Part shown: piece after piece, positions 1 to 64,000 of the stretch
Numbering within the stretch: position 1 is the stretch's first letter
How the letters are laid out: each line of letters opens with the position of its first letter
Assembly (NCBI GenBank): GCA_037127795.1
Contig: JBAXXQ010000001.1
Coordinates: 252,274 to 316,273 of the forward strand
Reading direction: 5' to 3'
Source: a bacterium
GTDB taxonomy: Bacteria > Patescibacteriota > Minisyncoccia > Phycocordibacterales > UBA9973
Length of the DNA: 64,000 bases
Program-made: the position numbers and the translations under genes
Notes under the pieces: model-generated
Seen by the model: the letters and a program-made list of their open reading frames with translations, nothing else
What the model was told of the DNA's origin: nothing
Database searches by the model: none

Positions 1-3
1 ATT

Positions 4-339
4 ATGATAGTGCTTTTAAAAACTTTTTTGTTTGTCGGTATTATTGCCGTGTCTGTATTGTTTCTCTATATTATTGGGTGGTACTTAGGGCGACGCAATT
101 TATTTGTCCCAGGTGGTAAGAATGCAACAATAATTCTTATTGCACTGACAATTTTGGGCGGGATACCAGCATTGCTTTATATTCCACATATTCCTTCTAT
201 TATGGATACAGGAAAGGATGGTGTAGATGCTGGAGTATGGCTTATGATCGGTAGTTTTGTATCAAACGCTATTACTATTATGAATGGTGCCAAGTCCGGG
301 CAAAAAAGTATAACGAAAGAAGTTCTCAAAAAACCGTAG
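4..339 (+). CDS. Hypothetical small polytopic membrane protein. ORF abuts the window edge and may be 5' partial.
   Basis: ORF track; hydrophobic segments; followed by hairpin terminator. Confidence 0.4.
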   Translation: MIVLLKTFLFVGIIAVSVLFLYIIGWYLGRRNLFVPGGKNATIILIALTILGGIPALLYIPHIPSIMDTGKDGVDAGVWLMIGSFVSNAITIMNGAKSGQKSITKEVLKKP

Positions 340-400
340 CAGGTAAAATGTAAAAATTTAATATTGAGATATTGTACTGTAGTATCTTTGTATTTAAAAA

Positions 401-427
401 GCCGCAATATATTTGCGGCTTTTTTGT
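401..427 (+). terminator. Rho-independent terminator
   Basis: Hairpin gccgcaa-tatat-ttgcggc followed by TTTTTT. Confidence 0.55.
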
Positions 428-466
428 ATGATATACTAGTGATATTATAATTTTTTTACAGACCAT

Positions 467-916
467 ATGATACAGATTTTTTTATTGGGAATTTTGGGGG
501 CGGTTATTAGTGCAATTATAGGGACTATCTGGTATTCACCAAATACTCCTATGGGAAAAATCCATATGGAATCTATCGGATTTTCGAAGCTTTCAAAAGA
601 AGAGCAAGAAAAAAAGATTGTAGCAATGAAGCCACACATGTGGAAAAGCTATCTCGCGCAAATGTTCTTCTCTTTTTTGTCTGCAGTATTTATTGCATTT
701 GTTATGACGATGACCAAGCAAAATGGCGTTGCACCATATATAGTATATTTTTATGTACTTTCTGTTTGGCTTTGTTTTACTGCGCCTTTGATAGGACAGT
801 CATTGCTTTGGGGGAATTGCGATCCAAAATTGAAATGGAAAAAATTCTTCTCAGATATTTTTGCAAACTTGGTGATGTTTGTAGTGATAGTATTTGTGTG
901 TAGTTTGATAGTATAA
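467..916 (+). CDS. Hypothetical integral membrane protein (4 predicted TM helices)
   Basis: ORF track; strongly hydrophobic composition. Confidence 0.45.
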   Translation: MIQIFLLGILGAVISAIIGTIWYSPNTPMGKIHMESIGFSKLSKEEQEKKIVAMKPHMWKSYLAQMFFSFLSAVFIAFVMTMTKQNGVAPYIVYFYVLSVWLCFTAPLIGQSLLWGNCDPKLKWKKFFSDIFANLVMFVVIVFVCSLIV

Positions 917-931
917 AAATAATATAAATAT

Positions 932-1333
932 ATGTTAAAAGAATTTAAACAATTTTTATTGAGAGGTAATGTAGTAGATCTCGCAGTCGGTGTGGTTATT
1001 GGTGCAGCGTTTGGTACTATTGTGACAGCGCTTGTTGCAGATTTACTCACCCCATTGATAGCCGCTATTGCAAAGGTTCCAGATTTTTCTGGTATGTTTT
1101 TCACTATTCACGGAAGTAAATTTATGTACGGACATTTTATCAATGCACTGTTCTCATTTTTACTTGTTGCTTCATCGGTATTTTTCTTTGTAGTAAAACC
1201 AATGAATGTACTCATTGCGCGTTCTCGTAAAGAGGTTCCTATAGACCCAACAACAAAAAAATGTACTGAATGTCTTAGCGAGATCCCAATAGATGCAAAG
1301 CGTTGCGCGCATTGTACACAAATAATTGTATAA
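932..1333 (+). CDS. mscL: Large-conductance mechanosensitive channel MscL, with an unusual C-terminal CxxC...CxxC tail
   Basis: N-terminus [28 protein letters not shown] matches the MscL signature (E. coli [28 protein letters not shown]); TM1/TM2 layout; C-terminal KKCTECL...RCAHCTQ. Confidence 0.8.
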   Translation: [133 protein letters not shown]

Positions 1334-1341
1334 AAATAAAA

Positions 1342-1367
1342 AGCTCAACCTAGGTTGAGCTTTTTTC
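1342..1367 (+). terminator. Rho-independent terminator
   Basis: agctcaacc-tagg-ttgagct stem followed by T-tract. Confidence 0.55.
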
Positions 1368-1400
1368 GATGTAATACTTATTAGGGAAAAGTCTATATAT

Positions 1401-1431
1401 TGACATAAATATGTATATATGCTATCATATA
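1401..1431 (+). promoter_or_regulatory. Sigma70-like promoter with extended -10 (TTGACA-17-TGcTATCAT)
   Basis: ttgacataaatatgtatatatgctatcatat upstream of ORF 1442/1469; shares the ATATGC-TAT motif with the 31 nt repeat promoters at 33032 and 47126. Confidence 0.4.
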
Positions 1432-1441
1432 TACAAATATA

Positions 1442-2017
1442 TTGTTTAAAAATCAAAATTTTTTTATTATGGAATCTAGTCTTTTTTGGAGTCATGCATT
1501 AATGCACAGTACTCCGTTGTATGTTTTTGTTATAGCGCACGGCATTATGTACAGCATGCTCCTGTTAGGGAGAAAGGTTTTTGAAGGTCATGCATATGAT
1601 GTATCCTTATCTTCAAGATATGGAGACATAGGCCTGACCGCCTTCTGTATATATGCTGGGTATATATTACAACAACATGAAGCTCGTGAATTTATTGGTA
1701 GTTGGATGGAGAATCCGGTATATCATTATTGTTCACTTGGAGCTGCTGTTATATGTGCTGCTGTATATTTTATTGACCAAAAGCCAAAATACGAAATGGA
1801 TGGCTGGCACGCTATAGTGGTAGTACCATTGTTTGTGTACTTTATTGGTACACTTGCTCCGGTGTATTATTATTTCGGCTCTCCAGTACAGATTGCTATC
1901 GGTGTCTTATTCCTTGTCTCATGGATAATTTTTCTTATCATAGACATAAGAGAGGAAAGACTAAACCAAAGAATGTGGCTTGCAATACATAAGCCGTGGG
2001 TTCGATTTAAAAAGTAG
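1442..2017 (+). CDS. Hypothetical integral membrane protein (alternative start at 1469, MESSLFW)
   Basis: ORF track; multiple hydrophobic helices; terminator downstream. Confidence 0.45.
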   Translation: MFKNQNFFIMESSLFWSHALMHSTPLYVFVIAHGIMYSMLLLGRKVFEGHAYDVSLSSRYGDIGLTAFCIYAGYILQQHEAREFIGSWMENPVYHYCSLGAAVICAAVYFIDQKPKYEMDGWHAIVVVPLFVYFIGTLAPVYYYFGSPVQIAIGVLFLVSWIIFLIIDIREERLNQRMWLAIHKPWVRFKK

Positions 2018-2043
2018 TTTTTAACTGGGTATTTTATCCAAAA

Positions 2044-2072
2044 AGGTCTTCGTTTTTACGGAGACCTTTTTT
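2044..2072 (+). terminator. Rho-independent terminator
   Basis: ggtcttcg...cggagacc hairpin followed by TTTTTT. Confidence 0.45.
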
Positions 2073-2120
2073 ATTTGTGTATATACCTTTTCTGGTATAG
2101 AATGCGAAAAAAATAATTGT

Positions 2121-2609
2121 ATGAGAAAAAAACCTTTTTGGGTTACTGAACGTGATAAACGTTCTTTAAAAAGTGACCATATCAACAAAGTTTTAGGAGA
2201 AAAAAATGTTATTCATAGAAAAAAATCTGATATTGTACATTCAGAAAAAATCATGACAAAACATCATCGGAGACCTCGCGCTCTTGATGGAAGTAATTTT
2301 CCATCAAATATTTCCATGATTTCAAATGAGATCCATAAGGCCTGGACTCTTATTATGGGTGATATGAGTGCGGAGCAAATTTGTAATCATATAAATATAC
2401 ATTTTAAACCTAGAAGTGCTACGGTTATATGTATTTTTATTAATGGGCATCGTTGTAAAAAAGCTGGTGCACCTGGGACCCATGATGAAGCAAAGATTTC
2501 TTATGCATGGAGAATTTTATTTAAGGATTGTAGAAGTTTTAAAAGTAAAATTGATTTTATCAACAGTACCTTACTTGACCCAAGCTATCATCTGTACATC
2601 AGGTATTAA
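2121..2609 (+). CDS. Small HNH (His-Me finger)-like protein of the degenerate, Cys-less type
   Basis: Motif KHH-RRP-RAL-DG-SNFPSN...NEIHKAWTLIMGDMSAEQI resembles the small HNH family (KHHIIPRSRGG...N...HxAWHxLFGNxTPEE). Confidence 0.4.
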   Translation: MRKKPFWVTERDKRSLKSDHINKVLGEKNVIHRKKSDIVHSEKIMTKHHRRPRALDGSNFPSNISMISNEIHKAWTLIMGDMSAEQICNHINIHFKPRSATVICIFINGHRCKKAGAPGTHDEAKISYAWRILFKDCRSFKSKIDFINSTLLDPSYHLYIRY

Positions 2610-2613
2610 TAAA

Positions 2614-2645
2614 ATCCCACCAGACGTGTGTTTGGTGGGATTTTT
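2614..2645 (+). terminator. Rho-independent terminator
   Basis: atcccaccagac-gtgtg-tttggtgggat hairpin plus T-tract. It lies inside the 5' extension of ORF 2628, which argues for the later start at 2661. Confidence 0.5.
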
Positions 2646-2660
2646 ATATATACTATACCT

Positions 2661-3707
2661 ATGGAAACAACAATTAGAAAAACTATTGGTATATGTGGAG
2701 TGGTCGTAGGGTTTGGGGCAATGCTCTATGTTTTATTTATTGCAAAAACTATTTTGTTGTATCTCGTCGTTGCTATCATGCTCGCTATAGCAATATATCC
2801 GCTCGTTTCTCGTATTGAAAAAATACTACACGTGCGAAAAACACTCGCTGTCATACTTTCATATATTATTTTAGGGGTACTAGTTGGTCTTATTATTGGA
2901 GAGGTTATTGTACCACTTGCACACCAAGGGACTTCGTTCATTCGCAATATTCCTACTGTGTGGAGTACGTTTTTGCAAAATCCTCACGTCTTGGAATTGG
3001 TGACTCGGTATCATTTAGAAAATAGTCTCGCGCAACTCTCAAATCAGACATCAGGAATATTGCTTGGTGGAGGAGGATCTATTGTTGTTATTACAGGAAG
3101 TATTATTGCGCAAATAACAGCGACTACTATAGTATTGGTTTTGACATTTTTATTACAAATTGAAGGAGAAAATATTTGGCATTCACTACTTGGTTTTCTC
3201 ACAGAAAAAGATGCGGCAAATGCAAGACGTATCGGAGCAAAAATTACTAAAGCAATCAGTGGGTTTGTTTCAGGAAATTTGTTTATCAGTCTCATTGCGG
3301 GGACAGTAACATTCTTTACGTTGTGGCTACTCAAAGTACCCTATGCATTTGCGCTTGCGGGGCTTGTCGCGGTATTTGATCTTATCCCGCTTATTGGCGC
3401 CTCTATCGCAACTATTGCTATCGGGCTTGTCGCACTTTCAAAAGGACTTTTTGTGGCAATTCTTGCGGTGGGCATTATCTTGATATATCAGTTTGTTGAA
3501 GGGCATTTTATACAACCAATTGTGTATTCAAAATCTATCAATCTCTCTGCGTTGATAATTGTTATTGCTAGTGTGTTTGGTGCAGAGCTTGGAGGTATAC
3601 TCGGTATCTTGATGGCTATACCAGTAGCGGCTGTTATTCAAATAATTTGTATTGAGACATACGAATTTTTTGCAAATAGAAAAGTGCATACAGAGGTTGT
3701 AGGGTAA
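2661..3707 (+). CDS. AI-2E family transporter (PerM/UPF0118-like permease)
   Basis: ~350 aa polytopic membrane protein with conserved Gly-rich loop and C-terminal helices typical of the AI-2E family; start set at METTIRK after the upstream terminator. Confidence 0.6.
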   Translation: METTIRKTIGICGVVVGFGAMLYVLFIAKTILLYLVVAIMLAIAIYPLVSRIEKILHVRKTLAVILSYIILGVLVGLIIGEVIVPLAHQGTSFIRNIPTVWSTFLQNPHVLELVTRYHLENSLAQLSNQTSGILLGGGGSIVVITGSIIAQITATTIVLVLTFLLQIEGENIWHSLLGFLTEKDAANARRIGAKITKAISGFVSGNLFISLIAGTVTFFTLWLLKVPYAFALAGLVAVFDLIPLIGASIATIAIGLVALSKGLFVAILAVGIILIYQFVEGHFIQPIVYSKSINLSALIIVIASVFGAELGGILGILMAIPVAAVIQIICIETYEFFANRKVHTEVVG

Positions 3708-3765
3708 AAAAAATGATTTATTGACATTTCAATATTTTAAAGTAGTATTACAAAAAATATTGTAA

Positions 3766-4254
3766 ATGAAAAAAACGAAAAAAGTGTGCGTAATTGCACT
3801 ATCTTTTGGTATGCGTAGTCTTACCGAAAATAGAAGAGATGAATACGGTATTAGTAATTATTCTATTGCACAAGTTGCGATGGGATATAACCTTCCTATT
3901 ATTTCTCAGTGGGAAATTTCGAGATTGTTATCTATCGAAAAAGTTACACCTGTTCTTTCTGTGGAGTCAAAAAGAGGTAAATATCTTGATTCTCGAGATG
4001 TACTCATTGCGGCAAAAAACTTCATGGATCAAAACGGTTTTACTCATGCGGTATTGGTCGGACATCATGCACATCTACCAAGGGTGCGTATGATAGCTGA
4101 ATCAATGAAAATTGATTTGGAGAGAGATCTTGATAATTATTGGTGGATTCCTTATGATAATTTTTCTACACAGTGGTGGACCAGAACGTGGTATTTTTGG
4201 TGGCTTCGTGAACCGTTGGTATATATTCATCATCTAACTAAAGGGTGGATATAA
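3766..4254 (+). CDS. DUF218 / YdcF-ElyC-SanA-like protein
   Basis: AVLVGHHAHLPRVRMIAESM resembles the DUF218 core (VLVTSxxHMxRA). Confidence 0.45.
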   Translation: MKKTKKVCVIALSFGMRSLTENRRDEYGISNYSIAQVAMGYNLPIISQWEISRLLSIEKVTPVLSVESKRGKYLDSRDVLIAAKNFMDQNGFTHAVLVGHHAHLPRVRMIAESMKIDLERDLDNYWWIPYDNFSTQWWTRTWYFWWLREPLVYIHHLTKGWI

Positions 4255-4324
4255 AAATGTATTTAAAAGCTATTCGTAATAGGATGGCTTTTTTATTTTG
4301 TATATATTGGTATACTTATCACAT

Positions 4325-4570
4325 ATGGAAGACTCAAAAGAAATTTGGTTTAGACGCAAATTGTATGGCTGGGGGTGGACACCTTGTACATGGCAAGGCT
4401 GGGCAACACTACTCGCATAGGTAGTAATTGTTGCAGTATTGGCAGGAGGGCTCGATTACTTTTTTTGGAGGAAAATAGGAGTATTACTTGCTACCGCTAT
4501 GCTCATATATATTTGCTACACCAAAGGAGAAAAGCCGTGCTGGCAGTGGGGGAAGCGCAAAGATTTATAA
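4325..4570 (+). pseudogene. Trp-rich small membrane ORF interrupted by a single in-frame TAG at 4418 (pseudogene, readthrough, or two micro-ORFs)
   Basis: Manual translation: MEDSKEIWFRRKLYGWGWTPCTWQGWATLLA-TAG-VVIVAVLAGGLDYFFWRKIGVLLATAMLIYICYTKGEKPCWQWGKRKDL-TAA. Both halves are in the same frame. Confidence 0.25.
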
Positions 4571-4599
4571 TTGACTTTATTTGTATATATGATACAATA
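4571..4599 (+). promoter_or_regulatory. Sigma70-like promoter (TTGACT-16-TACAAT)
   Basis: ttgactttatttgtatatatgatacaat upstream of the 4618 ORF. Confidence 0.35.
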
Positions 4600-4617
4600 T
4601 GAAAAATTATTGTATAT

Positions 4618-4944
4618 ATGACAACAGCAAAAGGTGGTACACCGTACATCCCACAAAGTACGTCGCACAAAAACTCTCATGTAGTTCATGATGACGTGAT
4701 TAATAACTACATTGCAGATTCTGGAAAATTTAAAGTATGCAGACTCATTCACGGAAGAGAATCAAAGCGCCTCGGAGGAAAAGACTTTAATACAGTAACA
4801 GAAGCCTTGCAGGTTGCTGAGCATTTTATCAAACAGAGGGCGACTTCTGTTCAGGTTTTTGATGATCAAGGGAAAGATTTGCTTTCCAATGGAAAAGTAA
4901 AAGATGAATATTTATATTTGTTGGATACAGTCCCTACTGCCTAA
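4618..4944 (+). CDS. Hypothetical soluble protein
   Basis: ORF track; strong terminator immediately downstream. Confidence 0.4.
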   Translation: MTTAKGGTPYIPQSTSHKNSHVVHDDVINNYIADSGKFKVCRLIHGRESKRLGGKDFNTVTEALQVAEHFIKQRATSVQVFDDQGKDLLSNGKVKDEYLYLLDTVPTA

Positions 4945-4951
4945 GTTAGTA

Positions 4952-4994
4952 AGCCCGAGAAAAAATGAAATATCATTTTTTCTCGGGCTTTTTT
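4952..4994 (+). terminator. Rho-independent terminator (long hairpin)
   Basis: agcccgagaaaaaatga / tcattttttctcgggct followed by TTTTTT. Confidence 0.6.
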
Positions 4995-5016
4995 GTTTTT
5001 GTGATAAAATCAAAAC

Positions 5017-6093
5017 ATGCGTATAGAAAATGAAATAAAACTTGATTATAGTGATGTGTTGTTGCGACCAAAAAGAAGTACTCTTGAATCTCGTAAAGAA
5101 GTAGAGCTTGAGCGAACTATGGCATTTTATCATTCATCCAAAACATGGACAGGTATTCCTATTATGGCGGCAAATATGGCAACGTGTGGGACATTCGATA
5201 TGGCTCGTGCACTCGCGCCACACAAAATGATTACGACATTTCATAAATACTATACTGTCGCAGACTACACAGAATTCTTTTCTTCTTTTAATAATCCTGA
5301 CTACATTGCATACACGCTCGGTATACGCGATGAAGATATTGCAAAATTGCGAGAAATGATAGACACCAAGCTGATATACAATTTTTCTTTTATTTGTATC
5401 GATGTACCCAATGGTTATTTGGAACGATTTTTAGAAGCAATAAAATTGGTACGTTCATTGTGTCCTGATCATATTATTATTGCTGGTAATGTTGTAACAA
5501 ATGAAATGACTGAAGAGATAATTCTCTCTGGTGCAGATATTGTAAAGGTAGGTATTGGCCCAGGATCTGTGTGTACTACTCGTCGTATGACGGGTGTCGG
5601 ATATCCGCAACTTTCTGCGGTTATAGAATGTGCTGATGCGGCGCACGGTATCTCAAATGGGCGTGGCGGATACGGACTCGTGATTGCAGACGGCGGACAA
5701 CAATACCCTTCATGTATTGCAAAAGCGTTTTGTGGGGGAGCAGACTTTAATATGGCAGGGTCACTATTTTCTGGTTTTGATGAAAGTGCGGGGAATGTGA
5801 TAGAAAAAGATGGGAAAAAGTTTAAAGAATATTTTGGTTCATCATCAAATAAAGCATTGCAAGATTTTTATGGTAAAAAAGATGCACACCGAGCTTCAGA
5901 AGGACGCTTTGTATTGATGCCATACAAGGGTGGTAGTGTAAATGTTTTTATACAAGATTTGTTCGGCTCACTTCGTAGTACAGGTACCTATATTGGTGCA
6001 AAACGACTCAAAGAATTTCCAAAACGTGCGACATTTATACAAGTGCACCACCAACTTACTACCTATTTAGAAAAATACGATATCGGAGAATAG
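5017..6093 (+). CDS. guaC: GMP reductase (IMPDH/GMPR family, no CBS insert)
   Basis: Near-colinear match to E. coli GuaC: MRIE..L.F.DVL.RPKRSTL.SR..VELER, GIGPGSVCTTR, GVGYPQLSAVIECADAAHG, catalytic Cys loop. Confidence 0.8.
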   Translation: MRIENEIKLDYSDVLLRPKRSTLESRKEVELERTMAFYHSSKTWTGIPIMAANMATCGTFDMARALAPHKMITTFHKYYTVADYTEFFSSFNNPDYIAYTLGIRDEDIAKLREMIDTKLIYNFSFICIDVPNGYLERFLEAIKLVRSLCPDHIIIAGNVVTNEMTEEIILSGADIVKVGIGPGSVCTTRRMTGVGYPQLSAVIECADAAHGISNGRGGYGLVIADGGQQYPSCIAKAFCGGADFNMAGSLFSGFDESAGNVIEKDGKKFKEYFGSSSNKALQDFYGKKDAHRASEGRFVLMPYKGGSVNVFIQDLFGSLRSTGTYIGAKRLKEFPKRATFIQVHHQLTTYLEKYDIGE

Positions 6094-6133
6094 TGAGGTG
6101 CTATATATAGATTTTGTGCTATACTAAGCCCCT

Positions 6134-7546
6134 ATGAAATTATTTTCCAGAAAAACAAAAATTATCGCAACCATTGGCCCGGGGTCAGAATCAAAAGAAA
6201 TGTTCGCAAAACTTATTCACGCAGGGGTGAATGTAGCGCGTACCAATATGAGTCATGATGATCACGCAGGGCACACCAAGCGTATCAAAACTATTCGTGC
6301 TGTTTCAAAAAAAGAAGGAGTACCAGTAGCTATCTTGCAAGATCTTTCAGGACCAAAAATCCGTATTGGAGACTTTGCACAAGGACCTGTTGAGCTCGTA
6401 CCAGGAAAGCAATTTATTCTTTCAGGAACTCCTTGTGAAGGAGACGCAACAAAAGTATTTTTCAATTACCCAGATATTCGTCGCGATCTCAAGGTAGGAC
6501 AAGTGATCATGCTTGATGATGGAAAAAAGAAACTCGTAGTAACAAAAATTGCAGGAGATGATATCATAACAAAAGTTGTTGTCGGTGGTACAACAAAATC
6601 TCGTCGTGGGGTGAACCTCCCAGGTGCATACCTTTCTATTTCTGCACTCACAGACAAAGACAAAAAAGATCTCGCACTCGGTCTTGAGCTTGGTGTAGAT
6701 ATTATTGCATTGTCATTTGTGCGTACCGCAAAAGATATTGAAGAGCTTCGTGGTTTGATAAAAAAAGCAAAAGGTAATCAACTCATTGTTGCAAAGATTG
6801 AGACAGAAGAAGCAATTGCAAATATTGATGAAATTATTGCAGCAACAGATGCAGTTATGGTTGCTCGTGGAGATCTCGCTGTAGAGATTGGTCCAGAACG
6901 TGTTCCTGCTATTCAAAAAACTATTATAAAAAAATGTAATGATCTTGGTAAGCCGGTTATTGTTGCAACACAAATGCTCGAATCAATGATTCAAAGTCCA
7001 GTACCTACTCGTGCTGAAGTTTCAGACGTTGCGAATGCAATTTTTGATGGTGCAGATGCAGTCATGCTTTCAGAAGAAACAGCACTCGGTGCATATCCAG
7101 TAGAAGCAGTAACTACTATGCATCATGTTGCGCTCGATATTGAAGCACACATTGGGACACACCGTAGATTCCGTGTTCGTCATGACGATATTGTAGACTC
7201 TATTAGTTCTTCTGTAGTACACAACGCTGAAGACGCACATGCTCGTGCTATTGTTGCGCTTACTTCGAGTGGATTCACTCCTCGTATGATTGCTCGATAC
7301 AAGCCACAACAACCAATCATTGTACTTACTAGTTCAGAGCTTGTTGCTCGCCAAGTAATGCTTTCATATGGTTGTTTCCCAATTGTAGAAAAGAAATTCA
7401 AAGATATTTCTCAAGTTATGAAGGGGGTACATACATACTTGGAGCAAAAAGATTTGATCAATAAAAAAGATATCGTTATTCTATCAGCGGGGACTCCATG
7501 GGGTGTTTCTGGTGGTACAAACATGCTCGCAGTGCTTTCTCAATAG
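6134..7546 (+). CDS. pyk: Pyruvate kinase
   Basis: KTKIIATIGPGSES, NVARTNMSHDDH, MVARGDLAVEIG and C-terminal domain; 470 aa. Confidence 0.85.
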   Translation: MKLFSRKTKIIATIGPGSESKEMFAKLIHAGVNVARTNMSHDDHAGHTKRIKTIRAVSKKEGVPVAILQDLSGPKIRIGDFAQGPVELVPGKQFILSGTPCEGDATKVFFNYPDIRRDLKVGQVIMLDDGKKKLVVTKIAGDDIITKVVVGGTTKSRRGVNLPGAYLSISALTDKDKKDLALGLELGVDIIALSFVRTAKDIEELRGLIKKAKGNQLIVAKIETEEAIANIDEIIAATDAVMVARGDLAVEIGPERVPAIQKTIIKKCNDLGKPVIVATQMLESMIQSPVPTRAEVSDVANAIFDGADAVMLSEETALGAYPVEAVTTMHHVALDIEAHIGTHRRFRVRHDDIVDSISSSVVHNAEDAHARAIVALTSSGFTPRMIARYKPQQPIIVLTSSELVARQVMLSYGCFPIVEKKFKDISQVMKGVHTYLEQKDLINKKDIVILSAGTPWGVSGGTNMLAVLSQ

Positions 7547-7563
7547 TGGTATACTAGAGAGGT

Positions 7564-7920
7564 ATGAATATCATAATAAAATCAACAAACATGGAGCTTA
7601 CTCCGGCGATTAAGGATTATGCAGAAAAGCGTATCTCAAAAGCAATTGTAAAATATGTCACTGATGCCGCAGATCTTTCTATAGAAGTTGCAAAGACTAC
7701 CAATCATCACAAAAACGGTGATGTATTTATGGCAGAAACAAATGTCACTACTCCACTCGGTACACAATATCGCGCAGTGTCTGAAAAACCAGATCTCTAC
7801 GAAGCGATAGATGATGTCCGTGATACATTGGTACGTGAATTAAATAACTCAAAAGATAAAAAAGAAAATCTCTGGAGACGAAGCTCTCGCGCAATCAAAA
7901 AGATGGTACGAAAGTGGTAG
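7564..7920 (+). CDS. hpf: Ribosome hibernation promoting factor (HPF/RaiA, short form)
   Basis: N-terminus M.I.I.S.N.ELTPAI.DYAEKRISK with the beta-alpha-beta-beta-beta-alpha HPF signature; ~118 aa. Confidence 0.7.
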   Translation: MNIIIKSTNMELTPAIKDYAEKRISKAIVKYVTDAADLSIEVAKTTNHHKNGDVFMAETNVTTPLGTQYRAVSEKPDLYEAIDDVRDTLVRELNNSKDKKENLWRRSSRAIKKMVRKW

Positions 7921-7944
7921 TATTACGATAGTAAAAATAATAAG

Positions 7945-7983
7945 CATAGAGTATACTGTATGTATCTCTATGCTTTTATTTTT
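7945..7983 (+). terminator. Hairpin terminator after hpf (overlaps the start codon of the next gene)
   Basis: aagcatagag...ctctatgctt hairpin followed by ttattttttg. Confidence 0.35.
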
Positions 7984-10900
7984 TGTTCGACACAAGAAGA
8001 CTTTTTTTGCGCTCACATTTGTGTTTCTTTTTGGTGCAACAGTGTCTTTTGCGAATCCTCCTGTAGGTGGCTATGACCCTGGTACTATCCTTGATCCAGA
8101 TTGTGCACCAGGTAGTACAGACTGTACAGTAAATATAAATAATAAAATTAGTGCAGGAAATGGGGTTGAATTTGTCGGGCAAGCAATACAAGTCAAACTC
8201 GATGGAGCAAGTCTTTATAAATCAAATACGGGGTTAAAAATTTCTGATGGGTATATTGGACAAAGTTCTATTACTACTGTCGGGACTATTATTGCGGGGC
8301 ACTGGCATGGCGATGTGATAGATATTGCGCATGGTGGTACTGGGCTTGGCGCAACACCACAAAACGGAGAATTCCTTATCGGTAATGGTACTGGATACGA
8401 TTTGGTAAATCTTGCTGGGGCTGATGGTGTTGTTATTACAAATTCAGGAAGTACTGTGACTATTGGTCTTGGTACTAGTAATATACCAGTTATAACGAGT
8501 GTTTCTGGTACTGACTATATTCCAATCTATCAAACCACTAGTCCTGATGTTCGTAAAAAAATCACCTATAATGATTTGTTTTCTGGTGTTTTAGGGTCTT
8601 TGAAATATCAGGGTACATGGGATCCTGGTACAAACACACCTGCTATAGCAGATAGTGATTGTAATAGTTCTGCAAAAGGTAATTTTTATATTGTAGGTGC
8701 TTCAGGTAATAGACATATTGGTAGTGAATTTAGTTGGGAGTCTGGTGACTGGCTTATTTGTAAGGGGACTGTTTGGGAAGAGGTTGAAAAAACAAATAAT
8801 ATTGATTCTGTATTTGGTCGTATGGGAAGTGTTGTTGCTATGAATGGGGACTATACCGCATCACAAATCACTAATGTACCTTTTGGTAGTATTAGTTCTA
8901 TTACAGTGCAAAATGCTATTAATGAACTTGCGACAGAAAAAGAGCCAGTGATTGTTCCAGGACTTGCAAATGAATATTGGCGAGGAGATAAAACATGGCA
9001 AACATTGGATACTTCAAATGTTTCAGAGCATCCAGCAAGATTGTATTTTACTAATGCTCGCGCGGTAACAGCACTTACCGGGCAAAATCTTTCTATTTTT
9101 AATAACAATGTGGGATACAATTCTGGTACAGGTGCAGTAGGGCAAATTCCTTTTTGGAATGGTACAAATACTATAACAGGTGATACAGGGCTTGTTTGGG
9201 ATAATACTGATAAACAGCTTGTTATTGGTGGTGGGTCAAACTTCGCATTCTCTACACCATCTGCGGTGACTTTTAATATTGGTGGAAATGTCGATACGTT
9301 TTTTCAGGCAAATATTCAAAATCAGTCAAATGGTGCAAACGCATCAACTGATTGGATTGCAACATCTGACAATGGAAATGAGCTCGCAAACTATGTAGAT
9401 ATGGGAATTAATAGTTCTGGGTACAATACACCATCATTCAATATTACCGGAGTAAATGATGCATATTTATATAGTGCTGGAAATGATTTTGCGATCGGTA
9501 ATGCATCAATAGGAAAATCTTTAAAATTCTTTACTGGTGGAACAACTACTGCAAATCAGCGTTTAGTTATAGATGGTACAGGTGATGTAGTTTTTACACC
9601 AACATCTTCGTCTGCGACAACCTCATCATCTTCATTATCGTTTAATTCGACGTATGCGTTGACGGCTGCAAATACTGCAGTAACCACAGGGACTGTGTCG
9701 GCATTGGTAACAGCTCAGGGTGAGGTGGTCGGAAGTAGTATTACAAACGGGGTATTTAATGCGAGTGGACACAAATTGAGCTCTGCGGTGACATGGCCTA
9801 CAGTGCTTACTCCGACGTATTTTGATGAATATGATATTGCTGCGGGTGCAGGGTATTCACCAGTGATTCAATCTATTTCTATTGATACCGCTGTTACCGG
9901 AGGAAGTAATCAGCTTATTGGAGATTTGCGATATTCAACAGATGGAGGAAATACTTTTACATCTGCTGGGTCTGTAAAAAATTTCCCATTAACCTCTGGA
10001 TCGTATTTAACATTTTCATATACAGGTCTTTCTATTTCTGTTCCTAGTAATACTACTATTATATTTAGAGTATTTATATATGCGTCAGGAGTGGTGACAT
10101 CATCTCGTTCGGTGTATATGCGTAATATGCAAATTAATGGACAGATTGGTACTTCTACTGGATCTGTAAAAGGGGTAAGTATTGCAGGTAATTATACTGC
10201 ATCTGCAAGTAACCACGTGCTTAGTGCTTTGTACATAAATGGTACCTATAATGCCGCTGGGTATACTGGAGTAAAAAATTATGATTTGTATCAAGCAAAT
10301 GCGGCCGCAAGTAATTATTTTGCAGGAGTGGTAGGTATTGGGAATCTCAATCCGACATACATGCTCGATGTAGGAAGTAGTAGTGTCTCTGGTATTGTCG
10401 GGCGTTTTACGAATGCAACAGGGTCTTGTACGATATCTCCGACAACAACATCACTCTCATGTTCTTCAGATATAAATCTTAAGAAAAATATTGTCGTACT
10501 TGCAGACAATACACTCTTTACGCTCAGCACTATAACTACAGCACCAACAGCTACTACATTGGATAAAATAATGTCCCTTACCCCAGTGCAATATAATTGG
10601 AAAACAGAACAAGATACCGACCCAAAACACACCGGATTTATCGCGCAACAAGTAGAGCAAATATTCCCAGATCTCGTACTTACTGATCCAGAGACAAATC
10701 TCAAATCTGTAAACTATATGGGCTTTGCGCCATATCTTGTACAAGCGGTACAAGAGATAAATGTTACTATAAAAAATCTTTCTTCATTGGATACTGGAAA
10801 TATAAATTCTCTCGGCTCGCTCATAAAACAATTTCTTGCTGATTCAAAAAATAATATAGAAGATTTGTATGCAAAAAATATCCATAGTAGTAATCAAATT

Positions 10901-11044
10901 TGTATCAATAGTACTTGTATCAATGAAGATCAACTCAAACAAATGTTGAACAATACTACTCCGGTACAGCAATCAGTAGTAGATATTTCTATACAAGACC
11001 CTGCTATACCAGCAGTAATACCTGATACGAATTCTACCCAATAA
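7970..11044 (+). CDS. Giant secreted tail-fibre-like protein with C-terminal intramolecular chaperone / auto-processing domain (peptidase S74-like), paralog 1
   Basis: Signal peptide; Gly/Thr/Ser/Asn-rich body; C-terminal SCSSDINLKKNIV...LTPVQYNWK...HTGFIAQQVEQIFPDLV matches the endosialidase/tail-fibre chaperone motif (S-D-x-x-L-K-x-N-I ... GhIAQ-V); conserved CxxxxC-DQLKxML tail. Confidence 0.7.
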   Translation: MLLFFVRHKKTFFALTFVFLFGATVSFANPPVGGYDPGTILDPDCAPGSTDCTVNINNKISAGNGVEFVGQAIQVKLDGASLYKSNTGLKISDGYIGQSSITTVGTIIAGHWHGDVIDIAHGGTGLGATPQNGEFLIGNGTGYDLVNLAGADGVVITNSGSTVTIGLGTSNIPVITSVSGTDYIPIYQTTSPDVRKKITYNDLFSGVLGSLKYQGTWDPGTNTPAIADSDCNSSAKGNFYIVGASGNRHIGSEFSWESGDWLICKGTVWEEVEKTNNIDSVFGRMGSVVAMNGDYTASQITNVPFGSISSITVQNAINELATEKEPVIVPGLANEYWRGDKTWQTLDTSNVSEHPARLYFTNARAVTALTGQNLSIFNNNVGYNSGTGAVGQIPFWNGTNTITGDTGLVWDNTDKQLVIGGGSNFAFSTPSAVTFNIGGNVDTFFQANIQNQSNGANASTDWIATSDNGNELANYVDMGINSSGYNTPSFNITGVNDAYLYSAGNDFAIGNASIGKSLKFFTGGTTTANQRLVIDGTGDVVFTPTSSSATTSSSSLSFNSTYALTAANTAVTTGTVSALVTAQGEVVGSSITNGVFNASGHKLSSAVTWPTVLTPTYFDEYDIAAGAGYSPVIQSISIDTAVTGGSNQLIGDLRYSTDGGNTFTSAGSVKNFPLTSGSYLTFSYTGLSISVPSNTTIIFRVFIYASGVVTSSRSVYMRNMQINGQIGTSTGSVKGVSIAGNYTASASNHVLSALYINGTYNAAGYTGVKNYDLYQANAAASNYFAGVVGIGNLNPTYMLDVGSSSVSGIVGRFTNATGSCTISPTTTSLSCSSDINLKKNIVVLADNTLFTLSTITTAPTATTLDKIMSLTPVQYNWKTEQDTDPKHTGFIAQQVEQIFPDLVLTDPETNLKSVNYMGFAPYLVQAVQEINVTIKNLSSLDTGNINSLGSLIKQFLADSKNNIEDLYAKNIHSSNQICINSTCINEDQLKQMLNNTTPVQQSVVDISIQDPAIPAVIPDTNSTQ

Positions 11045-11049
11045 AACCT

Positions 11050-11274
11050 TTTGTTTTGTAGTCTTTACATAGTATACTTATAGCGTATATGCGCCACTTT
11101 TTTATCACACACAAGAAAACATTCTTCGCAATGTTATTTGTGATACTTTTTAGTACTACTATCTCTTTTGCTGACCGTGCAAACCCCTACACTGCAGGAG
11201 AAACTCTTGATCCAGACTGTGCGCCAGGAAGTGGGGTGAATTGTACGGTACATATTGCTGGTGGAGGAGGAACT
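11050..11274 (+). repeat. Copy A of a ~225 bp identical cassette (promoter + 5' end of gene)
   Basis: Sequence from tttgttttgtagtctttacatag... to ...gctggtggaggaggaact is identical to 14127-14354 except for a 3 nt GGA indel. Confidence 0.85.
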
Positions 11275-14121
11275 CAGACATTGCAAGATGTAACAACTGC
11301 AGGGAATTCTATAACTAATGATATTGGGAATCTTGCTGATAATACATGGAGGATAAATAGTAATGGTGTTGCAAGATTTGGACATCCTATAACTGGTACT
11401 GGAGTAGAGATAGACCCGGATGGAACTATACAATCAGTTGGTGGTAGTTATTCTACGTTTTTTACCGTGTATCCAGGTGGAGGGCAAATTTTAATGGGAG
11501 ATTTTGATGAAACTAGTGGTAAAACAAAATATTTATTAGATGATGTAGCACAAACCCAAACCTTCAATGCTAATAATGGGTTCTTATTTACAGGTGTTAA
11601 TTATCCAGGAGGGTTTGCAAGTATCAACCCAGATACTAATGAAATATTGTTAGGAGAATTCAACACATCAAATGATAATACACATATAGATATATTAAAT
11701 AATTCAGGACATACAGGTAATTATATAAGAACATATTCAAATCATGGGGAATTTAATAATTTAGGTGAAGGGATTAATTTAGATTTTGAACACAACCTAT
11801 TTCAATTAGGTGTATACAGTCAAGAAGGTCTTCAAACCTATATCTCTTTAGATGACAATGCTCAGACTCAATCTTTTAATGCTAGTAATGGGTTTAATTT
11901 TACAGGAAATAATTTTTCTTATGCAAATAGTGGTGGAGAGTATTTAATTAATGCAAACTTTAATAATCGAACTATTGTAATAGGAGATAATCAGCGTATT
12001 GCTGGTAATGGTAATAATTTAACTATTGATGATAATAACAATCTTATTACTTTAGGTAATATATCTTTAAGTGCTTCAATTGAATTAAACACATGGTCAG
12101 GTATAAATACATATTATGCTTATAGGGGGCATAATTTTACAGGAGGTGGTACATTGTCTACTGATGGTGATATAAGTGTAGGAAATAATATTGGAAACAC
12201 TGTTACAGGAGGATGGAGTATAGATAATGCAGGCGCAGCTCATTTTGCAGCAGGGAGCTTCAGTGTAGAAGGTAATGGTAATATTAATAGTGATGGTCAA
12301 TTAAGCCTTGCGGGTGGTAATGCCGGAATATTTAGTGATGGAAGTTTTAGTACTTATAATAACTCACTTGCTGCTAAAACAATAAGTTACAATGGGCATT
12401 TGTTACAAGTAACAGATAGTGTTTATGGTGGTAATTTTTTTAATGTAACAGAGGATGGTACTTTATCAATATCTCAATCTTCAAGTGGCAACAACACATT
12501 ATACATAAATGGTAGTGGTCAGTTCTATATAGCAGATAAGCAGAATGGTTACCAAACATTTAATGTGGGGTATGATTATTCTTATTTTCAAGATAAATAT
12601 TATGGTACTGGTATAGATGCTCAATATGCAAGATTTGAAAAAGATAATATATTCTTTCAAGATGTAACTGGTACACAGAAATATTTTACAGCTGATACTT
12701 TTGGTATACAAACAACTGATCCGATATCTGGAGTTAATGTGTTAGGTCCTAAATGGCTGTTAGGAAGATATAATACTAGTACTCAATCTTTAAATGTTTC
12801 TGTTGATGGTACACAATATAATATTCCTACGCAAACAATTTCGGTAAATGTATCAAATAATTCCGTATACTCTAGTTTATTAGGAAGTTCTAATTTGGCA
12901 TATTCTAATGTTTTAGGAAATAACGCAGGTCTTGGGGCAAGTGGTACATATAATAATTTTTTAGGACCACTTAGTGGCTTTGGAACAAGTGCCTCTTATT
13001 CAAATTTTATTGGAAACGGTGCTGGAGGGTTTGCGACAAATGCATCTCACTCCAACTTTATCGGAGATGGAGCTGGAGCCTTCTCATCATCTTCATCATA
13101 TTCTACCTTTATAGGTTTTCATGCTGGTGCTGATAGTATTTTTAATCCTTTAAATGGACAAAACAATATTATTATTGGTACAAATATAACTCTTCCTCCG
13201 AGTACAAGTAATGCTATTAATATAGGCGGTGTTTTGTTCGGTCTTAATACTCAAAATGATTATAGTGCCAATACTGCTTATTTTACCGCTGTTACCTCTG
13301 GCAAAATAGGTATTGCTAATGCTAATCCGTATTATACCCTCGACGTAGGTAATTCGTCGGTATCAGGAATAGTAGCTCAGTTCACCAACTCATCAGGTAG
13401 TTGTACTATCTCCCCAACAGGTTCAGCAGTTTCTTGTTCTTCCGACATCAACCTCAAGAAAAATATTGTTGCACTCAAGGATAATACACTCTTCACTCTC
13501 AACACTATCACTACAGCACCAACAGCTACCACACTAGACAAACTCATGACACTTACTCCAGTAAGTTACAACTGGAAAACAGAAAACGATACTGATAATA
13601 AACACACTGGATTCATCGCACAACAAGTAGAACAAGTATTCCCAGATCTAGTAACTACAGATCCAACCACTAATCTCAAATCTCTCAACTATATGGGCTT
13701 TGCACCGTATATAGTACAAGCAATACAAGAAATGAATTTCAAGATGACTGCAATCATTCCTGATGATCTTGATGCGACTGCGTATGCAAAAATAAAAAGT
13801 TTCTTGCATCAAGTTGCAACTGATGGAGAAATTACTTTCAATACTTTGAAAACAACACTTATCACTAGTGATGAAATTCGTGCAAATAAAACAACAACCA
13901 ACCAGCTCTGTGTCGGCACCACTTGTATCGATAGTGATCAGCTTGCAAAAATGCTCCAGTCTGCAAATTCACAAAATACAGCGCCAGGTACTCTTGTAGC
14001 AACTCCAGATACTACACAAACTCCAGCAACACCAGACCCTATACTAGCTCCTACTCCTGACCCAGCCCCAAGTACACCTGCTGTCACCGACACTACGACA
14101 CCTACTGTTTCTACACAATAA
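11089..14121 (+). CDS. Giant secreted tail-fibre-like protein with C-terminal S74-like intramolecular chaperone domain, paralog 2
   Basis: Same architecture; first 62 codons and 44 nt upstream identical to paralog 3; Gly/Ala/Asn repeat block; SSDINLKKNIVAL...YNWK...HTGFIAQQVEQVFPDLV; Pro/Thr-rich C-tail. Confidence 0.7.
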   Translation: MRHFFITHKKTFFAMLFVILFSTTISFADRANPYTAGETLDPDCAPGSGVNCTVHIAGGGGTQTLQDVTTAGNSITNDIGNLADNTWRINSNGVARFGHPITGTGVEIDPDGTIQSVGGSYSTFFTVYPGGGQILMGDFDETSGKTKYLLDDVAQTQTFNANNGFLFTGVNYPGGFASINPDTNEILLGEFNTSNDNTHIDILNNSGHTGNYIRTYSNHGEFNNLGEGINLDFEHNLFQLGVYSQEGLQTYISLDDNAQTQSFNASNGFNFTGNNFSYANSGGEYLINANFNNRTIVIGDNQRIAGNGNNLTIDDNNNLITLGNISLSASIELNTWSGINTYYAYRGHNFTGGGTLSTDGDISVGNNIGNTVTGGWSIDNAGAAHFAAGSFSVEGNGNINSDGQLSLAGGNAGIFSDGSFSTYNNSLAAKTISYNGHLLQVTDSVYGGNFFNVTEDGTLSISQSSSGNNTLYINGSGQFYIADKQNGYQTFNVGYDYSYFQDKYYGTGIDAQYARFEKDNIFFQDVTGTQKYFTADTFGIQTTDPISGVNVLGPKWLLGRYNTSTQSLNVSVDGTQYNIPTQTISVNVSNNSVYSSLLGSSNLAYSNVLGNNAGLGASGTYNNFLGPLSGFGTSASYSNFIGNGAGGFATNASHSNFIGDGAGAFSSSSSYSTFIGFHAGADSIFNPLNGQNNIIIGTNITLPPSTSNAINIGGVLFGLNTQNDYSANTAYFTAVTSGKIGIANANPYYTLDVGNSSVSGIVAQFTNSSGSCTISPTGSAVSCSSDINLKKNIVALKDNTLFTLNTITTAPTATTLDKLMTLTPVSYNWKTENDTDNKHTGFIAQQVEQVFPDLVTTDPTTNLKSLNYMGFAPYIVQAIQEMNFKMTAIIPDDLDATAYAKIKSFLHQVATDGEITFNTLKTTLITSDEIRANKTTTNQLCVGTTCIDSDQLAKMLQSANSQNTAPGTLVATPDTTQTPATPDPILAPTPDPAPSTPAVTDTTTPTVSTQ

Positions 14122-14126
14122 AATTG

Positions 14127-14354
14127 TTTGTTTTGTAGTCTTTACATAGTATACTTATAGCGTATATGCGCCACTTTTTTATCACACACAAGAAAACATT
14201 CTTCGCAATGTTATTTGTGATACTTTTTAGTACTACTATCTCTTTTGCTGACCGTGCAAACCCCTACACTGCAGGAGAAACTCTTGATCCAGACTGTGCG
14301 CCAGGAAGTGGGGTGAATTGTACGGTACATATTGCTGGTGGAGGAGGAGGAACT
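14127..14354 (+). repeat. Copy B of the ~225 bp identical cassette
   Basis: Direct comparison with 11050-11274. Confidence 0.85.
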
Positions 14355-17300
14355 AATGGGTGGGATAGTATGTTGGCGCAAAATCAAGTACAGACGCAGG
14401 ATAGAACTATTGATGTTAATAATAAATATTTACGATTTAGTAATATAAATGAAGTTGATTTTTCTGGGGTCTCTGGTCAAAACACTATTGAAATTGTGGA
14501 AGGGCAGGTAAATATGGGAGATATTGGTGGGGTTGGAAATGGTGTTTATTTTTCAGTTGATAGTCCTAATAATAAAATTTATTCATTGGCTGGAGGAAAT
14601 CCAGCTGGATTGAATCTTGATTTTAATAATCAAATATATGAATTGGGTGATTATGGTCACAATAATGATGCTACAACATTATCAGTAGATAATACTCATG
14701 ATATTATTTCTACTTATAGTGGTTCAAATAATTATAAAAATTCAGGTATTTATTTAGATTATGGAAATGCTGATTTTTATTATGGTGATTATGGTCACAA
14801 TCAAAATGGTACAGCAATTTTACTTGATGATCTAGCTCAAACCCAAACCTTCAATGCTAATAATGGGTTTACGTTTAATACTGACAATGGAGGATTTATT
14901 GTATCAGGTAGCAACAGTTACCATTATCAAGATGGGTTATTAGGGGCAATAATATCAGGTAGAATAGCATTTATAGGGGATAATTCTGGCGACTTTAATA
15001 GTACTAGTTTATTGGTTAATGACAATACTGGACAACAATTTATTGATTTTAATGCGCAAAACGGTTTCCAATTCACAGGAGGTTCTATAAGTAGTGATGG
15101 TAATATCTTACTAACAAACGGGGGTACTATATCTGCAAATGCAAATGATTTACAACTAATAAATAATGGTAATTCAAACTATATAAATGTAGGCGCAGGT
15201 GGTAATATAGAGGCACATTCAACAACTGGTGGGACGATAGCATTACAAGATGATTTAAATGGTGCAAAAATATTAATTAACAATTATGCGGGTGATATTG
15301 AATTAACATCTACTTTAGGAGCACCAATAAAAATGTTTGGAGGTAGTGTTCAAACTGATGGTGATATAGAAGGTGGTGGCAAGATAACCACACCTAATTC
15401 AACATTATTTTCAGATGGTTCTGTAGGACTTCCTCATGCTGCTATTAATGTAGACGGGGGTGGTTATTTATCTAATGGTAATTTTAGTTGGGATGCAGGT
15501 GGAAATATAACTACTTATGGTGATTTAAGTTTAATGGGGGGTAATGCGGGGATATTTTCAAATGGACATATATTTTCGGGGGTAGATGGGTTTAATAATT
15601 TTGATGCAACGCAATCTGGTTCACTTACAATTGCTTCAATTAGTGATGGAACAGCAACATTATTTACTGGTGGCGATGGAGATTTTTACATAGCAGATAA
15701 AACAAGTGGTAACCAAACATTCTATGTAGATGTAGCTGGAATGCAAACAACCGATGCAGTAGCGGGGGCGGGAACACTAAGCCCTGCGTGGAAGCTTGGA
15801 AGTTATAATAGCACTTCTGAATCTGTCGCTGTGTCTATTGGGGGTACACTATACAATCTCTCTACGCATGGTGTCGCACTCGATAGTAACAATAGCTTTA
15901 TTGTCGGAGGGGCTGGATCTTTTGGTGCAAATATAAATTCTGTATATGTAGGATTTGCAGCTGGGACTGGTGCAAATGATGCAAACAATTCAAACTTCCT
16001 TGGTGCAAATGCAGGGCTCAATGCGCAATTTGCAAACCATTCAAATTTCTTTGGTGCAGATGCTGGTAATGGTGCAATCAATGCAAGTGTCTCAAACTTC
16101 ATTGGGTACCAGGCGGGGTATGGGGCTGTGAATGCTACGGGCTCAAACTTCTTGGGGCAAGATGCCGGTCATGGTGCAACATATGCAACCAATTCAAACT
16201 TCTTTGGATTCCAGGCTGGATATGGTGCGCTCGGTAGTAATAGCTCTCCATTTAATAGTAACTTCTTTGGGTATCAAGCAGGGTATGGTGATTACAATCT
16301 CACCGACTCAAACTTCTTTGGATACCAAGCAGGATATATTGCAAATACTGCTATAAGTTCAAACTTCTTTGGAAATAGCGCAGGGTATGGAGCAACTAAT
16401 GCTGCGTATGCAAACTTTATGGGGTTTTATGCTGGGTATGGAGCTGGTAATGCAAACGGCTCAAACTTCTTTGGACGCAATGCAGGAGATTCTGCAAGTA
16501 ATGCATCATATTCAAACTTTATTGGATTTGCAGCAGGTAAGTATGCAACAAATGCTCAAATTTCAAACTTTATTGGAATCGGCGCAGGTCTTGATGCAAC
16601 AAATGCAAGTGAGTCAAATTTCTTTGGAGATAATACTGGGCGTGGTGCAACCAATGCTTCAAATGCAATATTTATAGGTGCAAGTGCTGGGTATAATGAT
16701 GCTGTAAATAATGTTTCAACTGGAGGGTTTTCAATTCTTATAGGGCCACATACAAATACTGGTGGCTATTCAAACAGTATTGCAATAGGTGGCTCTGCTA
16801 CCAATACCGCAACAAATCAATTTATGATCGGCTCAACTTCATTCCCAATCAATACTACTGTCATCAAAGGTGCAAGTACACAATGTACTATCACCACAGG
16901 TACAGGTATTGCATGTTCGTCTGATGCAAGTCTCAAGAAAAATATTGTAGCCGTACAAGATGGTACGCTTGCAAAAGTACTTGCACTCCGCCCGGTAACA
17001 TACAACTGGAATGATGAACAAGATACTGATCCGACACATATAGGATTCATTGCGCAAGAAGTAGAAACAGTATTCCCACAAGTAGTATCTATAGACCCTG
17101 CAACACATCTCAGACTGCTCTCTACGACCTCACTTATTCCTTATACTATCAAAGCTATACAAGAGATGCATATTACTATTACGTCTGTAATTCCAGATAC
17201 TCTTGATAGTACTGCGTATGGCAAAATAAAAGAATTTTTGCGAGAAATTGCTACAGAAGGGAAGGCTGTAGTAGATATTGTACAAACACATACACTCTGT

Positions 17301-17528
17301 GTAGACGATGTGTGTGTCACCCGTGATCAGTTCAAAAACATGGTCCAGCAAGCAGGTCAGCAACAAAGTGCTCCGAGTGTTGTTGTGCCTGTAGCACCTA
17401 GTACAACACCAGTAACCACTCCAACACCAGTTTCATCAGACGCTACTGTAGTAGACCCAGTTGTTACCCCAACACCAAGTCCTGTGGTAGATACTACTCC
17501 TGCTCCTGCATCTTCTGAAAATCAGTAA
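14166..17528 (+). CDS. Giant secreted tail-fibre-like protein with long SNFxG-xAG-GA-NA repeat array and C-terminal S74-like chaperone domain, paralog 3
   Basis: Identical N-terminus to paralog 2; ~17 tandem 14-16 aa Gly/Ala/Asn repeats; CSSDASLKKNIVAV...YNWN...HIGFIAQEVETVFPQV; Pro/Thr/Val-rich tail. Confidence 0.7.
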   Translation: MRHFFITHKKTFFAMLFVILFSTTISFADRANPYTAGETLDPDCAPGSGVNCTVHIAGGGGGTNGWDSMLAQNQVQTQDRTIDVNNKYLRFSNINEVDFSGVSGQNTIEIVEGQVNMGDIGGVGNGVYFSVDSPNNKIYSLAGGNPAGLNLDFNNQIYELGDYGHNNDATTLSVDNTHDIISTYSGSNNYKNSGIYLDYGNADFYYGDYGHNQNGTAILLDDLAQTQTFNANNGFTFNTDNGGFIVSGSNSYHYQDGLLGAIISGRIAFIGDNSGDFNSTSLLVNDNTGQQFIDFNAQNGFQFTGGSISSDGNILLTNGGTISANANDLQLINNGNSNYINVGAGGNIEAHSTTGGTIALQDDLNGAKILINNYAGDIELTSTLGAPIKMFGGSVQTDGDIEGGGKITTPNSTLFSDGSVGLPHAAINVDGGGYLSNGNFSWDAGGNITTYGDLSLMGGNAGIFSNGHIFSGVDGFNNFDATQSGSLTIASISDGTATLFTGGDGDFYIADKTSGNQTFYVDVAGMQTTDAVAGAGTLSPAWKLGSYNSTSESVAVSIGGTLYNLSTHGVALDSNNSFIVGGAGSFGANINSVYVGFAAGTGANDANNSNFLGANAGLNAQFANHSNFFGADAGNGAINASVSNFIGYQAGYGAVNATGSNFLGQDAGHGATYATNSNFFGFQAGYGALGSNSSPFNSNFFGYQAGYGDYNLTDSNFFGYQAGYIANTAISSNFFGNSAGYGATNAAYANFMGFYAGYGAGNANGSNFFGRNAGDSASNASYSNFIGFAAGKYATNAQISNFIGIGAGLDATNASESNFFGDNTGRGATNASNAIFIGASAGYNDAVNNVSTGGFSILIGPHTNTGGYSNSIAIGGSATNTATNQFMIGSTSFPINTTVIKGASTQCTITTGTGIACSSDASLKKNIVAVQDGTLAKVLALRPVTYNWNDEQDTDPTHIGFIAQEVETVFPQVVSIDPATHLRLLSTTSLIPYTIKAIQEMHITITSVIPDTLDSTAYGKIKEFLREIATEGKAVVDIVQTHTLCVDDVCVTRDQFKNMVQQAGQQQSAPSVVVPVAPSTTPVTTPTPVSSDATVVDPVVTPTPSPVVDTTPAPASSENQ

Positions 17529-18345
17529 AAGATATTCGTTTGCCATTTTCTGGAATAACAGTATCTATAATAAAATTGCCGCCTACGAAGTGTGCTTCTA
17601 CTATTTTTACTCGCTTAGTAATGCCTTCTTTTTTTGTATAAAAATATAATCCTGGCCAGCCAAAGTATGCGCGGTATTTTCTATCGAGTTCTATAGGATC
17701 ATCATCAAGATTGATTTCTCCGTGTTCTTTGGTGATTTTTTTTGTCTTACTTATATGTCGTGTGTCTTGTGGTATTGGGTGAGTATTATGTAAAAAAATA
17801 TCTTGGATAGTCTGAGGGAGTATCGCTACTGCGAGCGTGTTTAATTTTGCACGAAGGCTTCCTGTCGTGTCGTCTGGTGCTATAGCAAGCTCTTGTTGTG
17901 CAATGATATCTCCTGCATCGAGCTCATATACCATTTGTTGTATTGCAATACCAGTGACAGCATCGCCATGCAAAATAGCACTTTCTACAGGGGTTGCGCC
18001 GCGGTATTTGGGGAGGAGGGAATAGTGCACATTTATAGTGCCATACGTAGGAAGTTGTATAAGTGCTTCAGGGAGGATTTTGCCATATGCGACAACAACA
18101 AAAAGATCAAAATGTTCTTTTTGTAATTGCTCTATATATTCTGGTGTAATACGTTCTGGTTGATATACTGGGATATGCTCGTAGTCGCCCCAGTGTTTGG
18201 GAGCAGGAGACTCGATATGCATTCCACGACCTACTGGTCTATCTGGGTTGGTAATAATTGCACTAGGAGTAAGTCCCGCGTTTTTTAAACTATCTAAAAA
18301 GTCTACGGTAAATGCTGGTGTTCCAAAGAATGCTATTTTTTTCAT
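17494..18345 (-). CDS. fmt: Methionyl-tRNA formyltransferase
   Basis: MKKIAFFGTP...; formyl-transferase N-domain (HYSLLPKYRG) and C-terminal domain; def-fmt operon context; 3' end overlaps the giant gene 3' end by 35 nt on the opposite strand. Confidence 0.85.
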   Translation of the reverse strand: MKKIAFFGTPAFTVDFLDSLKNAGLTPSAIITNPDRPVGRGMHIESPAPKHWGDYEHIPVYQPERITPEYIEQLQKEHFDLFVVVAYGKILPEALIQLPTYGTINVHYSLLPKYRGATPVESAILHGDAVTGIAIQQMVYELDAGDIIAQQELAIAPDDTTGSLRAKLNTLAVAILPQTIQDIFLHNTHPIPQDTRHISKTKKITKEHGEINLDDDPIELDRKYRAYFGWPGLYFYTKKEGITKRVKIVEAHFVGGNFIIDTVIPENGKRISFTDFQKMQEQE

Positions 18346-18842
18346 TATTTTGTGTGATGAGGTGCTGGTACATCTTCGAGATTACTTGCTTTGTCTATAA
18401 AAAGGACACCAACAAGGTGGTCCATTTCATGTTGAAAAATTTGTGCGAGTAGTCCGCGACCACTCAATACAAATTCATTACCAGCAAAATTTGTTGCACG
18501 AATAGTTGCTGTTTCTGAACGTTTTACTTTGCCGTATTTCCAGCGTACAGAAAGACATCCTTCAGATACTACTACTTTCTTTTTTCCTACACGGATAAAA
18601 GAAGGATTGATACAAACGATATCATTTTCTGCATCAGAAAAAATCTTTTTTGATATGACAAAAATTTGTTTACTTACTCCTATTTGTGGTGCAGCAATAG
18701 CAACACCGTCTTCTTCGTGAGAAAGCGCTTCGCTCATATCATTGAGTATTTTTTGCAGTGCGGGAGTATTGAATTCGTCGGCGCCTACTGGTGCTGCGTC
18801 GTGGCGCAATACAGGAGCTGGTTCTTGCAAGATAGGTTTCAT
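18345..18842 (-). CDS. def: Peptide deformylase
   Basis: Motifs EGCLS and HEMDHL (metal ligands). Confidence 0.85.
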   Translation of the reverse strand: MKPILQEPAPVLRHDAAPVGADEFNTPALQKILNDMSEALSHEEDGVAIAAPQIGVSKQIFVISKKIFSDAENDIVCINPSFIRVGKKKVVVSEGCLSVRWKYGKVKRSETATIRATNFAGNEFVLSGRGLLAQIFQHEMDHLVGVLFIDKASNLEDVPAPHHTK

Positions 18843-18843
18843 G

Positions 18844-20130
18844 TTATTTCAATTGCTTAATGTATGTATGGAGATCGGTGAGAGCGACAGTGTCTTGTGA
18901 GCGTGTTTCCATATTGCGAACGAGGACGCTACCTTCCATAGCTTCTTTTTGTCCAAAGATTATTGCATACGGTGCTCCCGATTTTTCTGCAATACCAAGT
19001 TGTGCAGAAAGAGAATCTTTTGAAAGAGATTGCAATATTGGTACATGTGCCTTACGAAGAATTTCAATAACATTGAGACTCTTTAATTTTGCATCAAGAC
19101 CGATTTGTATAAAGTATACCTTTGGTTTTTTGAGTATTCGTGGAGTGAGATCTTTGCACCATGGGCGTTCAATAATACGATCTACACCGATACTACCACC
19201 AACTGCAGGAATATCTTTCTTTGAGCCAAGTTGTTTGCCGAGATAGTCATATCTACCACCGCCAGCGATAGTCATAAGACCGCCGTCTTCTGTTGGTTCC
19301 ATGATTTCAAACACCGTGTGTGTGTAATACGAAAGTCCACGTACAAGACAATTGTCTATACGATAGGGGATATTCATTTCTTCTAGGTATTCAAGTACTT
19401 CTTTGAAGTGTTTTTTGCCATATAGAGAAAGAGATGAAAGAGAACTTGGTGCGTTTTTATTTATCTCTTTTGTTTTTGGATCCTTTGAATCAAGGATGCG
19501 GAGTGGATTTGTTTTGAGACGTTCTTTGTCTATAGCAGGAAGTACATCAATGTGTTTTTTGTAATAGTTGGTAAGCTCTTTGATATATAGCGGGCGAGAT
19601 TCTTTGTCTCCAATAGAGTTTATATTTACTACGAGTTCTTTTGCGCCTGCTTCTTCGAGCATAGTATAGATCGCTTTGATAATAAGTGCGTCCATAATAC
19701 TCTTGTCATTACCAAGTATATCTATATCAAATTGAGTGAATTGTCGGTAGCGGCCTTTTTGAGGATTGTCATGGCGAAATACAGGACCAGAGTGGTAGAA
19801 CATCAATGGTTGTGGTTCGTTTTGCATACCGTGCTCGATATATGCACGCATGAGACTTGCAGTGTGTTCTGGGCGAAGCGCGAGATGGTCACCTCCTTTT
19901 GTTTTGAGGGTGTACATTTCTTTGTCGACAATATCTGTCCCTACACCTACCGCACTAGTAAATGTTTCTTCGTATTCAAAAATAGGTGTTTCTATTGGTG
20001 AGAAGCCAAAATAGATAGCAACCTCTTGTGCCTTTTCAAAAAACCCTTGCATCTTGTAGTAGTCTGCGCCCATTATGTCGCGTACTCCTTTTGGACTTGC
20101 TATTTCTTTTTTATTAGTTTGTTTTTCCAT
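18844..20130 (-). CDS. hisS: Histidyl-tRNA synthetase
   Basis: Class II motifs: RPEHTASLMRAY, FRHD..QKGRYRQFTQ, GGGRYDYL. Confidence 0.85.
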   Translation of the reverse strand: MEKQTNKKEIASPKGVRDIMGADYYKMQGFFEKAQEVAIYFGFSPIETPIFEYEETFTSAVGVGTDIVDKEMYTLKTKGGDHLALRPEHTASLMRAYIEHGMQNEPQPLMFYHSGPVFRHDNPQKGRYRQFTQFDIDILGNDKSIMDALIIKAIYTMLEEAGAKELVVNINSIGDKESRPLYIKELTNYYKKHIDVLPAIDKERLKTNPLRILDSKDPKTKEINKNAPSSLSSLSLYGKKHFKEVLEYLEEMNIPYRIDNCLVRGLSYYTHTVFEIMEPTEDGGLMTIAGGGRYDYLGKQLGSKKDIPAVGGSIGVDRIIERPWCKDLTPRILKKPKVYFIQIGLDAKLKSLNVIEILRKAHVPILQSLSKDSLSAQLGIAEKSGAPYAIIFGQKEAMEGSVLVRNMETRSQDTVALTDLHTYIKQLK

Positions 20131-20704
20131 ATGATGATTTTTCTGATCCTGGATAAATAGCGAACTTGGTTACCGGAAGCAATCGTAGTAATGCGACACC
20201 ACGAATATTTTCTTTAGGGACTGTACCCCAACTTCGTGAATCGTAACTTCCTGCGCGATTGTCTCCCATAACAAAATATTGATCTGCTGGTACGGTAACT
20301 TCCATATAGTCCTCTCGAGGGTGAGTGATATATGGTTCATTAAGAACAAGACCTTCAGGATGATCTTTGTTGATAATGGTTACCTTGGTGCTGTAGATTT
20401 TCACTGTTTCTCCTGGGAGACCAATAATACGTTTGATGTAGTATTTGGTAGGTTCTGGTGGAGCTTTGAATGTGACTACATCACCGCGAGTGTATTGATG
20501 ACCGAGATGGTAACTAATCTCATCGATAATAAGATAGTCAGAAGTACCAAATTCTGGATCCATACTTGCGCCATTTACGATAAAAGGACGTACAATAAAC
20601 GCTTGTATAAAAATAGCGAGTCCGACAGCGAGACAAATATATAAAATATCATCAAATGATACCCGAATACGGTCCTTCCATGTCTTTGTTGTTTCAACTT
20701 CCAT
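20114..20704 (-). CDS. lepB: Signal peptidase I
   Basis: NGASMDP (catalytic Ser box), YIKRIIGLPGE, GDNRAGSYDSRSWG. Confidence 0.8.
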   Translation of the reverse strand: MEVETTKTWKDRIRVSFDDILYICLAVGLAIFIQAFIVRPFIVNGASMDPEFGTSDYLIIDEISYHLGHQYTRGDVVTFKAPPEPTKYYIKRIIGLPGETVKIYSTKVTIINKDHPEGLVLNEPYITHPREDYMEVTVPADQYFVMGDNRAGSYDSRSWGTVPKENIRGVALLRLLPVTKFAIYPGSEKSSYGKTN

Positions 20705-20782
20705 TGTAGGGCTAGTATAGCAAAAAAAGCTTTATAATACAAAATACAAGACAAAAACCCTTTTTTGGTGTTTACTATAGCT

Positions 20783-21346
20783 ATGTATATCATTGCAGGG
20801 CTCGGAAATATAGGAAAAAAGTATGAAAACCATCGCCACAATATGGGCTTTATGGTACTCGATGCATATGCCAAAAAACACGATATATCTTTTACCGAAG
20901 AGAAGCTTTTTGTAGGAAGTGTTGCAAAAGTAGCTGATATGACTTTTGTAAAACCTGCAACATTTATGAATGATTCTGGATTATCTGTAAAAAAACTATT
21001 ACGCGATCCAGAAGATAGTGTAGTGGTAGTGTATGACGATATCGATATCAATCTCGGAGAAATAAAATGTTCTTTTGGGAAAAGTGCGGGAGGACACAAT
21101 GGGGTGCAGTCTGTTATTGATCACTTCGGTACCAAAGAATTTTTTCGGATTCGCGTAGGGGTGCGGCCAGTGCATGAAGAACTACAAAAACATATTTTAC
21201 CGCCGCACGGTTTTGAAAATTTTTTACTTTCAAATTTTGCACCACAAGAGCTTGCGCTTGTAGAACAGGGGATTGCAAAAGCGGTGACAGTACTCGAACA
21301 ACTTGGTCAAAAAACATTTGAAGAAATAATGAACGCGCATAATTAA
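20783..21346 (+). CDS. pth: Peptidyl-tRNA hydrolase
   Basis: IAGLGNIGKKYENHRHNMGF (Pth motif GLGNPG..Y..TRHN.G); ATG at 20783 preferred over the track's TTG start. Confidence 0.8.
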   Translation: MYIIAGLGNIGKKYENHRHNMGFMVLDAYAKKHDISFTEEKLFVGSVAKVADMTFVKPATFMNDSGLSVKKLLRDPEDSVVVVYDDIDINLGEIKCSFGKSAGGHNGVQSVIDHFGTKEFFRIRVGVRPVHEELQKHILPPHGFENFLLSNFAPQELALVEQGIAKAVTVLEQLGQKTFEEIMNAHN

Positions 21347-21393
21347 AATTTGACAGAAATAGTAATATATGTAATTATTGCTTAAATTAAATT

Positions 21394-21894
21394 TTGTCAA
21401 CTATGTCTATTAATTCATGGATCCTACTTATTGTAGGGGTAATTTTATTGTTTTGTTTTTTATACTTTAATAGAGATCTTTTTAAATCAAAAAGACTTGA
21501 AGAAGAAAAAAAGTTAAGAGAGATTATGCACCCTTGGGGGATATTATCTTTTGCTGGGCGTAATATATGTAAGCTTTTTGTTGTGGAAGAAATTCTTAAT
21601 GATCGAGTAGGTATTCGGTATGTTGGAGAATTCCCTCAATATATTACATGCCCATACGCTGATAAAGAGGTAGAAACAATTAGTTTTACTGGCTCATTAC
21701 TTGAAAGAAAAGAGCTTTCTTTTCTTTCGCGAAAAGATCTTCCGATTGAGATACAGGAGATTGGTTGTATTATACAATTTCTTTCTGTTAAGGATAATGT
21801 TTTTGAAGTAAAAAAATATCATCCTGATAATAGATTTCTTAGTGCACTTATATGTATTGATACGTATATAGGTACTATTTCTAAAAAGAATTAG
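21394..21894 (+). CDS. Hypothetical N-terminally membrane-anchored protein
   Basis: ORF track; N-terminal TM helix; bidirectional terminator downstream. Confidence 0.4.
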   Translation: MSTMSINSWILLIVGVILLFCFLYFNRDLFKSKRLEEEKKLREIMHPWGILSFAGRNICKLFVVEEILNDRVGIRYVGEFPQYITCPYADKEVETISFTGSLLERKELSFLSRKDLPIEIQEIGCIIQFLSVKDNVFEVKKYHPDNRFLSALICIDTYIGTISKKN

Positions 21895-21895
21895 C

Positions 21896-21934
21896 AAAAA
21901 GCCGTTTGGAAAATTTCCAAACGGCTTTTTTACT
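21896..21934. terminator. Bidirectional rho-independent terminator between the 21394 gene (+) and rpsA (-)
   Basis: aaaaagccgtttggaaa / tttccaaacggcttttt perfect palindrome flanked by A/T tracts. Confidence 0.6.
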
Positions 21935-21955
21935 GAATGTTGTACAAATAAAGAA

Positions 21956-23074
21956 TTATTTAGATTCTTTTTCGTCTTTCAATTCTTCAAGTTTTTGTTC
22001 ACCAAAAACGAGAGTCATACGTTGTTCTTTTGGTTCGAAGAGAGTCACAGTAAATGGATATGTTTTTCCAAGTACAAGTGCTTCTTTGAGTTTTTCTTCA
22101 CCACCAAATGTTGAATTGTGGACAAGTCCAGCAACTCCTTCTTTGATAGAAACCAATGCGCCGTGTTTGTTGTAGCGAAGTACTACTCCTTTTACAATGT
22201 CGCCACGCTTGATAGTTTTTTCAAATGAACTCCAAGGGTTTGCTTTCAATGCTTTGATAGAAAGAGAAATTTTTCCGTCTTTGATATCAATGATTTTTGC
22301 TTTAACAGTATCTTTGAGTTTGAAGAGTGCACGAGGATCTTCTACGAGGCCCCAATCAAGCTCACTGATGTGTACAAGTCCTTCGAGACCGTCTTCGATT
22401 TTGAGGAATACTCCGAAGTCTACAATACCTGTTACAGAACATTCAAGTTCATCACCAACAGCATATTTACTTACTACTTCTTCGCGTTCTTCTGGATTTG
22501 TTTCTTTTTCAGAGAAGATAAGTTTTCCTTCTTTTGGATTTGCAGAAATAATCATCACAGGAAGTTTTGTTCCTACGAGTTTCTTCAATTCACGCAAGAT
22601 TTTGTCCTTATCAGAGTCTTCTACGCGAGGGTAGTGCTCAGGCTTGAGTTGTGATGCTGGAAGAAATCCAGATACACCTTGCCATTCCATGATAAGACCA
22701 CCTTTGTTTGCATCTTTGATTGCAATATCAAAAATAGTTTTTGCCTTGATAGCATCTTCTGCTTCTGCCCATACGAGTGCTTGTTTTGCTTCTTTCAAAG
22801 AAAGCTCAACATACCCATCAGTATTTTCTGCTTCAACAACTTTTGCTTTTACCAAGTCACCGATATTGATATTTTTTACCAAATCACGTGCAGCGATAAA
22901 TTCGCGACCGTATATGATACCTGTACCAAATGGTGCGAGATCTACATATACTGATGCTTTTTGTATTGCCAAAACTTTTCCCTCAACAATTTCATCAACT
23001 GCTGGTTTTGTAGGACCTGTTTCCTCGGCAACTACTGCTGTTTTTTCTACTAATTCGTCTTTTTTTGTTTTCAT
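21956..23074 (-). CDS. rpsA: 30S ribosomal protein S1 (short, 4 S1-domain form)
   Basis: Repeated S1 domains (GKVLAIQKASVYVDL..., GDLVKAKVVEAE..., GDELECSVTGIVDFGVFLKI..., GDIVKGVVLRYNKHGALVSI...). Start set at MKTKKDE (23074); the track's TTG-extended start at 23161 reads through a structured leader. Confidence 0.8.
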   Translation of the reverse strand: MKTKKDELVEKTAVVAEETGPTKPAVDEIVEGKVLAIQKASVYVDLAPFGTGIIYGREFIAARDLVKNINIGDLVKAKVVEAENTDGYVELSLKEAKQALVWAEAEDAIKAKTIFDIAIKDANKGGLIMEWQGVSGFLPASQLKPEHYPRVEDSDKDKILRELKKLVGTKLPVMIISANPKEGKLIFSEKETNPEEREEVVSKYAVGDELECSVTGIVDFGVFLKIEDGLEGLVHISELDWGLVEDPRALFKLKDTVKAKIIDIKDGKISLSIKALKANPWSSFEKTIKRGDIVKGVVLRYNKHGALVSIKEGVAGLVHNSTFGGEEKLKEALVLGKTYPFTVTLFEPKEQRMTLVFGEQKLEELKDEKESK

Positions 23075-23165
23075 AAAAATAAATTGCCACCCGACAAAGG
23101 TGGCGACCCTAATTATTAGGGTAACGACCTTTGTAGATTTCATTTTGATTGGCGGTCTCAAAATG
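23075..23165 (-). promoter_or_regulatory. Structured rpsA 5' leader with mutually exclusive hairpins
   Basis: Minus-strand RNA: acaaaggt-cgtta-CCCTAAT-a-ATTAGGG-tcgcc-acctttgt nested stem, competing with the ccacc-tttgtcg-ggtgg hairpin located ~14 nt before the AUG. Confidence 0.35.
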
Positions 23166-23271
23166 AGGTTATTCTACAATGGTTAATTGTTAATTTTGTT
23201 ACTTCACTACAATAATCTGAAGTACGTGTAGGATAGCATATTGGGACTAAAAAATCAACGTATGATATACT

Positions 23272-23916
23272 GTGACCATTATGGTAATTACACATTTCGG
23301 AAAAGGCTATTTTAAGCTCACTTTAGGGGATTTGACCATTGCTATCAATCCGCCAGCAAAGGACAGTAAAGGGTTCCCCAAGCCACCTCGTTTTGGTGCT
23401 GATATTGCACTTATAAGTTTGCACCACCCAGACTACGATGATGCAGAGACAGTATCTCTCGGAGACAAACAACCATTTGTGATCGATGGTCCTGGAAGTT
23501 ATGAGATACGAGATATCTTTTTTACTGGCGCATCTAGTACTACTGTATTTAATGGAGAATCAAAAATAAATACCGTGTACAGTTTTGAGCTCGATGGTAT
23601 CAAAGTAGCTTTTATGGGGATTCTCAATAACGACGCAGTCCTCAGTGGAGAAGCAAAAGAAATCGCAAGTATTGCAGATATTATTTTTGTCCCAATCGGT
23701 GGCGGTAATGTCTACGATAGTGCAAAAGCATACAAGACAGCGCTTTCTTTTGAACCAAACGTTATTATTCCGTATGAATTTGATGATGCGTCACTCGCTC
23801 GGTTTTTGAAAGATGGTGGACAAGAAAAAACTGAAGTTATAGAAAAATACACTGTAAAACGAAGAGATTTGGACGGTAAACAGGGGACTATTGTTGTAAT
23901 AGAAAGTAAATCATAA
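23272..23916 (+). CDS. MBL-fold metallo-hydrolase
   Basis: ~210 aa; His-rich motif region (ISLHHPDYDD) and beta-lactamase-fold spacing; typical small Zn-hydrolase of reduced genomes. Confidence 0.5.
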   Translation: MTIMVITHFGKGYFKLTLGDLTIAINPPAKDSKGFPKPPRFGADIALISLHHPDYDDAETVSLGDKQPFVIDGPGSYEIRDIFFTGASSTTVFNGESKINTVYSFELDGIKVAFMGILNNDAVLSGEAKEIASIADIIFVPIGGGNVYDSAKAYKTALSFEPNVIIPYEFDDASLARFLKDGGQEKTEVIEKYTVKRRDLDGKQGTIVVIESKS

Positions 23917-23928
23917 CAACCTTTTTGT

Positions 23929-24120
23929 ATGGATACCAAGCCATCAACTAAAAAAACATATATACCAATCATCGTATCTATACTATGTGGTATTGTGTTG
24001 TTTAGTATTATGGTAGTACGTCTTTTGAATAGTCTACAAAATCCTCAAGTAAAAAATACAAATGAATTTGAGTCTTTTTATAAAACACTTACCAACAAAA
24101 CGCAATCGTTTTTTCAGTAA
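23929..24120 (+). CDS. Small single-pass membrane protein (hypothetical)
   Basis: 63 aa ORF with one TM helix directly upstream of gyrA. Confidence 0.3.
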   Translation: MDTKPSTKKTYIPIIVSILCGIVLFSIMVVRLLNSLQNPQVKNTNEFESFYKTLTNKTQSFFQ

Positions 24121-24145
24121 AAAAATGATATACTAGGAGTATCAT

Positions 24146-26596
24146 ATGGCAGAAAAAATACCAGTAGAAGAAGAAATCGCACGAGGAAAGACTGTTCCGG
24201 TAAATATTGTACGCGAGATGAAAGATAGTTTTATCGACTATGCGATGAGTGTTATTACTGATCGTGCGCTTCCTGATGTGCGTGATGGATTGAAGCCGGT
24301 ACACCGACGTATTTTGTATTCTATGCATGATAGTGGGCATACTGCATCTGCAAAATTTGTAAAATCTGCTCGTATTGTCGGAGACGTGCTTGGTAAATAC
24401 CATCCACACGGAGACACATCAGTGTATGATGCTATGGTAGGTATGGCACAGCCATTCTCATATAGATATCCGCTCATTCAAGGGCAGGGAAACTTCGGAT
24501 CTGTCGACGGTGATAGTGCTGCTGCGATGCGTTATACCGAGGCTCGTATGTCAAAACTCGCTAGTGAAATGATGCGAGATATCGAAAAAGATACTATCGA
24601 TTTTCGTCCCAACTACGACTCAACTCGCAAAGAGCCGTCTGTGCTTCCAACAGCAGTACCAAGTCTTCTTTTGAATGGTACATTGGGTATTGCGGTGGGT
24701 ATGGCAAGTAATATTCCTCCACACAACCTCGGTGAAGTGGTAGATGCATGTTTGCACCTTATAGAGCATGATGATGCTACAAATGAAGATATCGCAGAAT
24801 TCATCAAAGGGCCGGATTTCCCAACAGGAGGAATTGTATTTAATAAAGCCGATATTTTACACGCTATTGCGACTGGTCGCGGTGGTGTAGTATGTCGCGG
24901 AGAAGCTGAAATAACAGAGACAAAATCAGGGTTATATCAGATTACTGTATCGTCTTTGCCGTACCGTGTGAACCGTGCAACCTTTGTAGAATCTATTGCA
25001 AATCTCGTACAAGAAAAGAAGCTTGAAGGAATCAAATCTCTTGACGATCTTTCTGCAAAAGATACACGCATTGTTGTAGGACTCAAGACTGGAGTAAATC
25101 CACAAAAAGTTTTGAACTTCTTGTACAAACACACCCAACTCGAGCAAACATATCACTACAACATGGTGGCACTTGTTGATGGTGTGCCAGAGACACTTTC
25201 TATCAAGTCTATTTTGAATGCATTTATTGGACATCGTGAAGTAGTGATTCGTCGTCGTACTGCATTTGATTTGCAAAAAGCAAAAGACCGTGAGCATATC
25301 TTGCTTGGTTTGAAAAAAGCACTCGATCATATCGATCGGATCATTAGTCTTATCCGTGCCTCAAAAGACTCTGCTGCTGCAAAAGTTAATTTGATAAAAG
25401 AATTTAAATTCTCTGATTTACAAGCAGATGCTATTTTGGAAATGCGTTTGCAAAAATTGGCAGGTCTCGAAAGAAAAGCGGTGGAGCTTGAATTGAAAGA
25501 AAAACAAGAACTCATCAAAGAGCTCGAAAGTCTTCTCGCAAGTACTAAAAAAATCTTCAAAGTTATTGCTACAGAATTGGCAGAAATAAAAGACAAATAT
25601 GGTGATGAGCGAAAAACAAAAGTTATTGCTGGAGGAACAAATAAAGTAAGTGATGAAGATTTGATCCCAGAAAAAGATTCTATCTTGGTATTTACTGCGG
25701 GTGGGTATGTGAAGCGTACAGATCCAGATGAATATAAAATGCAAAAGCGTGGAGGTGTCGGCGTGGTAGATCTCGAAACAAAAGAAGAAGATTTTATTAC
25801 ACAACTTTTGGTGACAGATACACATAGTGATTTGTTGTTCTTTACCAATCTTGGTAAGGCATACCAAATAAAAATGTATGAACTTCCAGAAGGACGTCGT
25901 GCAACAAAAGGTAAGTCTATTATGAATTATTTGTCTCTTGCATCAGATGAGCAGGTGACTTCTATTCTCGCTGTACCAAAGAAATTGAAAGAAGAAAAAG
26001 CTTCATTGATGCTTATCACCAAACAAGGTGTTGCCAAAAAAGTTTCTTATGAGAGTTTCAAAGATGTTCGTCGCAGTGGTATTATCGCTATTCGTTTGGA
26101 CAAGGGTGACGAGCTCGGCAATGTGCTTCGTGTACAAAAAAATAATAGTGTTATTCTTGCAACAAAGACTGGGCAAAGTATCCGCTTCTTGGAAACAGAT
26201 ATTCGTGAAATGGGACGTACTGCAGGAGGGGTACGTGCTATGAAGCTTGGAAAAAATGATGTAATTATCGGTGCTGATGTAGTACAAGAAGAAAAAGATG
26301 TGTTTATGCTTGTAATGGGTGCAAACGGTCTTGGTAAGAAAACAGCAATGGAAGAATACAAGATTCAAAAGCGTGGAGGCTCTGGTATAAAGACTGCAAA
26401 AGTAACTGCAAAAACAGGAGAACTTATGGTTGCAAAAATTGTAAAGAACGACAGTGAGCTTGTTGCTATGTCAAAGAAAGGACAAGTGATCCGTGTAGAC
26501 CTCAATACTATTCCTTCATCAGGAAGACAAACACAAGGAGTAACAATCATGAAGCTTCGCGCAGGAGACTCTCTTGCAAGTGTAACTTGTGTGTAA
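24146..26596 (+). CDS. gyrA: DNA gyrase subunit A
   Basis: [29 protein letters not shown]; QRD-region; C-terminal beta-pinwheel repeats; 816 aa. Confidence 0.9.
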
Positions 26597-26638
26597 ATTG
26601 TATACACGCATATAATAAACGTGATACACTAGATTCAT

Positions 26639-27163
26639 ATGTTTATGGATCCTAAGATTACACTTTCTGGAATGAATTTTCAGGTGACAGATACTGTTGC
26701 AGATTTTGGTGCTGGAAGTGGATTTCTTGCATTTACTCTCGCACAAATGATACCGAGTGGTCATGTGTTTGCTATTGAAATAAATAAAGACATGGTGACG
26801 CGTATTGCAAAAGAAGCAGAGGATAAAAATATTACCAACATACATCCACTCTGGGGAGATATAGAAATTTTGGGAGGAAGTGGACTCGCTGATGCGGCAG
26901 TAGATACTGTCGTACTATCCAATGTATTGTTTCAGCTCGAAGATAAAAAAGGAGTATTTGCAGAAGTAAAACGAGTACTCAAACCAGGTGGGCGAGTACT
27001 TCTTATAGATTGGTCTGATTCTTTTTCTGGGCTTGGTCCAGCACCGCATCATGTGTTTACCAAAGATCAGGCTATGGCACTTTTAGGTGAGTTTGGGTTT
27101 ATTATAAAAAATGACAATCTTCCGGTCGGAGATCATCATTATGCTATACTAAGTAGTATATAA
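26639..27163 (+). CDS. Class I SAM-dependent methyltransferase (small)
   Basis: Motif I VADFGAGSGFLA; post-I acidic residue; LKPGGRVLLIDW motif. Confidence 0.6.
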   Translation: MFMDPKITLSGMNFQVTDTVADFGAGSGFLAFTLAQMIPSGHVFAIEINKDMVTRIAKEAEDKNITNIHPLWGDIEILGGSGLADAAVDTVVLSNVLFQLEDKKGVFAEVKRVLKPGGRVLLIDWSDSFSGLGPAPHHVFTKDQAMALLGEFGFIIKNDNLPVGDHHYAILSSI

Positions 27164-27164
27164 T

Positions 27165-28466
27165 ATGACAAGTTTTAAAAACATTTTACTTGGACTCTTT
27201 ATTGTACTTTTTGTCGGCGCTATTTTGGTATTTTCTGGGGTGATAAATATTGGTGGGACGACACAACAAAAAGTGCAAACAAATTTATCCCTTTGGGGAC
27301 CGTTTCCTTCAATTGCTATGCAGGGTATTATTACTGATTTTAATAATATTGATACGTATACACAAATTAGTTATACCCAAGTCTTACCAAATGATTTGCA
27401 TAGGCAGCTCGTCGAAGCTATCGCTTCAGGGAAAGGACCTGATATGGTCATTTTTTCAAACGAAAATTTCTTACAAGATATTGATAAGTTATATGTAACA
27501 CCTTTTGCTACATATCCTGAGAGAACATTTCGTGATACGTATATAGATGGAGCTAGTACGTTTTTAAATAATGATGGTGTTGTTTTGTATCCGCTCGTTG
27601 TTGATCCTTTGGTTGTGTATTACAACAAAGATCTTCTTGCTGCTGCAAAATATATCTATCCTCCTCGTACATGGTCTGGGCTCAATCAAAGCGTGCCACT
27701 ATTTTTGAAAAAAGATAAAACAGGTATTACGCAAAGTGCTATTGCATTGGGTGAATCTCCTAATATGGAGCATTTCAAGAAAATATTTTCTACTCTGTTA
27801 TTACAATCAGGGGTTCCTGTTGTTTCTTATAATACTGATGCAAAGAGGTATTTAGTAAAACTTAATACTGAGCGATCTGACCCAAATAAAGCGACACCAC
27901 AAGAACAAGCATTTTTGTACTATCAATCATTTGCTGATCCGACAAGTCAGCTCTACAGTTGGAATAAAAAACTTCCAGAAGCACAAGACGCGTTTCTTTC
28001 TGGAAAGAGTGCCTTTTATCTTGCTCCCGCTAGTGAATTGTTTGAAATTCAAACAAAAAATCCAAATCTTAATTTTGATACGACGGCAATGTTTCAACCA
28101 GACAATGCGGTAAGACCTATTACATACGGTACTATTTATGGTGTAGGTATTCTCAAAAATAGTTCAAATCTTGCTGTTGCGTACAATGTACTCGGTTCTC
28201 TTTTGGGAAAAGATATTGTCGATACTATATCAAAACAGGTATCACTTCCTCCGGCACGTCGTGACCTTTTACAGGTACAACCAGCAAATCCATATGCTGC
28301 AGTATTTTTTAATCAAGCACTACAAACATTTACATGGCCTGATCCTGATAAAAATGGTACTGATACTGCCTTTCGTGATATGATAAGACAAGCAGCTTCA
28401 GGGGAAAGAGATATTAATCAAGCATTATATGAAACACAAAATCAAATTCAATCTTATATTCAGTAG
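27165..28466 (+). CDS. Extracellular solute-binding protein (ABC family 1, MalE-like), membrane-anchored, orphan
   Basis: N-terminal TM anchor; PLVVDPLVVYYNKDLL...PPRTWSGL matches the SBP family-1 signature; no adjacent permease or ATPase. Confidence 0.5.
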   Translation: MTSFKNILLGLFIVLFVGAILVFSGVINIGGTTQQKVQTNLSLWGPFPSIAMQGIITDFNNIDTYTQISYTQVLPNDLHRQLVEAIASGKGPDMVIFSNENFLQDIDKLYVTPFATYPERTFRDTYIDGASTFLNNDGVVLYPLVVDPLVVYYNKDLLAAAKYIYPPRTWSGLNQSVPLFLKKDKTGITQSAIALGESPNMEHFKKIFSTLLLQSGVPVVSYNTDAKRYLVKLNTERSDPNKATPQEQAFLYYQSFADPTSQLYSWNKKLPEAQDAFLSGKSAFYLAPASELFEIQTKNPNLNFDTTAMFQPDNAVRPITYGTIYGVGILKNSSNLAVAYNVLGSLLGKDIVDTISKQVSLPPARRDLLQVQPANPYAAVFFNQALQTFTWPDPDKNGTDTAFRDMIRQAASGERDINQALYETQNQIQSYIQ

Positions 28467-28824
28467 TTTATTTTTATTCATAACAGCTATACCAGCTTTT
28501 GCAAAAGGTCCAGCAGGAAGTGTTATAGGTATTCCTTGTGATGGAGTAAATTGTAACATTGAGGATATTTTTACCTTGATTAATAATCTCATAAAATTTG
28601 CTATTACAAAATTATTTTTCCCAATTTTTATTGTAGCTATTTTGTACATTGGATGGAGTTATCTTACCGCTGGTGGAGATACCAAGAAGGTTGCTAATGT
28701 AAAACAAATGGCTTGGCATATGTTTTTAGGGGTAATCCTTGTTCTTGCATCATGGCTTATTGTTAAAACAGTACTCGATGTACTAGGGGCAACAGATGCG
28801 GGGATGTTTTTGACAGGTAATTAA
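28429..28824 (+). CDS. VirB2/TrbC-like pilin-type protein 1 (signal peptide + two-helix hairpin)
   Basis: Sec signal (AIPAFA/KG), then two long hydrophobic helices separated by a TAGGDTKK loop; overlaps the SBP gene by 38 nt. Confidence 0.5.
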   Translation: MKHKIKFNLIFSSLFLFITAIPAFAKGPAGSVIGIPCDGVNCNIEDIFTLINNLIKFAITKLFFPIFIVAILYIGWSYLTAGGDTKKVANVKQMAWHMFLGVILVLASWLIVKTVLDVLGATDAGMFLTGN

Positions 28825-28840
28825 TGTATACTTATATTAT

Positions 28841-29323
28841 ATGCAATATAAAAATCTTAAAAAAATATTCGCTGTAGGTATATTTTTGGGAATAATGTTT
28901 TTTTCAAATTTGTTAGTATTTGCTCAAGGTAACCCTGGTGCAAATAGTACTGGGACACCAACAAATAATCCTGGTGCAAATGCTACAGCAAATCAAACAA
29001 CTCCATCTGCTACGGCAAATAATACTGTTATTCCGCCAGGAGATACAAAGATAAGTTATAGTATTAATAACCCGCTTGGAGTTACTAGTATTGATGAGGT
29101 TATACAAAAAATAATGGCTGTTATAGTTAAACTCGCAGTTCCTGTAATTATCTGCCTCTTTTTATATACAGGATTTATGTTTATTACAGCACAGGGAGAT
29201 ACCACAAAATTAAAAACAGCAAAAACTATGCTTTGGCAAGTAATTGTAGGAACTATTATTATCCTTGGTGCATGGGCTATAGCAGCTGCTATTGTTACAA
29301 CAGTAAGCTTAATAACAGGATAA
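28841..29323 (+). CDS. VirB2/TrbC-like pilin-type protein 2 with Asn/Thr/Pro-rich spacer
   Basis: Signal (LLVFA/QG); low-complexity NPGANSTGTPTNNPGANATANQTT linker; helix-AQGDTTK-helix C-terminal hairpin. Confidence 0.5.
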   Translation: MQYKNLKKIFAVGIFLGIMFFSNLLVFAQGNPGANSTGTPTNNPGANATANQTTPSATANNTVIPPGDTKISYSINNPLGVTSIDEVIQKIMAVIVKLAVPVIICLFLYTGFMFITAQGDTTKLKTAKTMLWQVIVGTIIILGAWAIAAAIVTTVSLITG

Positions 29324-29324
29324 T

Positions 29325-30476
29325 ATGAAAAGATTTTTATTCTCACTCATACTAATAGTAAGTATATCAATCCCGGCATTTGCCTTTGCTGGAGAGATAA
29401 CAGCACAAAGTCAGTGTAAAAATTTATCTAGCATTTCAACAAGTGCTCAATATACTATTTGCTGTACGAGTACTTTTAAGGCCGCTATTTGTAGTAGTCT
29501 TACCACAAGTCAACAATGCACTTTAGGAGTACTTCCTGCGGATCAATGTCAGAATCAGTGTGATTCTATAAAATCAAAAAATGACTATGATGTATGTTGT
29601 AATCTTTCTGATCATCCTATTTGTAAGTCACTTTCAGTACCAGAACAATGTGCATACGGAGCGCCTATTAATCCATCGCTCTGTGTGTCTACGCAACAGC
29701 AAGTGACCCAGAATCAACCTCAAACATACACTCCTGGTGCGACTTATACATCAGGGCAATGTGATGCATTTTCTAGTATTGATTCTTTGGATAAGTACAA
29801 TAGTTGTTGTGTTGATTTAAAAACAAATACTCCTCATTCTCCTCAACCTACAAGTTGTCTTACAATGACAAAAAATCAACAATGTGCTCTGGGGGTACTT
29901 CCTGCTGATCAGTGCCAGAATCAATGTAGTTCTATTACCTCTAGGGATGATTATACGACTTGTTGTGCAGGTGCTGTTGTTGCCAACTCATGTGTTGCAT
30001 TATCACAAGCAGATATATGTTTGTTCAAAACTTTTAATTCTACTATTGAGGCAACAAATGCGGGCTGTCCGGATGCAAATATTGCCGGGTTTGTTTCTCC
30101 TGGTTCTGGGGTTGGGGGAAGTCTTTTAGGGGGTGATCCTTTGGGAACATATAGTAAAAATGTTGTCGTAGAAACAACCTGTTCAAAAGTAAATCTTTCA
30201 AAAGTTGACTTGAAAAGTTTTTGGAGTTTCTTTTTGTGGGTTCGATGTTTTATAGGAAGTCTATTTCCATTATTGATGACAATTGCGTTCCTTGTCTTTA
30301 TGTGGAATATTGTCAACTACATAATTAAACCTAATGCATTAAAGAATAATGAGCGCCGTACATATATAATCGCGGGATTAATAGGGTTATTTGTTATTGT
30401 TGGTATGTGGGGCTTGGTTGCATTCACAACATCAACCCTTGGAATAGGAAGTGTTATACCACAGCTGCCATTGTAG
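29325..30476 (+). CDS. Cys-rich secreted modular protein with C-terminal VirB2-like two-helix membrane hairpin
   Basis: Signal (AFAFA/GE); two ~110 aa tandem Cys-rich modules (QQC.LGVLPADQCQNQC.SI.S..DY..CC repeated); C-terminal FFLWVRCFIG...AFTTSTLGIG hairpin. Confidence 0.5.
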   Translation: MKRFLFSLILIVSISIPAFAFAGEITAQSQCKNLSSISTSAQYTICCTSTFKAAICSSLTTSQQCTLGVLPADQCQNQCDSIKSKNDYDVCCNLSDHPICKSLSVPEQCAYGAPINPSLCVSTQQQVTQNQPQTYTPGATYTSGQCDAFSSIDSLDKYNSCCVDLKTNTPHSPQPTSCLTMTKNQQCALGVLPADQCQNQCSSITSRDDYTTCCAGAVVANSCVALSQADICLFKTFNSTIEATNAGCPDANIAGFVSPGSGVGGSLLGGDPLGTYSKNVVVETTCSKVNLSKVDLKSFWSFFLWVRCFIGSLFPLLMTIAFLVFMWNIVNYIIKPNALKNNERRTYIIAGLIGLFVIVGMWGLVAFTTSTLGIGSVIPQLPL

Positions 30477-30545
30477 ATTTGATATATAGGTGTGGTATAC
30501 TATAAGGGTACTAAATAATTAAAAGATAGTAATTAATTGTAATTT

Positions 30546-30926
30546 ATGAAAAAATTTTTGATAGCATTAAGTGCAGTACTTGTTCCTGCAAGTTTGTACG
30601 CACAATCACCAAGTCATTTGAATAATCTTATAGATGAAATTTTTAACCTTGCAAATAAGGCTGTTGCGTTTTTGATGATATTGGCAACATTGTATTTTAT
30701 CTGGGTTATTATAAAACTTATTACACAAACAGATTCTGCAAAAAGAAAAGAAAACAAAGAGCAAGTAAAATGGGCAGTTATTGGTCTTGCTATTATGGTC
30801 TGTGTATGGGGTCTTATCCGTTTTGCTGCTGATACTCTTGGTATTAGTACAACTAATGGAAACCAAAATAATATTGCAATCCCTTGTCCACCAGGTACAA
30901 ACCCTGTTGGAGGTGGTTGTCGTTAA
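30546..30926 (+). CDS. VirB2/TrbC-like pilin-type protein 4
   Basis: Signal (SLYA/QS); two hydrophobic helices separated by a TQTDSAKRKENKEQ loop; Gly/Cys C-tail. Confidence 0.5.
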   Translation: MKKFLIALSAVLVPASLYAQSPSHLNNLIDEIFNLANKAVAFLMILATLYFIWVIIKLITQTDSAKRKENKEQVKWAVIGLAIMVCVWGLIRFAADTLGISTTNGNQNNIAIPCPPGTNPVGGGCR

Positions 30927-30940
30927 GCTACTACAATACT

Positions 30941-31315
30941 ATGTTGTCTGAATTTATTGCATTTGCACAGGTATCACACGATCAGACATTAGAAGGTGTT
31001 TTATCTCGTATTAATTATTATATTATCAATCCCGCAATTATGTTGCTTTTTACGATAGCGACAGTGGTATTTATTTGGGGGATTATAAAATATATTAGAA
31101 ATGCTGCAGATCCAAAAAAGCGTAAAGAAGGACAAGATCATATGTTGTGGGGGATTATAGGATTTACTATTATGGTAGGAGTATACGGGATTATTACTAT
31201 AATTACTCAATTTTTTGGGTTCTCAAATGTAACTGTAACTCCAACAAAAATAAAAGTAACTCCTCAAAATATCCCATCGGTAAAAATTAAATCTTTTAAT
31301 TTACCTACTAAATAA
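30941..31315 (+). CDS. VirB2/TrbC-like pilin-type protein 5
   Basis: Start chosen at ATG 30941 (track ORF 30884 overlaps the previous gene); two helices around RNAADPKKRKEGQD. Confidence 0.45.
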   Translation: MLSEFIAFAQVSHDQTLEGVLSRINYYIINPAIMLLFTIATVVFIWGIIKYIRNAADPKKRKEGQDHMLWGIIGFTIMVGVYGIITIITQFFGFSNVTVTPTKIKVTPQNIPSVKIKSFNLPTK

Positions 31316-31334
31316 AAACTACCTACAAATAAGA

Positions 31335-31368
31335 AAAGCCTTCCTGAAATCAGGAAGGCTTTTTTTTT
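31335..31368. terminator. Bidirectional rho-independent terminator
   Basis: aagccttcctga-aa-tcaggaaggctt followed by TTTTTTTTT. Confidence 0.6.
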
Positions 31369-31388
31369 GTGGAATAAGGAACATAACA

Positions 31389-31997
31389 TTACTTTGGATC
31401 TGATATTTCTACGTGTAATTTTTTTACAGGAGTAATTGTGTGTATAACAATAACGCACAATCTCGGAAAGGTTGTATTTGTTTGTTCGATAGTTGTATTG
31501 TTTTTTACACGATAGTAAAAAAGTTTTTTTGCATCTCGTGCAAAAACTTCAAACTCACCTGATTCAGAAATTGTTTCAAATCGCTTCATGTCTGGAGCGG
31601 TAAACTTAATCGTTTCATCAGATTTCAAATCCATTTCTTTTCCAAAAGTAACTCTCGGTGTACACATTTCTTTGAAAGTGTATTTAATCTTTTCTGGCCA
31701 TACAAAATCAGGTGGATTCCACGAAATTAGTATGATACAGAATAAAATTATTCCAATGAGCCACCAAATCCAGGAAGGAAATGAACTTGGTTTTTTAAAG
31801 TTTTTTACTAAAAAGTAAATACCAGTAAAAAACCCAACAATGCCCACCATATATAACATCCAAACCCCCATGAATAACCAGAAAATCAGGATAATGATTG
31901 CGAATATCAATAAAGCAGCAAGTGTGTAAAATAAAAATAATTTTTTACTACTCTTGTGGGCTTTACGAGTCCCGTATTGATTACTACTGTTGTCCAT
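31389..31997 (-). CDS. Membrane protein with C-terminal beta-rich domain (possible NfeD-like partner of the upstream SPFH-like protein)
   Basis: Two or three TM helices then a soluble C-terminal domain; start taken at MDNSS (31997) to limit overlap. Confidence 0.4.
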   Translation of the reverse strand: MDNSSNQYGTRKAHKSSKKLFLFYTLAALLIFAIIILIFWLFMGVWMLYMVGIVGFFTGIYFLVKNFKKPSSFPSWIWWLIGIILFCIILISWNPPDFVWPEKIKYTFKEMCTPRVTFGKEMDLKSDETIKFTAPDMKRFETISESGEFEVFARDAKKLFYYRVKNNTTIEQTNTTFPRLCVIVIHTITPVKKLHVEISDPK

Positions 31998-32988
31998 TAT
32001 TACCTCCTCTTTTTTTTGTACCAGTTTCTTCATCATCTTTTCCAAGTAGAATCGATTCTAGTGTTGATAGAGTACCACCTCCTTGATTAAAATACTTAAG
32101 TCCTTGCGGAAGGCCTTTGTTCGATGCTTCTGCTACTTTTGCAAGATTTTCAGATGTTTTGTTAATAAAATCTGCATGAGCTTTATATTTTTTCTCAATA
32201 AATTTCATGTTTACCTCATTCATTGCATCTTGTCCTTTGGCTTTAAGTTCTTCTGTTTTAAGGATGTGTTCTTGTGCTTTAGTATTGTTTTCTTCTATAC
32301 CAATATTTTCTTCTGCATTTAAAAAATCTTGCGATTCTTCAGCTACAAAGATATATGGTATAGCAGGGAAGCCTAAAATTTTGAATTGATTAGAGGTAAA
32401 AAAGTCAGAATTATTAAGCTTGGTGATATCTTTATCTATCTCACTTAATATATCTGTACCTGCTACTTGTCTAATTTCTTTAAACTTTTTTTTGCTTGCC
32501 CACTCACGAACAACACTAATCACTTGGTTATGGATCTGCCCCAATGGATCTTCGAGACCTTTTGCTTTTATTGGGTTTCCTATCTCTACTGAGATTTGAA
32601 GTACCAATTCCAGACTTGCTGCATCTTCAGATATTACTTCCGCAACATCAAGATGTGATTCATTTTTCATAATATCTACCCATTCCTCTCTTGTCCCAAT
32701 TACTAATTTAGATTTTAAGAATTGTCTTAGGTTGATATATTTTTTTCTCTCCACACCATTTATGGTGATCATTTCAGTTGCCGCAGATTCTACATCTGCA
32801 ACTTCTTCTTTCCAGCGAAGTTTAACCTTGCTTGTTCCATAAGGCCAAACAATAAGAGGGAAATTGGCATCGGTAATACCGCTAGGGTCGCTTGGGTCAT
32901 TTATGATCCAGTCAACGTCTTTGCCAAATTTTGTCATGATGGTATATACTCCAGTCTTTTCTGGTACCAATTGGATAAATTTTGTCAT
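31984..32988 (-). CDS. SPFH/band-7 (flotillin)-like protein, TM-less (tentative)
   Basis: N-terminal beta-rich region (LIVWPYGTSKVKLRWKEE...ITINGVERKKYINLRQ) then a long Lys/Glu/Ala coiled-coil tail, as in flotillin-like proteins. Confidence 0.35.
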   Translation of the reverse strand: MTKFIQLVPEKTGVYTIMTKFGKDVDWIINDPSDPSGITDANFPLIVWPYGTSKVKLRWKEEVADVESAATEMITINGVERKKYINLRQFLKSKLVIGTREEWVDIMKNESHLDVAEVISEDAASLELVLQISVEIGNPIKAKGLEDPLGQIHNQVISVVREWASKKKFKEIRQVAGTDILSEIDKDITKLNNSDFFTSNQFKILGFPAIPYIFVAEESQDFLNAEENIGIEENNTKAQEHILKTEELKAKGQDAMNEVNMKFIEKKYKAHADFINKTSENLAKVAEASNKGLPQGLKYFNQGGGTLSTLESILLGKDDEETGTKKRGGNNGQQ

Positions 32989-33031
32989 ACTAGTAATGTT
33001 TATTTTGTTTTTAATGTATTTGTATATATAA

Positions 33032-33062
33032 TAGCATATTTATATATAAAAGTCAAGTATCT
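33032..33062 (-). promoter_or_regulatory. Copy 1 of a 31 nt repeated promoter module (minus strand TTGACT-17-TGcTATTAT) driving gene 31984-32988
   Basis: tagcatatttatatataaaagtcaagtatct identical to 47126-47156; ~44 nt upstream of the minus-strand start codon. Confidence 0.55.
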
Positions 33063-33115
33063 GAATAACCCTTATATATACTATACTTATCGCATATAAA
33101 TTAATACAAAATATT

Positions 33116-34186
33116 ATGTTAGAACGATTTGAAAAGGCGCTACATTCGCAAGAAAACCCAACGAATGAAAAAGGGTATGAGCCTAGCTTAAAAGAAGTTT
33201 TGAAGAAAAAAGAAGACTCTGATTTATTTGGTGAATTACTCAAAAGAGAAGGTAAGATAAATCTTGCTACCCGACTGGCAAAAGGTGAACTTACTGAATC
33301 TGATATCGAAGAACTCGATGAATATCGGACTGACTTTATGGGATCTATGGATCGAGTTAAAACAGTAAAAGAATCTATATCAAAAGAGCTTATTCATGCA
33401 TATACAAGACATAATTCAGACCTACAGAAAGTAATTTCTTTGGTGGGGGTAGATGAATATGAATCAATAGTAAAAGATAAATTGGCACGTCTTTCTATTA
33501 CAGCACCAGATGATTTTGAGGCTTTGTATAGATCTGTTGAAAGTAAGAATGATTACAAAGACGGGTATTATAAAAACTTAGATGAGCGAGTTGTTGCTCT
33601 CTGTAAAGAAAAAAAGATTAATCCAGAAGAATACTTCAAGGCTATCCTTGTTGAAGATCCTGATGAAAGAGAAGAAGCATTGCGAACTGTTGTACGTAAG
33701 GGGTATTCTTGGTTTGGAAAAGCAACAGATTGGCTTTCTAAGGGGGCGTACTCTAGAGATGATAGAGATACACTAACTGATACTTCAAGGTATATCTTTA
33801 GTGCGAACGATGATATGCGGGATGCTCAGGGTGAAGTCGGATATTTTCTCGCAGCTCTTACTTCAAATGAGGTTATTCGAAATGCTGTTTCAAAAGAGAT
33901 AATTGGAGATCCTGCAAATAAAGAAGTTTTTGAAGGTTTTAGTACTATAAAAAATGAACAACCTACAAAAGAAAAGGTTCAATTAGATTGGAATTCTTAC
34001 AAAGCTCAAGTAAAAGATTGGGCAGATCTTACTCCTGACGATCAGGATATGCACCGAGAGTCATTTCTGGATACTCAAAAAGAATTGTATGAGAAACAGC
34101 AAAGTAAAAAAACTAGTTTCTGGTCTTCAATTTTTGGAAGTTTCTTTGATCTCTTTGCTACTATTAATAAAGATAGTCTTAAATAA
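33116..34186 (+). CDS. Hypothetical highly charged alpha-helical protein (356 aa)
   Basis: ORF track; no recognisable motif; hydrophobic C-terminal tail. Confidence 0.45.
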   Translation: MLERFEKALHSQENPTNEKGYEPSLKEVLKKKEDSDLFGELLKREGKINLATRLAKGELTESDIEELDEYRTDFMGSMDRVKTVKESISKELIHAYTRHNSDLQKVISLVGVDEYESIVKDKLARLSITAPDDFEALYRSVESKNDYKDGYYKNLDERVVALCKEKKINPEEYFKAILVEDPDEREEALRTVVRKGYSWFGKATDWLSKGAYSRDDRDTLTDTSRYIFSANDDMRDAQGEVGYFLAALTSNEVIRNAVSKEIIGDPANKEVFEGFSTIKNEQPTKEKVQLDWNSYKAQVKDWADLTPDDQDMHRESFLDTQKELYEKQQSKKTSFWSSIFGSFFDLFATINKDSLK

Positions 34187-34191
34187 TATAT

Positions 34192-34404
34192 ATGACACAC
34201 GAAGAACTATATACTACATTCATGGATTTTGTTGAGAAAAATGATGAAATAGGAGCACGGCAATTTCTCATCGATCATCTGAATGATTTTCCTGAAGAAA
34301 TACGAAAACAAATCGCTTTTGAATTTTTTGTTGACGCAGTTAAAAAAGATGAGGCTATTGAGTCTATTCAAAAAAGAGCATTAGAGATTATTACACAAGA
34401 ATAA
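34192..34404 (+). CDS. Hypothetical small acidic protein (70 aa), co-transcribed with 33116
   Basis: 5 nt after the upstream stop; terminator follows. Confidence 0.35.
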   Translation: MTHEELYTTFMDFVEKNDEIGARQFLIDHLNDFPEEIRKQIAFEFFVDAVKKDEAIESIQKRALEIITQE

Positions 34405-34420
34405 TAGTGCATATAAAAAA

Positions 34421-34443
34421 CCTCTCATATTGAGAGGTTTTTT
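34421..34443. terminator. Bidirectional terminator (also ends the minus-strand tRNA operon)
   Basis: cctctca-tat-tgagagg flanked by AAAAAA and TTTTTT. Confidence 0.55.
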
Positions 34444-34446
34444 ATA

Positions 34447-34522
34447 TGGTGCGCCTAGCAGGACTTGAACCTGCGACATTCTCCTTAAGAGGGAGCTGCT
34501 CTACCAACTGAGCTATAGGCGC
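34447..34522 (-). tRNA. tRNA-Lys (anticodon CTT), CCA encoded
   Basis: Reverse complement GCGCCTATAGCTCAGTTGGTAGAGC...CTCTTAA...GGTTCAAGTCCTGCTAGGCGCACCA folds into a cloverleaf. Confidence 0.8.
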
Positions 34523-34623
34523 ATATTTATTTTGTAAAAGTATTTTTCTATAGTATCACTTTGCGAACGGAGCCGCTACAACTGAACTATGGGTGCGTAT
34601 ATGCATTTTATAAAAATGCCGTG

Positions 34624-34705
34624 TGCCGAGGAGAGGACTTGAACCTCCATACCTCGCGGTGCTTGCTCCTAAGGCAAGTGCGTCTACCAATTTCGCCACC
34701 TCGGC
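34624..34705 (-). tRNA. tRNA-Leu (anticodon TAG), long variable arm, no encoded CCA
   Basis: Reverse complement GCCGAGGTGGCGAAATTGGTAGACGC...CTTAGGA...GGTTCAAGTCCTCTCCTCGGCA. Confidence 0.8.
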
Positions 34706-34740
34706 ATGAATCATACTATATACTATCTTTGTAGGTTTTT

Positions 34741-34900
34741 CAACAAAACAATTTATTTGGGACTCGGTCACGAGTTACTAATTCGCCTTGCTCATAAGTA
34801 CTCGCGACCCCGCCTCAGCGCTGTATCGCCTCCCAGGCGCGCGCTTCCGGCTTTCTCGTCTGCACTCAAGGCAATCATAAAAAATACTCAAAAGAGTGTT
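34741..34900 (-). ncRNA. Candidate structured RNA (GC-rich island within the tRNA operon); identity unknown
   Basis: Local GC is much higher than the surrounding spacers; complementary segments ggtcacgagt...actcgcgacc, GCGCGC palindrome, CCGGAAGC; no ORF; co-oriented between two tRNA-Leu genes. Confidence 0.2.
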
Positions 34901-34911
34901 TTTTATGATTG

Positions 34912-34994
34912 TGCCCGAGGCGGGACTCGAACCCGCACGACATCACTGTCTGAGGATTTTAAGTCCTCTATGTCTACCATTCCATCACTCGGGC
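34912..34994 (-). tRNA. tRNA-Leu (anticodon TAA), long variable arm
   Basis: Reverse complement GCCCGAGTGATGGAATGGTAGACATAGAGGACTTAAAATCCTC...GCGGGTTCGAGTCCCGCCTCGGGCA. Confidence 0.8.
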
Positions 34995-35016
34995 AAAGAA
35001 CACGCAAAATGCGTTG

Positions 35017-35088
35017 AGGTCCGGGCGAGAATCGAACTCGCGTATAGTTCTTTTGCAGAGAACCGCCTTACCACTTGGCCACCGGACC
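35017..35088 (-). tRNA. tRNA-Cys (anticodon GCA)
   Basis: Reverse complement GGTCCGGTGGCCAAGTGGTAAGGCGGTTCTCTGCAAAAGAAC...GCGAGTTCGATTCTCGCCCGGACCU; discriminator U. Confidence 0.8.
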
Positions 35089-35096
35089 GTTATATA

Positions 35097-35423
35097 CTAC
35101 TCGTCTTTACTGAGTAGTGCGTCTATAGTTTGTCTTGCTTTTTCTCCTTTGTCAATCATTGTATCAATAAAAGGAATTGTGTGAAAGGGGAACCCTTTTT
35201 TGATATAATCGCGCATTTCTTTGCGTTGACGCTTCAAAAAATTGAGCGCGTCTTCTTCTTGAGATTCTGGAAGTACTGTCACGAGGATATCTGCTTTGCG
35301 ATCTTTTTCGTAAAGGTGTACAGAGGTCACGGTGATAAGTGATGTTTTGTTGGTCACTGTCTCAATAAAGCGTGCTGCACGCTCTCGGATGATTTCTTCT
35401 TTTTTTGCGTTTTTATTTTCCAT
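35097..35423 (-). CDS. rbfA: Ribosome-binding factor A
   Basis: Downstream of infB; KH-like core LITVTSVHLYEKDRKADILVTV. Confidence 0.7.
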   Translation of the reverse strand: MENKNAKKEEIIRERAARFIETVTNKTSLITVTSVHLYEKDRKADILVTVLPESQEEDALNFLKRQRKEMRDYIKKGFPFHTIPFIDTMIDKGEKARQTIDALLSKDE

Positions 35424-35427
35424 ATTT

Positions 35428-36912
35428 TTATACTGTCTTAAAGGTAAATACTTCTAATACATCACCAGGGGCGATATCTGTTTTACATTCGACGAGCATA
35501 CCACATTCTCCTTCAGAAAGTTCTTTTACTTTTTGCTTTGCATGTTGTATTTCGATAATAGTACCTTCTGCAATAGGGAAGTCGCGACGAACAATACTTA
35601 CTCGAGCACGCTCGCTGATCTTACCTTCATCTACGCGACAACCAATAACTTGACGTTCTTTTGTTTTTGAAAATACTTTCAAAACTTTTGCAGTACCGAG
35701 TACTTCACGAACTTCTTTGCGAGGGCGACGCTTTTCGAGTTCTATTTCGAGCCATTCAGTAAGTTTGTAAATAATATTGAAACGCTCTACTGTCGCACCA
35801 ACTTTTTCATTGAGCTCTCGTGCTGCATTGTCGAGCGCTACATTGAAACCAAGAATAATAGTTTCTTTGTCTGATTGCGCAAGCTTCACATCACTTTCTG
35901 CAATAGCGCCGATTCCTTTACCAATAATCTTGATACGAACACCGTCTATTTGCATACGTTCAATTTCTTTTTGTGTTGCTTCTACAGTACCGTACACATC
36001 AGCCTTGATGATAAGAGGAATAACTTTTGCTTCATTGTCCACAATCATAGTTATTTTGTCATCACTTTTGGCAAATTCCAATTCTTCGATATATGCGAGT
36101 GCATCTTTCTTTTTATCAAATACTGCAATAGGGACACCAACACTAGGGAGACTATCAAATCCTACAAGTGCTACGGGGGTACCAGGGGTAGCTGCTTCTA
36201 TAGGCTTCCCGAGGAAGTTTTCCATGATACGAGTAGTGGTCATTGCTGTCCCTGTTACAAGGAATTGTCCTTTGTGGAGTGTACCGTTTTTGATAATAAT
36301 AGTTGCGTGAATACCGCGACGTTCATCGAGGCGACTTTCGATCACGAGTCCTTCTACAGTACCTTCTGCATCTCCTGCGATACCTTCCATATCTGCAATA
36401 AGAATAATAGTTTCTAGGAGGTCTGACACATTGGTACCTTGTTTTGCAGAAATAGCAACGAATGGGATATTTCCTCCGTATCCTTCTACAAGTACTTCTT
36501 GCTCTGCGAGAGATTGTTTGGTGCGCTCGATATTTGCATTTGGTCTATCTATCTTGTTTATTGCAACGATAAAAGGAATACCTGCTGCACGGATAGTGTG
36601 GAGTGCTTCGATAGTTTGTGCTTTTACACCGTCTTCTGCAGAAACAACAAGAATAGCAATATCACATGCTGCAGCACCACGAGTACGCATACCAGTAAAT
36701 GCGGCGTGTCCTGGTGTATCGAGGAATGTTATTGAGCGAGATTCTTTTTGGTAGGGAATAGTGATCTCGTATGCACTGAGGTGTTGTGTGATACCGCCCG
36801 CTTCTCCATCAACCACATTTGTTTTGCGGATGTAGTCTAGCAAGGTACTTTTTCCATGGTCGATGTGACCCATGATTGCTACTATTGGTGGTCGTGGAGT
36901 TGAATTTTTCAT
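35428..36912 (-). CDS. infB: Translation initiation factor IF-2 (short form lacking the N-terminal extension)
   Basis: G-domain GHIDHGKSTLLD, DTPGH, NKID; domains II-IV; 494 aa. Confidence 0.9.
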   Translation of the reverse strand: MKNSTPRPPIVAIMGHIDHGKSTLLDYIRKTNVVDGEAGGITQHLSAYEITIPYQKESRSITFLDTPGHAAFTGMRTRGAAACDIAILVVSAEDGVKAQTIEALHTIRAAGIPFIVAINKIDRPNANIERTKQSLAEQEVLVEGYGGNIPFVAISAKQGTNVSDLLETIILIADMEGIAGDAEGTVEGLVIESRLDERRGIHATIIIKNGTLHKGQFLVTGTAMTTTRIMENFLGKPIEAATPGTPVALVGFDSLPSVGVPIAVFDKKKDALAYIEELEFAKSDDKITMIVDNEAKVIPLIIKADVYGTVEATQKEIERMQIDGVRIKIIGKGIGAIAESDVKLAQSDKETIILGFNVALDNAARELNEKVGATVERFNIIYKLTEWLEIELEKRRPRKEVREVLGTAKVLKVFSKTKERQVIGCRVDEGKISERARVSIVRRDFPIAEGTIIEIQHAKQKVKELSEGECGMLVECKTDIAPGDVLEVFTFKTV

Positions 36913-37379
36913 AATGTTTTTTTGGCCTCTGCGAGAGCGAGAGATTCTTCTTTAGTTAATGCTTGTTGTGGTTTGAATTCACGTATTTGTTTTGCGTATA
37001 CACCAGTATGGTTGCGACTAGTGATCACAGAGAGTACGTAGCCATTTCCTTTTTCATCAAGGAAGCCGCTCGCAAAACTTTGTTCGCCACCATCGTTGGT
37101 AAATGCGTTGTATCTAATAAGTGAGTATCCGCGAATACTTTTTTGTACACGAGAATCGATAATATCGAGTGCTTCTTTATGCGCAGCAAGCACGTCGTCT
37201 GTCCGAGCTGTTTTTTCAGTAAGCCAGGCGAGGGTCGCTTCGAGCGATTTGCCGTCTTTGCCAATCATAAATGACCGAAGTTTCTTTTCTTGTTGTAATA
37301 CCATATATCCGACACCAATAATACCTAAAATGCACAGAATAGATGCAATAGAGATAAGTAATGATATACTGCTAGACAT
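36909..37379 (-). CDS. Hypothetical N-terminally anchored protein (DUF4446-like), translationally coupled to infB
   Basis: 4 nt overlap with infB start; single N-terminal TM helix. Confidence 0.4.
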   Translation of the reverse strand: MSSSISLLISIASILCILGIIGVGYMVLQQEKKLRSFMIGKDGKSLEATLAWLTEKTARTDDVLAAHKEALDIIDSRVQKSIRGYSLIRYNAFTNDGGEQSFASGFLDEKGNGYVLSVITSRNHTGVYAKQIREFKPQQALTKEESLALAEAKKTL

Positions 37380-37405
37380 AAGACTTCCATTATACGTTAT
37401 TTCCT

Positions 37406-38560
37406 ATGTTTTTCAAGTATTTTTCAAAAAAACGTCGTATATACCTCGATTTTGCTTCTCGGGCTGTTTTTGGCAGTTCTGTGGGTAATCCGAACGCTTT
37501 ACACCAAGAAGGGCTTCATGAAGCTGCACGGCTTGCTACTGCGCGAGAAAATATAGCAAAAATAATAAAAGTACAGCCTAGCGAAGTGGTGTTTACGAGT
37601 GGGGCAACTGAGTCAAACAATATCGCATTACAGGGGGTAGTGTATGGACTACTTGCGCGAGGGTACAAAAAAGAAGAAATAGAAATTATTACGAGCGATA
37701 TAGAGCATGCGTCTATTTCTGAAGTTGCACAAGGACTCGCTGATCGTGCTGGTATTGTGTATACACAAATTACTCATACTGATGGCTATGTGAATCCCAA
37801 AGATATTGTTCCAAGTAAAAATATTCGTGCATGTATTGTGTCTATTATTTTTGTGCAAAATGAAATTGGTAGTATCCAGCCCATAAAAGAAATTGCAAAA
37901 CGTATTCGCCATGTGCGAAAAGAATTTCCGGAAACTGTTTTTGTATTACACACTGATGCGACACAAGCTCCTTTGTATATAGACCTTTCTGTACCAAGTC
38001 TCGGTATAGATATGATGACGGTGGGCTCTGCAAAATTGCCAGTACAAAATGGGGTAGGGTTTTTGTATATAAAAAAGAATACTCCTATGGCGCCAGTGTA
38101 TTTTGGTGGGGGACAAGAATTTGGATTTCGCTCAGGAACACAACCAGTAGCTCTTATAGAACATTTTGCACATGCAGTAGTAGCGGCGCAAAAGATGCGC
38201 GCATCTTTTGCGCCGCACATCCAAAATCTCCGCGATTATTTCGAAACACGTATTCAAGAAAGTTTTCCTTTTATACAAATCTCAAGTATTGCTGGCTATC
38301 GCGCTCCACATATAAGTCATCTTTTAATCCCACATATAGATAGCGAGCTTTTGGTTATAGAGCTCGACGCACGAGGGATAGCAGTATCTTCACAAAGTGC
38401 ATGTAGTAATGATACCGAGAAGCATCTTCCAGAAAACCTCCAACCCAAAAACGTCGCAACATTACGCGTATCATTTGGCAGTACTACCAAAAAACGTGAT
38501 ATAGATAGATTAGTTAAGGCTATATCACAAGTATTGACAAAATATAATAAAAGTTTATAG
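37406..38560 (+). CDS. Cysteine desulfurase (class V aminotransferase, IscS/NifS-like)
   Basis: IYLDFAS...NPNALHQEG..., SGATESNN, PLP-lysine region GSAKLPVQNGVGFLYIKK, C-terminal catalytic Cys loop SSQSACSN. Confidence 0.75.
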   Translation: MFFKYFSKKRRIYLDFASRAVFGSSVGNPNALHQEGLHEAARLATARENIAKIIKVQPSEVVFTSGATESNNIALQGVVYGLLARGYKKEEIEIITSDIEHASISEVAQGLADRAGIVYTQITHTDGYVNPKDIVPSKNIRACIVSIIFVQNEIGSIQPIKEIAKRIRHVRKEFPETVFVLHTDATQAPLYIDLSVPSLGIDMMTVGSAKLPVQNGVGFLYIKKNTPMAPVYFGGGQEFGFRSGTQPVALIEHFAHAVVAAQKMRASFAPHIQNLRDYFETRIQESFPFIQISSIAGYRAPHISHLLIPHIDSELLVIELDARGIAVSSQSACSNDTEKHLPENLQPKNVATLRVSFGSTTKKRDIDRLVKAISQVLTKYNKSL

Positions 38561-38579
38561 TATATAAAATTAATTGTAA

Positions 38580-39056
38580 ATGAAAAAAAATCTTATATCG
38601 TATAAAGATATTGCAACTATACCTGAAGGGTATGTATATAAATCACCAAAAATAAAATCAAGATATTTATGGACGTTATTTTTTGGTTTTTTAACAGGTG
38701 ATTTAAATCCTGTACATATCAATATATTTACTTATAAAAAATACAAATCAAAACTAGGAGGACTTTCTCGTCATGGTATAAGCACTATTGCTCAGGCTGA
38801 AAGTTTTATTTTTAAAATATTTACCTTTATTGAGCCTACTGAAATAATTGCACAAGGATATAATGTTATACGATATCTAGCCCCGATACATATTGGAGAC
38901 ACGATAGAGTATTCCTATACACTTGTAAGTAAAAAAATTTCAGAAGAAAAAGAGTCTGCTAAATGTACTTGGTTGATAGTAGGAACCAATCAAATAGGTA
39001 AACAAGTATTTACCTGTGAATGGGTAGTTTTGTATTATAAAATAGAAAGGGTATAA
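38580..39056 (+). CDS. MaoC-like hotdog-fold dehydratase
   Basis: GDLNPVHIN motif and hotdog length (~158 aa). Confidence 0.5.
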   Translation: MKKNLISYKDIATIPEGYVYKSPKIKSRYLWTLFFGFLTGDLNPVHINIFTYKKYKSKLGGLSRHGISTIAQAESFIFKIFTFIEPTEIIAQGYNVIRYLAPIHIGDTIEYSYTLVSKKISEEKESAKCTWLIVGTNQIGKQVFTCEWVVLYYKIERV

Positions 39057-39064
39057 AAATAAAA

Positions 39065-39096
39065 TGCCTCCTGTATGTATACTGGAGGCATTTTTT
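39065..39096. terminator. Bidirectional rho-independent terminator
   Basis: tgcctcc...ggaggca stem flanked by AAAA and TTTTTT. Confidence 0.6.
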
Positions 39097-39304
39097 ACAC
39101 GTTAAAATAAAAATTTTCAAAAGGTTGGCGTTCTTCAAGAAGTCGCTTTTCTCTCATTCTTCGAAGCTTTTCGCATTCTGCTGTAATTTTAGGAGAATTG
39201 TAATCAACTTTTTTGAATTGGAAATTTTCTCCGTTTTTAAAAATTTCAGAAAGCGATGCTTTTTGTTTCGGAGTACACTCTATTCTGATTGGTTTGTTTT
39301 CCAT
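39095..39304 (-). CDS. Small hypothetical protein (start MENKPIRIE)
   Basis: ORF track 39095-39337, trimmed to an internal ATG. Confidence 0.3.
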   Translation of the reverse strand: MENKPIRIECTPKQKASLSEIFKNGENFQFKKVDYNSPKITAECEKLRRMREKRLLEERQPFENFYFNV

Positions 39305-39394
39305 ATTTTTTTCTTTTACTATACCAAAAATAGGCAATAAGTCTATGGTTTTATATAAGTATAAAATTGTTTTAGTTTATGCTATATTATTTTT

Positions 39395-42091
39395 ATGCCC
39401 CCATTAAGTCAATTTACTACCAAAGCAAAAGAAGCGATAAAACGAGCCCATGAGCTCGCTATTGAGCGTGGACAAAACAATGTCGGCGCATTGCATTTGC
39501 TCGCAGGGCTTTTGATACAAGAAGAATCAAACATTATTCCATTACTTGAAACTATGGATGTCGATACTATCCACCTTTCAGACACTGTTCTTGAGTCTAT
39601 GGAAGAAGTGCAAGGCTCTACTACTGTCGCACCGTCATATCAGATGTTCCTCACAAGTGATCTCGCACATACTATCGAGCAATCTCTCAAAGTTGCTGCA
39701 GAATTAAAAGATCCATTTGTTTCTACTGAACATTTGTTTATCGCATTGTGTGATACAAAAAATCAGACTACTGATATTCTCGCAAAATTTAATATTACAA
39801 AAAAAGGATGCGTCGAAGCATTGCTCCAATACCGCAGTGAACCACAAGCAAAAACTTCTGGTACAAAAATGCGCATGATAGGAAAATTTACTCGCAACCT
39901 TACCGATATGGCGCGCGAAGACAAACTCGATCCTGTGATAGGACGCGATATGGAAATAATGCGTATTATGCAGATTCTTTCTCGCCGTACCAAGAACAAT
40001 CCTATTTTGATAGGTGAAGCGGGAACTGGAAAAACTGCTGTTGTAGAAGGTCTTGCAAATCGTATTGCACGTGGAGATGTAAGTGAATCTTTGAAAGATA
40101 AACAAATTGTATCACTCGATATTGGATCACTCCTCGCAGGGACAAAGTATCGTGGAGAATTCGAAGAGCGGTTGAAACAAATTTTGAAAGAAATAGAAGC
40201 TGCACAAGGAAAGATTATTCTTTTTATTGATGAGATACATAGTATTGTAGGAGCAGGAAGTGCTGAAGGTACTGTCGATATGGCAAATATGCTCAAGCCT
40301 GCACTTGCTCGAGGTGAGCTTCGTGCAATAGGTGCGACAACACTCAAAGAATATCAAAAACATATAGAAAAAGATCCTGCGCTCGCACGACGATTCCAGC
40401 CGGTATTTGTCGAAGAACCAAGCGTAGAAGACACCGTCGCTATACTTCGTGGGTTGAAAGAAAAGTATGAGCTCTATCATAGTGTACGCATTACTGATGA
40501 TGCGATAGTCTCTGCAGTGGAGCTCTCTAGTCGCTATATAACCAACAGATTCCTCCCAGACAAGGCAGTAGACTTGCTTGATGAGGCGTGTTCTGCGCTT
40601 CGTATGGTTCTCGAAAATAAGCCGATATTACTCGATGAAGCGTATCGCAAAATAATGCGTCTCGAAATAGAGAAAGAAGCATTGAAAAAAGATCTTGATC
40701 AGGGTGGTGATATTGCACAGCATGCAAAAGCTCGCATGAAAGATATTGAGCTTGAAATTGCAAATATCACAGAAAAAAATCGTGAGCTCGAAATGAAATG
40801 GAAAGGTGAAAAAACATTGCTCGATGATATGAGTAAGTTGAAAAAAGATTTGGATCTTCTCCGTCTCGAAGCAGAAAATGCAGAGCAACGTGCAGATCTT
40901 GGTCGTGCTGCAGAGATTCGCTATGGACACATTCCACTTTTGCAAAAAGAATTTGATGCAAAATCTGTAAAGCTTAAAAAATTACAAAAAAATCGACGTG
41001 TATTGAAAGAAGAAATTACGAGTGAAGATATTGCAAGTGTGGTCGCTCGATGGACAGGAGTACCAGTAATAAAAATGCTCGAAGAAGAGCGAGAAAAATT
41101 GTTACATCTTGAAGCAGAGCTCAAAAAGCGTGTCGTAGGGCAAGATATTGCAATAGAAAAAATCTCTCATGTGGTACGTCGCAATCGCGCAGGTATTGGT
41201 GATCCAAATCGTCCTATTGGCTCATTCCTTTTCCTTGGTCCGACAGGAGTAGGGAAGACAGAGCTCACCAAAGCACTTGCAGAATATATGTTTAATGACG
41301 AAAAAGCGCTTATTCGTGTCGATATGAGTGAATACATGGAGCGCCATGCAGTATCGAAGCTTATTGGCTCACCACCAGGATATGTCGGCTATGATGAAAG
41401 TGGGCAACTCACCGAAGCGGTCCGTCATCGCCCATACTCTGTAATACTTTTTGATGAAGTAGAAAAAGCTCACCCGGAAGTATTCAATGTATTACTCCAA
41501 GTGCTCGATGATGGACATCTCACCGATAGTAAGGGACGAAAAGTGAACTTTAAAAATACGATTATTATTATGACTTCAAATATTGGGTCACAATATATTC
41601 AAAAAATGGAAACTATTGGATTCCATACCAATAGCAATGAGAGAGAATACATGCAGACCAAAGAAAAAGTCGAAGAGTCTCTCAAAGAATATTTCCGCCC
41701 AGAATTTCTCAATCGTATCGATGAGGTAGTAGTCTTTGATATGCTCGGGGTAGAGGAGATTGCATCAATAGTACGTATTCGTTTTGATCAGGTCCTTGCT
41801 CGGCTCAAAGAAAAACAAATCGCTGTCACTATCGATGAAAAAGCACTTTCATTATTGGCAAGTCTCGGGTATAATCCTATGTACGGGGCACGCCCCCTCA
41901 ATCGGCTCATTCAGACTAAAGTCTTGAATCCGATTGCAAAACAAATCATTTCTGCAGAAATTTCTGCAGGTGATACAGTCCTCGTAACTGTAAAAGATAA
42001 TGACATCATTGTCTCAAAAGTTTCAAAAAAGCGAGCGACGACTAGTTCTTTCCAAAAACAATCTCCCAAAAAGGCCAAAATTGCTAATTAA
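39395..42091 (+). CDS. clpB: ATP-dependent chaperone ClpB
   Basis: Clp N-domain repeats, two AAA+ modules (GEAGTGKTAV, GPTGVGKTEL), long coiled-coil M-domain, 898 aa. Confidence 0.9.
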   Translation: MPPLSQFTTKAKEAIKRAHELAIERGQNNVGALHLLAGLLIQEESNIIPLLETMDVDTIHLSDTVLESMEEVQGSTTVAPSYQMFLTSDLAHTIEQSLKVAAELKDPFVSTEHLFIALCDTKNQTTDILAKFNITKKGCVEALLQYRSEPQAKTSGTKMRMIGKFTRNLTDMAREDKLDPVIGRDMEIMRIMQILSRRTKNNPILIGEAGTGKTAVVEGLANRIARGDVSESLKDKQIVSLDIGSLLAGTKYRGEFEERLKQILKEIEAAQGKIILFIDEIHSIVGAGSAEGTVDMANMLKPALARGELRAIGATTLKEYQKHIEKDPALARRFQPVFVEEPSVEDTVAILRGLKEKYELYHSVRITDDAIVSAVELSSRYITNRFLPDKAVDLLDEACSALRMVLENKPILLDEAYRKIMRLEIEKEALKKDLDQGGDIAQHAKARMKDIELEIANITEKNRELEMKWKGEKTLLDDMSKLKKDLDLLRLEAENAEQRADLGRAAEIRYGHIPLLQKEFDAKSVKLKKLQKNRRVLKEEITSEDIASVVARWTGVPVIKMLEEEREKLLHLEAELKKRVVGQDIAIEKISHVVRRNRAGIGDPNRPIGSFLFLGPTGVGKTELTKALAEYMFNDEKALIRVDMSEYMERHAVSKLIGSPPGYVGYDESGQLTEAVRHRPYSVILFDEVEKAHPEVFNVLLQVLDDGHLTDSKGRKVNFKNTIIIMTSNIGSQYIQKMETIGFHTNSNEREYMQTKEKVEESLKEYFRPEFLNRIDEVVVFDMLGVEEIASIVRIRFDQVLARLKEKQIAVTIDEKALSLLASLGYNPMYGARPLNRLIQTKVLNPIAKQIISAEISAGDTVLVTVKDNDIIVSKVSKKRATTSSFQKQSPKKAKIAN

Positions 42092-42148
42092 GTATTTTTT
42101 GTGCTGGGTATTGTTTTAATATCCCCGTTATGTATAATAACGGGACCA

Positions 42149-42231
42149 GCGTCGGTGGTAGAGTGGTCAATTACAACAGACTGTAAATCTGTCGCCTTCG
42201 GGCTACGAAGGTTCAAATCCTTCCCGGCGCA
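42149..42231 (+). tRNA. tRNA-Tyr (anticodon GTA), long variable arm
   Basis: GCGTCGGTGGTAGAGTGGTCAATTACAACAGACTGTAAATCTGTCGCCTTCGGGCTACGAAGGTTCAAATCCTTCCCGGCGCA; G-U pair in acceptor stem. Confidence 0.8.
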
Positions 42232-42243
42232 CAAAATACAAAA

Positions 42244-42270
42244 ACACCAGAATACTCTGGTGTTTTTGTA
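42244..42270 (+). terminator. Rho-independent terminator after tRNA-Tyr
   Basis: acaccag-aatactc-tggtgt followed by TTTTT. Confidence 0.55.
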
Positions 42271-42346
42271 TTTTGTGCCTATTATATAAAATTAGAATTT
42301 ATATAATACTATTGACATGTTTTAAAAAAGAAATTATTATATATTT

Positions 42347-43435
42347 ATGAATATAAAAAATTTACCTGATGGATTGCAAGAAAAATTTCCATTAAGCTCA
42401 AAAAAATTTTGGAAAAAATACTTAAGTGCAAATATTTCACTTTTGGTAATTACTATAATATTAACACCTTTTATTATTTTGGTTATTTCTTCGTTAAGTA
42501 CTTATGATCAAGGTGCTTTTTATGTAGGTTTGGTCATAATAAGTCTTTTTGTATTACTATGTATAATATCTCTGTTGCGTGCATGGTATATAAAAGCATA
42601 TATACGTAGTTATTATTACAATAATGAGAAAAATTATATTACTATACGTAAAGGAGTTTTTACTTCTGCGGAAATTCACGTACCATATCACAAAATTCAA
42701 GATGTTTATGTCGATCAAGATTTTCTTGATCGAATTATGGGGCTATATGATGTACATATTGCAAGTGCAACTATTGGGTCATCTATAGAGGCTCATATTG
42801 ATGGTGTTGAAAAAAAATCAGCTGATGGTTTAAAAGATTTTTTACTATCGAAAATACAAAATAGTGGAGAAAATTCTTCAGAAAATGGTGTGGATATAAA
42901 AATACAACCTAATATTACAAATTCAAATAAAATAATATTAAATTTTGATAATAAAATATCAAGTGATGAATATCCTATTATTTCAGCATGGTGGATAGGG
43001 AGCATTCTATCTCGTATTGGAACTTTAATTATAATTGCCTTTCTTGTTATGATACGTACTTCGCAAAATGGTATAAATAGTTCAACTATTATTTTGCTAG
43101 CCAGCTTTTTTGTTATTGGATTTTTTTGGGGAATAATAAGACTATCTTTATTTGTTAGAAATTATAGCTTTGATTTTACTCCTGAATATTTATATGCTCG
43201 TTATGGAATTTTTTCAATAACAGAAATTCATATGCCGTATAATACTATTCAAGATGTAAGAATTGAGCAATCTTTCTTTGATAAAATATTTGGTGTTTAT
43301 ACTATTATGATTGAAAATGCTGTGGGTGGGGGTAGAACATTGGCCCTTATTGGACTCTCAAAAACAAGTGCGGATACAATTTTTATTACTATTAAAGATC
43401 AAGTCATGGGAAAGCATGATGTAAATAAAATTTAA
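42347..43435 (+). CDS. YdbT-like membrane protein with two bPH_2 (DUF304) domains
   Basis: Two repeats of TM-pair followed by F.S.EIH.PY..IQDV...Q.F.D.I.G.Y. Confidence 0.55.
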   Translation: MNIKNLPDGLQEKFPLSSKKFWKKYLSANISLLVITIILTPFIILVISSLSTYDQGAFYVGLVIISLFVLLCIISLLRAWYIKAYIRSYYYNNEKNYITIRKGVFTSAEIHVPYHKIQDVYVDQDFLDRIMGLYDVHIASATIGSSIEAHIDGVEKKSADGLKDFLLSKIQNSGENSSENGVDIKIQPNITNSNKIILNFDNKISSDEYPIISAWWIGSILSRIGTLIIIAFLVMIRTSQNGINSSTIILLASFFVIGFFWGIIRLSLFVRNYSFDFTPEYLYARYGIFSITEIHMPYNTIQDVRIEQSFFDKIFGVYTIMIENAVGGGRTLALIGLSKTSADTIFITIKDQVMGKHDVNKI

Positions 43436-43441
43436 TTTTTT

Positions 43442-44266
43442 ATGGAACAATATAATTCTTATAAAAAAGTAAAAAATAATAAATTTACTAATCTTATTAT
43501 ATTAAGTATTTTTATTATAATATCGGTTGTTATTTTTATTATCTATTTTTTAATAAATAATAAAGAATTTGGATTCTCATCAAATATTTCTTCGTATGCT
43601 AATTCTGCTCAAGAAAATTTAAATAAAGGAAAATATTCTGAAGCAGCAGCTGATTTTGATAAAATAATAGCTATTGCACCTAAAGATTCTAAGATACTTG
43701 CATATGCGTATAGTGCAAAAGCAGATGCCGAATTTTTAGATAATAATATGAGCTCTGCTGAGTCTGACTATAATCAGGCATTACTGATTAATCCTGAATT
43801 AAAGGATGCTTATTATTCTCTTGCTAAGATATATAGAGCAAAAAATCAAAAGAAAGCTATTTCATTTTTAGAAAAAGCTATCTCTTTAGATCCAAAAAAT
43901 ATACAAAAACCATCAAATGAATATATATTAGATACAGAAAATTTAATATATGGCGGTATGGGGGATAATCAAAAAGTCATTGAAATCAGTACTAAAATGC
44001 TTTCTTTTAATCCAAATAATGGAGATGCTTATTTTGAAAGAGGTACCGCATATAGTAATCTTCATCAATTTAAGTTGGCATTAGATGATCTTAATAAAGC
44101 AATGTCTATTAGTTCGGCATGGAATACATATCTTGTTAGAGGTAGTGTTGAAAAAAGTTTAAGCATGAAAACTCAGGCGTGTGATGATTTTAAACAAATT
44201 AAAACACCACCAATTGATCCTGGGTATGTGCTTGGATATAAAGATTTGTCTGATTATTGTAAATAG
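43442..44266 (+). CDS. Membrane-anchored tetratricopeptide-repeat protein
   Basis: N-terminal TM helix; repeated A..Y..A..Y...G.Y..A TPR pattern. Confidence 0.55.
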   Translation: MEQYNSYKKVKNNKFTNLIILSIFIIISVVIFIIYFLINNKEFGFSSNISSYANSAQENLNKGKYSEAAADFDKIIAIAPKDSKILAYAYSAKADAEFLDNNMSSAESDYNQALLINPELKDAYYSLAKIYRAKNQKKAISFLEKAISLDPKNIQKPSNEYILDTENLIYGGMGDNQKVIEISTKMLSFNPNNGDAYFERGTAYSNLHQFKLALDDLNKAMSISSAWNTYLVRGSVEKSLSMKTQACDDFKQIKTPPIDPGYVLGYKDLSDYCK

Positions 44267-44285
44267 GGTATAAAATTTTTATTTA

Positions 44286-45353
44286 TTGTATACTATATAC
44301 ACAATGACTCATCATATAAATCGGTACTTTTTGAAAGTTGCAGGTATTGGAGTACTTATACTTGTCTGTGCGTTTTTTGGGTCTCAATTATTTGATGCGC
44401 GGATAGAGTCAAAGCAAAAAGCTGATCTTATAGAAGAAACAAAAGAGCTTGCATCATTTGTTGATTGGCAAAATATTGCAAATCTTCATGCAGACGAAAC
44501 CGATCTCACAAACCCAGAATATATTCATCTCAAAAAAGTATTTGTAAATTTTCATGAAGCAGATAAAGATAGTCGCTTTGCATACTTGCTTGGTTTTCAT
44601 GAAAATACAGGAAAGCAATTTTTTTATGTTGATTCAGAAGATCCGCATTCAAAAGATTATTCTGCACCAGGATCTGTATATGAAGAAACAACACAAAAAG
44701 ATGTTACTGGTTTCAAATCTGGTACTTGGTATGTCGAAGGTCCATATAGAGATAGTTGGGGCGAATGGGTATCTGGTAATGCACCAGTAAAAAATAATGC
44801 AGGTGTAGTGGTGGCTCAAGTCGGGATAGATATTTCTACTGCGCAATGGCATAGACAAATCCTTGTTTCAAATCTTATTATCGCAATCATTACATTTTTA
44901 TGTCTTTGTATTACACTCATTCTCGCAAAAGTATTTTATAAAAAAGAGCAAAAAGTTGCAGAGCTTACCAAAGAAAAAGAAGTCTTGCTTCATGATGTAT
45001 CTGCGCTCAAGTCAGTACAACTCCTCGCATATGTCGGGCGTATCACTATTCAATTCCCAGAAAAGATTATTTCCCTTGATGAACAATTTGCGCCATTGTA
45101 CAAAGAGCAAAAAACTGACACACTATCATTCAATGATGTTCGTGCATATATACACCCAGACGATATAGAGCATTTTGAAAAAATGTTGGGAGAAATAGAA
45201 GGTGGAAGTGTCTCATATACGTGGTGCGATATACGATTTGGTAATTTGGAGAATGGCTTTCGCGAGTATCATATCTATGGTAATGTAAAAAAAGAAGAAA
45301 ATAGCGTCGTATTTTCTGGTATTATGCAAGATATTTCAGATATAAAATCCTAA
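44286..45353 (+). CDS. Membrane sensor protein: extracytoplasmic Cache-like domain flanked by two TM helices plus a cytoplasmic PAS domain, no output domain
   Basis: TM1 (VAGIGVLILV), ~170 aa periplasmic region, TM2 (LIIAIITFLCLCITLIL), C-terminal PAS-like fold (...YIHPDD...W..RF...G.....G.....D....). Confidence 0.45.
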   Translation: MYTIYTMTHHINRYFLKVAGIGVLILVCAFFGSQLFDARIESKQKADLIEETKELASFVDWQNIANLHADETDLTNPEYIHLKKVFVNFHEADKDSRFAYLLGFHENTGKQFFYVDSEDPHSKDYSAPGSVYEETTQKDVTGFKSGTWYVEGPYRDSWGEWVSGNAPVKNNAGVVVAQVGIDISTAQWHRQILVSNLIIAIITFLCLCITLILAKVFYKKEQKVAELTKEKEVLLHDVSALKSVQLLAYVGRITIQFPEKIISLDEQFAPLYKEQKTDTLSFNDVRAYIHPDDIEHFEKMLGEIEGGSVSYTWCDIRFGNLENGFREYHIYGNVKKEENSVVFSGIMQDISDIKS

Positions 45354-45354
45354 T

Positions 45355-46092
45355 ATGAAAGAAGAAAGTATTTATTTATATGGCAAACATGCGCTCCGTG
45401 AAGCGCTTATTGCTCGTCCCCAAGTTATCAAAAAAGTCTTTCTCGACGACAATGCCATGGCGGATCGTGATATCACTGATATCCTCGCAAAAAATAATAT
45501 CACCCCGGGCAAGCTCAAAGGGCAATCTGATATCGGCGTATCAAAAGACGCAGTACACCAAGGAGTAATTGCGCTTCTCAAAAATGAAAACCTCTATACA
45601 CCAATGTCTGTCGTAGATGATATTTTCAAAGAAAAGCAAAATCCACTTTTTGTACTTCTCGACGAGCTCCATGATCCACACAATGTAGGTGCTATTATTC
45701 GGTCTGCGGTAGCGTTTGGTGCAAGTGCAATATTTATACCAGAACACAATCAATCTCCAATCACTGGTACAGTAATCAAGACTTCTGTCGGTATGGCATT
45801 TCGTATTCCTATTATTCAAATTGGTAATGTGAACCAAACCATCCGTACACTCAAAGAAAAAGGTGTCTGGGTATATGGGCTCGTGATGGATGGCGACACT
45901 GTACTCAAAAATGCGCAGTTTGATACACCGACACTTGTCGTAGTAGGAAATGAAAGTGATGGCATCCGCCTCAAAACTTTGGAGCTCTGTGATATCAAGC
46001 TCTCTATACCAATGAATCCAGATTGTGAATCTCTCAATGCATCTATCGCAACATCTGTTGTTTTGTACGAATGGAGTAGGGGGAATTTGTAA
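45355..46092 (+). CDS. TrmH-family RNA 2'-O-methyltransferase (RlmB-like)
   Basis: SpoU substrate-binding N-domain plus SPOUT motifs (LLDELHDPHNVGAIIRSA, LVVGNESDGI, LSIPM...SLNAS). Confidence 0.75.
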   Translation: MKEESIYLYGKHALREALIARPQVIKKVFLDDNAMADRDITDILAKNNITPGKLKGQSDIGVSKDAVHQGVIALLKNENLYTPMSVVDDIFKEKQNPLFVLLDELHDPHNVGAIIRSAVAFGASAIFIPEHNQSPITGTVIKTSVGMAFRIPIIQIGNVNQTIRTLKEKGVWVYGLVMDGDTVLKNAQFDTPTLVVVGNESDGIRLKTLELCDIKLSIPMNPDCESLNASIATSVVLYEWSRGNL

Positions 46093-46095
46093 AAT

Positions 46096-46560
46096 ATGAA
46101 AAAAGTTTTTGTAGTATTATCTATAATATCTTGGATAGTGCTCTCTTTTACAGTTTTTAGTTATTTAAATGTAAGAGATACTATTAAAGATAGTTATCGT
46201 TTGCAAGATTCTTTTGTCAAAAGAGTATCTGAAATAAATGATTACTATGATACTCATAAAGTTTACCCAAAAGATGAAGATATCTTTGTTCTTAGTGAAA
46301 AAGAATCTAATAAAGAAAAACTAAATAATTTTATACCAAAAAATACTGATAAATATGTTTTAATTTTTCAAAGAGGCCATTATGATGTATGGTATGAATA
46401 TTACGCATATCCATCAGGTATCACCTCCTTGTCTTTTAATATAAAAGATTATATTAGTTTTTATTATTGGACACTTCCGCTTTTAATATTCACATTATTG
46501 AGTTTTTTAGGTTGGTACATTTTTTCAAAAAAAGAAAAAGATAATTATCTTCAAAAATAA
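46096..46560 (+). CDS. Hypothetical membrane protein (N- and C-terminal TM helices)
   Basis: ORF track; 4 nt after the trmH stop. Confidence 0.4.
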   Translation: MKKVFVVLSIISWIVLSFTVFSYLNVRDTIKDSYRLQDSFVKRVSEINDYYDTHKVYPKDEDIFVLSEKESNKEKLNNFIPKNTDKYVLIFQRGHYDVWYEYYAYPSGITSLSFNIKDYISFYYWTLPLLIFTLLSFLGWYIFSKKEKDNYLQK

Positions 46561-46696
46561 TCACATCTAAAACACGAAAATTTTCTGCTGAGAATTTTCT
46601 TTGTTCTGCGCCAGTCGCGCCATACAAAGTTTTATATATGAATATTTTTTCCGATATAAAATAAATAAAGCCGCTCATATAGAGCGGGCATATTAC

Positions 46697-47083
46697 TTAT
46701 CCAAGATTCATCCATAAGATTTCATCTTGATAAGTTATTATTTCATAATCTAGATTATCAAAACTTATAAAAAAGTTTCTTCCAGGTATTATGTTTTCAA
46801 TCCTAGGTATATCAGCATCAATTTCGCGAGCTGTTTCTATAACTGAGATTACATCATTATCCAATCTAAAATTGAATTTTTTTTCAAGCGTAAAGATAAG
46901 ATTTTCTTTGCTTTCTGGAGATAAGTTATCCCAATTTGCTAATAAATTTAAAACTCGATTACAAAAAGATTCGTGTTCGTTTTGTAAAATTTTTTTCTCT
47001 AATAGCATCTTAAGACAATCTGTTCTTTTCATAAAGAAATCTAAAATTGAATAATCTCTAAGAAAAAGTACTATCTTTCTCAT
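46697..47083 (-). CDS. Hypothetical protein driven by the repeated promoter module
   Basis: ORF track; promoter repeat 43 nt upstream. Confidence 0.4.
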   Translation of the reverse strand: MRKIVLFLRDYSILDFFMKRTDCLKMLLEKKILQNEHESFCNRVLNLLANWDNLSPESKENLIFTLEKKFNFRLDNDVISVIETAREIDADIPRIENIIPGRNFFISFDNLDYEIITYQDEILWMNLG

Positions 47084-47125
47084 TTGTTTTTTATTTTTTT
47101 TGTTAAGAAATATTTAATTATATAT

Positions 47126-47156
47126 TAGCATATTTATATATAAAAGTCAAGTATCT
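47126..47156 (-). promoter_or_regulatory. Copy 2 of the 31 nt repeated promoter module (minus strand TTGACT-17-TGcTAATAT)
   Basis: Identical 31-mer to 33032-33062. Confidence 0.55.
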
Positions 47157-47203
47157 ATGATATACATCTTTATTTATGGGCTTTTTTCTGCTATTATCAT
47201 TGT

Positions 47204-48523
47204 ATGGAAAATACTCAAAAGGTAGTTACAAGATTTGCCCCAAGTCCAACAGGGAATTTGCACTCAGGTTCATATAGAACCGCTATTTTTTCATATTTAT
47301 TTGCAAAAAAGCACAATGGGGAATTTATTTTACGTATAGAAGATACAGACAAAGAACGCTCAAAAAAAGAATTTGAAGACAATATTTTGGACAGTCTACA
47401 ATGGCTCGGTATTTCGTATGATAGCTTTTATCGCCAAAGCGAACACATTGCTCGCCACCAACAAGTACTCGCACAGCTTATTGCAGATGGCCATGCATAT
47501 ATTTCAAAAGAAGAGGCAAAAGATGGTAGTGGAGTAATCAAAGAAATCGTCCGTTTCAAAAATCCTGGCACTGATATAAGCTTCCAAGATGAGATCAAAG
47601 GTACAGTGACTATGCACACTGGTGACCTTGGAGATTTTGTTATTGCAAAAAGTGCAACAGAGCCGCTCTTTCACCTTGCAGTAGTGGTAGACGATTTTGA
47701 TGAAGGGGTGACGCATGTAATCCGTGGAGAAGACCATGTATCAAATACACCGCGCCAGATACTCATCCAGCGCGCAATCGGTGCTCCTACGCCTATATAT
47801 GCCCATATACCACTTGTACTCGGGCTCGATAAGCAAAAGCTCTCAAAGCGCAAAGGGGCCCTCGCTATGACCGAATATAGAGATCTTGGGTATTTGCCAG
47901 TGGCACTTTTGAATATGGTTTCTATGGTGGGGTGGAACCCAGGGACACCACAAGAACTTTTTGACAAAGTTGCGCTTATTGCAGAGTTTGATCTCGCAAA
48001 AGTGCAAAAGTCTCCTGCAGTATTCAATCCAGAAAAGCTTGATTGGTTCAATCGTGAATATATCAAACAACTTTCTTCTGTTGAATTTTGGAACTATGCA
48101 GAAAAATATATTGCACAAGATATAAAACTCGAAACTCTTTTGCGTGAGCGAATTACAAAATTTAGTGATATCAAGACTATGGTAGATAGTGGGGAATTGT
48201 CTTGGTTTTTTGCTGAGCCTGATATGAAGCTCGAAAATATTGTATGGAAAAATCTCAAAAATGATACAGAAGGTATTACAAAAACAAAAAAATATATTGC
48301 GACAGTAGTAGAAAATTTGGAAGTAGTACCAGAAGCTAATTGGAATAAAGATAGTATAAAAAGTGCTATATGGGATTTCGTAGAAGCGACAGGAAAAGGT
48401 GATGTGCTCTGGCCTATGCGACTTACGCTCTCAGGGCTCGATCGTTCTCCAGATCCATTTGAGCTTGCAGAAATTCTCGGTAAAGAAAAAACTATTGCAC
48501 GATTGCAAAAGGTTATTTCGTAA
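47204..48523 (+). CDS. gltX: Glutamyl-tRNA synthetase (short form)
   Basis: VVTRFAPSPTGNLHSGSYRTAIF (HIGH-like) and KLSKRKG (KMSKS). Confidence 0.85.
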   Translation: MENTQKVVTRFAPSPTGNLHSGSYRTAIFSYLFAKKHNGEFILRIEDTDKERSKKEFEDNILDSLQWLGISYDSFYRQSEHIARHQQVLAQLIADGHAYISKEEAKDGSGVIKEIVRFKNPGTDISFQDEIKGTVTMHTGDLGDFVIAKSATEPLFHLAVVVDDFDEGVTHVIRGEDHVSNTPRQILIQRAIGAPTPIYAHIPLVLGLDKQKLSKRKGALAMTEYRDLGYLPVALLNMVSMVGWNPGTPQELFDKVALIAEFDLAKVQKSPAVFNPEKLDWFNREYIKQLSSVEFWNYAEKYIAQDIKLETLLRERITKFSDIKTMVDSGELSWFFAEPDMKLENIVWKNLKNDTEGITKTKKYIATVVENLEVVPEANWNKDSIKSAIWDFVEATGKGDVLWPMRLTLSGLDRSPDPFELAEILGKEKTIARLQKVIS

Positions 48524-48532
48524 TATTTGTAT

Positions 48533-50608
48533 ATGAAAAAGCAAAACGTATTTGAATTAAAAAGCGACTATAGTCCGGCTGGCGATCAACCCGAGGCTAT
48601 CAAGCAATTGAGTAAAGGACTCGATGATAATTTGCAATTGCAAACTTTGCTTGGTGCGACTGCGACTGGAAAAACTTTTACCATGGCAAATATCATTGCC
48701 GAAAAACAAAAGCCGACACTTATTATTGCGCACAACAAAACACTTGCCGCTCAGCTCGCACAAGAGTTTAAAGTATTTTTCCCTAATAATGCCGTGCACT
48801 ATTTCGTATCGTATTACGATTACTACCAGCCAGAAGCGTACATGCCGACGACTGATACATTTATCGAAAAAGATGCACAGATAAACAAAGAAATAGATAG
48901 ACTTCGCCATGCGACTACACAATCACTCCTCACTCGCAATGATTGTATTATTGTCGCGTCTGTATCTTGTATTTATGGATTGGGTTCTCCCAAGGAATAT
49001 GAAAAAGTAAATTTGCACTTGAGTTTGAATACAAAAATTACTCGTACTGAGCTTATGCAAAAGCTGGTAAGTATTCATTTTACACGGACCAATGCAGACC
49101 TTAGTCCAGGGCAATTTCGTGCATTAGGAAATAAGGTAGAGATCATGCCGGTGTCTGAAGCGGTGACATATAGTATCGATCTCGGTGTACAAGGCATACA
49201 AAAAATTCTTAAAATAGATCCTGTAACATCTCGTATTATCCAAGAAGAAGGTGATATTTTTGTCTTCCCAGCAAAACACTTTATAACCAATGAGGCTGAA
49301 AAAGATAAGGCTATAAAAGCTATAAAAAGTGAGCTCGACGCACAATTGAAACATTTTGAAAAAGAAGGGAAGCTTCTCGAAGCGGAGCGTATCAAACGCC
49401 GTACCACATACGACCTCGCTATGATAAAAGAAATGGGGTACTGCTCAGGTATAGAAAACTACTCTCGTCATATGTCTGGCAAAAATGCAGGAGAACCACC
49501 AGAGACATTGCTTTCATATTTTCCACACGACAAAAACGGAAATCCTGAATTCTTGCTTTTTATTGACGAAAGTCATGTGACATTACCGCAACTACAAGGT
49601 ATGTATGCAGGGGATGCATCTCGCAAATCTACATTGGTGGAATTCGGCTTTAGACTACCGAGTGCAAAAGATAATCGCCCACTCAAATTTGAAGAATTTA
49701 AAGAACGGATTGGGCAAACTATTTTTGTATCTGCAACACCGGGAAAATATGAAGCAGAGCATGCAGAGCAAGTGGTAGAGCAAATCATCCGTCCGACAGG
49801 ACTCGTTGATCCAGTGGTAGAGATTCGTCCTATTCTTGAAGATGGTCCATATCTCGGTCAGGTGTATGATTTTATTGCAGAAGCAGAAAAAGAAATTGCA
49901 AAAGGAGGGCGAGTACTCGCAACAACACTCACAAAAAAAATGGCAGAAGATCTTGCAAGTTTTTTGAAAGAGAAAAAAATAAAATCAGAATATTTGCACA
50001 GTGATATCAAAACCATTGAGCGTATTCAAATTATTACCAAATTCCGTAAAGGAGAATTTGATATTTTGGTTGGGGTGAACTTGCTTCGAGAAGGGCTTGA
50101 TATGCCAGAAGTTTCGCTTATTGGTATTTTGGATGCAGACAAAGAAGGCTTTTTGCGCAGTGAAGTATCACTTATTCAGACTATTGGGCGTGCTGCGAGA
50201 AATGCCGATGGGCGCGTTATACTCTACGCAGATCGCATTACAGGCTCAATGGAGCGTGCTATAGGGGAGACTAGTCGTCGTCGCGAAAAACAACTCGCGT
50301 ACAACAAAAAGCACGGTATTACCCCAATGACTATCAAGAAGAAAATCCATGACATTATGGAAGGTATGGAAAGCGATCATGCTCGCGCGGTCAATGCTGA
50401 GCTCGCGCTTGATATGGCGCTCTTTGCTGCAGCTATGGAGCCATCAAAAGGTAAAAGCGGGAGAGGAAAAAAGAATCCTATAGAAAAGCTCATCAAGCTC
50501 AAAGAAGATGAAATGAAAGAATCGGTAAAACTTCTCGATTTTGAAACCGCTGCAATCCTCCGCGATGAAATAAAAGTCTTGAAAGAAAAAACGTATATTA
50601 CGGAATAA
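48533..50608 (+). CDS. uvrB: Excinuclease ABC subunit B
   Basis: Near-colinear match to E. coli UvrB (GDQPEAI, LLGATATGKTFT, YYDYYQPEAY, DESHVT, C-terminal UVR domain). Confidence 0.9.
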   Translation: MKKQNVFELKSDYSPAGDQPEAIKQLSKGLDDNLQLQTLLGATATGKTFTMANIIAEKQKPTLIIAHNKTLAAQLAQEFKVFFPNNAVHYFVSYYDYYQPEAYMPTTDTFIEKDAQINKEIDRLRHATTQSLLTRNDCIIVASVSCIYGLGSPKEYEKVNLHLSLNTKITRTELMQKLVSIHFTRTNADLSPGQFRALGNKVEIMPVSEAVTYSIDLGVQGIQKILKIDPVTSRIIQEEGDIFVFPAKHFITNEAEKDKAIKAIKSELDAQLKHFEKEGKLLEAERIKRRTTYDLAMIKEMGYCSGIENYSRHMSGKNAGEPPETLLSYFPHDKNGNPEFLLFIDESHVTLPQLQGMYAGDASRKSTLVEFGFRLPSAKDNRPLKFEEFKERIGQTIFVSATPGKYEAEHAEQVVEQIIRPTGLVDPVVEIRPILEDGPYLGQVYDFIAEAEKEIAKGGRVLATTLTKKMAEDLASFLKEKKIKSEYLHSDIKTIERIQIITKFRKGEFDILVGVNLLREGLDMPEVSLIGILDADKEGFLRSEVSLIQTIGRAARNADGRVILYADRITGSMERAIGETSRRREKQLAYNKKHGITPMTIKKKIHDIMEGMESDHARAVNAELALDMALFAAAMEPSKGKSGRGKKNPIEKLIKLKEDEMKESVKLLDFETAAILRDEIKVLKEKTYITE

Positions 50609-52102
50609 TTATTCCACGTGTACGGTTACGTTTGTTTTTTCATTTTTTACTTTAATAAAGAATGCGAGAAAACCTCCAATACATACCACAATACTTGATA
50701 TAAGAAATACGTTTGAGTATGCGTCTACTTGTGCCTTGAGTGTTATGAGTGCGATATATTTTTGTATATCTATAAGTGCGTGGCTGTGTAGTGTACTAAA
50801 GCGATTTATTTTGATTACATAGTTTTCTGTTGAGTTGGTAAGTATGGTACCAAATATTGCAATACCAAAAGCTCCTGCAATATTTCGTGCGAGAGAGAGG
50901 ATCGATGATGCAATACCAATCTCGTGTGGATCGACAACAGATGCAATGATATTGGTACGTTGTGCCATACCGAGCCCAAGTCCAAATGCCATAACACATA
51001 GAGGGATTATGATATCAAGCGCAGTAGATCGTGGGTCTATTCTTGCAAACAAAAGCAATCCCAATGCTGCAATAAATGTACTAATAGCAATGATATAGCG
51101 AGATTCTACTTTGCCGGTGAAGCTCCCACCGATAGGAGATGCAAGTACCATCATAAATGCCATCGGCATAAATAAATACCCAGATTCTGTTGCGGTGTAG
51201 CCGAGGAATGTTTGTGCAAAAATAGGTAATAAGAAAATACTTCCCATCATACCCATGAAGACGATAAAGTTGTTTATGAGTGTATGTACAAAAGCTGGTA
51301 TTTTGAAAAACTTCAAATCAACAATCGGCTCTGGTACCTTCTTTTCTATTTCGATAAATATTTTTGTAAATACAACAATGACTACATAACAAATAATACT
51401 GCTCAATGATAGCCAGCCCCAATCGGTCCCTTTATCCAAAACCAATACCAATGCAGACAGTGCGCTACCGAGTGTGATAGCTCCCCACCAGTCAAAGAAA
51501 TTTGAAACTTTTTCAGAGCGAGATTCATTGATGAATCGCATCGCCATAAGAAGCCCAATAATACCTACGGGTAGATTTATCAAAAAGACTGAACGCCAAC
51601 CGAAGTTGTCGATAAGTGGTCCACCAAGTAGTGGGCCGAATACACTTGCTGCAGCAAATGCAGAAGACCAAATACCGAGTGCTTGTGCGCGCTCTTTACC
51701 TTCTTTAAATGTCACCGCAAGAATTGCCATAGCGGTAGGGTAGTCGGCAGATCCTGCAATTGCTTGTATCACACGAAATACAATCATAGAAGAAAGATTC
51801 CATGAAAGTCCTGCAAGTACTGATCCAAAAATGAATATAGTAAAGCCAAGTATGTACACCTTTTTTCTTCCTATAGTATCGCCAAGCTTACCCCAAATAG
51901 GGACAAATATTGCATTAGCAAGAATATATGCCGTCGCAATCCATCCCGCAGAAGATGTGGTGATATTGAAGTCGTTGATAATCTTTGGTAGGGCAAGGTT
52001 TACAATAGTTTGATCGAGGCGCCCCAAAAAGGTACCCACAATAACAGTGAGCAATATCCACCAGCGGAGGGTATTTTTCTTTTCAGGCTTTTCTTCGGGC
52101 AT
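50609..52102 (-). CDS. MFS transporter, DHA2 (EmrB/QacA-like, 14 TM)
   Basis: 14 predicted helices; GRLDQTIVNLALP and GKLGDTIGRKK motifs. Confidence 0.75.
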   Translation of the reverse strand: MPEEKPEKKNTLRWWILLTVIVGTFLGRLDQTIVNLALPKIINDFNITTSSAGWIATAYILANAIFVPIWGKLGDTIGRKKVYILGFTIFIFGSVLAGLSWNLSSMIVFRVIQAIAGSADYPTAMAILAVTFKEGKERAQALGIWSSAFAAASVFGPLLGGPLIDNFGWRSVFLINLPVGIIGLLMAMRFINESRSEKVSNFFDWWGAITLGSALSALVLVLDKGTDWGWLSLSSIICYVVIVVFTKIFIEIEKKVPEPIVDLKFFKIPAFVHTLINNFIVFMGMMGSIFLLPIFAQTFLGYTATESGYLFMPMAFMMVLASPIGGSFTGKVESRYIIAISTFIAALGLLLFARIDPRSTALDIIIPLCVMAFGLGLGMAQRTNIIASVVDPHEIGIASSILSLARNIAGAFGIAIFGTILTNSTENYVIKINRFSTLHSHALIDIQKYIALITLKAQVDAYSNVFLISSIVVCIGGFLAFFIKVKNEKTNVTVHVE

Positions 52103-52104
52103 GA

Positions 52105-52752
52105 TTATTTATTTGGATAAATGGTAATTTTTGCAGACATACCATTTTTGATTTCTGGGTATGCAGTAGTGTCAAAGCGCACTTTTATATCGAATTTTTT
52201 TGTAGGACGTTTGTCTGAAATAGAGAAGGTGATAGTAGTATCGTCTGATGTTTGACTCACACTATCGACAGTTCCTTGATATGTTTTTGAGCCGAATGCG
52301 TCAATAGTAAAGCTTGCTGTTTGTCCTGGGGTAATATCTTTGAGTCCTTTGTTTTCTTCTATTTGCCCTACAACTTCGAGATCTTCAGGGTGTATCATAG
52401 ATACTACAGTTTGTCCTGGGTTGTACAGTGCACCAAGAGTGTTTTGAATACTTACTACGGTACCAGATACTTTTGAAGAAACGATAGTACTTCCTACGAG
52501 TGCTACAGGAGTGTTTGCTTCTATGTGGCCACCTTCTTGTACATATACTGCGTTGAGGATACCAGCACTTGGTGCAGAGAGATTTATAATAGGTGCTTGT
52601 ACTTGAGAATTTTCTATTGAAATAGTATTTGCTTGCAATTCCCAAGCGATAAATACAATTACCAAAACTATTGCGCCGACAAGTCCACTAAGACTTTGTA
52701 CCCAAGGTTTTTTAAATACACTTTCTTTTTTTGTTATTTTTTCTTGTTCCAT
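52105..52752 (-). CDS. HlyD-family periplasmic adaptor, short paralog without coiled coil
   Basis: N-terminal TM, biotinyl-lipoyl-like and beta-barrel segments. Confidence 0.5.
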   Translation of the reverse strand: MEQEKITKKESVFKKPWVQSLSGLVGAIVLVIVFIAWELQANTISIENSQVQAPIINLSAPSAGILNAVYVQEGGHIEANTPVALVGSTIVSSKVSGTVVSIQNTLGALYNPGQTVVSMIHPEDLEVVGQIEENKGLKDITPGQTASFTIDAFGSKTYQGTVDSVSQTSDDTTITFSISDKRPTKKFDIKVRFDTTAYPEIKNGMSAKITIYPNK

Positions 52753-52756
52753 AAAA

Positions 52757-54013
52757 TTATTGTAATACTGCTACTTTATCATTTTGAGAAAGTCCCGATA
52801 CGACTTCTACATGGTCTTGGTCGGTAATACCGATAGTTATTTCTTTTTGGACATTGGTATTGCCTTGGTGTACTACTGCATATGTTTTTCCATTTTTATA
52901 AATGACACTTGTTTTTGGAATAAGTAAAACATTATCTTTAGTAGTTGTTTGTGCGAGCATAGTAATAGCCGCAGAATTTGGTGTAATGATTTGTCCAGGA
53001 TTTATTGCAACACTATGTATAACACCATCATTTGGTGCGGTGATTATAGTATTGTTGTAATTTGCTTGTGCGATTTGTACTGCACCGAATGCGCTTTCTA
53101 CTTGTGCTTTTGCAGTTGCAACATCTTCTGGGCGAGCGGCAGTTTGGAGATTTATAAGTGCTGCATTTGCTTGATCAAGTCCTGCTTGTGCAAGTGCTAA
53201 TACTTGGTCTTTTGTTTGTAATGCTGTTTGGTATGCATTGTAGTTTGCAGTGTAGTTTACAGAATTTTTATTTGGAATATGAATAACCCAATTTGGTTGA
53301 CTTTGTTTTGTACTAAAAGTAATGAACAATCCAGTATCTGCAATTGGTTGGGGAACAGTAGTACTCATAGTGCCTGTGTAGTTGTCGAGCATCCCTGATG
53401 CATTGAAATATCCATTATCTCCTCCTGGATATGCTTGGATTATGATGTCTCCTTGTTGGGTTTTTGTATAACTACCAGAAAGTGTTGGTGCTTGCACAGT
53501 AGTATCGTTTGAGGTGGTTGTTATTTCGAGTCCACTACTAAGCAATTTTGAATATGCATTTGCTACAGCGATAGTTTGTTGTTTAGTCGCTTGGTCGAGA
53601 TTTACTTGTGCTGTTTTTACTGCAGCTTTTGCAACATCAATTGCAGAGCTTGTCGCACCATTGAGTACTTTTTGATAATTTGCTTGTGCAAGCGCATATG
53701 CAGCTTTTGCTTGGTTTATAGAGCCTTGTGCTGTGCCATTGTCGAGCGTTGCAAGTACTTGCCCTGTTTTGACTGAGTCGCCATTGTGTACAAGGACTGA
53801 TTGAATTTTTCCTCCAGAGACAAAAGCAAGTGTAAGGTTTTTGTTTGCTATGTCTGTTTGTGTTATTGAGCCAAGTGTTACAGGAACAAAACTATATACT
53901 TTTTTGGTATGAATCATTTTGTAGCTAATACCACTTACGATAATTGCAATACCAAAAAATATTGATATAGCGAGTTTTGGTTTATTGAAAAATGTAATAA
54001 TGTGTTTTTTCAT
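52757..54013 (-). CDS. HlyD/EmrA-family efflux membrane fusion protein with long coiled coil
   Basis: N-terminal TM; Q/A/L-rich coiled coil; C-terminal beta domain. Confidence 0.65.
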   Translation of the reverse strand: MKKHIITFFNKPKLAISIFFGIAIIVSGISYKMIHTKKVYSFVPVTLGSITQTDIANKNLTLAFVSGGKIQSVLVHNGDSVKTGQVLATLDNGTAQGSINQAKAAYALAQANYQKVLNGATSSAIDVAKAAVKTAQVNLDQATKQQTIAVANAYSKLLSSGLEITTTSNDTTVQAPTLSGSYTKTQQGDIIIQAYPGGDNGYFNASGMLDNYTGTMSTTVPQPIADTGLFITFSTKQSQPNWVIHIPNKNSVNYTANYNAYQTALQTKDQVLALAQAGLDQANAALINLQTAARPEDVATAKAQVESAFGAVQIAQANYNNTIITAPNDGVIHSVAINPGQIITPNSAAITMLAQTTTKDNVLLIPKTSVIYKNGKTYAVVHQGNTNVQKEITIGITDQDHVEVVSGLSQNDKVAVLQ

Positions 54014-54014
54014 A

Positions 54015-54431
54015 TTATTTTGCGGTTATTTTTTTTAATACAGTTATAAAATATTCTTTTTCTGAAATGGTTATTTTTGAAAACATTTTTTTGAAAAGAG
54101 AATGTTTTTTATTGGTAAGGTTTTTTACAATAAGAGAAGATTTGGGGGTGAGGGTGATATGTACTGTTCGTCTATCTGCTGGATCATATTGTCGTTTGAC
54201 CAATCCTTTTTTGATCATCGGAGTTATGATTGCGGTCACCGATGGTGGAGTTATCTGGAGTAGGGAAGCGATTTCTTTCATAGTCGGGTTTTTCTTTTCC
54301 GATACTATATGCAGGATTTCCCATTGTGCCATGGTGCAATCGATTTTTTTGGTTTGATCGCGCATCGTTTCTATGATCGCTCGCTTGAAATTAATCAGTG
54401 CGTTTTCTAGCTCTATGTCTATATGGTCCAT
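54015..54431 (-). CDS. MarR-family transcriptional regulator
   Basis: Winged HTH (AQWEILHIVSEKKNPTMKEIASLLQITPPSVTAII...GLVKRQYDPADRR). Confidence 0.7.
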   Translation of the reverse strand: MDHIDIELENALINFKRAIIETMRDQTKKIDCTMAQWEILHIVSEKKNPTMKEIASLLQITPPSVTAIITPMIKKGLVKRQYDPADRRTVHITLTPKSSLIVKNLTNKKHSLFKKMFSKITISEKEYFITVLKKITAK

Positions 54432-54519
54432 ATACTTAGCTTGTCTAATTATTATATAATCTAAATATATACGTACGAGAATAAAAAGTCAAACACAGAC
54501 CCTTTCAATATATGCATTT

Positions 54520-57210
54520 TTGTGCTATAAAGCATGGATGCCAACTCCTAAAAAGATCGAAAATATTCGTCCATTACCAGACAAAAAAGCACACGATAGT
54601 ATCGTGGTAAAAGGTGCGCGAACACACAATCTCAAGAATATTTCAGTAGAAATGCCTCGAGGTAAAATGATTGCAATCACTGGGCTTTCTGGAAGTGGAA
54701 AATCTTCTCTCGCATTTGATACTATATTTGCAGAAGGACAACGTCGCTATGTCGAAAGTCTTTCTTCATATGCACGACAATTTTTGAATCAAATGCCCAA
54801 GCCTGATGTAGATGAAATCACCGGACTTTCTCCTGCGATCTCTATTGATCAAAAATCTCGTTCAAATAATCCTCGTTCGACTGTGGCGACTATTACAGAA
54901 ATATATGACTATCTTCGTGTATTGTATGCGCGTGTTGGTAAAGCATACTGTCCTGTCTGCGGTACGGTGATTCAAAAGCTTTCTCTTGAAGAAATCAACA
55001 ATTTTATCATTGCAAAAATAAAAGAAATTGCAAAAGAAAAATCTGGTACAAAAAAGAAAGTAATGGATGTAGAGTGGAATGATACTCGTATACAAATCTA
55101 TGCACCGATTGTGCGTGGAAGAAAGGGTGAATATTATCAGCTTCTATATGATTTGCTTGGAAAAGGGTTTAGTACTGTCCGCATAGATGGCAAAATATTT
55201 AGTTTGCGTGAGAAAATAGAGCTCCACAAAACAACCAATCATAATATTGAAGTATTGGTAGATGAGCTCGCTGTGCATGAGTTTAAAGATAATCCTCGTG
55301 ATGCAGAATTGCGACTTTTTGAAGCAGTAGAGCGTGCAACGCTTGAAAGTAGTGGCTTGGTGCAAATTGTTTTTGGTGTATCAGAAGATTTTGAAATGCA
55401 GACACAAGTGCAATCAGAATTTCTTTTGTCATCAAAGTTTTCTTGTCCAAATGATGGATTCTCTTTCCCAGAAATTGAACCACGCCTTTTTTCTTTCAAT
55501 AGTCCATATGGCGCATGTCCGGATTGTAATGGTATAGGATCAAAGTTTTTTGGTGGTACAGAGCCATGTGATACCTGTCATGGTAAGCGCCTTCGCCCAG
55601 AAGCATTGCATGTATTTTTGGAAGCCATAATTAAAAAAGAAATAAAAAAAATAAACGTTGTAGAACTCACAGCTCTTTCTATCGAAGAAGCATTTGAATT
55701 TTTTGCTTCAATAAAACTTTCTCCAAAAGATGCAGAAGTTGCAAAAGCGGTAATTAAAGAAATTGAAGATAGACTCATATTCTTGCTCAATGTAGGTCTT
55801 GAATATCTCACACTCGATCGTACCGCAAATACACTCTCTGGTGGGGAGAGTCAACGTATTCGTCTCGCAAGTCAGCTTGGAAGTCGTTTGGTAGGTGCTT
55901 TGTATGTGCTCGATGAGCCGACTATCGGGCTTCACCAGCGCGACAATGAACGCTTGATTCAAACATTGCTTGATTTGCGTAATGCAGGCAATACTATCCT
56001 CGTGGTAGAGCATGATGAAGATACTATTTTTGCTTCAGACTTTTTGGTGGATATTGGGCCAGGAGCTGGTATACACGGGGGAAATGTTATTGTTGCAGAT
56101 TATCTCGACACATTACTTAAAGCAAAGAAAAATGATTCAGGAAGTCGGACACTTGCATATCTTCGTCATGAAGATGAAATTGCAATTCCTGAAAAACGCC
56201 GCGATCAAGACAAAGGCACTCTTCGTATCACTGGTGCGAGTCTGCACAATATCAATAATCAAAATATAGAAATTCCGCTTGGAAAAATGGTTGCAATTAC
56301 TGGGGTATCTGGTAGTGGTAAGAGTACGTTTTTGTATGATATTTTGTATAAAAATTTGCAAGCACGTTTTGAACGTAAATTGCGTAGTGCACAAATATAT
56401 AATTGTGCCTCATTTACTGGTACAGAATATCTTGCTCGCGCAATCATGATCGACCAAAGTCCTATTGGGCGTACTCCCCGTTCAAACATTGCGACATATA
56501 CTGGAGCATTTAGTCATATTCGAGAAATTTTTGCCGCAACAGAAGAAGCACGACTTCGCGGGTGGAAGATAAATAGATTTTCATTCAATGTAAAAGGTGG
56601 TCGTTGTGAAGCCTGTGAAGGTAATGGTGAAATAGCTGTAGAGATGCACTTCTTGCCGACTGTGTATGTGACCTGTGATGTATGTAATGGAAAGCGTTTT
56701 GATAAAGAAACACTCACCGTAAAATATAAAAAGAAAAGTATATATGATGTATTGCAATTGTCTGTAGAAGAAGCACTTGCATTCTTTGGAGATATTCCCG
56801 CATTGTATGATCGATTGAAAACACTTTCTGATGTAGGTCTTGGGTATGTAAAATTGGGACAAAGTGCAACAACACTTTCTGGGGGAGAAGCACAACGTGT
56901 CAAAATTGCCTCAGAACTTTTCCGTCCATATTTAGAAAAGACTATGTACTTGCTCGATGAGCCGACAGTAGGGCTTCATTATGATGATGTAAAAAATCTT
57001 ATTGGTGTACTCAATCGTCTTGTTGCAAAAGGGAATACGGTAGTAGTGATTGAGCACAACCTTGACCTTATCAAGTGTGCAGACTATCTGGTAGATTTTG
57101 GTCCAGAAGGAGGTATAAATGGTGGAAAGATTATTGCTCGTGGTACCCCCGAAGAAGTCGCAAATAACAAACACTCACACACCGGACACTATCTCAAAAA
57201 GATTTTGTAA
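54520..57210 (+). CDS. uvrA: Excinuclease ABC subunit A (compact 896 aa form)
   Basis: Two ABC modules ([15 protein letters not shown]; [10 protein letters not shown]), Zn-finger CxxC pairs, LSGGE signatures. Confidence 0.9.
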
Positions 57211-57211
57211 A

Positions 57212-57859
57212 ATGACTAATAAACAATTAGAAAAAGCTAAAGAGGTATGGAAGTTGATTGGTCCAGTGCTTTTGAAAAAGTATAAAAGAGATAAAAATTT
57301 TTTGGATTATACTAATCCTTTTGAGTTACTTATTGCGGTAATACTTTCTGCGCAAACAACAGATGAAGGGGTAAATAAAATCACCCCTATGCTTTTTGCA
57401 AAATATGGGACGCCTGAGAAAATGGCAAAAGCAAAAATAGAAGATTTACAAATGCTTGTGCAAAAAGTAAATTACAATCGCGTGAAGGCGGGGTATATAC
57501 AAAAGACCGCCAAAACTCTCTCCGAGAGTTTTGGCGGCAAAGTCCCGCTCGATGTAGAACAATTGCAAACTCTCTCTGGTGTCGGCCGCAAAACAGCGAT
57601 AGCAGTCATGACCAATCTTTCAGATACGCCCTATGGAATCCCTGTAGATACGCATGTGCTTCGTTTTGTAAAACGGTTTAATCTCACAAAAAACACTGAC
57701 CCAAATAAAGTAGAGCAAGATTTACTACAAATAATTCCCAAAAAAGATTGGAAACGCGCCGGCTATGCAACAAAGGAATATGGAAGAAAAGAGGGGAAAG
57801 CAAGACCGTATAAACCAGAACTTGATCCATTGATGGATGTGTATAAAAAAATGCGATAG
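57212..57859 (+). CDS. HhH-GPD DNA glycosylase of the endonuclease III type, without [4Fe-4S] cysteine cluster
   Basis: HhH motif LQTLSGVGRKTAIAVM plus catalytic Asp region; no C-terminal Cys-x6-Cys-x2-Cys-x5-Cys. Confidence 0.6.
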   Translation: MTNKQLEKAKEVWKLIGPVLLKKYKRDKNFLDYTNPFELLIAVILSAQTTDEGVNKITPMLFAKYGTPEKMAKAKIEDLQMLVQKVNYNRVKAGYIQKTAKTLSESFGGKVPLDVEQLQTLSGVGRKTAIAVMTNLSDTPYGIPVDTHVLRFVKRFNLTKNTDPNKVEQDLLQIIPKKDWKRAGYATKEYGRKEGKARPYKPELDPLMDVYKKMR

Positions 57860-57866
57860 GTTTTAC

Positions 57867-58091
57867 CTAGCGCACTTCATTTGCAAGATTTGTTTCAATA
57901 TTAAATTCAGATAGTCCAACAAGGAATTCAGCTAATATTTTTTTAGTCTTATATGAAGGGTTTTTAACTCTTTCTTGCTCCAGCATTGTTTCAACTCTAA
58001 AGTCATAGGTTCGAGCATCATCCTCTGAAACAAACTTGTTTGTTGCGAGGTTAAAATCTAGACCTTCTAATAACGCATCATTATTTTCCAT
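57867..58091 (-). CDS. Small hypothetical acidic protein
   Basis: ORF track only. Confidence 0.3.
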   Translation of the reverse strand: MENNDALLEGLDFNLATNKFVSEDDARTYDFRVETMLEQERVKNPSYKTKKILAEFLVGLSEFNIETNLANEVR

Positions 58092-58124
58092 AACTATAAT
58101 TTTATGTTATAATACACTTATATT

Positions 58125-59369
58125 ATGAAACGTCAAGACTTAGAAAAAGCAAATTTATCTGAAGCACCTGGCGTGTATTTTTTCAAAGATGGGTTTGGGA
58201 AGATACTCTACATAGGTAAAGCTACTTCACTTCGCGATCGCGTGCGAAGCTATTTTTCGCCGGATGTGATCAAGACTCGTGGTCCACATATTGTCGATAT
58301 GGTTTTTAAGGCTGAAAGGGTAGATTTTCAGGAAACAGGAAGTGTGCTCGAGGCAGTTATCGTAGAAGCAAATTTAATAAAAAAACATAAGCCGTACTAC
58401 AACACCAAAGAAAAAGATGATAAGAGTTTCAATTGTGTTGCTATTACCAAAGAAGAATTTCCTCGAGTAATTATCGTCCGTCAAAAAGATATTGATACTC
58501 GCGCCAAGACTATAACTTCAGTAAAACAAAATATCACACAGGCGCCATATGATGTATTTTTTGGCCCGTATCCGAGCTCGACAACGCTCAAAGAAGTGCT
58601 TGGTATTATCCGCAAGATTTTTCCATTCAGAGATCGTGCAAGTACACAAAAAGATCGCGCAATATTTTATCGTCAGATTGGTCTTGCGCCCGATATAGAA
58701 ACAAGTGTCGGTATTGCAGCGTATAAAAAAAGTATTAGCCATATCAAGCTCCTCCTGGGTGGTAATATGAAAAAACTTATAGCAACACTTACCAAAGAAA
58801 TGCTTGCTGCTGCAAAAACAGAACATTTTGAAGAAGCAGAAATGCTCAAGCGTAAGATATTTTCATTACAACATATTCAGGATGTATCACTCATCAAACG
58901 TGAAGGAAGTTTTGAATCAAGCGGATTTCGTATAGAAGCCTATGATGTCGCGCATATTTCAGGGAGTAGTATGGTAGGGGTGATGGTAGTAGTAGATGGC
59001 GAGCAAAGTAAAAAATCTGAGTATAAAAAATTCAATATTAAGGGATTTATTAAGTCCAACGATACTGGCGCGCTCAAAGAAATACTCACGCGCAGATTTG
59101 CTCATCCAGAATGGACTATGCCGCAAGTAGTACTAGTAGATGGTGGTATAGCGCAGCAAAATATTGCACGAGAAGTACTCAAAGACCTCAATCTCAATAT
59201 ACCAATCATTGGTGTAGTCAAAGATGAACGCCATAGACCAAAAGCGATAGTAGGAGATAAGTCATTAATTGAAAAACATAAATATGCATTATTGCTCGCA
59301 AATAGCGAAGCACACAGATTTGCAATTACTTTCCACAGACAAAAACGCGCAAAAGCTCTCTTGAAATAA
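58125..59369 (+). CDS. uvrC: Excinuclease ABC subunit C (short 414 aa form)
   Basis: GIY-YIG module (PGVYFFKDGFGKILYIGKATSLRDRVRSYF), UvrB-interaction/UVR segment, partial C-terminal nuclease region; ~200 aa shorter than canonical UvrC. Confidence 0.8.
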   Translation: MKRQDLEKANLSEAPGVYFFKDGFGKILYIGKATSLRDRVRSYFSPDVIKTRGPHIVDMVFKAERVDFQETGSVLEAVIVEANLIKKHKPYYNTKEKDDKSFNCVAITKEEFPRVIIVRQKDIDTRAKTITSVKQNITQAPYDVFFGPYPSSTTLKEVLGIIRKIFPFRDRASTQKDRAIFYRQIGLAPDIETSVGIAAYKKSISHIKLLLGGNMKKLIATLTKEMLAAAKTEHFEEAEMLKRKIFSLQHIQDVSLIKREGSFESSGFRIEAYDVAHISGSSMVGVMVVVDGEQSKKSEYKKFNIKGFIKSNDTGALKEILTRRFAHPEWTMPQVVLVDGGIAQQNIAREVLKDLNLNIPIIGVVKDERHRPKAIVGDKSLIEKHKYALLLANSEAHRFAITFHRQKRAKALLK

Positions 59370-59394
59370 AAAAGTTTGCTATACTATATGCAAT

Positions 59395-61281
59395 ATGAGT
59401 GCACCATACGACCCAGAGCATATTACGTATTTTGCGGAAACAGATTTTCGTAATCAAAAAACGCGCTTCGGTATAAAAAGTCGTGATCGTACTCGTCATA
59501 TGTATGTGATCGGTAAGTCTGGTGTAGGTAAATCTACATTGCTCGAAAACATGGCAATACAAGATATTCAAGATGGCCAAGGGCTTGCTATTTTGGACCC
59601 GCACGGAAGTTTTGCAGAAAAAGCTCTTGAATATATCCCTGAGCACCGTATCAAGGATGTGATTTATTTTTCTCCATTTGATACAGAATATCCAATATCA
59701 TTCAATGTGCTCGAAGATGTGGGTGCAGACAAGCGCCACCTTGTAGTATCTGGCCTTATGAGTACATTCAAAAAGATTTGGGTGGATGCATGGAGTGCTC
59801 GTATGGAATATATTTTGACAAATACACTTCTTGCGCTTTTGGAATATCCAGGAGCGACATTGCTCGCAGTGAACCGTATGCTTTCTGATAAAGATTTTAG
59901 AAAAGCGGTAGTTGATAATATTACCGATGCTGCAGTGAAAGCATTTTGGACAGAAGAGTTTGCAAAATATACAGAGCGTATGGCTGCTGAAGCTGTCCCT
60001 GCAATACAAAACAAGGTGGGACAATTGACCGCAAATCCACTTATCCGCAATATCATCGGACAACCAAAATCAAGTTTTGATATGCGTGCATTGATGGATG
60101 ATCAAAAGATTCTTATTGTGAACCTTTCAAAAGGACGTATCGGAGAACAAAATACCAACTTGCTCGGTAGTATGATCATCACCAAGATGTATCTTGCGGC
60201 TATGAGTCGTGCAGAAGTATCTGCAGAGCGCTCAAAATCTCTCGCACCATTTTATTTTTATGTTGACGAATTCCAATCATTTGCCAATGAGACATTTGCT
60301 GATATTCTCGCAGAGGCTCGTAAATATAAATTGGCACTTATTATTGCACACCAATATGTCGCACAGATGGATGAAAAAGTTCGTGATGCGGTCTTTGGAA
60401 ACGTAGGTACTACGGTGAGTTTCCGTGTGGGGCCGCTCGATGCTGAGCTTTTGGAAAAAGTGTTTGCGCCGCAATTTATGCAAAATGATCTTATCAATCT
60501 TGGTATGGCGCAGATTTACCTTACACTTATGATCAACGATATTGGATCACAAGCATTCTCTGCGCGAACATTACCACCACTTGCTCGCCCTCCTATTTCA
60601 TATAGAAATGATGTTATAGAAGATTCACGTAAACGCAATACACTCGATAGACCAGCAGTTGAAGCAAATATTGCCGCATGGTTTGCACAAGATGTACGAC
60701 CAAAAAGAGAATATCCTCCTAGTGGAGAGCAGAGTAATAATGAACCAAGTCAAGATAAACCTCGCATAACATTTGCAGAAAATAAGCCTCCATTTGTAAA
60801 AAAACCTTTTAATCCAGATGCACCAAGAGCTCCTTTTGTAAAAAAAGAATGGCCAAAGAAAGAGTTTACTCCTCGACCACCACAAAGTCCTGCTCCAGAA
60901 AAAACTCCTGTTGCTCATAATCCATTTAAAAAAGCTTTTGCGCAAGCTCCTGAAATAGAAACAGTCTTTGAGAAAAAAGATGTAGCAAAACCTTTTACTG
61001 ATGAAAAGCCACTTATTCAAGCTATTGCTCCAGTAAAACACGCAGAACGAGGTCCGACTGAGCAAAATAAAAACCTGCTTCGAGAAGCGCTCCTAAAAGC
61101 AGTTCCAGAAAAACCTAATACACCACCTCCAAGTCCTTACATTGCTCAAGATCCTCAAAAACCAATACAACAAAATAATACGCCGCCACCTATTCCAAAA
61201 TCGCCTCCTTTGCAAAGTCCAGTACCTGATTCCTCATTACAAGAAATTAGTCACGAAGATTTAAAAAAAGTTTTGGAATAA
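59395..61281 (+). CDS. VirD4/TraG/TraD-like P-loop ATPase (type IV coupling-protein-like) lacking TM helices, with a ~230 aa proline-rich C-terminal tail
   Basis: Walker A VIGKSGVGKST; Walker B region FYFYVDEFQSF; LALIIAHQYVAQMDE motif; low-complexity P/K/E tail (PPPSPY, PPPIPKSPPLQSP). Confidence 0.5.
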   Translation: MSAPYDPEHITYFAETDFRNQKTRFGIKSRDRTRHMYVIGKSGVGKSTLLENMAIQDIQDGQGLAILDPHGSFAEKALEYIPEHRIKDVIYFSPFDTEYPISFNVLEDVGADKRHLVVSGLMSTFKKIWVDAWSARMEYILTNTLLALLEYPGATLLAVNRMLSDKDFRKAVVDNITDAAVKAFWTEEFAKYTERMAAEAVPAIQNKVGQLTANPLIRNIIGQPKSSFDMRALMDDQKILIVNLSKGRIGEQNTNLLGSMIITKMYLAAMSRAEVSAERSKSLAPFYFYVDEFQSFANETFADILAEARKYKLALIIAHQYVAQMDEKVRDAVFGNVGTTVSFRVGPLDAELLEKVFAPQFMQNDLINLGMAQIYLTLMINDIGSQAFSARTLPPLARPPISYRNDVIEDSRKRNTLDRPAVEANIAAWFAQDVRPKREYPPSGEQSNNEPSQDKPRITFAENKPPFVKKPFNPDAPRAPFVKKEWPKKEFTPRPPQSPAPEKTPVAHNPFKKAFAQAPEIETVFEKKDVAKPFTDEKPLIQAIAPVKHAERGPTEQNKNLLREALLKAVPEKPNTPPPSPYIAQDPQKPIQQNNTPPPIPKSPPLQSPVPDSSLQEISHEDLKKVLE

Positions 61282-61284
61282 TAT

Positions 61285-62601
61285 ATGAAAAAAATCACAT
61301 GCATCATTTTTATTTTTCTTATCAGTATGCCCGCTCTGGCTCATGCAGATGTAATCATAAATGAAGTTGCATGGATGGGGACTAATAAAAGCTCTAGTGA
61401 TGAATGGATTGAGCTTGCAAATACAGATAGTACTGCTGTCTCACTTGCTGGATGGAAATTGCATACCGCAGACAACAGTGTAAATATAACCCTTTCTGGA
61501 TCTATATCTGGAAATGGGTTTTATTTATTGGAGCGTACTGATGATACGACAGTACCCAATATAACAGCTGATAAAATCTATACTGGCGCGCTTTCTGATA
61601 GTGGTGAAAAGCTTATATTGGAAGACAATACCGGTAGTGTAGTACAGAGTCTTGATTTTACTGCAAAATGGCCAGCAGGGAACACGACCACAAATCAAAC
61701 CATGCAGTGGAATGGTAGTACTTGGGTCACAGGAGATGCAACACCAAAAGCAAGTAATGTACAAACGACTGCAGATACAAATATCTCTACAGTAAACACC
61801 ACAACAAATACAAGTAATGGTTCACAGCAATACGTTCCACCAAAAGTAGTACCGCATATAGAATTTTCTTTTCCATCACCTCTGTACAGTGGTATGCAAT
61901 ATGAATTTGGTGCACAAGCAGTACTTGAGTATATGACCGAGCCGTATGGATATTTTGTCTGGAATATGGGGGATGGATCACATTTTACAAAAACAGATAA
62001 TACTGACCCACTCTCGTATACCTATGAATATCCTGGTACGTATACAGTATCTTTTGCGTATTACAGATCTGCATATGAGAAAAAGTCAATACTTTCTGGT
62101 ACAAAAAAGATTGAGGTTTTGAAACCTAGTATAGATATGAGTATTATAGATAATGGCGCAGCGCTTAGTATTCAAAATAGTACAGACAAGGTGGTGGATT
62201 TGTCTGGATGGCATTTGGAAACAAGTTCTGGTAATACCGTTTTTCCTGATATGACGTATATTGCGCCAAAAGCAGATGTTATTTTTTCTGCAAAAAATTT
62301 ACAACTTAGTTCAGTGCAAGGCGCAAAAATATATACACCATTTTCTGGATTTAGTACACAAGTAATACAACCCAATACTAAGGCAAATATTGTTATAAAA
62401 AATATTACAACAAAAAATAAAAACACCACATCTCGAAGTGTTCTCGGTACTGTAGCTCAACCTATACAAAATGTATCGACAGAGCCTATTGCTGCGCCAC
62501 AAACAAAAAACCACACCAAAAGTATTATTCTCGGTGTGGTTATTGCAACAGTTATCGGCCTGTTATTACTCCTTGAGCGTTTTATGACCCAGAAGGAGTA
62601 A
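61285..62601 (+). CDS. Lamin-tail-domain (LTD) secreted protein with C-terminal membrane anchor
   Basis: Signal peptide; VIINEVAWMG...DEWIELAN...LAGWKL (LTD signature); second LTD-like segment VVDLSGWHLE; C-terminal TM (ILGVVIATVIGLLLLL). Confidence 0.6.
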   Translation: MKKITCIIFIFLISMPALAHADVIINEVAWMGTNKSSSDEWIELANTDSTAVSLAGWKLHTADNSVNITLSGSISGNGFYLLERTDDTTVPNITADKIYTGALSDSGEKLILEDNTGSVVQSLDFTAKWPAGNTTTNQTMQWNGSTWVTGDATPKASNVQTTADTNISTVNTTTNTSNGSQQYVPPKVVPHIEFSFPSPLYSGMQYEFGAQAVLEYMTEPYGYFVWNMGDGSHFTKTDNTDPLSYTYEYPGTYTVSFAYYRSAYEKKSILSGTKKIEVLKPSIDMSIIDNGAALSIQNSTDKVVDLSGWHLETSSGNTVFPDMTYIAPKADVIFSAKNLQLSSVQGAKIYTPFSGFSTQVIQPNTKANIVIKNITTKNKNTTSRSVLGTVAQPIQNVSTEPIAAPQTKNHTKSIILGVVIATVIGLLLLLERFMTQKE

Positions 62602-63346
62602 CTGGTTTTGTAGGAGTTGTTTGTGTAGCTGCTGGTGCAGTATCCACTGGAGTACTCTGTGTATCTATTTTAATACTATCAATTTCTTTATTGAGAAGTT
62701 GTACTTCTTGGTCTGAAACTTTTTGGATAGCACCATCGATAGTTTTTAATGCAGCTGTTTGAGCGGTAGTATCTGTCGGTGTTGTAGAGGTGTCTGGAGT
62801 ACTCAATACTTCAGCCTTTTTTGCTTGAAGTGTTGCTTCTATATCGGTTGTTGTTTTGAGTGCGGTATTTGGATCGTTTTGTCCTAGAGTGGTAAGCTCA
62901 GCATTCAATGCAGTAACGTGATCATCGAGTGCTTTTTCTACTGTTGCTTGTTTTGCTTCGGTAAGAGTTTTGGTTTGTGCGAGGATTTGAATTTCGTTCA
63001 AACGTGTTTCGATACGAGCTTTTTGCCAAGCAATTTTTGCAGTAGGAGTTTTCATAAATGCACCTTTTACTTCTTCATTTACATTCACCTTGAATGCATA
63101 GAGTGGATCTCCAGGAAGCGCACTATTTGCGACAACTGAGATGCTGCCACATACAAAGACTACAAACATTGATGTTGAAAGGACAATACGGAGACCGTGT
63201 TGCGCACTTTTTTGTATCCATGAAATACGAGGCATTACTGGAGTGATACTCATTTGGTATGCCATACGAGCACGCAAAGAAGCCTTCTCATCAGGAGTGA
63301 GTTTTATTTCTTTGAATGATTGTAATTTTTGTAATTTATTCTCCAT
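62582..63346 (-). CDS. Putative membrane-anchored anti-sigma factor, by position
   Basis: Overlaps the upstream ECF sigma gene by 11 nt; single TM helix; Thr/Pro-rich extracytoplasmic tail. Confidence 0.4.
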   Translation of the reverse strand: MENKLQKLQSFKEIKLTPDEKASLRARMAYQMSITPVMPRISWIQKSAQHGLRIVLSTSMFVVFVCGSISVVANSALPGDPLYAFKVNVNEEVKGAFMKTPTAKIAWQKARIETRLNEIQILAQTKTLTEAKQATVEKALDDHVTALNAELTTLGQNDPNTALKTTTDIEATLQAKKAEVLSTPDTSTTPTDTTAQTAALKTIDGAIQKVSDQEVQLLNKEIDSIKIDTQSTPVDTAPAATQTTPTKPVTPSGS

Positions 63347-63863
63347 GGTATTTGTCGTATGACTTTCTTAGTTTTTCGATAATACGATGTATTTGTACAG
63401 CGAGCGCATTTGGTGTTTTATCAAAAAGCTCTGCTATATCATCGAGTGATCGTTCTTCTGCATAACGCAGAAAGATAATTTGTTTACTTTTTTCATCAAG
63501 TTCTTCGAGAAGTTTTTGCACTGAAGCAATGTCGTCTTGTTTGAAGATTGCATCGTTTGTAGTATCGACTTCTGGTTCGAACCCTTCTGTGACGAGATCA
63601 TCCAGTGAGTACGTCTTTGATCGTTTGTAGTAGTCTACAACAGCATTGCGTGCTGTTCTGTACAAAAAGGCTTGTGGATGGTCTATTTTTTGACCGCCAG
63701 CAAGGTATTGCCATACACGAGTAAAAACGTCTTGGGTGATATCGGTTGCAAGTGCTCGGTTTTTAACCCGAAATAATACAAAACGGAAGATTGCATCTTG
63801 ATATGTTTCAAAAAGATCAAAAAAATTATCTTCTACTGATTGTGACGACTGATCTGGCTTCAT
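63336..63863 (-). CDS. ECF-type RNA polymerase sigma factor (sigma-70 regions 2 and 4)
   Basis: Region 2 (DITQDVFTRVWQY), region 4 HTH (LRYAEERSLDDIAELFDKTPNALAVQIHR). Confidence 0.7.
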   Translation of the reverse strand: MKPDQSSQSVEDNFFDLFETYQDAIFRFVLFRVKNRALATDITQDVFTRVWQYLAGGQKIDHPQAFLYRTARNAVVDYYKRSKTYSLDDLVTEGFEPEVDTTNDAIFKQDDIASVQKLLEELDEKSKQIIFLRYAEERSLDDIAELFDKTPNALAVQIHRIIEKLRKSYDKYHGE

Positions 63864-63920
63864 ATTACAAGTTCATACAGTATAGAACCTTTTGGTCAAT
63901 TTTGCTATACTTGAGCCTAT

Positions 63921-64000
63921 GGAAACACAAAAAAGCCCTCTAAAAATCGTTGTGGTCGGTGCTGGTTTTGCGGGGATTGCAACAATCAAAAAACTACAAA
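63921..64000 (+). CDS. FAD/NAD(P)-binding oxidoreductase, N-terminal fragment (runs off window)
   Basis: KIVVVGAGFAGIAT dinucleotide-binding GxGxxG motif. Confidence 0.4.

Follow-up and report, generated by a model that had tools for sequence, protein, structure and literature searches.

A chromosomal Patescibacteria operon coupling a solute-binding protein gene to a fixed-order array of five T4SS-type pilin genes

Introduction

Both T4SS genes and arrays of pilin genes occur widely among Patescibacteria (PMC12102498). The T4SS of Southlakia epibionticum ML1 includes six essential pilins, SEML1_0014-0019 (Wang et al., 2023, PMC10633639). These are encoded inside the T4SS cluster beside VirB6-like, PrgI and VirB4 genes, near the replication origin, with no solute-binding protein (SBP). 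Patescibacterial "VirB2 arrays" of 2-11 genes each were surveyed more recently and had a mean paralog identity of 25% (Quinonero-Coronel et al., 2025, PMC12102498). The survey was centred on the virB4 neighbourhood, with arrays scored as "near virB4" in its Fig. S9, and VirB2 genes were far from virB4 in ~40% of assemblies. Its arrays were mainly from Microgenomatia and Saccharimonadia, no solute-binding protein was mentioned, and paralogy was read as versatility. Several tandem VirB2-family genes are also found in Bartonella and Anaplasma, where, as far as PMC12102498 cites them, the copies are thought to provide antigenic or host-range variation.

Two further systems are relevant. The VirB2/TrbC/TraA pilins of diderms (PF04956) are small proteins with a cleaved leader, two helices and a short basic loop, and are held in a membrane pool before assembly. 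Mycoplasma ICE carry a single Mbov_0395-family gene (NF045849) on a mobile element; by locus-tag number alone, it would be two genes from the ICE VirB4 homolog Mbov_0397 (NF045975).

The locus described here contains five tandem pilin genes (g1-g5). As with SEML1_0014-0019, these belong to Pfam family PF18895 and are chromosomal rather than on a mobile element, and both are tandem sets of 5-6 small, divergent proteins that have a signal peptide and hairpin. Unlike the S. epibionticum array, g1-g5 are coupled to an SBP and adjoin gyrA with no T4SS gene within 10 kb, one of them (383 aa) is rich in Cys, and the last lacks a signal peptide. The surveyed VirB2 arrays are likewise tandem PF18895/PF04956 genes of low paralog identity, but the paralogs here are position-specific orthologs. 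The S. epibionticum pilins and the 2025 arrays are all PF18895, so the kind is already known; the original prediction was made unaware that such arrays had been published (PMC10633639, PMC12102498).

Gene organization of the locus

The window, the whole 64-kb stretch of DNA analysed, is part of a 580-kb contig. As originally predicted, five consecutive ORFs on the + strand between 28429 and 31315 are real genes (28429-28824 for g1 to 30884/30941-31315 for g5). They lie in a chromosomal operon of an ultra-small Patescibacteria (CPR) member; the operon ends at an intrinsic terminator (31334..31372). The terminator, 3' of g5, has a 13-bp G+C-containing hairpin and, after it on the + strand, a T9 run; it can also serve the - strand. 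The gaps from the SBP gene through g5 are -38, 16, 1, 69 and 14 nt. The operon may start at a methyltransferase gene at 26639. No relaxase or integrase was found at the g1-g5 locus.

The 69-nt gap between g3 and g4 (30477..30545) is the largest of the array and contains an extended -10-like sequence, TGGTATACT, at 30493-30501. The largest internal gap was before the penultimate gene in 53/61 related arrays, and GGTATA(C/A)T-like boxes were recurrent in that gap. An internal promoter and leader for g4-g5 may lie in this gap.

Characteristics of the five pilins

Each protein ends in two hydrophobic helices of ~20-30 residues joined by a short charged loop, as shown by hydrophobicity. This part of the predicted shared architecture held for all five. 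A cleavable signal peptide had also been expected throughout and was present in g1-g4 only, where it is N-terminal and typical (...PAFA|K, ...VFA|Q, ...AFA|G and ...LYA|Q).

Pilin g1 (28429..28824, + strand, 131 aa) has a signal peptide at 1-25 (AFA|K), a conserved CDGVNC pair and a hairpin with the loop TAGGDTKK. It matched PF18895 with 27.3 bits (gathering score 26.6, E = 4e-6), and TrbC PF04956 with 23.3 bits, which is below the gathering score. Its orthologs are 60-89% identical and keep the 38-nt overlap with the SBP gene. Pilin g2 (28841..29323, +, 160 aa) has a signal peptide at 1-28, a low-complexity N/T/P-rich external segment and a hairpin with the loop AQGDTTKLK. Its PF18895 match of 23.0 bits (E = 8.6e-5) is under the gathering score and its NF045849 match is 23.9 bits; it is a paralog of g1 (36% identity, BLASTP E = 6e-12).

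Pilin g3 (29325..30476, +, 383 aa) has a signal peptide at 1-22, an external domain of ~270 aa and a pilin hairpin at 299-371. The external domain is built of internal repeats and has many invariant Cys. The PF18895 match was only 12.8 bits (E = 0.13), below the gathering threshold, and the C-terminus aligned to g4 and g5 at ~1e-10 by BLASTP. Only three homologs were found among 5.8e9 proteins, and every Cys is invariant in them. The ortholog at related locus L005 is 32% identical and 455 aa long, that at L015 is 602 aa. The AF2 model was of low confidence.

Pilin g4 (30546..30926, +, 126 aa), which has the NCBI name "pilin", has a signal peptide at 1-19 (LYA|Q) and a hairpin with the loop TQTDSAKRK. 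Its C-terminal tail carries a conserved CP.G...C pair, and C114 and C125 are invariant. It matched PF18895 (44.6 bits, E = 1.5e-11) and NF045849 (41.7 bits, cutoff 40). AF2 placed helices at 22-60 and 64-98 (pLDDT 72). Pilin g5 (30941..31315, +, 124 aa) was started at ATG 30941 by the gene callers and begins MLSEFIAFAQ. It has no signal peptide but a 9-residue remnant (MLSEFIAFA|Q), followed by a hairpin with the loop RNAADPKKRK and a basic C-terminal tail. The L005 ortholog has no possible upstream extension, and the last gene had only two hydrophobic segments, i.e. no signal peptide, in 57/61 related arrays. PF18895 (34.9 bits, E = 1.6e-8) and NF045849 (40.4 bits, cutoff 40) both matched g5, and its orthologs are 59-76% identical.

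Conserved Cys pairs are confined to the N- and C-terminal segments of the array proteins. In 342 array proteins the hairpin loops had no Cys; even numbers of Cys were more frequent than odd (111 vs 43).

Family assignment

By sequence, all five proteins are PF18895 (T4SS_pilin) members, T4SS-type rather than type IV (PilA) pilins, as first proposed. Three of the five (g1, g4 and g5) are at or above the PF18895 gathering score, and g4 and g5 are just over the equivalog cutoff of NF045849 (Mycoplasma ICE pilin-like conjugal transfer protein). Array proteins sampled from related loci matched PF18895 in 71/71 cases, NF045849 in 56/71 and TrbC/VirB2 PF04956 in 15/71 (best E = 8e-10), with some family members passing the PF04956 gathering score, among them the ORF L017:10001-10336 at 28.7 bits. 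The NF045849 matches tie the family to monoderm (MPF-FATA) conjugation systems, although the Mycoplasma ICE has a single gene where this chromosome has five paralogs with an SBP. The build of g1-g5 resembles that of the VirB2/TrbC/TraA pilins, but none of the five reaches the PF04956 gathering score. They also belong to a monoderm host, with several obligatory paralogs in place of one major pilin and no VirB5, VirB7, VirB9 or VirB10.

Short hydrophobic proteins yield many weak, non-specific Pfam matches, and the five could in principle be unrelated small membrane proteins (holins, bacteriocin-immunity proteins or other hairpins) that look pilin-like through hydrophobic composition only. The original prediction had named a holin-like family as an outcome that would overturn it. 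This is very improbable given the matches above curated cutoffs and the 71/71 result. There was no phage or toxin context at the loci, and a custom core HMM searched against 4043 ORFs placed 388/405 matches inside the arrays. The other 17 were ORFs adjoining an SBP gene or came from contigs that are fragments of the same arrays. A fold search was uninformative because the two-helix hairpin fits >1000 unrelated PDB chains.

Solute-binding protein and methyltransferase

The gene at 27165..28466 (+) encodes a 433-aa SBP_bac_1/MalE-type extracellular solute-binding protein (PF01547, 66.9 bits; PF13416, 64.3 bits). Its N-terminus is a hydrophobic signal or anchor without a lipobox, and the protein resembles MalE structures in the PDB only distantly. 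Conservation within the family is good, and some aromatic and acidic residues do not vary. It is Patescibacteria-specific, comprising 799 clusters at 50% identity (E<=1e-30), and forms a divergent lineage with only 2464 matches at E<=1e-3 among 1.84e9 representative proteins.

The SBP gene had been described as an orphan overlapped by g1. The overlap is 38 nt, the g1 start lying before the SBP stop; the gene is not an orphan. Fifty-three eligible metagenome loci were anchored on the SBP alone, not on pilins, and pilin genes were directly 3' of it in 53/53. At least five pilin ORFs followed in 50/53, commonly five to seven, and the first pilin overlapped the SBP stop or began <=60 nt from it in 50/53. 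The SBP gene is conserved as the operon's first gene and is the constant partner of the pilin array. This coupling in >50 related genomes hints at a filament for uptake or host contact.

Fold family, extracytoplasmic location and conservation of aromatic and acidic positions are common to this SBP and those of ABC importers (MalE/UgpB type, SBP_bac_1). Unlike those, it has no permease or ATPase partner nearby; no ABC permease genes were found within 7-10 kb of the SBP in ~90 related loci.

A class I SAM-dependent methyltransferase gene (26639..27163, +, 174 aa), assigned by Pfam methyltransferase families, is 1 nt upstream of the SBP gene. In 71 related loci a gene of the same family immediately precedes the SBP gene, and the methyltransferase may be co-transcribed with the SBP-pilin operon. 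The SBP-pilin module was also found in a MAG of Uhrbacteria, where its flanking genes differ and the methyltransferase is absent.

Conservation of gene order

Relatives have 1:1 orthologs for each array position. In BLAST comparisons between loci the top match was at the same array position in 89-97% of cases; paralogs within an array are only 35-40% identical. Gene order was kept across loci whose SBPs are just 31-48% identical. Judged from these comparisons, the array is an old, fixed-order set and not a variable cassette array. The conserved order and identity of each paralog favour a heteromeric structure.

The paralogs had originally been suggested to be exchangeable, and a bank of interchangeable or antigenically variable pilins, swapped to suit hosts as for the Bartonella and Anaplasma VirB2 genes, would fit their low identity. 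The g2 and g3 external segments evolve fast and change length, and host-range versatility was suggested by the 2025 survey (PMC12102498). Such a bank is nonetheless unlikely here, since each position keeps its own ortholog in the same order. No recent duplications, pseudogene cassettes or recombination repeats were found in the arrays, and in arrays of 6-8 genes only the middle class has gained extra copies. With all the genes packed closely into one operon, co-expression would also be expected. In contrast to Bartonella and Anaplasma, as these are cited in PMC12102498, order and identity are conserved.

T4SS machinery and proposed function

The absence of adjacent VirB4, VirB6 and VirB8 genes was confirmed: neither the scanned ORFs of the window nor the 9.5 kb past its right edge gave a match. 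VirB4, VirB6, TrsD and PrgI were likewise absent from the 64-kb window and the 9.5 kb rightward, and from 7-10 kb around ~90 related loci. With no T4SS genes near any examined locus, the argument for T4SS dependence is one of family membership only. According to the literature no pilus of the PF18895 family has been visualised in any organism.

The preferred reading, with a probability of roughly 0.6, is that the five co-transcribed hairpin pilins form a T4SS-assembled heteromeric surface filament or conduit, with the SBP as a ligand-binding accessory. Pilins g1-g4 would be exported by Sec and cleaved after A-x-A, and g5 would insert without a leader. All five would be N-out/C-out in the membrane with the basic loop cytoplasmic. 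An MPF-FATA-like T4SS (VirB4, TrsD, PrgI, VirB6), presumably encoded elsewhere in the genome and typically near dnaA in the phylum, would extract the pilins and polymerise them, giving a filament or conduit whose composition is defined. The bulk subunits could be g4 and g5, which are short and have a putative promoter of their own. The variable, disulfide-rich external segments of g1-g3 would face outward and touch the host, and the SBP may capture a sugar-like solute that comes from the host, or dock to a glycan. Given these roles the module would serve an epibiotic lifestyle through attachment, uptake or both. Against a T4SS filament, we know of no T4SS that uses an SBP.

A T4SS-independent complex is a less probable alternative. 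The SBP and five different two-helix subunits (10 TM helices) would assemble at a fixed stoichiometry into a binding-protein-dependent channel, uptake device or envelope scaffold, and ancestry is all that the subunits would share with T4SS pilins. The SBP coupling is invariant and involves overlapping stop and start codons, and the composition is fixed and position-specific, with one subunit lacking a signal peptide. The module is never beside T4SS genes, its SBP has no ABC permease, and the invariant aromatic and acidic residues of the SBP fit a true ligand binder. However, PF18895 is also inside the essential bona fide T4SS cluster of S. epibionticum, where there is no SBP, and the family resembles TrbC/VirB2 and the Mycoplasma ICE transfer proteins. 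The operon has no energising ATPase, and such a transporter is without precedent. Weak matches to DctQ and TctB were below threshold and appear compositional.

One other T4SS-like component predicted in the window was confirmed. It is a VirD4/TrwB-like ATPase encoded at 59395-61281, 28 kb from the array.

Structure of the Pilin Gene Array

Five tandem genes on the plus strand, g1 to g5, occupy positions 28429-31315. The ORFs of g1 (28429-28824), g2 (28841-29323), g3 (29325-30476) and g4 (30546-30926) encode proteins of 131, 160, 383 and 126 aa, respectively. The mechanical ORF of g5 begins at TTG 30884. A start at ATG 30941, giving a product of 124 aa, was called on four independent contigs and in the NCBI record, and no upstream extension is possible in the g5 ortholog of the related locus L005. 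The start of g1 lies within the gene of a solute-binding protein (SBP), with a 38-nt overlap with the SBP stop. The following inter-gene gaps, from g1 to g5, are 16, 1, 69 and 14 nt, and the operon ends in a 13-bp hairpin and T9 at 31334-31372. Identical proteins are on record at NCBI as MEI6022510-MEI6022514 (locus tags WCQ32_01550-01570), encoded on a contig of 580,599 bp, and g4 is annotated there as "pilin." The array is an operon of fixed composition.

Kyte-Doolittle profiles gave an N-terminal signal peptide with an A-x-A site for g1-g4 and two C-terminal hydrophobic helices with a charged loop between them for all five proteins. The N-terminus of g5 is a 9-residue remnant (MLSEFIAFA|Q) without an h-region. 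The original prediction of five genes sharing one architecture is real for g1-g4; it fails for g5 in the signal peptide and the start codon.

The largest internal gap lies before the penultimate gene in 53 of 61 related arrays (30477-30545 in the window and, for example, L032:10156-10277 and L031:9731-9861 in related loci). Boxes of the type GGTATA(C/A)T, resembling a -10 element, are found in this gap, the window copy being at 30493-30501. In the clade of the window an ACCTG...CAGGT hairpin, identified by eye, often follows. Many more distant loci have a GGTCG pentamer 30-57 nt before the start codon (20/58 leaders compared to 1.2 expected). A TATCC(A/C)CA box is also found in the more distant loci, its core pentamers TCCAC and CCACA each occurring in 14/58 leaders compared to approximately 1.4 expected. 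RNAalifold found no consensus structure in the GGTCG leaders. A fixed-register helix in these leaders had 51.7% paired cells compared to 43% in shuffled sequences (11/500 as high), with no clear gain over slid controls. A sigma-70 promoter scan of the locus returned fewer matches than shuffled controls.

Assignment to the T4SS Pilin Family

The five genes very probably encode members of the T4SS pilin family. PF18895 (T4SS_pilin) was the top Pfam match for all five, with scores of 27.3 (g1), 23.0 (g2), 12.8 (g3), 44.6 (g4) and 34.9 (g5) bits. The gathering score of 26.6 was passed by g1, g4 and g5, with g2 and g3 below it. These two are tied to the family by BLASTP matches to their paralogs. 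Identity was 36% between g1 and g2 (6e-12), approximately 35% between the g3 C-terminus and both g4 and g5 (approximately 1e-10) and 40% between g4 and g5 (2e-14), and on these matches g1 and g2 form one subgroup and g3, g4 and g5 another. In an independent check of 71 sampled ORFs from related arrays all matched PF18895, 56 matched NF045849 and 15 matched TrbC PF04956 at E<=0.01. NF045849 represents the Mbov_0395 pilin-like protein of Mycoplasma ICEs. Both g4 (41.7 bits) and g5 (40.4 bits) passed its cutoff of 40 marginally and g2 scored 23.9 bits. This match was read as homology and not equivalence because the context is not that of an ICE. As most of the pilins match a Mycoplasma ICE transfer protein, their sequences suggest that this pilin-like component may be native to monoderm (MPF-FATA) systems and not borrowed from a diderm. 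No protein in the window reached the TrbC/VirB2 PF04956 gathering score of 27.9 bits, the best being g1 with 23.3 bits. Other members of the array family passed it, for example L017:10001-10336 from an Uhrbacteria MAG with 28.7 bits.

A VirB2 array has been defined as a group of two or more pilin-HMM genes, either directly in tandem or with a single non-pilin gene between them, at i-Evalue<0.001 and HMM coverage >50% (PMC12102498). The E-value and coverage thresholds were passed by g1, g2, g4 and g5, and g3 (E 0.13) would rank as an intervening gene. A profile search with the pilin alignment against PDB sequences gave zero matches. The T4SS-pilin reading first made from the sequence was right, for a kind of pilin already described in the phylum, and so was its dismissal of type IV PilA-type pilins. 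None of the five proteins matched PF07963 (N_methyl), and the class III signal (G|F/M xxxE) was absent from leaders of class I (A-x-A) on proteins with two C-terminal helices. Holin, bacteriocin and chance readings were rejected on the specificity of the pilin HMM and the uniform PF18895 matches of the sampled ORFs, and a chance or holin-like family is excluded for practical purposes.

Predicted Topology and the g3 Ectodomain

VirB2/TraA pilins are known to lie in the membrane with both termini outside and the loop in the cytoplasm. Conserved cysteine pairs in the array proteins are confined to segments outside the hairpin. They include CDGVNC after the g1 leader, CP.G...C in the g4 tail, which is invariant in 11 sequences, and many invariant cysteines in the g3 N-terminal domain. 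Among 342 array proteins no cysteine was found in the inter-helix loop, and even cysteine counts in the terminal segments outnumbered odd counts (111 compared to 43). Mean charge was +0.3 in the loops compared to -0.5 and -0.3 in the flanks. The cysteine and charge pattern fits termini outside and a cytoplasmic loop. The AF2 model of g4 (pLDDT 72) was a hairpin of helices 22-60 and 64-98. From sequence and model predictions, g1-g4 would have the full VirB2-like layout of leader, two helices, basic loop and N-out/C-out orientation, and g5 would have it without the leader.

The g3 ectodomain (29325-30200) consists of repeated modules with the spacing QC...S....Y..CC.......C.......QC..G. Only three g3 homologs were found in 5.8e9 proteins, with every cysteine invariant among them, and g3 orthologs ranged in length from 273 to 602 aa. 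An AF2 model from four sequences was of low confidence (pLDDT 54). By its sequence the ectodomain appears to be a surface domain rich in disulfides and restricted to one lineage. Once conjugative pili are assembled, the subunits have their loop on the lumen side and both termini pointing outward. By analogy, the large and fast-evolving g3 domain would be a decoration on the outside of any filament.

Position-Specific Orthologs

A search seeded with close g4 homologs returned five genome loci. Compared to two relatives, each gene of the array had a 1:1 ortholog and the order was unchanged. Identities to L005 were 93% for GyrA, 89% for IF-2, 71% for the methyltransferase and 60% for the SBP, and for the pilins 60% (g1), 54% (g2), 32% (g3), 50% (g4) and 59% (g5). 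When the top five cross-locus BLAST hits of each gene were compared over 61 arrays, hits were to the same position in 97% of cases for the first gene, 94% for the second, 89% for the penultimate and 97% for the last. The extra genes of arrays with six to eight genes were of the middle class. Three hydrophobic segments were found in the first gene of 60/61 arrays and the penultimate gene of 58/61. The last gene had two, with no signal peptide, in 57/61. The paralogs had been proposed to be exchangeable, and this is contradicted by position-specific orthologs with gene order kept across relatives. Tandem pilin paralogs could be read as a bank of interchangeable subunits for antigenic variation; against such positional fidelity this reading is very improbable. 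From these comparisons the array is a fixed-order set and not a cassette bank.

Coupling to a Solute-Binding Protein

The SBP gene (27165-28466) encodes an SBP_bac_1/MalE-type protein with an N-terminal hydrophobic anchor. A word-indexed search returned 1046 homologs of uniform length, approximately 435 aa. Among 1.84e9 representative proteins the family comprised 799 50%-identity clusters at E<=1e-30 and only 2464 matches at E<=1e-3. It is a large but distinct family. Three SBP homologs of 44-45% identity were examined blind and all three had the layout gyrA, methyltransferase, SBP and five pilin-position genes, followed by two convergent genes and then IF-2. PF18895 was on record for four or five of the pilin-position genes in these loci.

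Metagenome contigs were then scanned with the SBP alone, giving 80 loci at 31-48% identity, and the pilin-core HMM was searched on their ORFs. Eligible loci were those with 2.5 kb or more of sequence downstream, and in all 53 of them same-strand pilin ORFs followed the SBP. At least five pilins were present in 50 of these loci (26 with five, 13 with six, nine with seven and two with eight). The first pilin overlapped the SBP stop or lay within 60 nt of it in 50/53. Matches to the HMM fell inside arrays in 388 of 405 cases; the other 17 were on fragment contigs of the same arrays or in ORFs adjoining the SBP gene. In the Uhrbacteria MAG locus L017 an SBP of 27% identity precedes five PF18895 genes in a quite different neighborhood of polysaccharide-synthesis genes. 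As the module persists in a different neighborhood, the coupling of SBP and pilins is more than conserved synteny. The SBP, which had been called an orphan, is therefore not one. No published link between an SBP and PF18895 pilins was found in the literature searched, and the SBP as a part of the pilin system appears to be new.

No ABC permease or ATPase was found among the conserved or large neighbors of any related locus or in the window neighborhood. The SBP_bac_1 domain was the only component of an SBP-dependent ABC importer there, with no BPD_transp permease and ATPase genes. A TRAP/TTT small-subunit assignment for the pilins, raised by weak DctQ and TctB matches, was rejected. The matches were below gathering scores, the SBP is of ABC type and there is no large permease.

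A small class I SAM-dependent methyltransferase (26639-27163, plus strand) ends 1 nt upstream of the SBP. It is directly upstream of the SBP in 71 related loci and absent from the Uhrbacteria module.

T4SS Machinery and Proposed Function

VirB4, VirB6, VirB8 and PrgI had no match among the scanned ORFs of the window or in the 9.5 kb to its right, a scan covering more than 20 genes on either side of the array. This bears out the earlier remark that none of VirB4, VirB6 and VirB8 is adjacent. No virB4 was thus found within 20 CDS, the distance used in PMC12102498, in the window and right flank. VirB4/VirB6 genes were absent within 7-10 kb at every related locus examined, and no VirB4-like ATPase was found among the conserved or large neighbors of any locus. 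The VirB4-family ATPase and VirB6-like channel that a T4SS pilin is expected to have encoded alongside it, or at least elsewhere in its genome, do not adjoin this array. The window is ordinary chromosome, with genes for gyrA, IF-2, ClpB, UvrABC, GltX and tRNAs. A small genome, a G+C content of approximately 37% and homologs named Nomurabacteria, Paceibacterota and Patescibacteria indicate a member of Patescibacteria/CPR. The closest MAGs carry the label Saccharibacteria, which makes the class less certain than the phylum.

The VirD4-like ATPase noted in the original prediction is real (59395-61281, plus strand; PF10412, 45.8 bits). In this VirD4/TrwB-like protein Walker A is located near residue 40, the N-terminus lacks transmembrane helices, and a Pro-rich tail of approximately 200 aa is apparently disordered. 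These features set it apart from canonical membrane-anchored coupling proteins. The gene sits among the repair genes uvrC and uvrA and is followed after 3 nt by a gene for a protein with LTD (lamin-tail-domain) and PKD domains (61285-62601, plus strand). VirD4-type genes in the phylum are numerous and mostly unlinked to virB4.

PF18895 arrays in Patescibacteria have already been published. Within the T4SS cluster of Southlakia epibionticum, VirB6-like, PrgI and VirB4 genes adjoin a series of six PF18895 genes (SEML1_0014-0019), and all six were essential in Tn-seq (PMC10633639). A 2025 survey reported 441 "VirB2 arrays" of 2-11 genes in 383 assemblies, with a mean paralog identity of 25% and pilin genes near virB4 in 1135/1948 assemblies (PMC12102498). 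That survey scored arrays relative to virB4. The SBP-coupled, gyrA-linked and fixed-order operon, lying away from virB4, seems to be an undescribed variant. According to reviews, no pilus of the PF18895 family has been imaged in any organism, and the function of the T4SS in Patescibacteria is unknown, uptake of material from the host being one speculation. In the one tested species the T4SS and pilin series are essential and the cargo is unknown (PMC10633639, PMC11665869, PMC12857230).

Across a large clade the pilin genes are firmly tied to the gene of a conserved ligand-binding protein, and the set lies in the core genome next to gyrA. This favors a defined heteromeric structure, and a role in capturing ligands or docking to glycans, over DNA conjugation or antigenic variation. 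The favored reading, given a probability of roughly 60%, is that the pilin-family proteins form a T4SS-built heteromeric filament or conduit for which the SBP provides ligand binding. Under this proposal g1-g4 would be exported by Sec and cleaved, and g5 would insert without a leader. A T4SS encoded elsewhere would extract and polymerize the subunits. The bulk subunits would be g4 and g5, as these are short, match the family best and lie behind a putative promoter of their own. Variable external segments would be presented by g1-g3, and the SBP would capture host-derived solutes or dock to glycans. The main rival, a T4SS-independent, binding-protein-dependent membrane complex of five hairpins, would agree with the lack of nearby T4SS genes and the constant SBP; the PF18895 assignment and the VirB4-linked array of S. 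epibionticum speak for T4SS-built pili, and such a complex is unlikely. An import device, in which a T4SS-type pilus or conduit of five subunits, or its T4SS-independent channel variant, would act with the SBP to acquire small molecules, sugar-like or otherwise, from the surface of the host cell, is a speculative extension and improbable at present. If true, it would be the first case of conjugation-type pilins working in a binding-protein-dependent manner and a concrete answer to the purpose of the essential Patescibacterial T4SS. A large part of bacterial diversity belongs to the Patescibacteria, which live attached to other microbes. The locus offers a testable handle on the role of their T4SS, with ligand binding as the clue.

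Neighboring Genes

Two convergent genes on the minus strand lie just past the array. The 334-aa protein of the first (31984-32988) has no Pfam match of its own. When 31 positional homologs were combined into a profile, it matched stomatin, HflK, prohibitin and flotillin in the PDB (E 5.6e-18 for PH stomatin), and Band_7 was matched by 12 of these homologs. On these matches the protein is a divergent SPFH protein. Its partner (31389-32045, 218 aa) spans the membrane several times and matches NfeD_membrane weakly (E 0.1). In 30 of 49 eligible loci a gene of this SPFH family was found less than 3 kb from the last pilin, in convergent orientation. The SPFH protein may be a scaffold of the pilin system or may be only syntenic with it.

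Genes for a large serine recombinase with Resolvase, Recombinase and Zn_ribbon_recom domains were found downstream of the array in two related loci (L029:11055-12842 and L035:5131-6672, both minus strand). Their presence suggests occasional insertion of mobile DNA at the array site.

Three tandem genes at 7970-17528 (plus strand) encode proteins of approximately 1000-1120 aa, each with a C-terminal Peptidase_S74 domain. Peptidase_S74 is the intramolecular chaperone of endosialidase and tail spikes. NCBI names the product of 14166-17528 "tail fiber domain-containing protein." The trio lies between S30AE and formyltransferase genes. As these two genes adjoin in the related loci L019 and L021, the trio was taken as a lineage-specific insertion of putative surface fibers.

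Four tRNA genes (Lys-CTT, Leu-TAG, Leu-TAA and Cys-GCA) are located at 34447-35088 on the minus strand, between the gene at 33116-34186 and IF-2. A tRNA-Tyr gene (42149-42232, plus strand) follows ClpB.

Follow-up and report, generated by a model that had tools for sequence, protein, structure and literature searches.

A duplicated cysteine-rich module joined to a predicted T4SS_pilin-type core in a five-gene array of a Nomurabacterium

The window, a 64-kb stretch of DNA from an uncultivated, ultra-small bacterium of the Nomurabacteria group of the Patescibacteria, contains a tandem array of five genes for predicted pilin-like proteins (Table 1). gyrA, together with genes for a methyltransferase and a solute-binding protein, lies on its upstream side. 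The third gene of the array is a single open reading frame and a genuine gene, and its translation gives the 383-aa product described in the initial annotation. Its ATG begins 1 nt past the stop codon of the preceding gene, and an AGGA Shine-Dalgarno-like motif lies 5' of the frame. The protein opens with a signal peptide; two Cys-rich modules of ~100 aa follow, and a Gly/Ser linker connects these to a two-helix hairpin. The hydropathy profile has its maxima at aa 3-25 and over helix 1 (~302-334) and helix 2 (~346-372) of the C-terminal pilin core, which are joined by the basic loop KPNALKNNERR; a Cys pair (C286...C308) opens the core and the motif IPQLP lies at its C-terminus.

Table 1. Features of the pilin array and of the Cys-rich protein encoded at its third position
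Feature	Coordinates	Strand	Basis or remark
Array position 1, 131-aa T4SS_pilin	28429..28824	+	PF18895 27.3 bits
Array position 2, 160-aa pilin-hairpin protein, Asn/Thr/Pro-rich N-terminal stretch	28841..29323	+	hairpin profile match
Whole gene, Cys-rich ectodomain (predicted) and T4SS_pilin-type core	29325..30476	+	array position 3
Sec-type signal peptide, aa 1-22 (MKR, hydrophobic core, AFA/GE)	29325..29390	+	hydropathy; A-x-A cleavage motif predicted from sequence
Cys-rich module 1, aa 23-122, 12 Cys	29391..29690	+	repeat alignment; AlphaFold
Gln/Thr/Pro-rich inter-module linker, aa 123-143	29691..29753	+	60% identity to orthologue
Cys-rich module 2, aa 144-250, 12 Cys, sub-modules A' and B'	29754..30074	+	repeat alignment; dN/dS 0.09
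Gly/Ser-rich stalk, aa 251-285	30075..30179	+	57% identity; dN/dS 0.35; pLDDT <30
Pilin core, aa 286-383	30180..30473	+	hydropathy, BLASTP, profiles
Array position 4, 126-aa T4SS_pilin, C-terminal C-x10-C tail	30546..30926	+	PF18895 44.6 bits
Array position 5, T4SS_pilin, ORF of 143 aa as listed	30884..31315	+	PF18895 34.9 bits
13-bp GC-containing hairpin, T/A runs on both sides	31334..31363	.	sequence

Of 80 related loci from Nomurabacteria/Paceibacteria genomes, 72 keep the five-gene array. In L001, a Peptidase_S26 gene is found at the syntenic position. The protein at position 1 scores 23.3 bits against Pfam TrbC, under the cut-off of 27.9, and that at position 2 scores 23.0 bits (E 8.6e-5) against Pfam PF18895 (T4SS_pilin), under the cut-off of 26.6. 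The frame at position 5 probably starts at an internal ATG just past the stop of position 4, and the hairpin that follows it is likely a bidirectional terminator closing the array. The locus is far more diverged than its flanks: between two genomes, identity is 62-89% across the solute-binding-protein gene and the array but 97-100% for the proteins GyrA, IF-2, RbfA and S1.

The presence of two tandem Cys-rich modules, as initially proposed, is borne out by the recovery of the peptide strings that had been quoted and by repeat alignment. Residues 23-122 and 138-250 are 40% identical and align with a score of 176, as compared with 40.7 +/- 7.8 for shuffled sequences (z = 17), a score that was reached by none of 1000 shuffles. 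Two of the accompanying figures required correction. The protein contains 26 cysteines instead of about 30, with 24 located within aa 31-248 and the other two at C286 and at C308, where the first hydrophobic helix begins; and the DNA identity between 29514-29600 and 29880-29966, given as ~75%, was measured as 62 of 87 positions (71%), against a within-gene background of 27 +/- 5% for 87-nt pairs. A repeat search likewise aligned 29489-29588 with 29855-29954 (100 nt, 72% identical). Each module divides into two sub-modules with six Cys apiece, in the pattern QC-x(3-6)-SI-x(5)-Y-xx-CC-x(7-15)-C-x(8)-C-x(9-15)-C. Aligned pairwise, the sub-modules score at z = 3.9-15 against shuffles, and the Cys-rich region is therefore a four-fold A-B-A'-B' repeat. 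In module 1, sub-module A covers aa 29-76 and sub-module B covers aa 77-121, with a CQNQC junction between them, and the LGVLPADQCQNQC junction is invariant within the A-B-A'-B' block of four six-Cys units.

In both sequence and fold, the Cys-rich module is an orphan. It matched nothing in Pfam, NCBIfam or the sequences of the PDB, and the model of the module gave no fold match. The search for the module in other proteins that had been recommended retrieved only two near-orthologues among 15 billion proteins. A word-seeded search with the Cys-rich region as query matched these alone (P0001, 99% identical, and P0002, 72%) in 5.8 billion proteins, and a module profile, run exhaustively with HMMER on 1.84 billion cluster representatives, returned only the protein's own cluster and two spurious repeat proteins. 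The latter were rejected as relatives: P0003 is a junk tandem repeat, and P0004 consists of FN3-like repeats that share the string 'LGVLP'. No relatives of the protein turned up when GTDB species representatives and JGI metagenome contigs were scanned. Thus far, the gene is lineage-restricted, being known from three assemblies. It is under purifying selection. The more distant orthologue (P0002) is 72-73% identical and conserves all 26 cysteines, and comparison with it gave a dN/dS of 0.15 for the whole gene (dS 1.26), with values of 0.09-0.19 for the modules, 0.13 for the pilin core and 0.35 for the stalk, the least conserved of all parts of the protein.

The full-length AlphaFold model, built from a three-sequence alignment, had a pLDDT of 50.5 and was unusable for the Cys-rich region, while the core was predicted as two long helices (296-334 and 341-371). 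A model of module 1 (pLDDT 74), the only usable one for the Cys-rich region, contains eight short helices. The description of the module as 'knot-like' is thus unsupported, and a knottin reading was rejected.

The statement that the C-terminus shares the hairpin of its neighbors holds well, BLASTP aligning it with the next two genes downstream at 37% (E 3e-12) and 35% identity (E 9e-11). By their sequences, the 'pilins' of the array are VirB2/TrbC-like type IV secretion system (T4SS) pilins of the Pfam family PF18895, and the Cys-rich protein shows the leader, two hydrophobic helices and short basic loop of this family in both its hydropathy profile and its AlphaFold model. A reading as type IV pilus (T4P) proteins was rejected, as the leader is of the classical Sec type, with cleavage predicted between AFA and GE, and the hydrophobic helices are paired and C-terminal, whereas T4P pilins combine a class III signal peptide (G|F-x-x-x-E) with one N-terminal hydrophobic helix and a globular C-terminal domain; the Pfam pilin and N_methyl models did not match the protein. 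The initial annotation had named two outcomes that would count against its reading, namely a module belonging to a common known domain unrelated to adhesion and a hairpin not predicted to be transmembrane; because the module is not a known domain and the hairpin comprises two hydrophobic stretches connected by a basic loop, neither was found.

The whole Cys-rich protein has no match to PF18895 at E <= 0.1, and its C-terminal 105 aa alone give 16.0 bits (E 0.013), their sole Pfam match but below the gathering score of 26.6 bits; the orthologue gives 17.7 bits. Family membership therefore rests on transitive homology. The two neighbors found by BLASTP themselves score 44.6 and 34.9 bits on PF18895. 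The best matches to the core in related loci are almost all position-3 pilins (32-45% identity, E 6e-22 to ~6e-14), several of which pass the cut-off with 28.9, 30.1 and 36.4 bits, the last of these being the protein of locus L065, which also provides the match at E 6e-22. A profile of position-3 cores, including that of the Cys-rich protein, retrieves 2209 database proteins; the best 120 of these are 91-193 aa in length, and 109 of the 120 are annotated as PF18895. All of 18 position-3 cores compared have the Cys pair ahead of helix 1, and a multiple alignment gives the core 14-32% identity with the four remaining members of its own array. Judged by these sequence comparisons, the core is orthologous to the position-3 pilins throughout the related loci.

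Position 3 is a variable slot within a conserved array, and the Cys-rich protein is one lineage-specific version of its occupant. Proteins at this position in related loci range from 97 to 389 aa, and what precedes the core may be absent, Cys-poor and free of Pfam matches, or built from one to three simpler C..CC..C units. The latter include 4-Cys units of the form C-x10-12-CC-x7-16-C (e.g., L004, L005, L009 and L015) and single 6-Cys units (L007 and L016), and the 6-Cys C..CC..C form is confined to position 3. In common with its Nomurabacterial position-3 relatives, the Cys-rich protein has the array position, the Cys pair before helix 1, the unit signature [SQ]C...[NY/DY]-xx-CC...C and a Pro-containing C-terminal motif, which reads IPQLP here and in the short forms, the closest clade having xVPxLQT. 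It thus belongs to the position-3 'C..CC..C unit' subfamily as defined here by position, Cys pair, C-terminal motif and [NY/DY]-xx-CC. However, the relatives carry one to three simple units separated by Thr/Pro linkers, in contrast to the four six-Cys units arranged as A-B-A'-B' in the window protein. An hhalign comparison of the six-Cys sub-modules with the simpler units gave moderate support at a probability of 57% (P 1.1e-4), and an HMM of the relatives' units scored no better on the Cys-rich region than on 422 of 2000 composition-preserving shuffles, which is not significant; homology between the two kinds of unit is weakly supported. A two-unit profile of the 4-Cys units retrieved nothing from the database at E <= 0.01, because so short and divergent a unit does not stand out in a database this large.

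That a duplicated Cys-rich module is fused to a pilin core is genuine, as originally proposed, but such a core carries additional domains elsewhere too. Among 356 hairpin ORFs in loci fetched from the surroundings of gyrA in related genomes, 85 reach a length of 200 aa or more. Other array members bear fn3, IPT/TIG, PKD or CHB_HEX_C_1 domains, and the fusion of a predicted ectodomain to the pilin core is therefore common in this clade. On the same core, relatives may bear a predicted ectodomain as large as 737 aa, a tandem double hairpin or a C-terminal extension, and some of the large relatives give weak matches to Pfam TrbC.

The pilins of conjugative systems, including TraA of F, TrbC of RP4 and VirB2 of Ti, have a leader, which signal peptidase I removes, and form a two-helix hairpin with outward-facing termini and a loop that faces the lumen and cytoplasm. 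Their mature N-terminal segment is from a few to ~20 residues long and carries no Cys-rich module, and adhesion is conferred by a separate tip protein, VirB5; in the window protein, the putative ectodomain is instead fused to the pilin itself. Closer parallels are found in the VirB2-like arrays of Patescibacteria, which contain 2-11 genes with an average identity of ~25% and in many cases are not located beside virB4 (PMC10633639; PMC12102498). These arrays share with the present one the leader, the two hydrophobic helices, the basic loop and the organization as tandem divergent paralogues, of which there are five here, and the present array adjoins gyrA, not virB4. Their pilins have been published as small proteins, to which the window member adds a 263-aa orphan Cys-rich region. 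A further likeness is to the two-helix Mbov_0395 family of pilin-like conjugal transfer proteins of Mycoplasma ICE (NCBIfam NF045849), to which neighboring array genes score 41.7 (position 4) and 39 bits at a cut-off of 40; the Cys-rich protein itself does not match this family, which lacks the ectodomain.

We consider it somewhat better than an even proposition that the gene encodes a Sec-exported VirB2/TrbC-like pilin bearing a disulfide-stapled module for surface recognition or adhesion. The tip adhesin or minor pilin put forward in the initial annotation is a candidate role for it. Signal peptidase I would cleave off aa 1-22, and the two C-terminal helices would enter the membrane as a hairpin with the basic loop in the cytoplasm, or on the lumen side if a pilus is assembled, leaving the N-terminal 263 residues outside the cell. 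The hydrophobic leader ending in AFA/G, the basic loop and the Peptidase_S26 gene of L001 speak for this export and topology. The exposed region would have arisen by duplication of a two-unit block into four six-Cys, probably helical, sub-modules, and its 24 cysteines together with C286 and C308 could form 13 disulfides with no free thiol. The even number of cysteines, the retention of 26 of 26 in the 73%-identical orthologue and the constancy of the pair ahead of helix 1 in position-3 cores are consistent with such pairing. Disulfide formation would rely on oxidoreductases of the MdbA/VKOR type, and MdbA-like oxidoreductases and VKOR are enriched in the phylum (10.1101/335083); a Pfam scan of the larger ORFs of the window found no DsbA, MdbA or VKOR, although 64 kb is uninformative as to absence. 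The pilin core would anchor the module in the membrane or, if polymerized, display it on the outer surface of a T4SS pilus, where it could serve as a rigid, protease-resistant element recognizing or adhering to a host or partner surface. The slot is a hotspot of diversification, with other predicted ectodomains found there in related genomes.

Incorporation into a pilus is the step at which the main alternative departs. If each subunit bore a 263-aa domain, the packing of known T4SS pili might leave too little room for it. The protein could be a membrane-anchored surface protein that never polymerizes, the core being an anchor only and the Cys-rich domain a receptor, an envelope-structural module or a sensor. 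This seems unlikely to us, though it is the most serious competitor. No T4SS channel gene adjoins the array, a Pfam scan of the larger ORFs of the 64-kb window having found neither VirB4 nor VirB6; the literature treats a Patescibacterial T4SS pilus as a possibility only, none having been seen; and the 737-aa ectodomains, double hairpins and C-terminal extensions of relatives would be awkward in a tightly packed filament. Nevertheless, the core family is related to TrbC/VirB2, and the five divergent paralogues mirror the VirB2-like arrays of the Saccharibacteria T4SS cluster.

Two other readings assign the cysteines a different purpose or the module a different fate, and both are improbable. 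The 24 cysteines could be ligands of an extracellular metal- or sulfide-binding domain, whether metallothionein-like or a cluster scaffold, as might be suggested by their very high density (24 in 218 residues), by the CC and C-x3-C motifs and by the failure to find a structural neighbor pointing to a known disulfide fold. However, the domain is predicted to be extracellular, its cysteine count is strictly even and conserved, His is nearly absent (2 in 383 aa), the 4-Cys units of relatives are too sparse for metal clusters, and the enrichment of disulfide-forming enzymes in the phylum (10.1101/335083) argues for pairing of the cysteines. Slightly less plausible still is a pro-protein from which the modules are cut free within the Gly/Ser stalk as a toxin, bacteriocin or signal, with the hairpin acting as a transient anchor or export aid. 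Modules that are small, repeated and disulfide-rich typify secreted effectors, and the stalk is flexible and poorly conserved. Yet neither a protease site nor a processing enzyme is evident, and the core is as well conserved as the modules (dN/dS 0.13) and orthologous to short position-3 pilins that bear no cargo. A chance ORF or decaying pseudogene containing a functionless low-complexity repeat, which might be suspected from the restriction of database homologues to two near relatives, is effectively refuted by the intact frame in three independent assemblies, the retention of every cysteine at 73% identity, a dN/dS of 0.15 at a dS of 1.26, the conserved array position and the ribosome binding site.

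In the sole genetically tested Patescibacterium, an epibiotic lifestyle requires T4SS genes, predicted pilins included; the predicted pilin subunits in question are those of the T4SS cluster of Southlakia epibionticum. A survey detected no T4SS adhesin in the phylum (PMC10633639; PMC12102498). Taken alone, the gene is one lineage-restricted instance with a proposed function, but pilin cores with their own putatively exported ectodomains in a fast-diverging array of conserved position are a testable candidate for a T4SS recognition element. A broader and more doubtful idea is that such arrays are modular display scaffolds, in which the subunits of a T4SS filament or of a surface lattice would bear interchangeable ectodomains (fn3, TIG, PKD or, as here, new Cys-stapled helical repeats) that set host or partner specificity. 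If so, they would supply the adhesin reported missing from Patescibacterial T4SSs and account for the much quicker divergence of the locus relative to the remainder of the genome, and the six-Cys sub-module would represent a new disulfide-rich fold specialized for host recognition. The Cys-rich module is an orphan repeat open to expression and structure solution. Elsewhere in the window, 29 kb from the array, a TrwB/VirD4-like, coupling-protein-like ATPase is encoded at 59395-61281.

The Cys-rich protein, encoded by gene 3 of the pilin array, is a VirB2-like Patescibacterial pilin whose ectodomain, an orphan, repeats a six-Cys unit four times and occupies a slot that diversifies among relatives. 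The open reading frame described in the initial annotation is genuine, and its product contains 26 cysteines, slightly fewer than the "about 30" counted there; 24 lie within aa 31-248, and the others are C286 and C308, the latter where the first hydrophobic helix of the C-terminus begins. The N-terminus is a hydrophobic leader with the end AFA|GE. Two modules (aa 23-122 and aa 138-250) are joined by a Gln/Thr/Pro linker, and a Gly/Ser stalk (aa 251-285) stands just N-terminal to the pilin core, in which hydrophobic helices at approximately aa 302-334 and aa 346-372 are connected by KPNALKNNERR. The tandem arrangement noticed initially was borne out: the modules are 40% identical when aligned, with a local score of 176 versus 40.7 +/- 7.8 for shuffles (z = 17), and all 12 Cys columns, as well as the LGVLP-x-x-QCQNQC stretch, are invariant between them. 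A repeat search gave 72% DNA identity over 100 nt; the DNA repeat that had been put at about 75% is real, far above the within-gene background of 27 +/- 5%, although its identity over the segments then compared is 62/87 (71%). Because each module divides into a related pair of six-Cys sub-modules that follow the pattern QC-x(3-6)-SI-x(5)-Y-xx-CC-x(7-15)-C-x(8)-C-x(9-15)-C, with z-scores of 3.9-15 in pairwise comparison, the ectodomain is an A-B-A'-B' repeat, which arose through duplication of a two-unit block.

Of the four small genes that flank the Cys-rich pilin gene, three exceed the PF18895 (T4SS_pilin) gathering cut-off of 26.6 bits (27.3, 44.6 and 34.9 bits), and the fourth reaches 23.0 bits (E 8.6e-5). 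The first also matches TrbC/VirB2 weakly, and two attain or come close to the threshold for the NCBIfam Mycoplasma-ICE pilin-like family. The whole Cys-rich protein had no match in Pfam, and its last 105 residues matched only PF18895, at 16 bits, below threshold. These residues are 37% (E 3e-12) and 35% (E 9e-11) identical to the two downstream pilins, in agreement with the earlier observation of a hairpin common to the neighbors, and this identity to PF18895 members led to the conclusion that the array genes are VirB2/TrbC-like type IV secretion pilins. Assignment to type IV pili was rejected, as the leader belongs to the Sec class and the helices form a pair at the C-terminus. With the protein itself and two orthologue copies set aside, 39 of the 42 listed matches to the core are position-3 proteins of other genomes (32-45% identity, E 6e-22 to about 6e-14), and several position-3 relatives pass the PF18895 threshold (L015, 28.9 bits; L006, 30.1; L065, 36.4). 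In position-3 cores two invariant Cys flank the segment before helix 1 (C286/C308 in the window protein), and the C-terminus has a conserved motif with Pro, which reads IPQLP in the window protein and short forms and xVPxLQT in the closest clade. A position-3 core profile retrieved 2209 of 5.8 billion proteins, the best 120 of which are 91-193 aa long, with 109 annotated as PF18895. Given these core matches and the profile retrieval, the transitive membership of the Cys-rich protein in PF18895 is solid, despite the failed direct Pfam test.

No GTDB species representative exceeds 82% identity to GyrA of the window, and those nearest to it are labeled Candidatus Nomurabacteria, Paceibacteria or Paceibacterota (Patescibacteria/CPR). 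In 72 of 80 loci fetched around gyrA, a pilin array, almost always of five genes, follows gyrA and the genes for a methyltransferase and a solute-binding protein. Six-frame ORFs of related loci were searched with a profile of the five window hairpins, yielding 361 pilin-like ORFs. Position 3 usually encodes 97-188 aa, without an ectodomain, in more distant relatives, and 201-311 aa in the closest clade (GyrA 77-82%), where one to three 4-Cys units, [SQ]C-x2-[IV]-x3-N[YF]-xx-CC-x(7-16)-C-xx-[YF], are separated by Thr/Pro linkers (L004, L005, L008-L013, L015, L019 and others). A single 6-Cys unit is present in L007 and L016, and a Cys-poor ectodomain without Pfam match in L006 and L018; among pilin ORFs the 6-Cys pattern is confined to position-3 proteins. 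In L075 and L076, position 3 encodes two complete tandem hairpins in one polypeptide, and in L067 a position-5 protein has an N-terminal hairpin followed by a C-terminal extension of ~500 aa with an internal three-fold repeat. Hairpin ORFs of at least 200 aa number 85 of 356, and those of at least 300 aa 47 of 356; on the N-terminal side of PF18895, large ones bear domains of the fn3, IPT/TIG, PKD or CHB_HEX_C_1 type, and the array fusions listed in the table contain fn3 or Pur_ac_phosph_N, IPT/TIG, PKD-like and CHB_HEX_C_1 domains. Thus, ectodomain-pilin fusion is a common theme in the clade and not unique to the window gene; the T4SS literature cited here makes no mention of this architecture.

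The Cys module itself is a lineage-specific orphan. Among 5.8 billion proteins, word-seeded searching recovered only P0001 (99%) and the orthologue P0002 (72%). When 1.84 billion cluster representatives, which cover about 15 billion proteins, were searched exhaustively with HMMER, nothing emerged beyond the cluster of the protein itself and two repeat proteins judged spurious. Scans of GTDB genomes and JGI metagenomes yielded no relatives of the protein, PDB sequences gave no match to the module, and the relatives' Cys units likewise had none in Pfam. The single gene has a narrow distribution and a predicted function. In a profile-profile comparison, QC..SI..Y..CC of the window sub-modules aligned with the units of relatives (probability 57%, P 1.1e-4); an HMM-plus-shuffle test was not significant. 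On grounds of position and pattern, descent of the window's modules from the same unit is likely but not proven.

The protein combines an exported-protein architecture, a VirB2-like core, an even and conserved set of cysteines and a variable slot. In F- and T-pilus structures, the pilin termini face outward and the loop lines the lumen. In the window protein the hairpin would insert so that its basic loop faces inward and the ectodomain lies outside, and signal peptidase I would cleave the leader; a Peptidase_S26 gene occupies the syntenic position in L001, the locus compared with the window across the array. Thirteen disulfides might be formed by MdbA/VKOR-type enzymes, which are enriched in the phylum (10.1101/335083). 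Within each unit C5 is proposed to bond C6, closing the invariant CTLGVLPADQC loop, because the 4-Cys units lack both. As a rigid module for recognition or adhesion, the ectodomain could be displayed on the T4SS pilus exterior or at the cell surface. Many Patescibacteria carry VirB2-like arrays (Wang et al., 2023; Quinonero-Coronel et al., 2025), and predicted pilin subunits of a T4SS cluster are essential in Southlakia; in the literature the Patescibacterial T4SS pilus is still hypothetical, and no T4SS adhesin is reported to have been detected in the phylum. The initial observation stands with minor numerical corrections, and the interpretation given with it is partly supported.

A surface protein held in the membrane by a core that does not polymerise is an unlikely alternative but deserves weight, as no T4SS genes adjoin the array and very large fusions occur among relatives. 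Extracellular metal binding by the ectodomain is improbable, since the number of Cys is even, His is nearly absent and the 4-Cys units of relatives are sparse; release of a Cys-rich factor from the protein is marginally more so. A pilin with a displayed ectodomain is preferred, and pilin cores may be scaffolds on which ectodomains are interchanged, within an array that is hypervariable and conserved in position, a pattern that bears directly on what Patescibacterial T4SS pilins do.

P0002 lies at a syntenic locus and retains 26/26 cysteines. Comparison of its genome with that of the window shows 97-100% identity for the proteins GyrA, IF-2, RbfA, S1 and Lactamase_B (gyrA dS 0.38), whereas the solute-binding protein and five pilins are 62-89% identical (dS 0.55-1.5) and two minus-strand genes just downstream of the array only 22-32%, amounting to replacement. 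This places the array in a hypervariable island, which suggests recombination or long-maintained divergent alleles. For the Cys-rich protein, dN/dS is 0.15 overall (modules, 0.19 and 0.09; core, 0.13; stalk, 0.35); it is under purifying selection and thus not a pseudogene, and the conservation and dN/dS refute the scarcely credible reading of a non-gene. These values and the diverged island fit a functional, fast-diversifying surface component.

Coordinates of features in the window and, where L-prefixed, in relatives' loci
Feature	Position	Strand	Remarks
Peptidase_S74 ORFs	7970-11044, 11089-14121, 14166-17528	+	1010-1120 aa
gyrA	24146-26596		
Hypervariable island	27165-32988 (L001 7870-14086)		solute-binding protein, five pilins, two downstream genes
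Fourth flanking small gene	28841-29323		
Cys-rich pilin gene	29325-30476	+	genuine ORF, 383 aa
Position-4 pilin	30546-30926	+	
Stem-loop	31334-31363		perfect, 13 bp
Convergent gene	31389-32045	-	
tRNA cluster (n=4) and two ORFs without Pfam match	34447-35088, 33116-34404	-, +	
Coupling-protein-like ATPase	59395-61281	+	TrwB_AAD_bind, T4SS-DNA_transf, TraG-D_C
Lamin-tail-domain and PKD protein	61285-62601	+	directly after the ATPase
Fusions, 423-737 aa	L079:14526-16736, L026:14312-16003, L072:5844-7370, L020:14379-15647, L056:8222-10003		C-terminal T4SS_pilin hairpin
Tandem hairpins, position 3	L075:15059-15808, L076:15750-16580		
Extended hairpin, position 5	L067:16186-18021		
ORF with C-x10-C tail	L019:16305-17012		

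The position-4 pilin ends in a C-x10-C tail, IPCPPGTNPVGGGCR, resembling that of the L019 ORF, CPPGTTPYGGRCL, and in most relatives the position-4 protein contains two cysteines and no more, which suggests a conserved small disulfide loop on a predicted exposed C-terminus. The stem-loop between the array and the convergent gene is likely a bidirectional terminator. The tRNA cluster (Lys-CTT, Leu-TAG, Leu-TAA, Cys-GCA) and the two accompanying ORFs sit between the variable region and rbfA/infB; by comparison of gene tables, the array-to-rbfA interval of L001 is shorter, with three differently sized genes lacking Pfam matches. Among the larger window ORFs scanned, the only T4SS-machinery-like gene is the T4SS coupling-protein-like ATPase, 29 kb from the array. 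Three consecutive ORFs each have a C-terminal domain (E 2e-14 to 3e-17) of Peptidase_S74, the intramolecular chaperone of endosialidases and tail fibers, and look like tail-fiber-like surface fibers of a Patescibacterial chromosome.

What the first reader, a model, noticed from the sequence alone, without database searches (positions are those of the whole stretch)
33032..33062. Exact 31 nt repeat forming a strong extended -10 promoter for two unrelated minus-strand genes
tagcatatttatatataaaagtcaagtatct occurs at 33032-33062 and at 47126-47156. In both places it lies 43-44 nt upstream of a minus-strand start codon (the SPFH-like gene 31984-32988 and hypothetical 46697-47083). On the minus strand it reads TTGACT-tttatatataaatatgc-TA(T/A)TAT, a near-consensus -35/17/extended -10 (TGc) promoter. 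Identity through the entire spacer is more than promoter function requires. That suggests either a recent duplication or an operator for a shared regulator embedded in the spacer. A related promoter (TTGACA-...atatgcTATCAT) precedes the gene at 1442.
Basis: seen in the sequence. Interest (0 to 1): 0.5.

Follow-up and report, generated by a model that had tools for sequence, protein, structure and literature searches.

The report
Shared strong promoter before two genes
Two unrelated genes in an uncultivated ultra-small bacterium (Patescibacteria) carry the same 31-base near-consensus promoter; this is an ordinary regulatory element, mildly interesting because it belongs to a small look-alike promoter family and the same core recurs in many related bacteria.

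Summary
An exact 31-mer sits at 33032-33062 and 47126-47156, with none expected by chance, and it is present in three independent assemblies. On the minus strand it reads AGATAC-TTGACT-17 nt-TA(T/A)TAT with a TATGC (TRTG-type) extended -10. The -10 lies 39 and 38 nt before the start codons of two unrelated lineage-restricted genes: a divergent SPFH-fold protein and a 128-aa orphan.

Similarity covers only the polymerase-binding core (about 38 nt with 1 mismatch); the flanks are at background. It is not a doublet. The same genome holds at least five related promoters in about 73 kb, one of them 1 mismatch from the core. Four have 38-41 nt unstructured, Shine-Dalgarno-less leaders. Most housekeeping genes here instead use leaderless TGnTATACT promoters.

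The exact 25-nt core also recurs, with unrelated flanks and diverse downstream genes, in at least 11 other Patescibacteria genomes and two Clostridia-type MAGs. One cross-class pair shares 35 nt, longer than the within-window pair.

I found no support for a dedicated operator: there are no extra palindrome sites, variants break the symmetry, and there is no regulon theme.

Best reading: strong sigma-70/sigA promoter cores reused within the genome (putative-mobile-promoter-like), on a lineage-preferred consensus. Transcription itself is untested. Novelty is low to moderate.

The parts
33032..33062 (-). Copy 1 of the exact 31-mer (minus strand: AGATAC TTGACT TTTATATATAAATATGC TA)
47126..47156 (-). 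Copy 2 of the exact 31-mer
33028..33056 (-). Core promoter c1: -35 TTGACT 33056-33051; 17-nt spacer 33050-33034, holding the 12-bp palindrome TTTATATATAAA and the TATGC (-16/TRTG) motif; -10 TATTAT 33033-33028
47122..47150 (-). Core promoter c2: -35 TTGACT 47150-47145; identical spacer 47144-47128; -10 TAATAT 47127-47122. A second overlapping match, TTTATA-16-TATAAT, spans 47144-47117.
32989..33021 (-). Predicted 33-nt leader of c1 (TSS inferred at about 33021, the A after ATATAC). A-rich, no Shine-Dalgarno sequence, unstructured (MFE 0 kcal/mol).
   Evidence: the TSS is inferred, not measured
47084..47115 (-). Predicted 32-nt leader of c2. A-rich, no Shine-Dalgarno sequence, unstructured.
   Evidence: the TSS is inferred
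31984..32988 (-). Gene driven by c1: 334-aa divergent SPFH-fold protein. Only 17 distant homologue clusters among 1.84e9 representatives; no Pfam hit for this sequence.
31389..31997 (-). Second gene of the c1 operon (overlaps the first by 14 nt): 202-aa membrane protein with a weak, sub-threshold NfeD_membrane hit
46697..47083 (-). Gene driven by c2: 128-aa orphan (only its own >=99% identity cluster among 5.8e9 proteins; no Pfam hit)
1400..1428 (+). Family member c3: TTGACA TAAATATGTATATATGC TATCAT. It shares ATATGCTAT.ATATATACAAATA.ATT (25 of 27) with c1. The -10 lies 40 nt before ATG 1469 of a 182-aa membrane protein.
4571..4598 (+). Looser relative: TTGACT-16-TACAAT, whose spacer holds the reverse complement of the 13-mer ATATATACAAATA (4578-4590)
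47189..47203 (+). Divergent partner promoter of gltX: TGC TATTAT (47192-47197), then 6 nt, then ATG 47204 (leaderless). This arrangement is conserved in relatives; the minus-strand promoter is not.

Best explanation
The two 31-mers are the RNA-polymerase-binding cores of two strong housekeeping-type (sigma-70/sigA) promoters. Each has a lineage-typical extension upstream of the -35 (AGATAC), a -35 TTGACT, a 17-bp A/T-only spacer ending in the Gram-positive-type -16 motif TATGC (TG-extended -10), and a -10 TATTAT or TAATAT. Transcription should start about 7 nt downstream (at about 33021 and about 47115, minus strand). That gives 32-33-nt A-rich, unstructured leaders without a Shine-Dalgarno sequence for a divergent SPFH/membrane-protein operon and for a 128-aa orphan gene. 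The two cores belong to a family of at least 5 related promoter modules in about 73 kb of this Patescibacteria (Paceibacteria-like) genome. This family forms a 'full promoter plus about 40-nt leader' class, in front of lineage-restricted genes, and it contrasts with the leaderless TGnTATACT promoters of many housekeeping genes. The identity between copies most likely reflects re-use (copying or short-patch conversion) of a promoter core within the genome, on top of a strongly constrained lineage-wide consensus. It is a 'putative mobile promoter'-type situation rather than a dedicated operator. What is shown: the sequence anatomy, position, family membership, non-homology of the downstream genes, and recurrence in other genomes. 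What is inferred: transcription initiation, promoter strength, and copying as the origin of the identity.
For: Anatomy: 10/12 and 9/12 matches to the consensus, a 17-nt spacer and TG. TATGC at spacer positions 13-17 is the norm in 40 non-ascertained Patescibacteria promoter-like sites. Position: the -10 lies 38-41 nt before the ATG in c1, c2, c3 and c5, and the leaders do not fold. Similarity is confined to the core, from -6 to +38. Family: c3 shares the region from about -17 to about +17 with c1, including a 13-mer present 3 times against 0.01 expected. c5, on the same-genome contig L391, is 1 mismatch from the 25-mer core and carries AGGTAC upstream. Downstream proteins are unrelated and lineage-restricted. 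The pair nominally meets the PMP criteria of Matus-Garcia et al. 2012 (>=50 nt, >=80% identity, non-homologous CDS). Identity at the 18 unconstrained positions is not chance (2e-8 to 2.5e-4). Two other genomes also carry two exact copies (L010/L011 and L031/L032), far more often than independent rare convergence would predict. At the gltX locus the three relatives examined lack this promoter, although the gltX promoter itself is conserved. In other genomes an ORF or a tRNA gene follows the 25-mer pattern on the same strand in 24 of 29 loci.
Against: There are no transcript data, so initiation and strength are inferred. Copying is not proven. A Saccharibacteria copy (L020) matches c1 over 35 nt, longer than c1 matches c2. 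In the other two-copy genomes the identity starts exactly at TTGAC and ends in the -10. Both points fit selection on a functional core (convergence, or an unknown spacer-reading factor) as well as, or better than, random duplication end-points. No mechanism that would copy only about 35 nt is evident. All available strains are at least 99.77% identical, so there is no polymorphism to date the event. Only about 73 kb of the genome could be examined.
Confidence: 0.6

Rival explanations
1. Pure convergence on a lineage-wide optimal promoter. In Patescibacteria the best promoter is specified almost base by base (AGRTAC-TTGACT-TTT..AAATATGC-TAT.AT). Independent strong promoters therefore drift to the same sequence without any copying.
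For: The exact 25-mer occurs at 17 sites in other genomes, with unrelated flanks (median extension 0 nt left, 1 nt right). 14 of these are Patescibacteria-type sites in at least 11 genomes, 2 are in Clostridia-type MAGs, and 1 is an IMG/VR viral contig. One cross-class pair is identical over 35 nt. The scaffold TTGACTTTT-N6-AAATATGCTA is a very common strong-promoter form, with more than 120 sites in each of the viral and metagenome scans. AGRTAC upstream of the -35 recurs in the window's c1, c2 and c5, in L006 and L013, and with another spacer in L016, but in <=1% of unbiased promoter samples. Identity boundaries coincide with the functional core in three genomes.
Against: The central ATATAT is not preferred in general: 0 of 121 in metagenomes, and 1 exact copy against more than 120 scaffold sites in viral contigs. 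Spacer positions 1-12 of other Patescibacteria promoters show no such consensus, and none of 40 is within 4 mismatches. The window's other TTGAC promoters have unrelated spacers. Several genomes carry two or more exact copies, which independent convergence at the observed rarity does not predict.
Confidence: 0.2
2. Operator embedded in the spacer. The perfect 12-bp palindrome TTTATATATAAA between the -35 and the -10 is bound by a (possibly phylum-wide) dimeric regulator that co-regulates the downstream genes.
For: A perfect palindrome sits in a classical repressor position. The whole spacer is identical in c1 and c2 and in many other genomes. Copy number per genome is low, as expected for a small regulon.
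Against: The palindrome occurs nowhere else in the window or in 230 kb of Patescibacteria loci outside the ascertained promoter context. The sibling c5 (TTTTTATATAAA) and other variants (TTAATATATAAA, TTTATATGTAAA, c3) break the symmetry without compensating changes. Downstream genes are functionally diverse and unrelated: a sigma factor, ribosomal protein S6, small membrane proteins, SPFH and an orphan. No regulator is encoded next to either copy; the only transcription factor found among the window proteins scanned is a MarR beside its own efflux operon. The same core in Clostridia would require a regulator shared across phyla.
Confidence: 0.12
3. Not a promoter at all: a generic dispersed repeat or MITE, recombination (att) sites flanking a 14-kb island, or an assembly artefact.
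For: The two copies are direct repeats 14,094 nt apart. The k=31 Logan contigs start inside the repeat.
Against: Independent assemblies span both copies. There are only 2 copies in 64 kb, both correctly placed before genes. There are no terminal inverted repeats and no Rfam match. The interval between the copies holds infB, rbfA, clpB, a cysteine-desulfurase-like gene and five tRNAs, partly syntenic in relatives L013 and L016, and no integrase.
Confidence: 0.03

Closest known systems
Putative mobile promoters / promoter reuse (Matus-Garcia et al. 2012, NAR, PMC3488235; Nijveen et al. 2012, PMC3575422)
   Same: Highly similar upstream sequence in front of non-homologous CDSs within one genome. 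It nominally meets the 50-nt / 80% identity rule (63 nt at 81%). It is a small family, and some PMP families are likewise shared across distant genera.
   Different: The real identity is only a core of about 38 nt, and the rest is near background. PMP doublets average 66 nt at 92% identity. No mobilising element (IS or MITE) is present. Convergence is a serious alternative here.
Extended -10 / '-16 region' (TRTG) sigA promoters of Gram-positive bacteria (established knowledge, e.g. Voskuil and Chambliss 1998; recalled, not re-read here)
   Same: TATG-C immediately upstream of a TAnnAT hexamer, a 17-bp spacer and a TTGAC -35.
   Different: The organism is a Patescibacterium. The family also shares an upstream AGRTAC and an A/T-only spacer, neither of which is part of the classical definition.
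Generic strong-promoter scaffold TTGACTTTT-N6-AAATATGCTA(TAAT), abundant in phage and metagenome contigs
   Same: Identical -35, T-tract, A-tract and TATGC-extended -10 (more than 120 sites in each scan).
   Different: In those collections the central hexamer is free (0 of 121 is ATATAT). The ATATAT centre and the AGRTAC extension are enriched in Patescibacteria.
Spacer operators of repressors that bind between the -35 and the -10
   Same: A perfect 12-bp palindrome centred in the spacer.
   Different: No second site, no cognate regulator, no conserved symmetry among variants, and no common function of the downstream genes.

Membership tests
sigma-70/sigA promoter with extended -10 | -35 hexamer close to TTGACA | tested here: met
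   TTGACT (5/6) in both copies
sigma-70/sigA promoter with extended -10 | Spacer of 17 +/- 1 bp and a -10 of the form TAnnnT | tested here: met
   17 bp; TATTAT (5/6) and TAATAT (4/6)
sigma-70/sigA promoter with extended -10 | TG at -15/-14 (TRTG -16 motif) | tested here: met
   TATGC precedes the -10 in both copies, and the scanner flags TG. The same motif is the norm in other Patescibacteria promoter-like sites.
sigma-70/sigA promoter with extended -10 | Lies upstream of a same-strand gene at a workable distance | tested here: met
   39 and 38 nt from the -10 to the ATG. In 24 of the 29 loci from other genomes an ORF or tRNA gene follows on the same strand.
sigma-70/sigA promoter with extended -10 | Transcription initiates about 7 nt downstream of the -10 | not testable with these tools
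   No transcriptome or 5'-end data are available.
Putative mobile promoter (PMP) family | At least 50 nt aligned at >=80% identity within 150 nt upstream of the start codons | tested here: inconclusive
   63 nt at 81% meets the letter of the rule. However, identity is concentrated in about 38 nt, and the remaining 32 nt are about 62% identical, close to the A/T-rich background.
Putative mobile promoter (PMP) family | Downstream CDSs are non-homologous | tested here: met
   No BLASTP hit at E<0.01 among the 334-aa, 128-aa, 182-aa and 202-aa products or the products downstream of foreign copies
Putative mobile promoter (PMP) family | Evidence of mobilisation (presence/absence at orthologous loci) | tested here: inconclusive
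   The promoter is absent from the gltX-divergent position in L277 (85% GltX identity), L278 and L279. These relatives are distant, and L277 ends 166 nt upstream of gltX. All conspecific strains are identical.
Transcription-factor operator | Dyad symmetry | tested here: met
   TTTATATATAAA is a perfect 12-bp palindrome (sequence)
Transcription-factor operator | Symmetry maintained among functional variants, and further sites in a regulon | tested here: not met
   Variants break the symmetry without compensation. There are no extra sites in the window or in 230 kb of related loci.
Transcription-factor operator | A cognate regulator binds the site | not testable with these tools
   No regulator gene is adjacent, and binding cannot be assayed.
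MITE / REP-type dispersed repeat | Many dispersed copies with terminal inverted repeats or a stable hairpin | tested here: not met
   2 exact copies and no further match with up to 3 mismatches in 64 kb. One further copy, 1 mismatch from the 25-nt core, lies 4.3 kb beyond the window on contig L391. All copies lie before genes, and there are no TIRs.
att sites of an integrated element | Direct repeats flanking mobile-element genes | tested here: not met
   The repeats are in direct orientation, but the interior holds core genes (infB, rbfA, clpB, tRNAs) and no integrase, partly syntenic in L013 and L016.

The most novel reading that the evidence does not exclude
The 31-nt unit AGRTAC-TTGACT-TTTATATATAAATATGC-TA is a discrete cis-element conserved across Patescibacteria and is not just a good promoter. 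Either a conserved factor (or a lineage-specific RNA-polymerase/sigma contact) reads its A/T-only, palindromic spacer and its upstream hexamer, or it spreads within and between genomes as a portable 'expression cassette' that switches on newly acquired or newly born genes. That would explain base-perfect identity across class-level distances, multiple copies in several genomes, and its association here with lineage-restricted genes carrying about 40-nt leaders, in a genome that is otherwise largely leaderless.
Probability: 0.15. Interest if true: 0.6.

Novelty: new member of a known kind. Interest (0 to 1): 0.3.

Why it matters
Almost nothing is known experimentally about transcription signals in Patescibacteria (CPR). 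My literature search found no promoter or TSS study for the group. If the reading is right, this window gives a concrete picture of two promoter classes in one such genome. One class is leaderless TGnTATACT promoters, used by many housekeeping genes. The other is full -35 / TRTG -10 promoters with about 40-nt Shine-Dalgarno-less leaders, used by lineage-restricted genes. The reading also nominates a ready-made strong promoter core for genetic tools in the few tractable members (for example Saccharibacteria, PMC10633639). As a biological phenomenon, promoter re-use in front of unrelated genes is already described, so the finding is mainly confirmatory. A practical point: the 31-nt direct repeats fragment k=31 assemblies.

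Tried and rejected
1. Chance. Rejected by shuffles and by a promoter-aware null.

2. Assembly artefact. Rejected, because independent assemblies span both copies.

3. Known RNA or tRNA-linked element. Rfam and ARAGORN find only five tRNAs, elsewhere in the window. Rfam on 29 foreign loci showed no common RNA downstream.

4. att sites of a 14-kb island. Rejected, because the interval holds core genes.

5. Comparative conservation through orthologues of the two downstream genes. This failed. The word-indexed search returns only their own clusters, and the conspecific strains are at least 99.77% identical.

6. An apparent 'homology break' with L277 at the 5' edge of the 31-mer. I first read this as an insertion junction. 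I now reject that reading, because the conserved stretch is simply gltX's own core promoter (about 45 nt).

7. Is the whole spacer the lineage consensus? No. Only TATGC is conserved in 40 other Patescibacteria promoter-like sites.

8. Is the ATATAT centre generic? No.

9. Is the AGRTAC extension generic? No, it occurs in <=1% of unbiased samples. It does occur with another spacer in L016.

10. Extra palindrome sites (operator test). None found.

11. A single-sequence AlphaFold model of the 334-aa protein was unusable (pLDDT 41.8). The 16-sequence alignment gave pLDDT 77.6.

12. The genome contigs and metagenome-contig scans are capped at one each. I therefore could not run a control census of other A/T-only centres in Patescibacteria, nor a full-genome count for this species.

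Full report
OBSERVATION

The 31-mer TAGCATATTTATATATAAAAGTCAAGTATCT is present exactly twice, at 33032-33062 and 47126-47156. There are no further matches with up to 3 mismatches, and none in 100 dinucleotide-preserving shuffles.

Read on the minus strand, each copy is AGATAC TTGACT TTTATATATAAATATGC TA, followed by TTAT or ATAT. That gives a -35 TTGACT, a 17-nt spacer, TG at -15/-14, and a -10 of TATTAT (33033-33028) or TAATAT (47127-47122). The start codons at 32988 and 47083 follow the -10 by 39 and 38 nt.

The repeat is real. ENA SPAdes contigs and an NCBI MAG (GCA_964516085.1) span each copy with unique flanks. The k=31 Logan contigs L001 and L003 both start inside the repeat.

Similarity between the two loci is 31 exact, 1 mismatch, then 6 exact. 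It falls to background on both sides. The '63 nt at 81%' of the repeat finder is carried by this core of about 38 nt. With the -35, TATGC and -10 taken as given, identity at the other 18 positions has a probability between 2e-8 and 2.5e-4 after correction for 66 promoter pairs. It is therefore not chance.

ORGANISM AND CONTEXT

The window is ordinary chromosomal DNA of a Patescibacterium. GltX is about 70% identical to proteins labelled Candidatus Paceibacterota or Nomurabacteria. The window holds housekeeping genes (pyk, hisS, def, fmt, gyrA, infB, rbfA, clpB, uvrA, uvrB, tRNAs) and T4SS-pilin-like genes.

Both copies lie in divergent intergenic regions.

- Copy 1 drives a 334-aa protein and an overlapping 202-aa membrane protein.
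- Copy 2 drives a 128-aa orphan.

The word-indexed search finds only their own clusters among 5.8e9 proteins. An exhaustive HMMER search finds 17 distant clusters for the 334-aa protein. Two of those clusters reach Pfam Band_7/SPFH. A model built from the alignment (pLDDT 77.6) matches HflK/C, QmcA, stomatin and prohibitin at Foldseek E of about 1e-6. The partner gene has a weak NfeD-membrane hit, which fits the usual SPFH-NfeD pairing, but this is not proven.

THE PAIR IS PART OF A FAMILY

The promoter at 1400-1428 (TTGACA TAAATATGTATATATGC TATCAT) shares ATATGCTAT.ATATATACAAATA.ATT (25 of 27) with copy 1. This includes a 13-mer that occurs three times in the window against 0.01 expected.

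A Logan contig of the same genome (L391) overlaps window 56005-64000 and extends 9.3 kb further. It holds two more members:

- AGGTAC TTGACT TTTTTATATAAATATGC TATCAT, 1 mismatch from the 25-nt core, whose -10 lies 41 nt before the ATG of a 320-aa protein with no Pfam hit.
- A looser member, TTGACA AATATAGTATAATATGC TAATAT.

Four members place the -10 38-41 nt before the ATG. The predicted leaders are A-rich, lack a Shine-Dalgarno sequence and do not fold.

This contrasts with the rest of the window. Only 6 of 53 genes have any Shine-Dalgarno-like motif. About 15 genes have a strong -10, often TGnTATACT, within 14 nt of the ATG, so their mRNAs are leaderless or nearly so. gltX itself has TGC-TATTAT, 6 nt, then ATG, and this arrangement is conserved in three relatives.

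COMPARISON WITH OTHER GENOMES

A scan of one genome per GTDB species with TTGACWTWWATATRTAWATATGCTA returned 29 loci. Going by the record titles, about 21 are Patescibacteria (12 of them Saccharibacteria) and 6 are Clostridia-type. Sixteen of these loci carry the exact 25-mer TTGACTTTTATATATAAATATGCTA, and one IMG/VR viral contig adds a seventeenth site.

Flanks are unrelated, with a median extension of 0 nt on the left and 1 nt on the right. Downstream genes are diverse: a sigma factor, ribosomal protein S6, small membrane or secreted proteins, and a tRNA.

Two other genomes carry two exact copies (L010/L011 and L031/L032). In both, identity is limited to the stretch from the -35 to the -10. 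A Saccharibacteria copy (L020) is identical to window copy 1 over 35 nt, which is longer than the 31 nt shared by the window's own pair.

Control scans separate what is generic from what is specific.

- With TTGACT and TATGCTAT fixed, phage spacers are diverse: 0 of 125 is TTTATATATAAA. They show only a T-rich start and an A-rich end.
- The scaffold TTGACTTTT-N6-AAATATGCTA is very common.
- Its centre is free: 0 of 121 is ATATAT in the metagenome sample, and the whole viral collection holds a single exact copy.
- In 40 non-ascertained Patescibacteria promoter-like sites, only the 3' TATGC of the spacer is conserved.
- The upstream AG(G/A)TAC occurs in <=1% of unbiased samples. It occurs in window copies c1, c2 and c5, in L006 and L013, and with a different spacer in L016.

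At the gltX locus, relatives keep the synteny SpoU, small minus-strand ORF, gltX. Their minus-strand promoters are TTGACA-16/17-TATAGT with unrelated spacers. The 85%-identity relative (L277) has no such promoter within 166 nt of gltX.

INTERPRETATION

That these are promoters is well supported by anatomy, position and recurrence in front of genes. It is not demonstrated, because there are no transcript data.

Why the whole spacer is identical is less clear. Three observations argue against simple chance or simple convergence:

- the promoter-aware null;
- the absence of this spacer among other promoters;
- the excess of genomes with two or more exact copies.

Three observations argue against a simple recent duplication:

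- identity stops at the edges of the functional core in three genomes;
- a foreign copy is more similar to c1 than c2 is;
- there is no evident mechanism for copying only about 35 nt.

I therefore favour re-use (copying or short-patch conversion) of a promoter core within the genome, acting on a lineage-wide, tightly specified consensus. This matches the operational definition of putative mobile promoters, though only nominally.

The operator idea rests only on the 12-bp palindrome. Against it:

- there are no other sites;
- the symmetry is broken in the 1-mismatch sibling and in other variants;
- no adjacent regulator is encoded;
- there is no functional theme among the downstream genes.

Readings as an att site, a MITE or an artefact are rejected.

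VERDICT

The element is a new member of a known kind: a sigma-70/sigA extended -10 promoter in a small reused-promoter family. It has modest interest as an early view of promoter architecture in Patescibacteria. One puzzle remains unexplained: a base-perfect 25-31-nt core shared across class-level distances.

Noticed in passing
window-wide; for example 6134, 7564, 20704(-), 24146, 26639, 39395, 42347, 47204, 59395: The genome is almost free of Shine-Dalgarno motifs (6 of 53 gene starts). About 15 genes have a strong -10, often TGnTATACT, only 0-14 nt before the ATG, which implies widespread leaderless or near-leaderless mRNAs. The leaderless gltX promoter is conserved in three relatives.
   Followed up: partly
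window 7970-17528: Three tandem paralogous giant genes (1024, 1010 and 1120 aa) carry a C-terminal Peptidase_S74 (endosialidase intramolecular chaperone) domain, which is tail-fibre-like. The third contains an array of 51-nt (17-aa) repeats at about 15968-16681. A 240-nt segment that includes the intergenic promoter is 98% identical between 11032-11271 and 14109-14348.
   Followed up: no
window 1427-1439(+), 4578-4590(-), 33017-33029(-): The 13-mer ATATATACAAATA occurs 3 times (0.01 expected). Twice it lies directly after a -10 (TSS region), and once it lies inverted inside the spacer of the promoter at 4571. TTGTATATATGA is repeated at 4584 and 4610.
   Followed up: partly
L391:5075-5153 and L391:781-809(-) (same genome, 4-9 kb beyond the window's right end): Further family members. 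AGGTAC TTGACT TTTTTATATAAATATGC TATCAT has its -10 41 nt before a 320-aa gene with no Pfam hit. TTGACA AATATAGTATAATATGC TAATAT has its -10 91 nt before a 77-aa gene.
   Followed up: yes
L010, L011, L031, and L391 (both family members): A short motif, (A/C)GTTCTT(T), recurs downstream of these promoters in different genomes. For example, GTTCTTTAAGAC is shared by L010 (Saccharibacteria) and L391(-)809. Its meaning is unknown: a leader element, or chance.
   Followed up: no
window 28429-31315 and 59395-61281: There is a cluster of small T4SS_pilin-like (PF18895) genes just downstream of the SPFH operon. Elsewhere there is a gene similar to the VirD4/TraG coupling protein (T4SS-DNA_transf). This fits the monoderm-type T4SS recently described for Patescibacteria (preprint 10.1101/2025.01.22.634366, title seen, not read).
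   Followed up: no
window 62582-63863(-): A gene for an ECF-type sigma factor (Sigma70_r2/r4_2, 175 aa) overlaps a 254-aa gene with a faint DUF5667 hit (a possible anti-sigma factor). This comes from the gene table of L391.
   Followed up: no
window 42229-42278: A perfect 23-bp inverted repeat with a 4-nt loop lies directly after, and slightly overlaps, tRNA-Tyr (42149-42232). It is probably the terminator.
   Followed up: no
L001 and L003 (Logan SRR12676973): The two 31-nt direct repeats equal the k-mer size of the Logan assemblies. Contigs L001 and L003 both start inside the repeat, a practical cause of fragmentation for this genome.
   Followed up: yes
L155-L274 and L281-L390 (metagenome and viral scans): The scaffold TTGACTTTT-N6-AAATATGCTA(TAAT) is extremely common in phage and metagenome contigs of very different G+C content (0.24-0.59). 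It is often preceded by A-rich sequence and a C at -36. It looks like a widely shared strong-promoter form.
   Followed up: partly
L277:1-120 (85% GltX relative): Upstream of gltX, in place of the window's promoter, there is an inverted repeat AAAATAACACCT...AGGTGTTATTTT (a hairpin, possibly a terminator of a neighbouring gene). The contig ends there.
   Followed up: no
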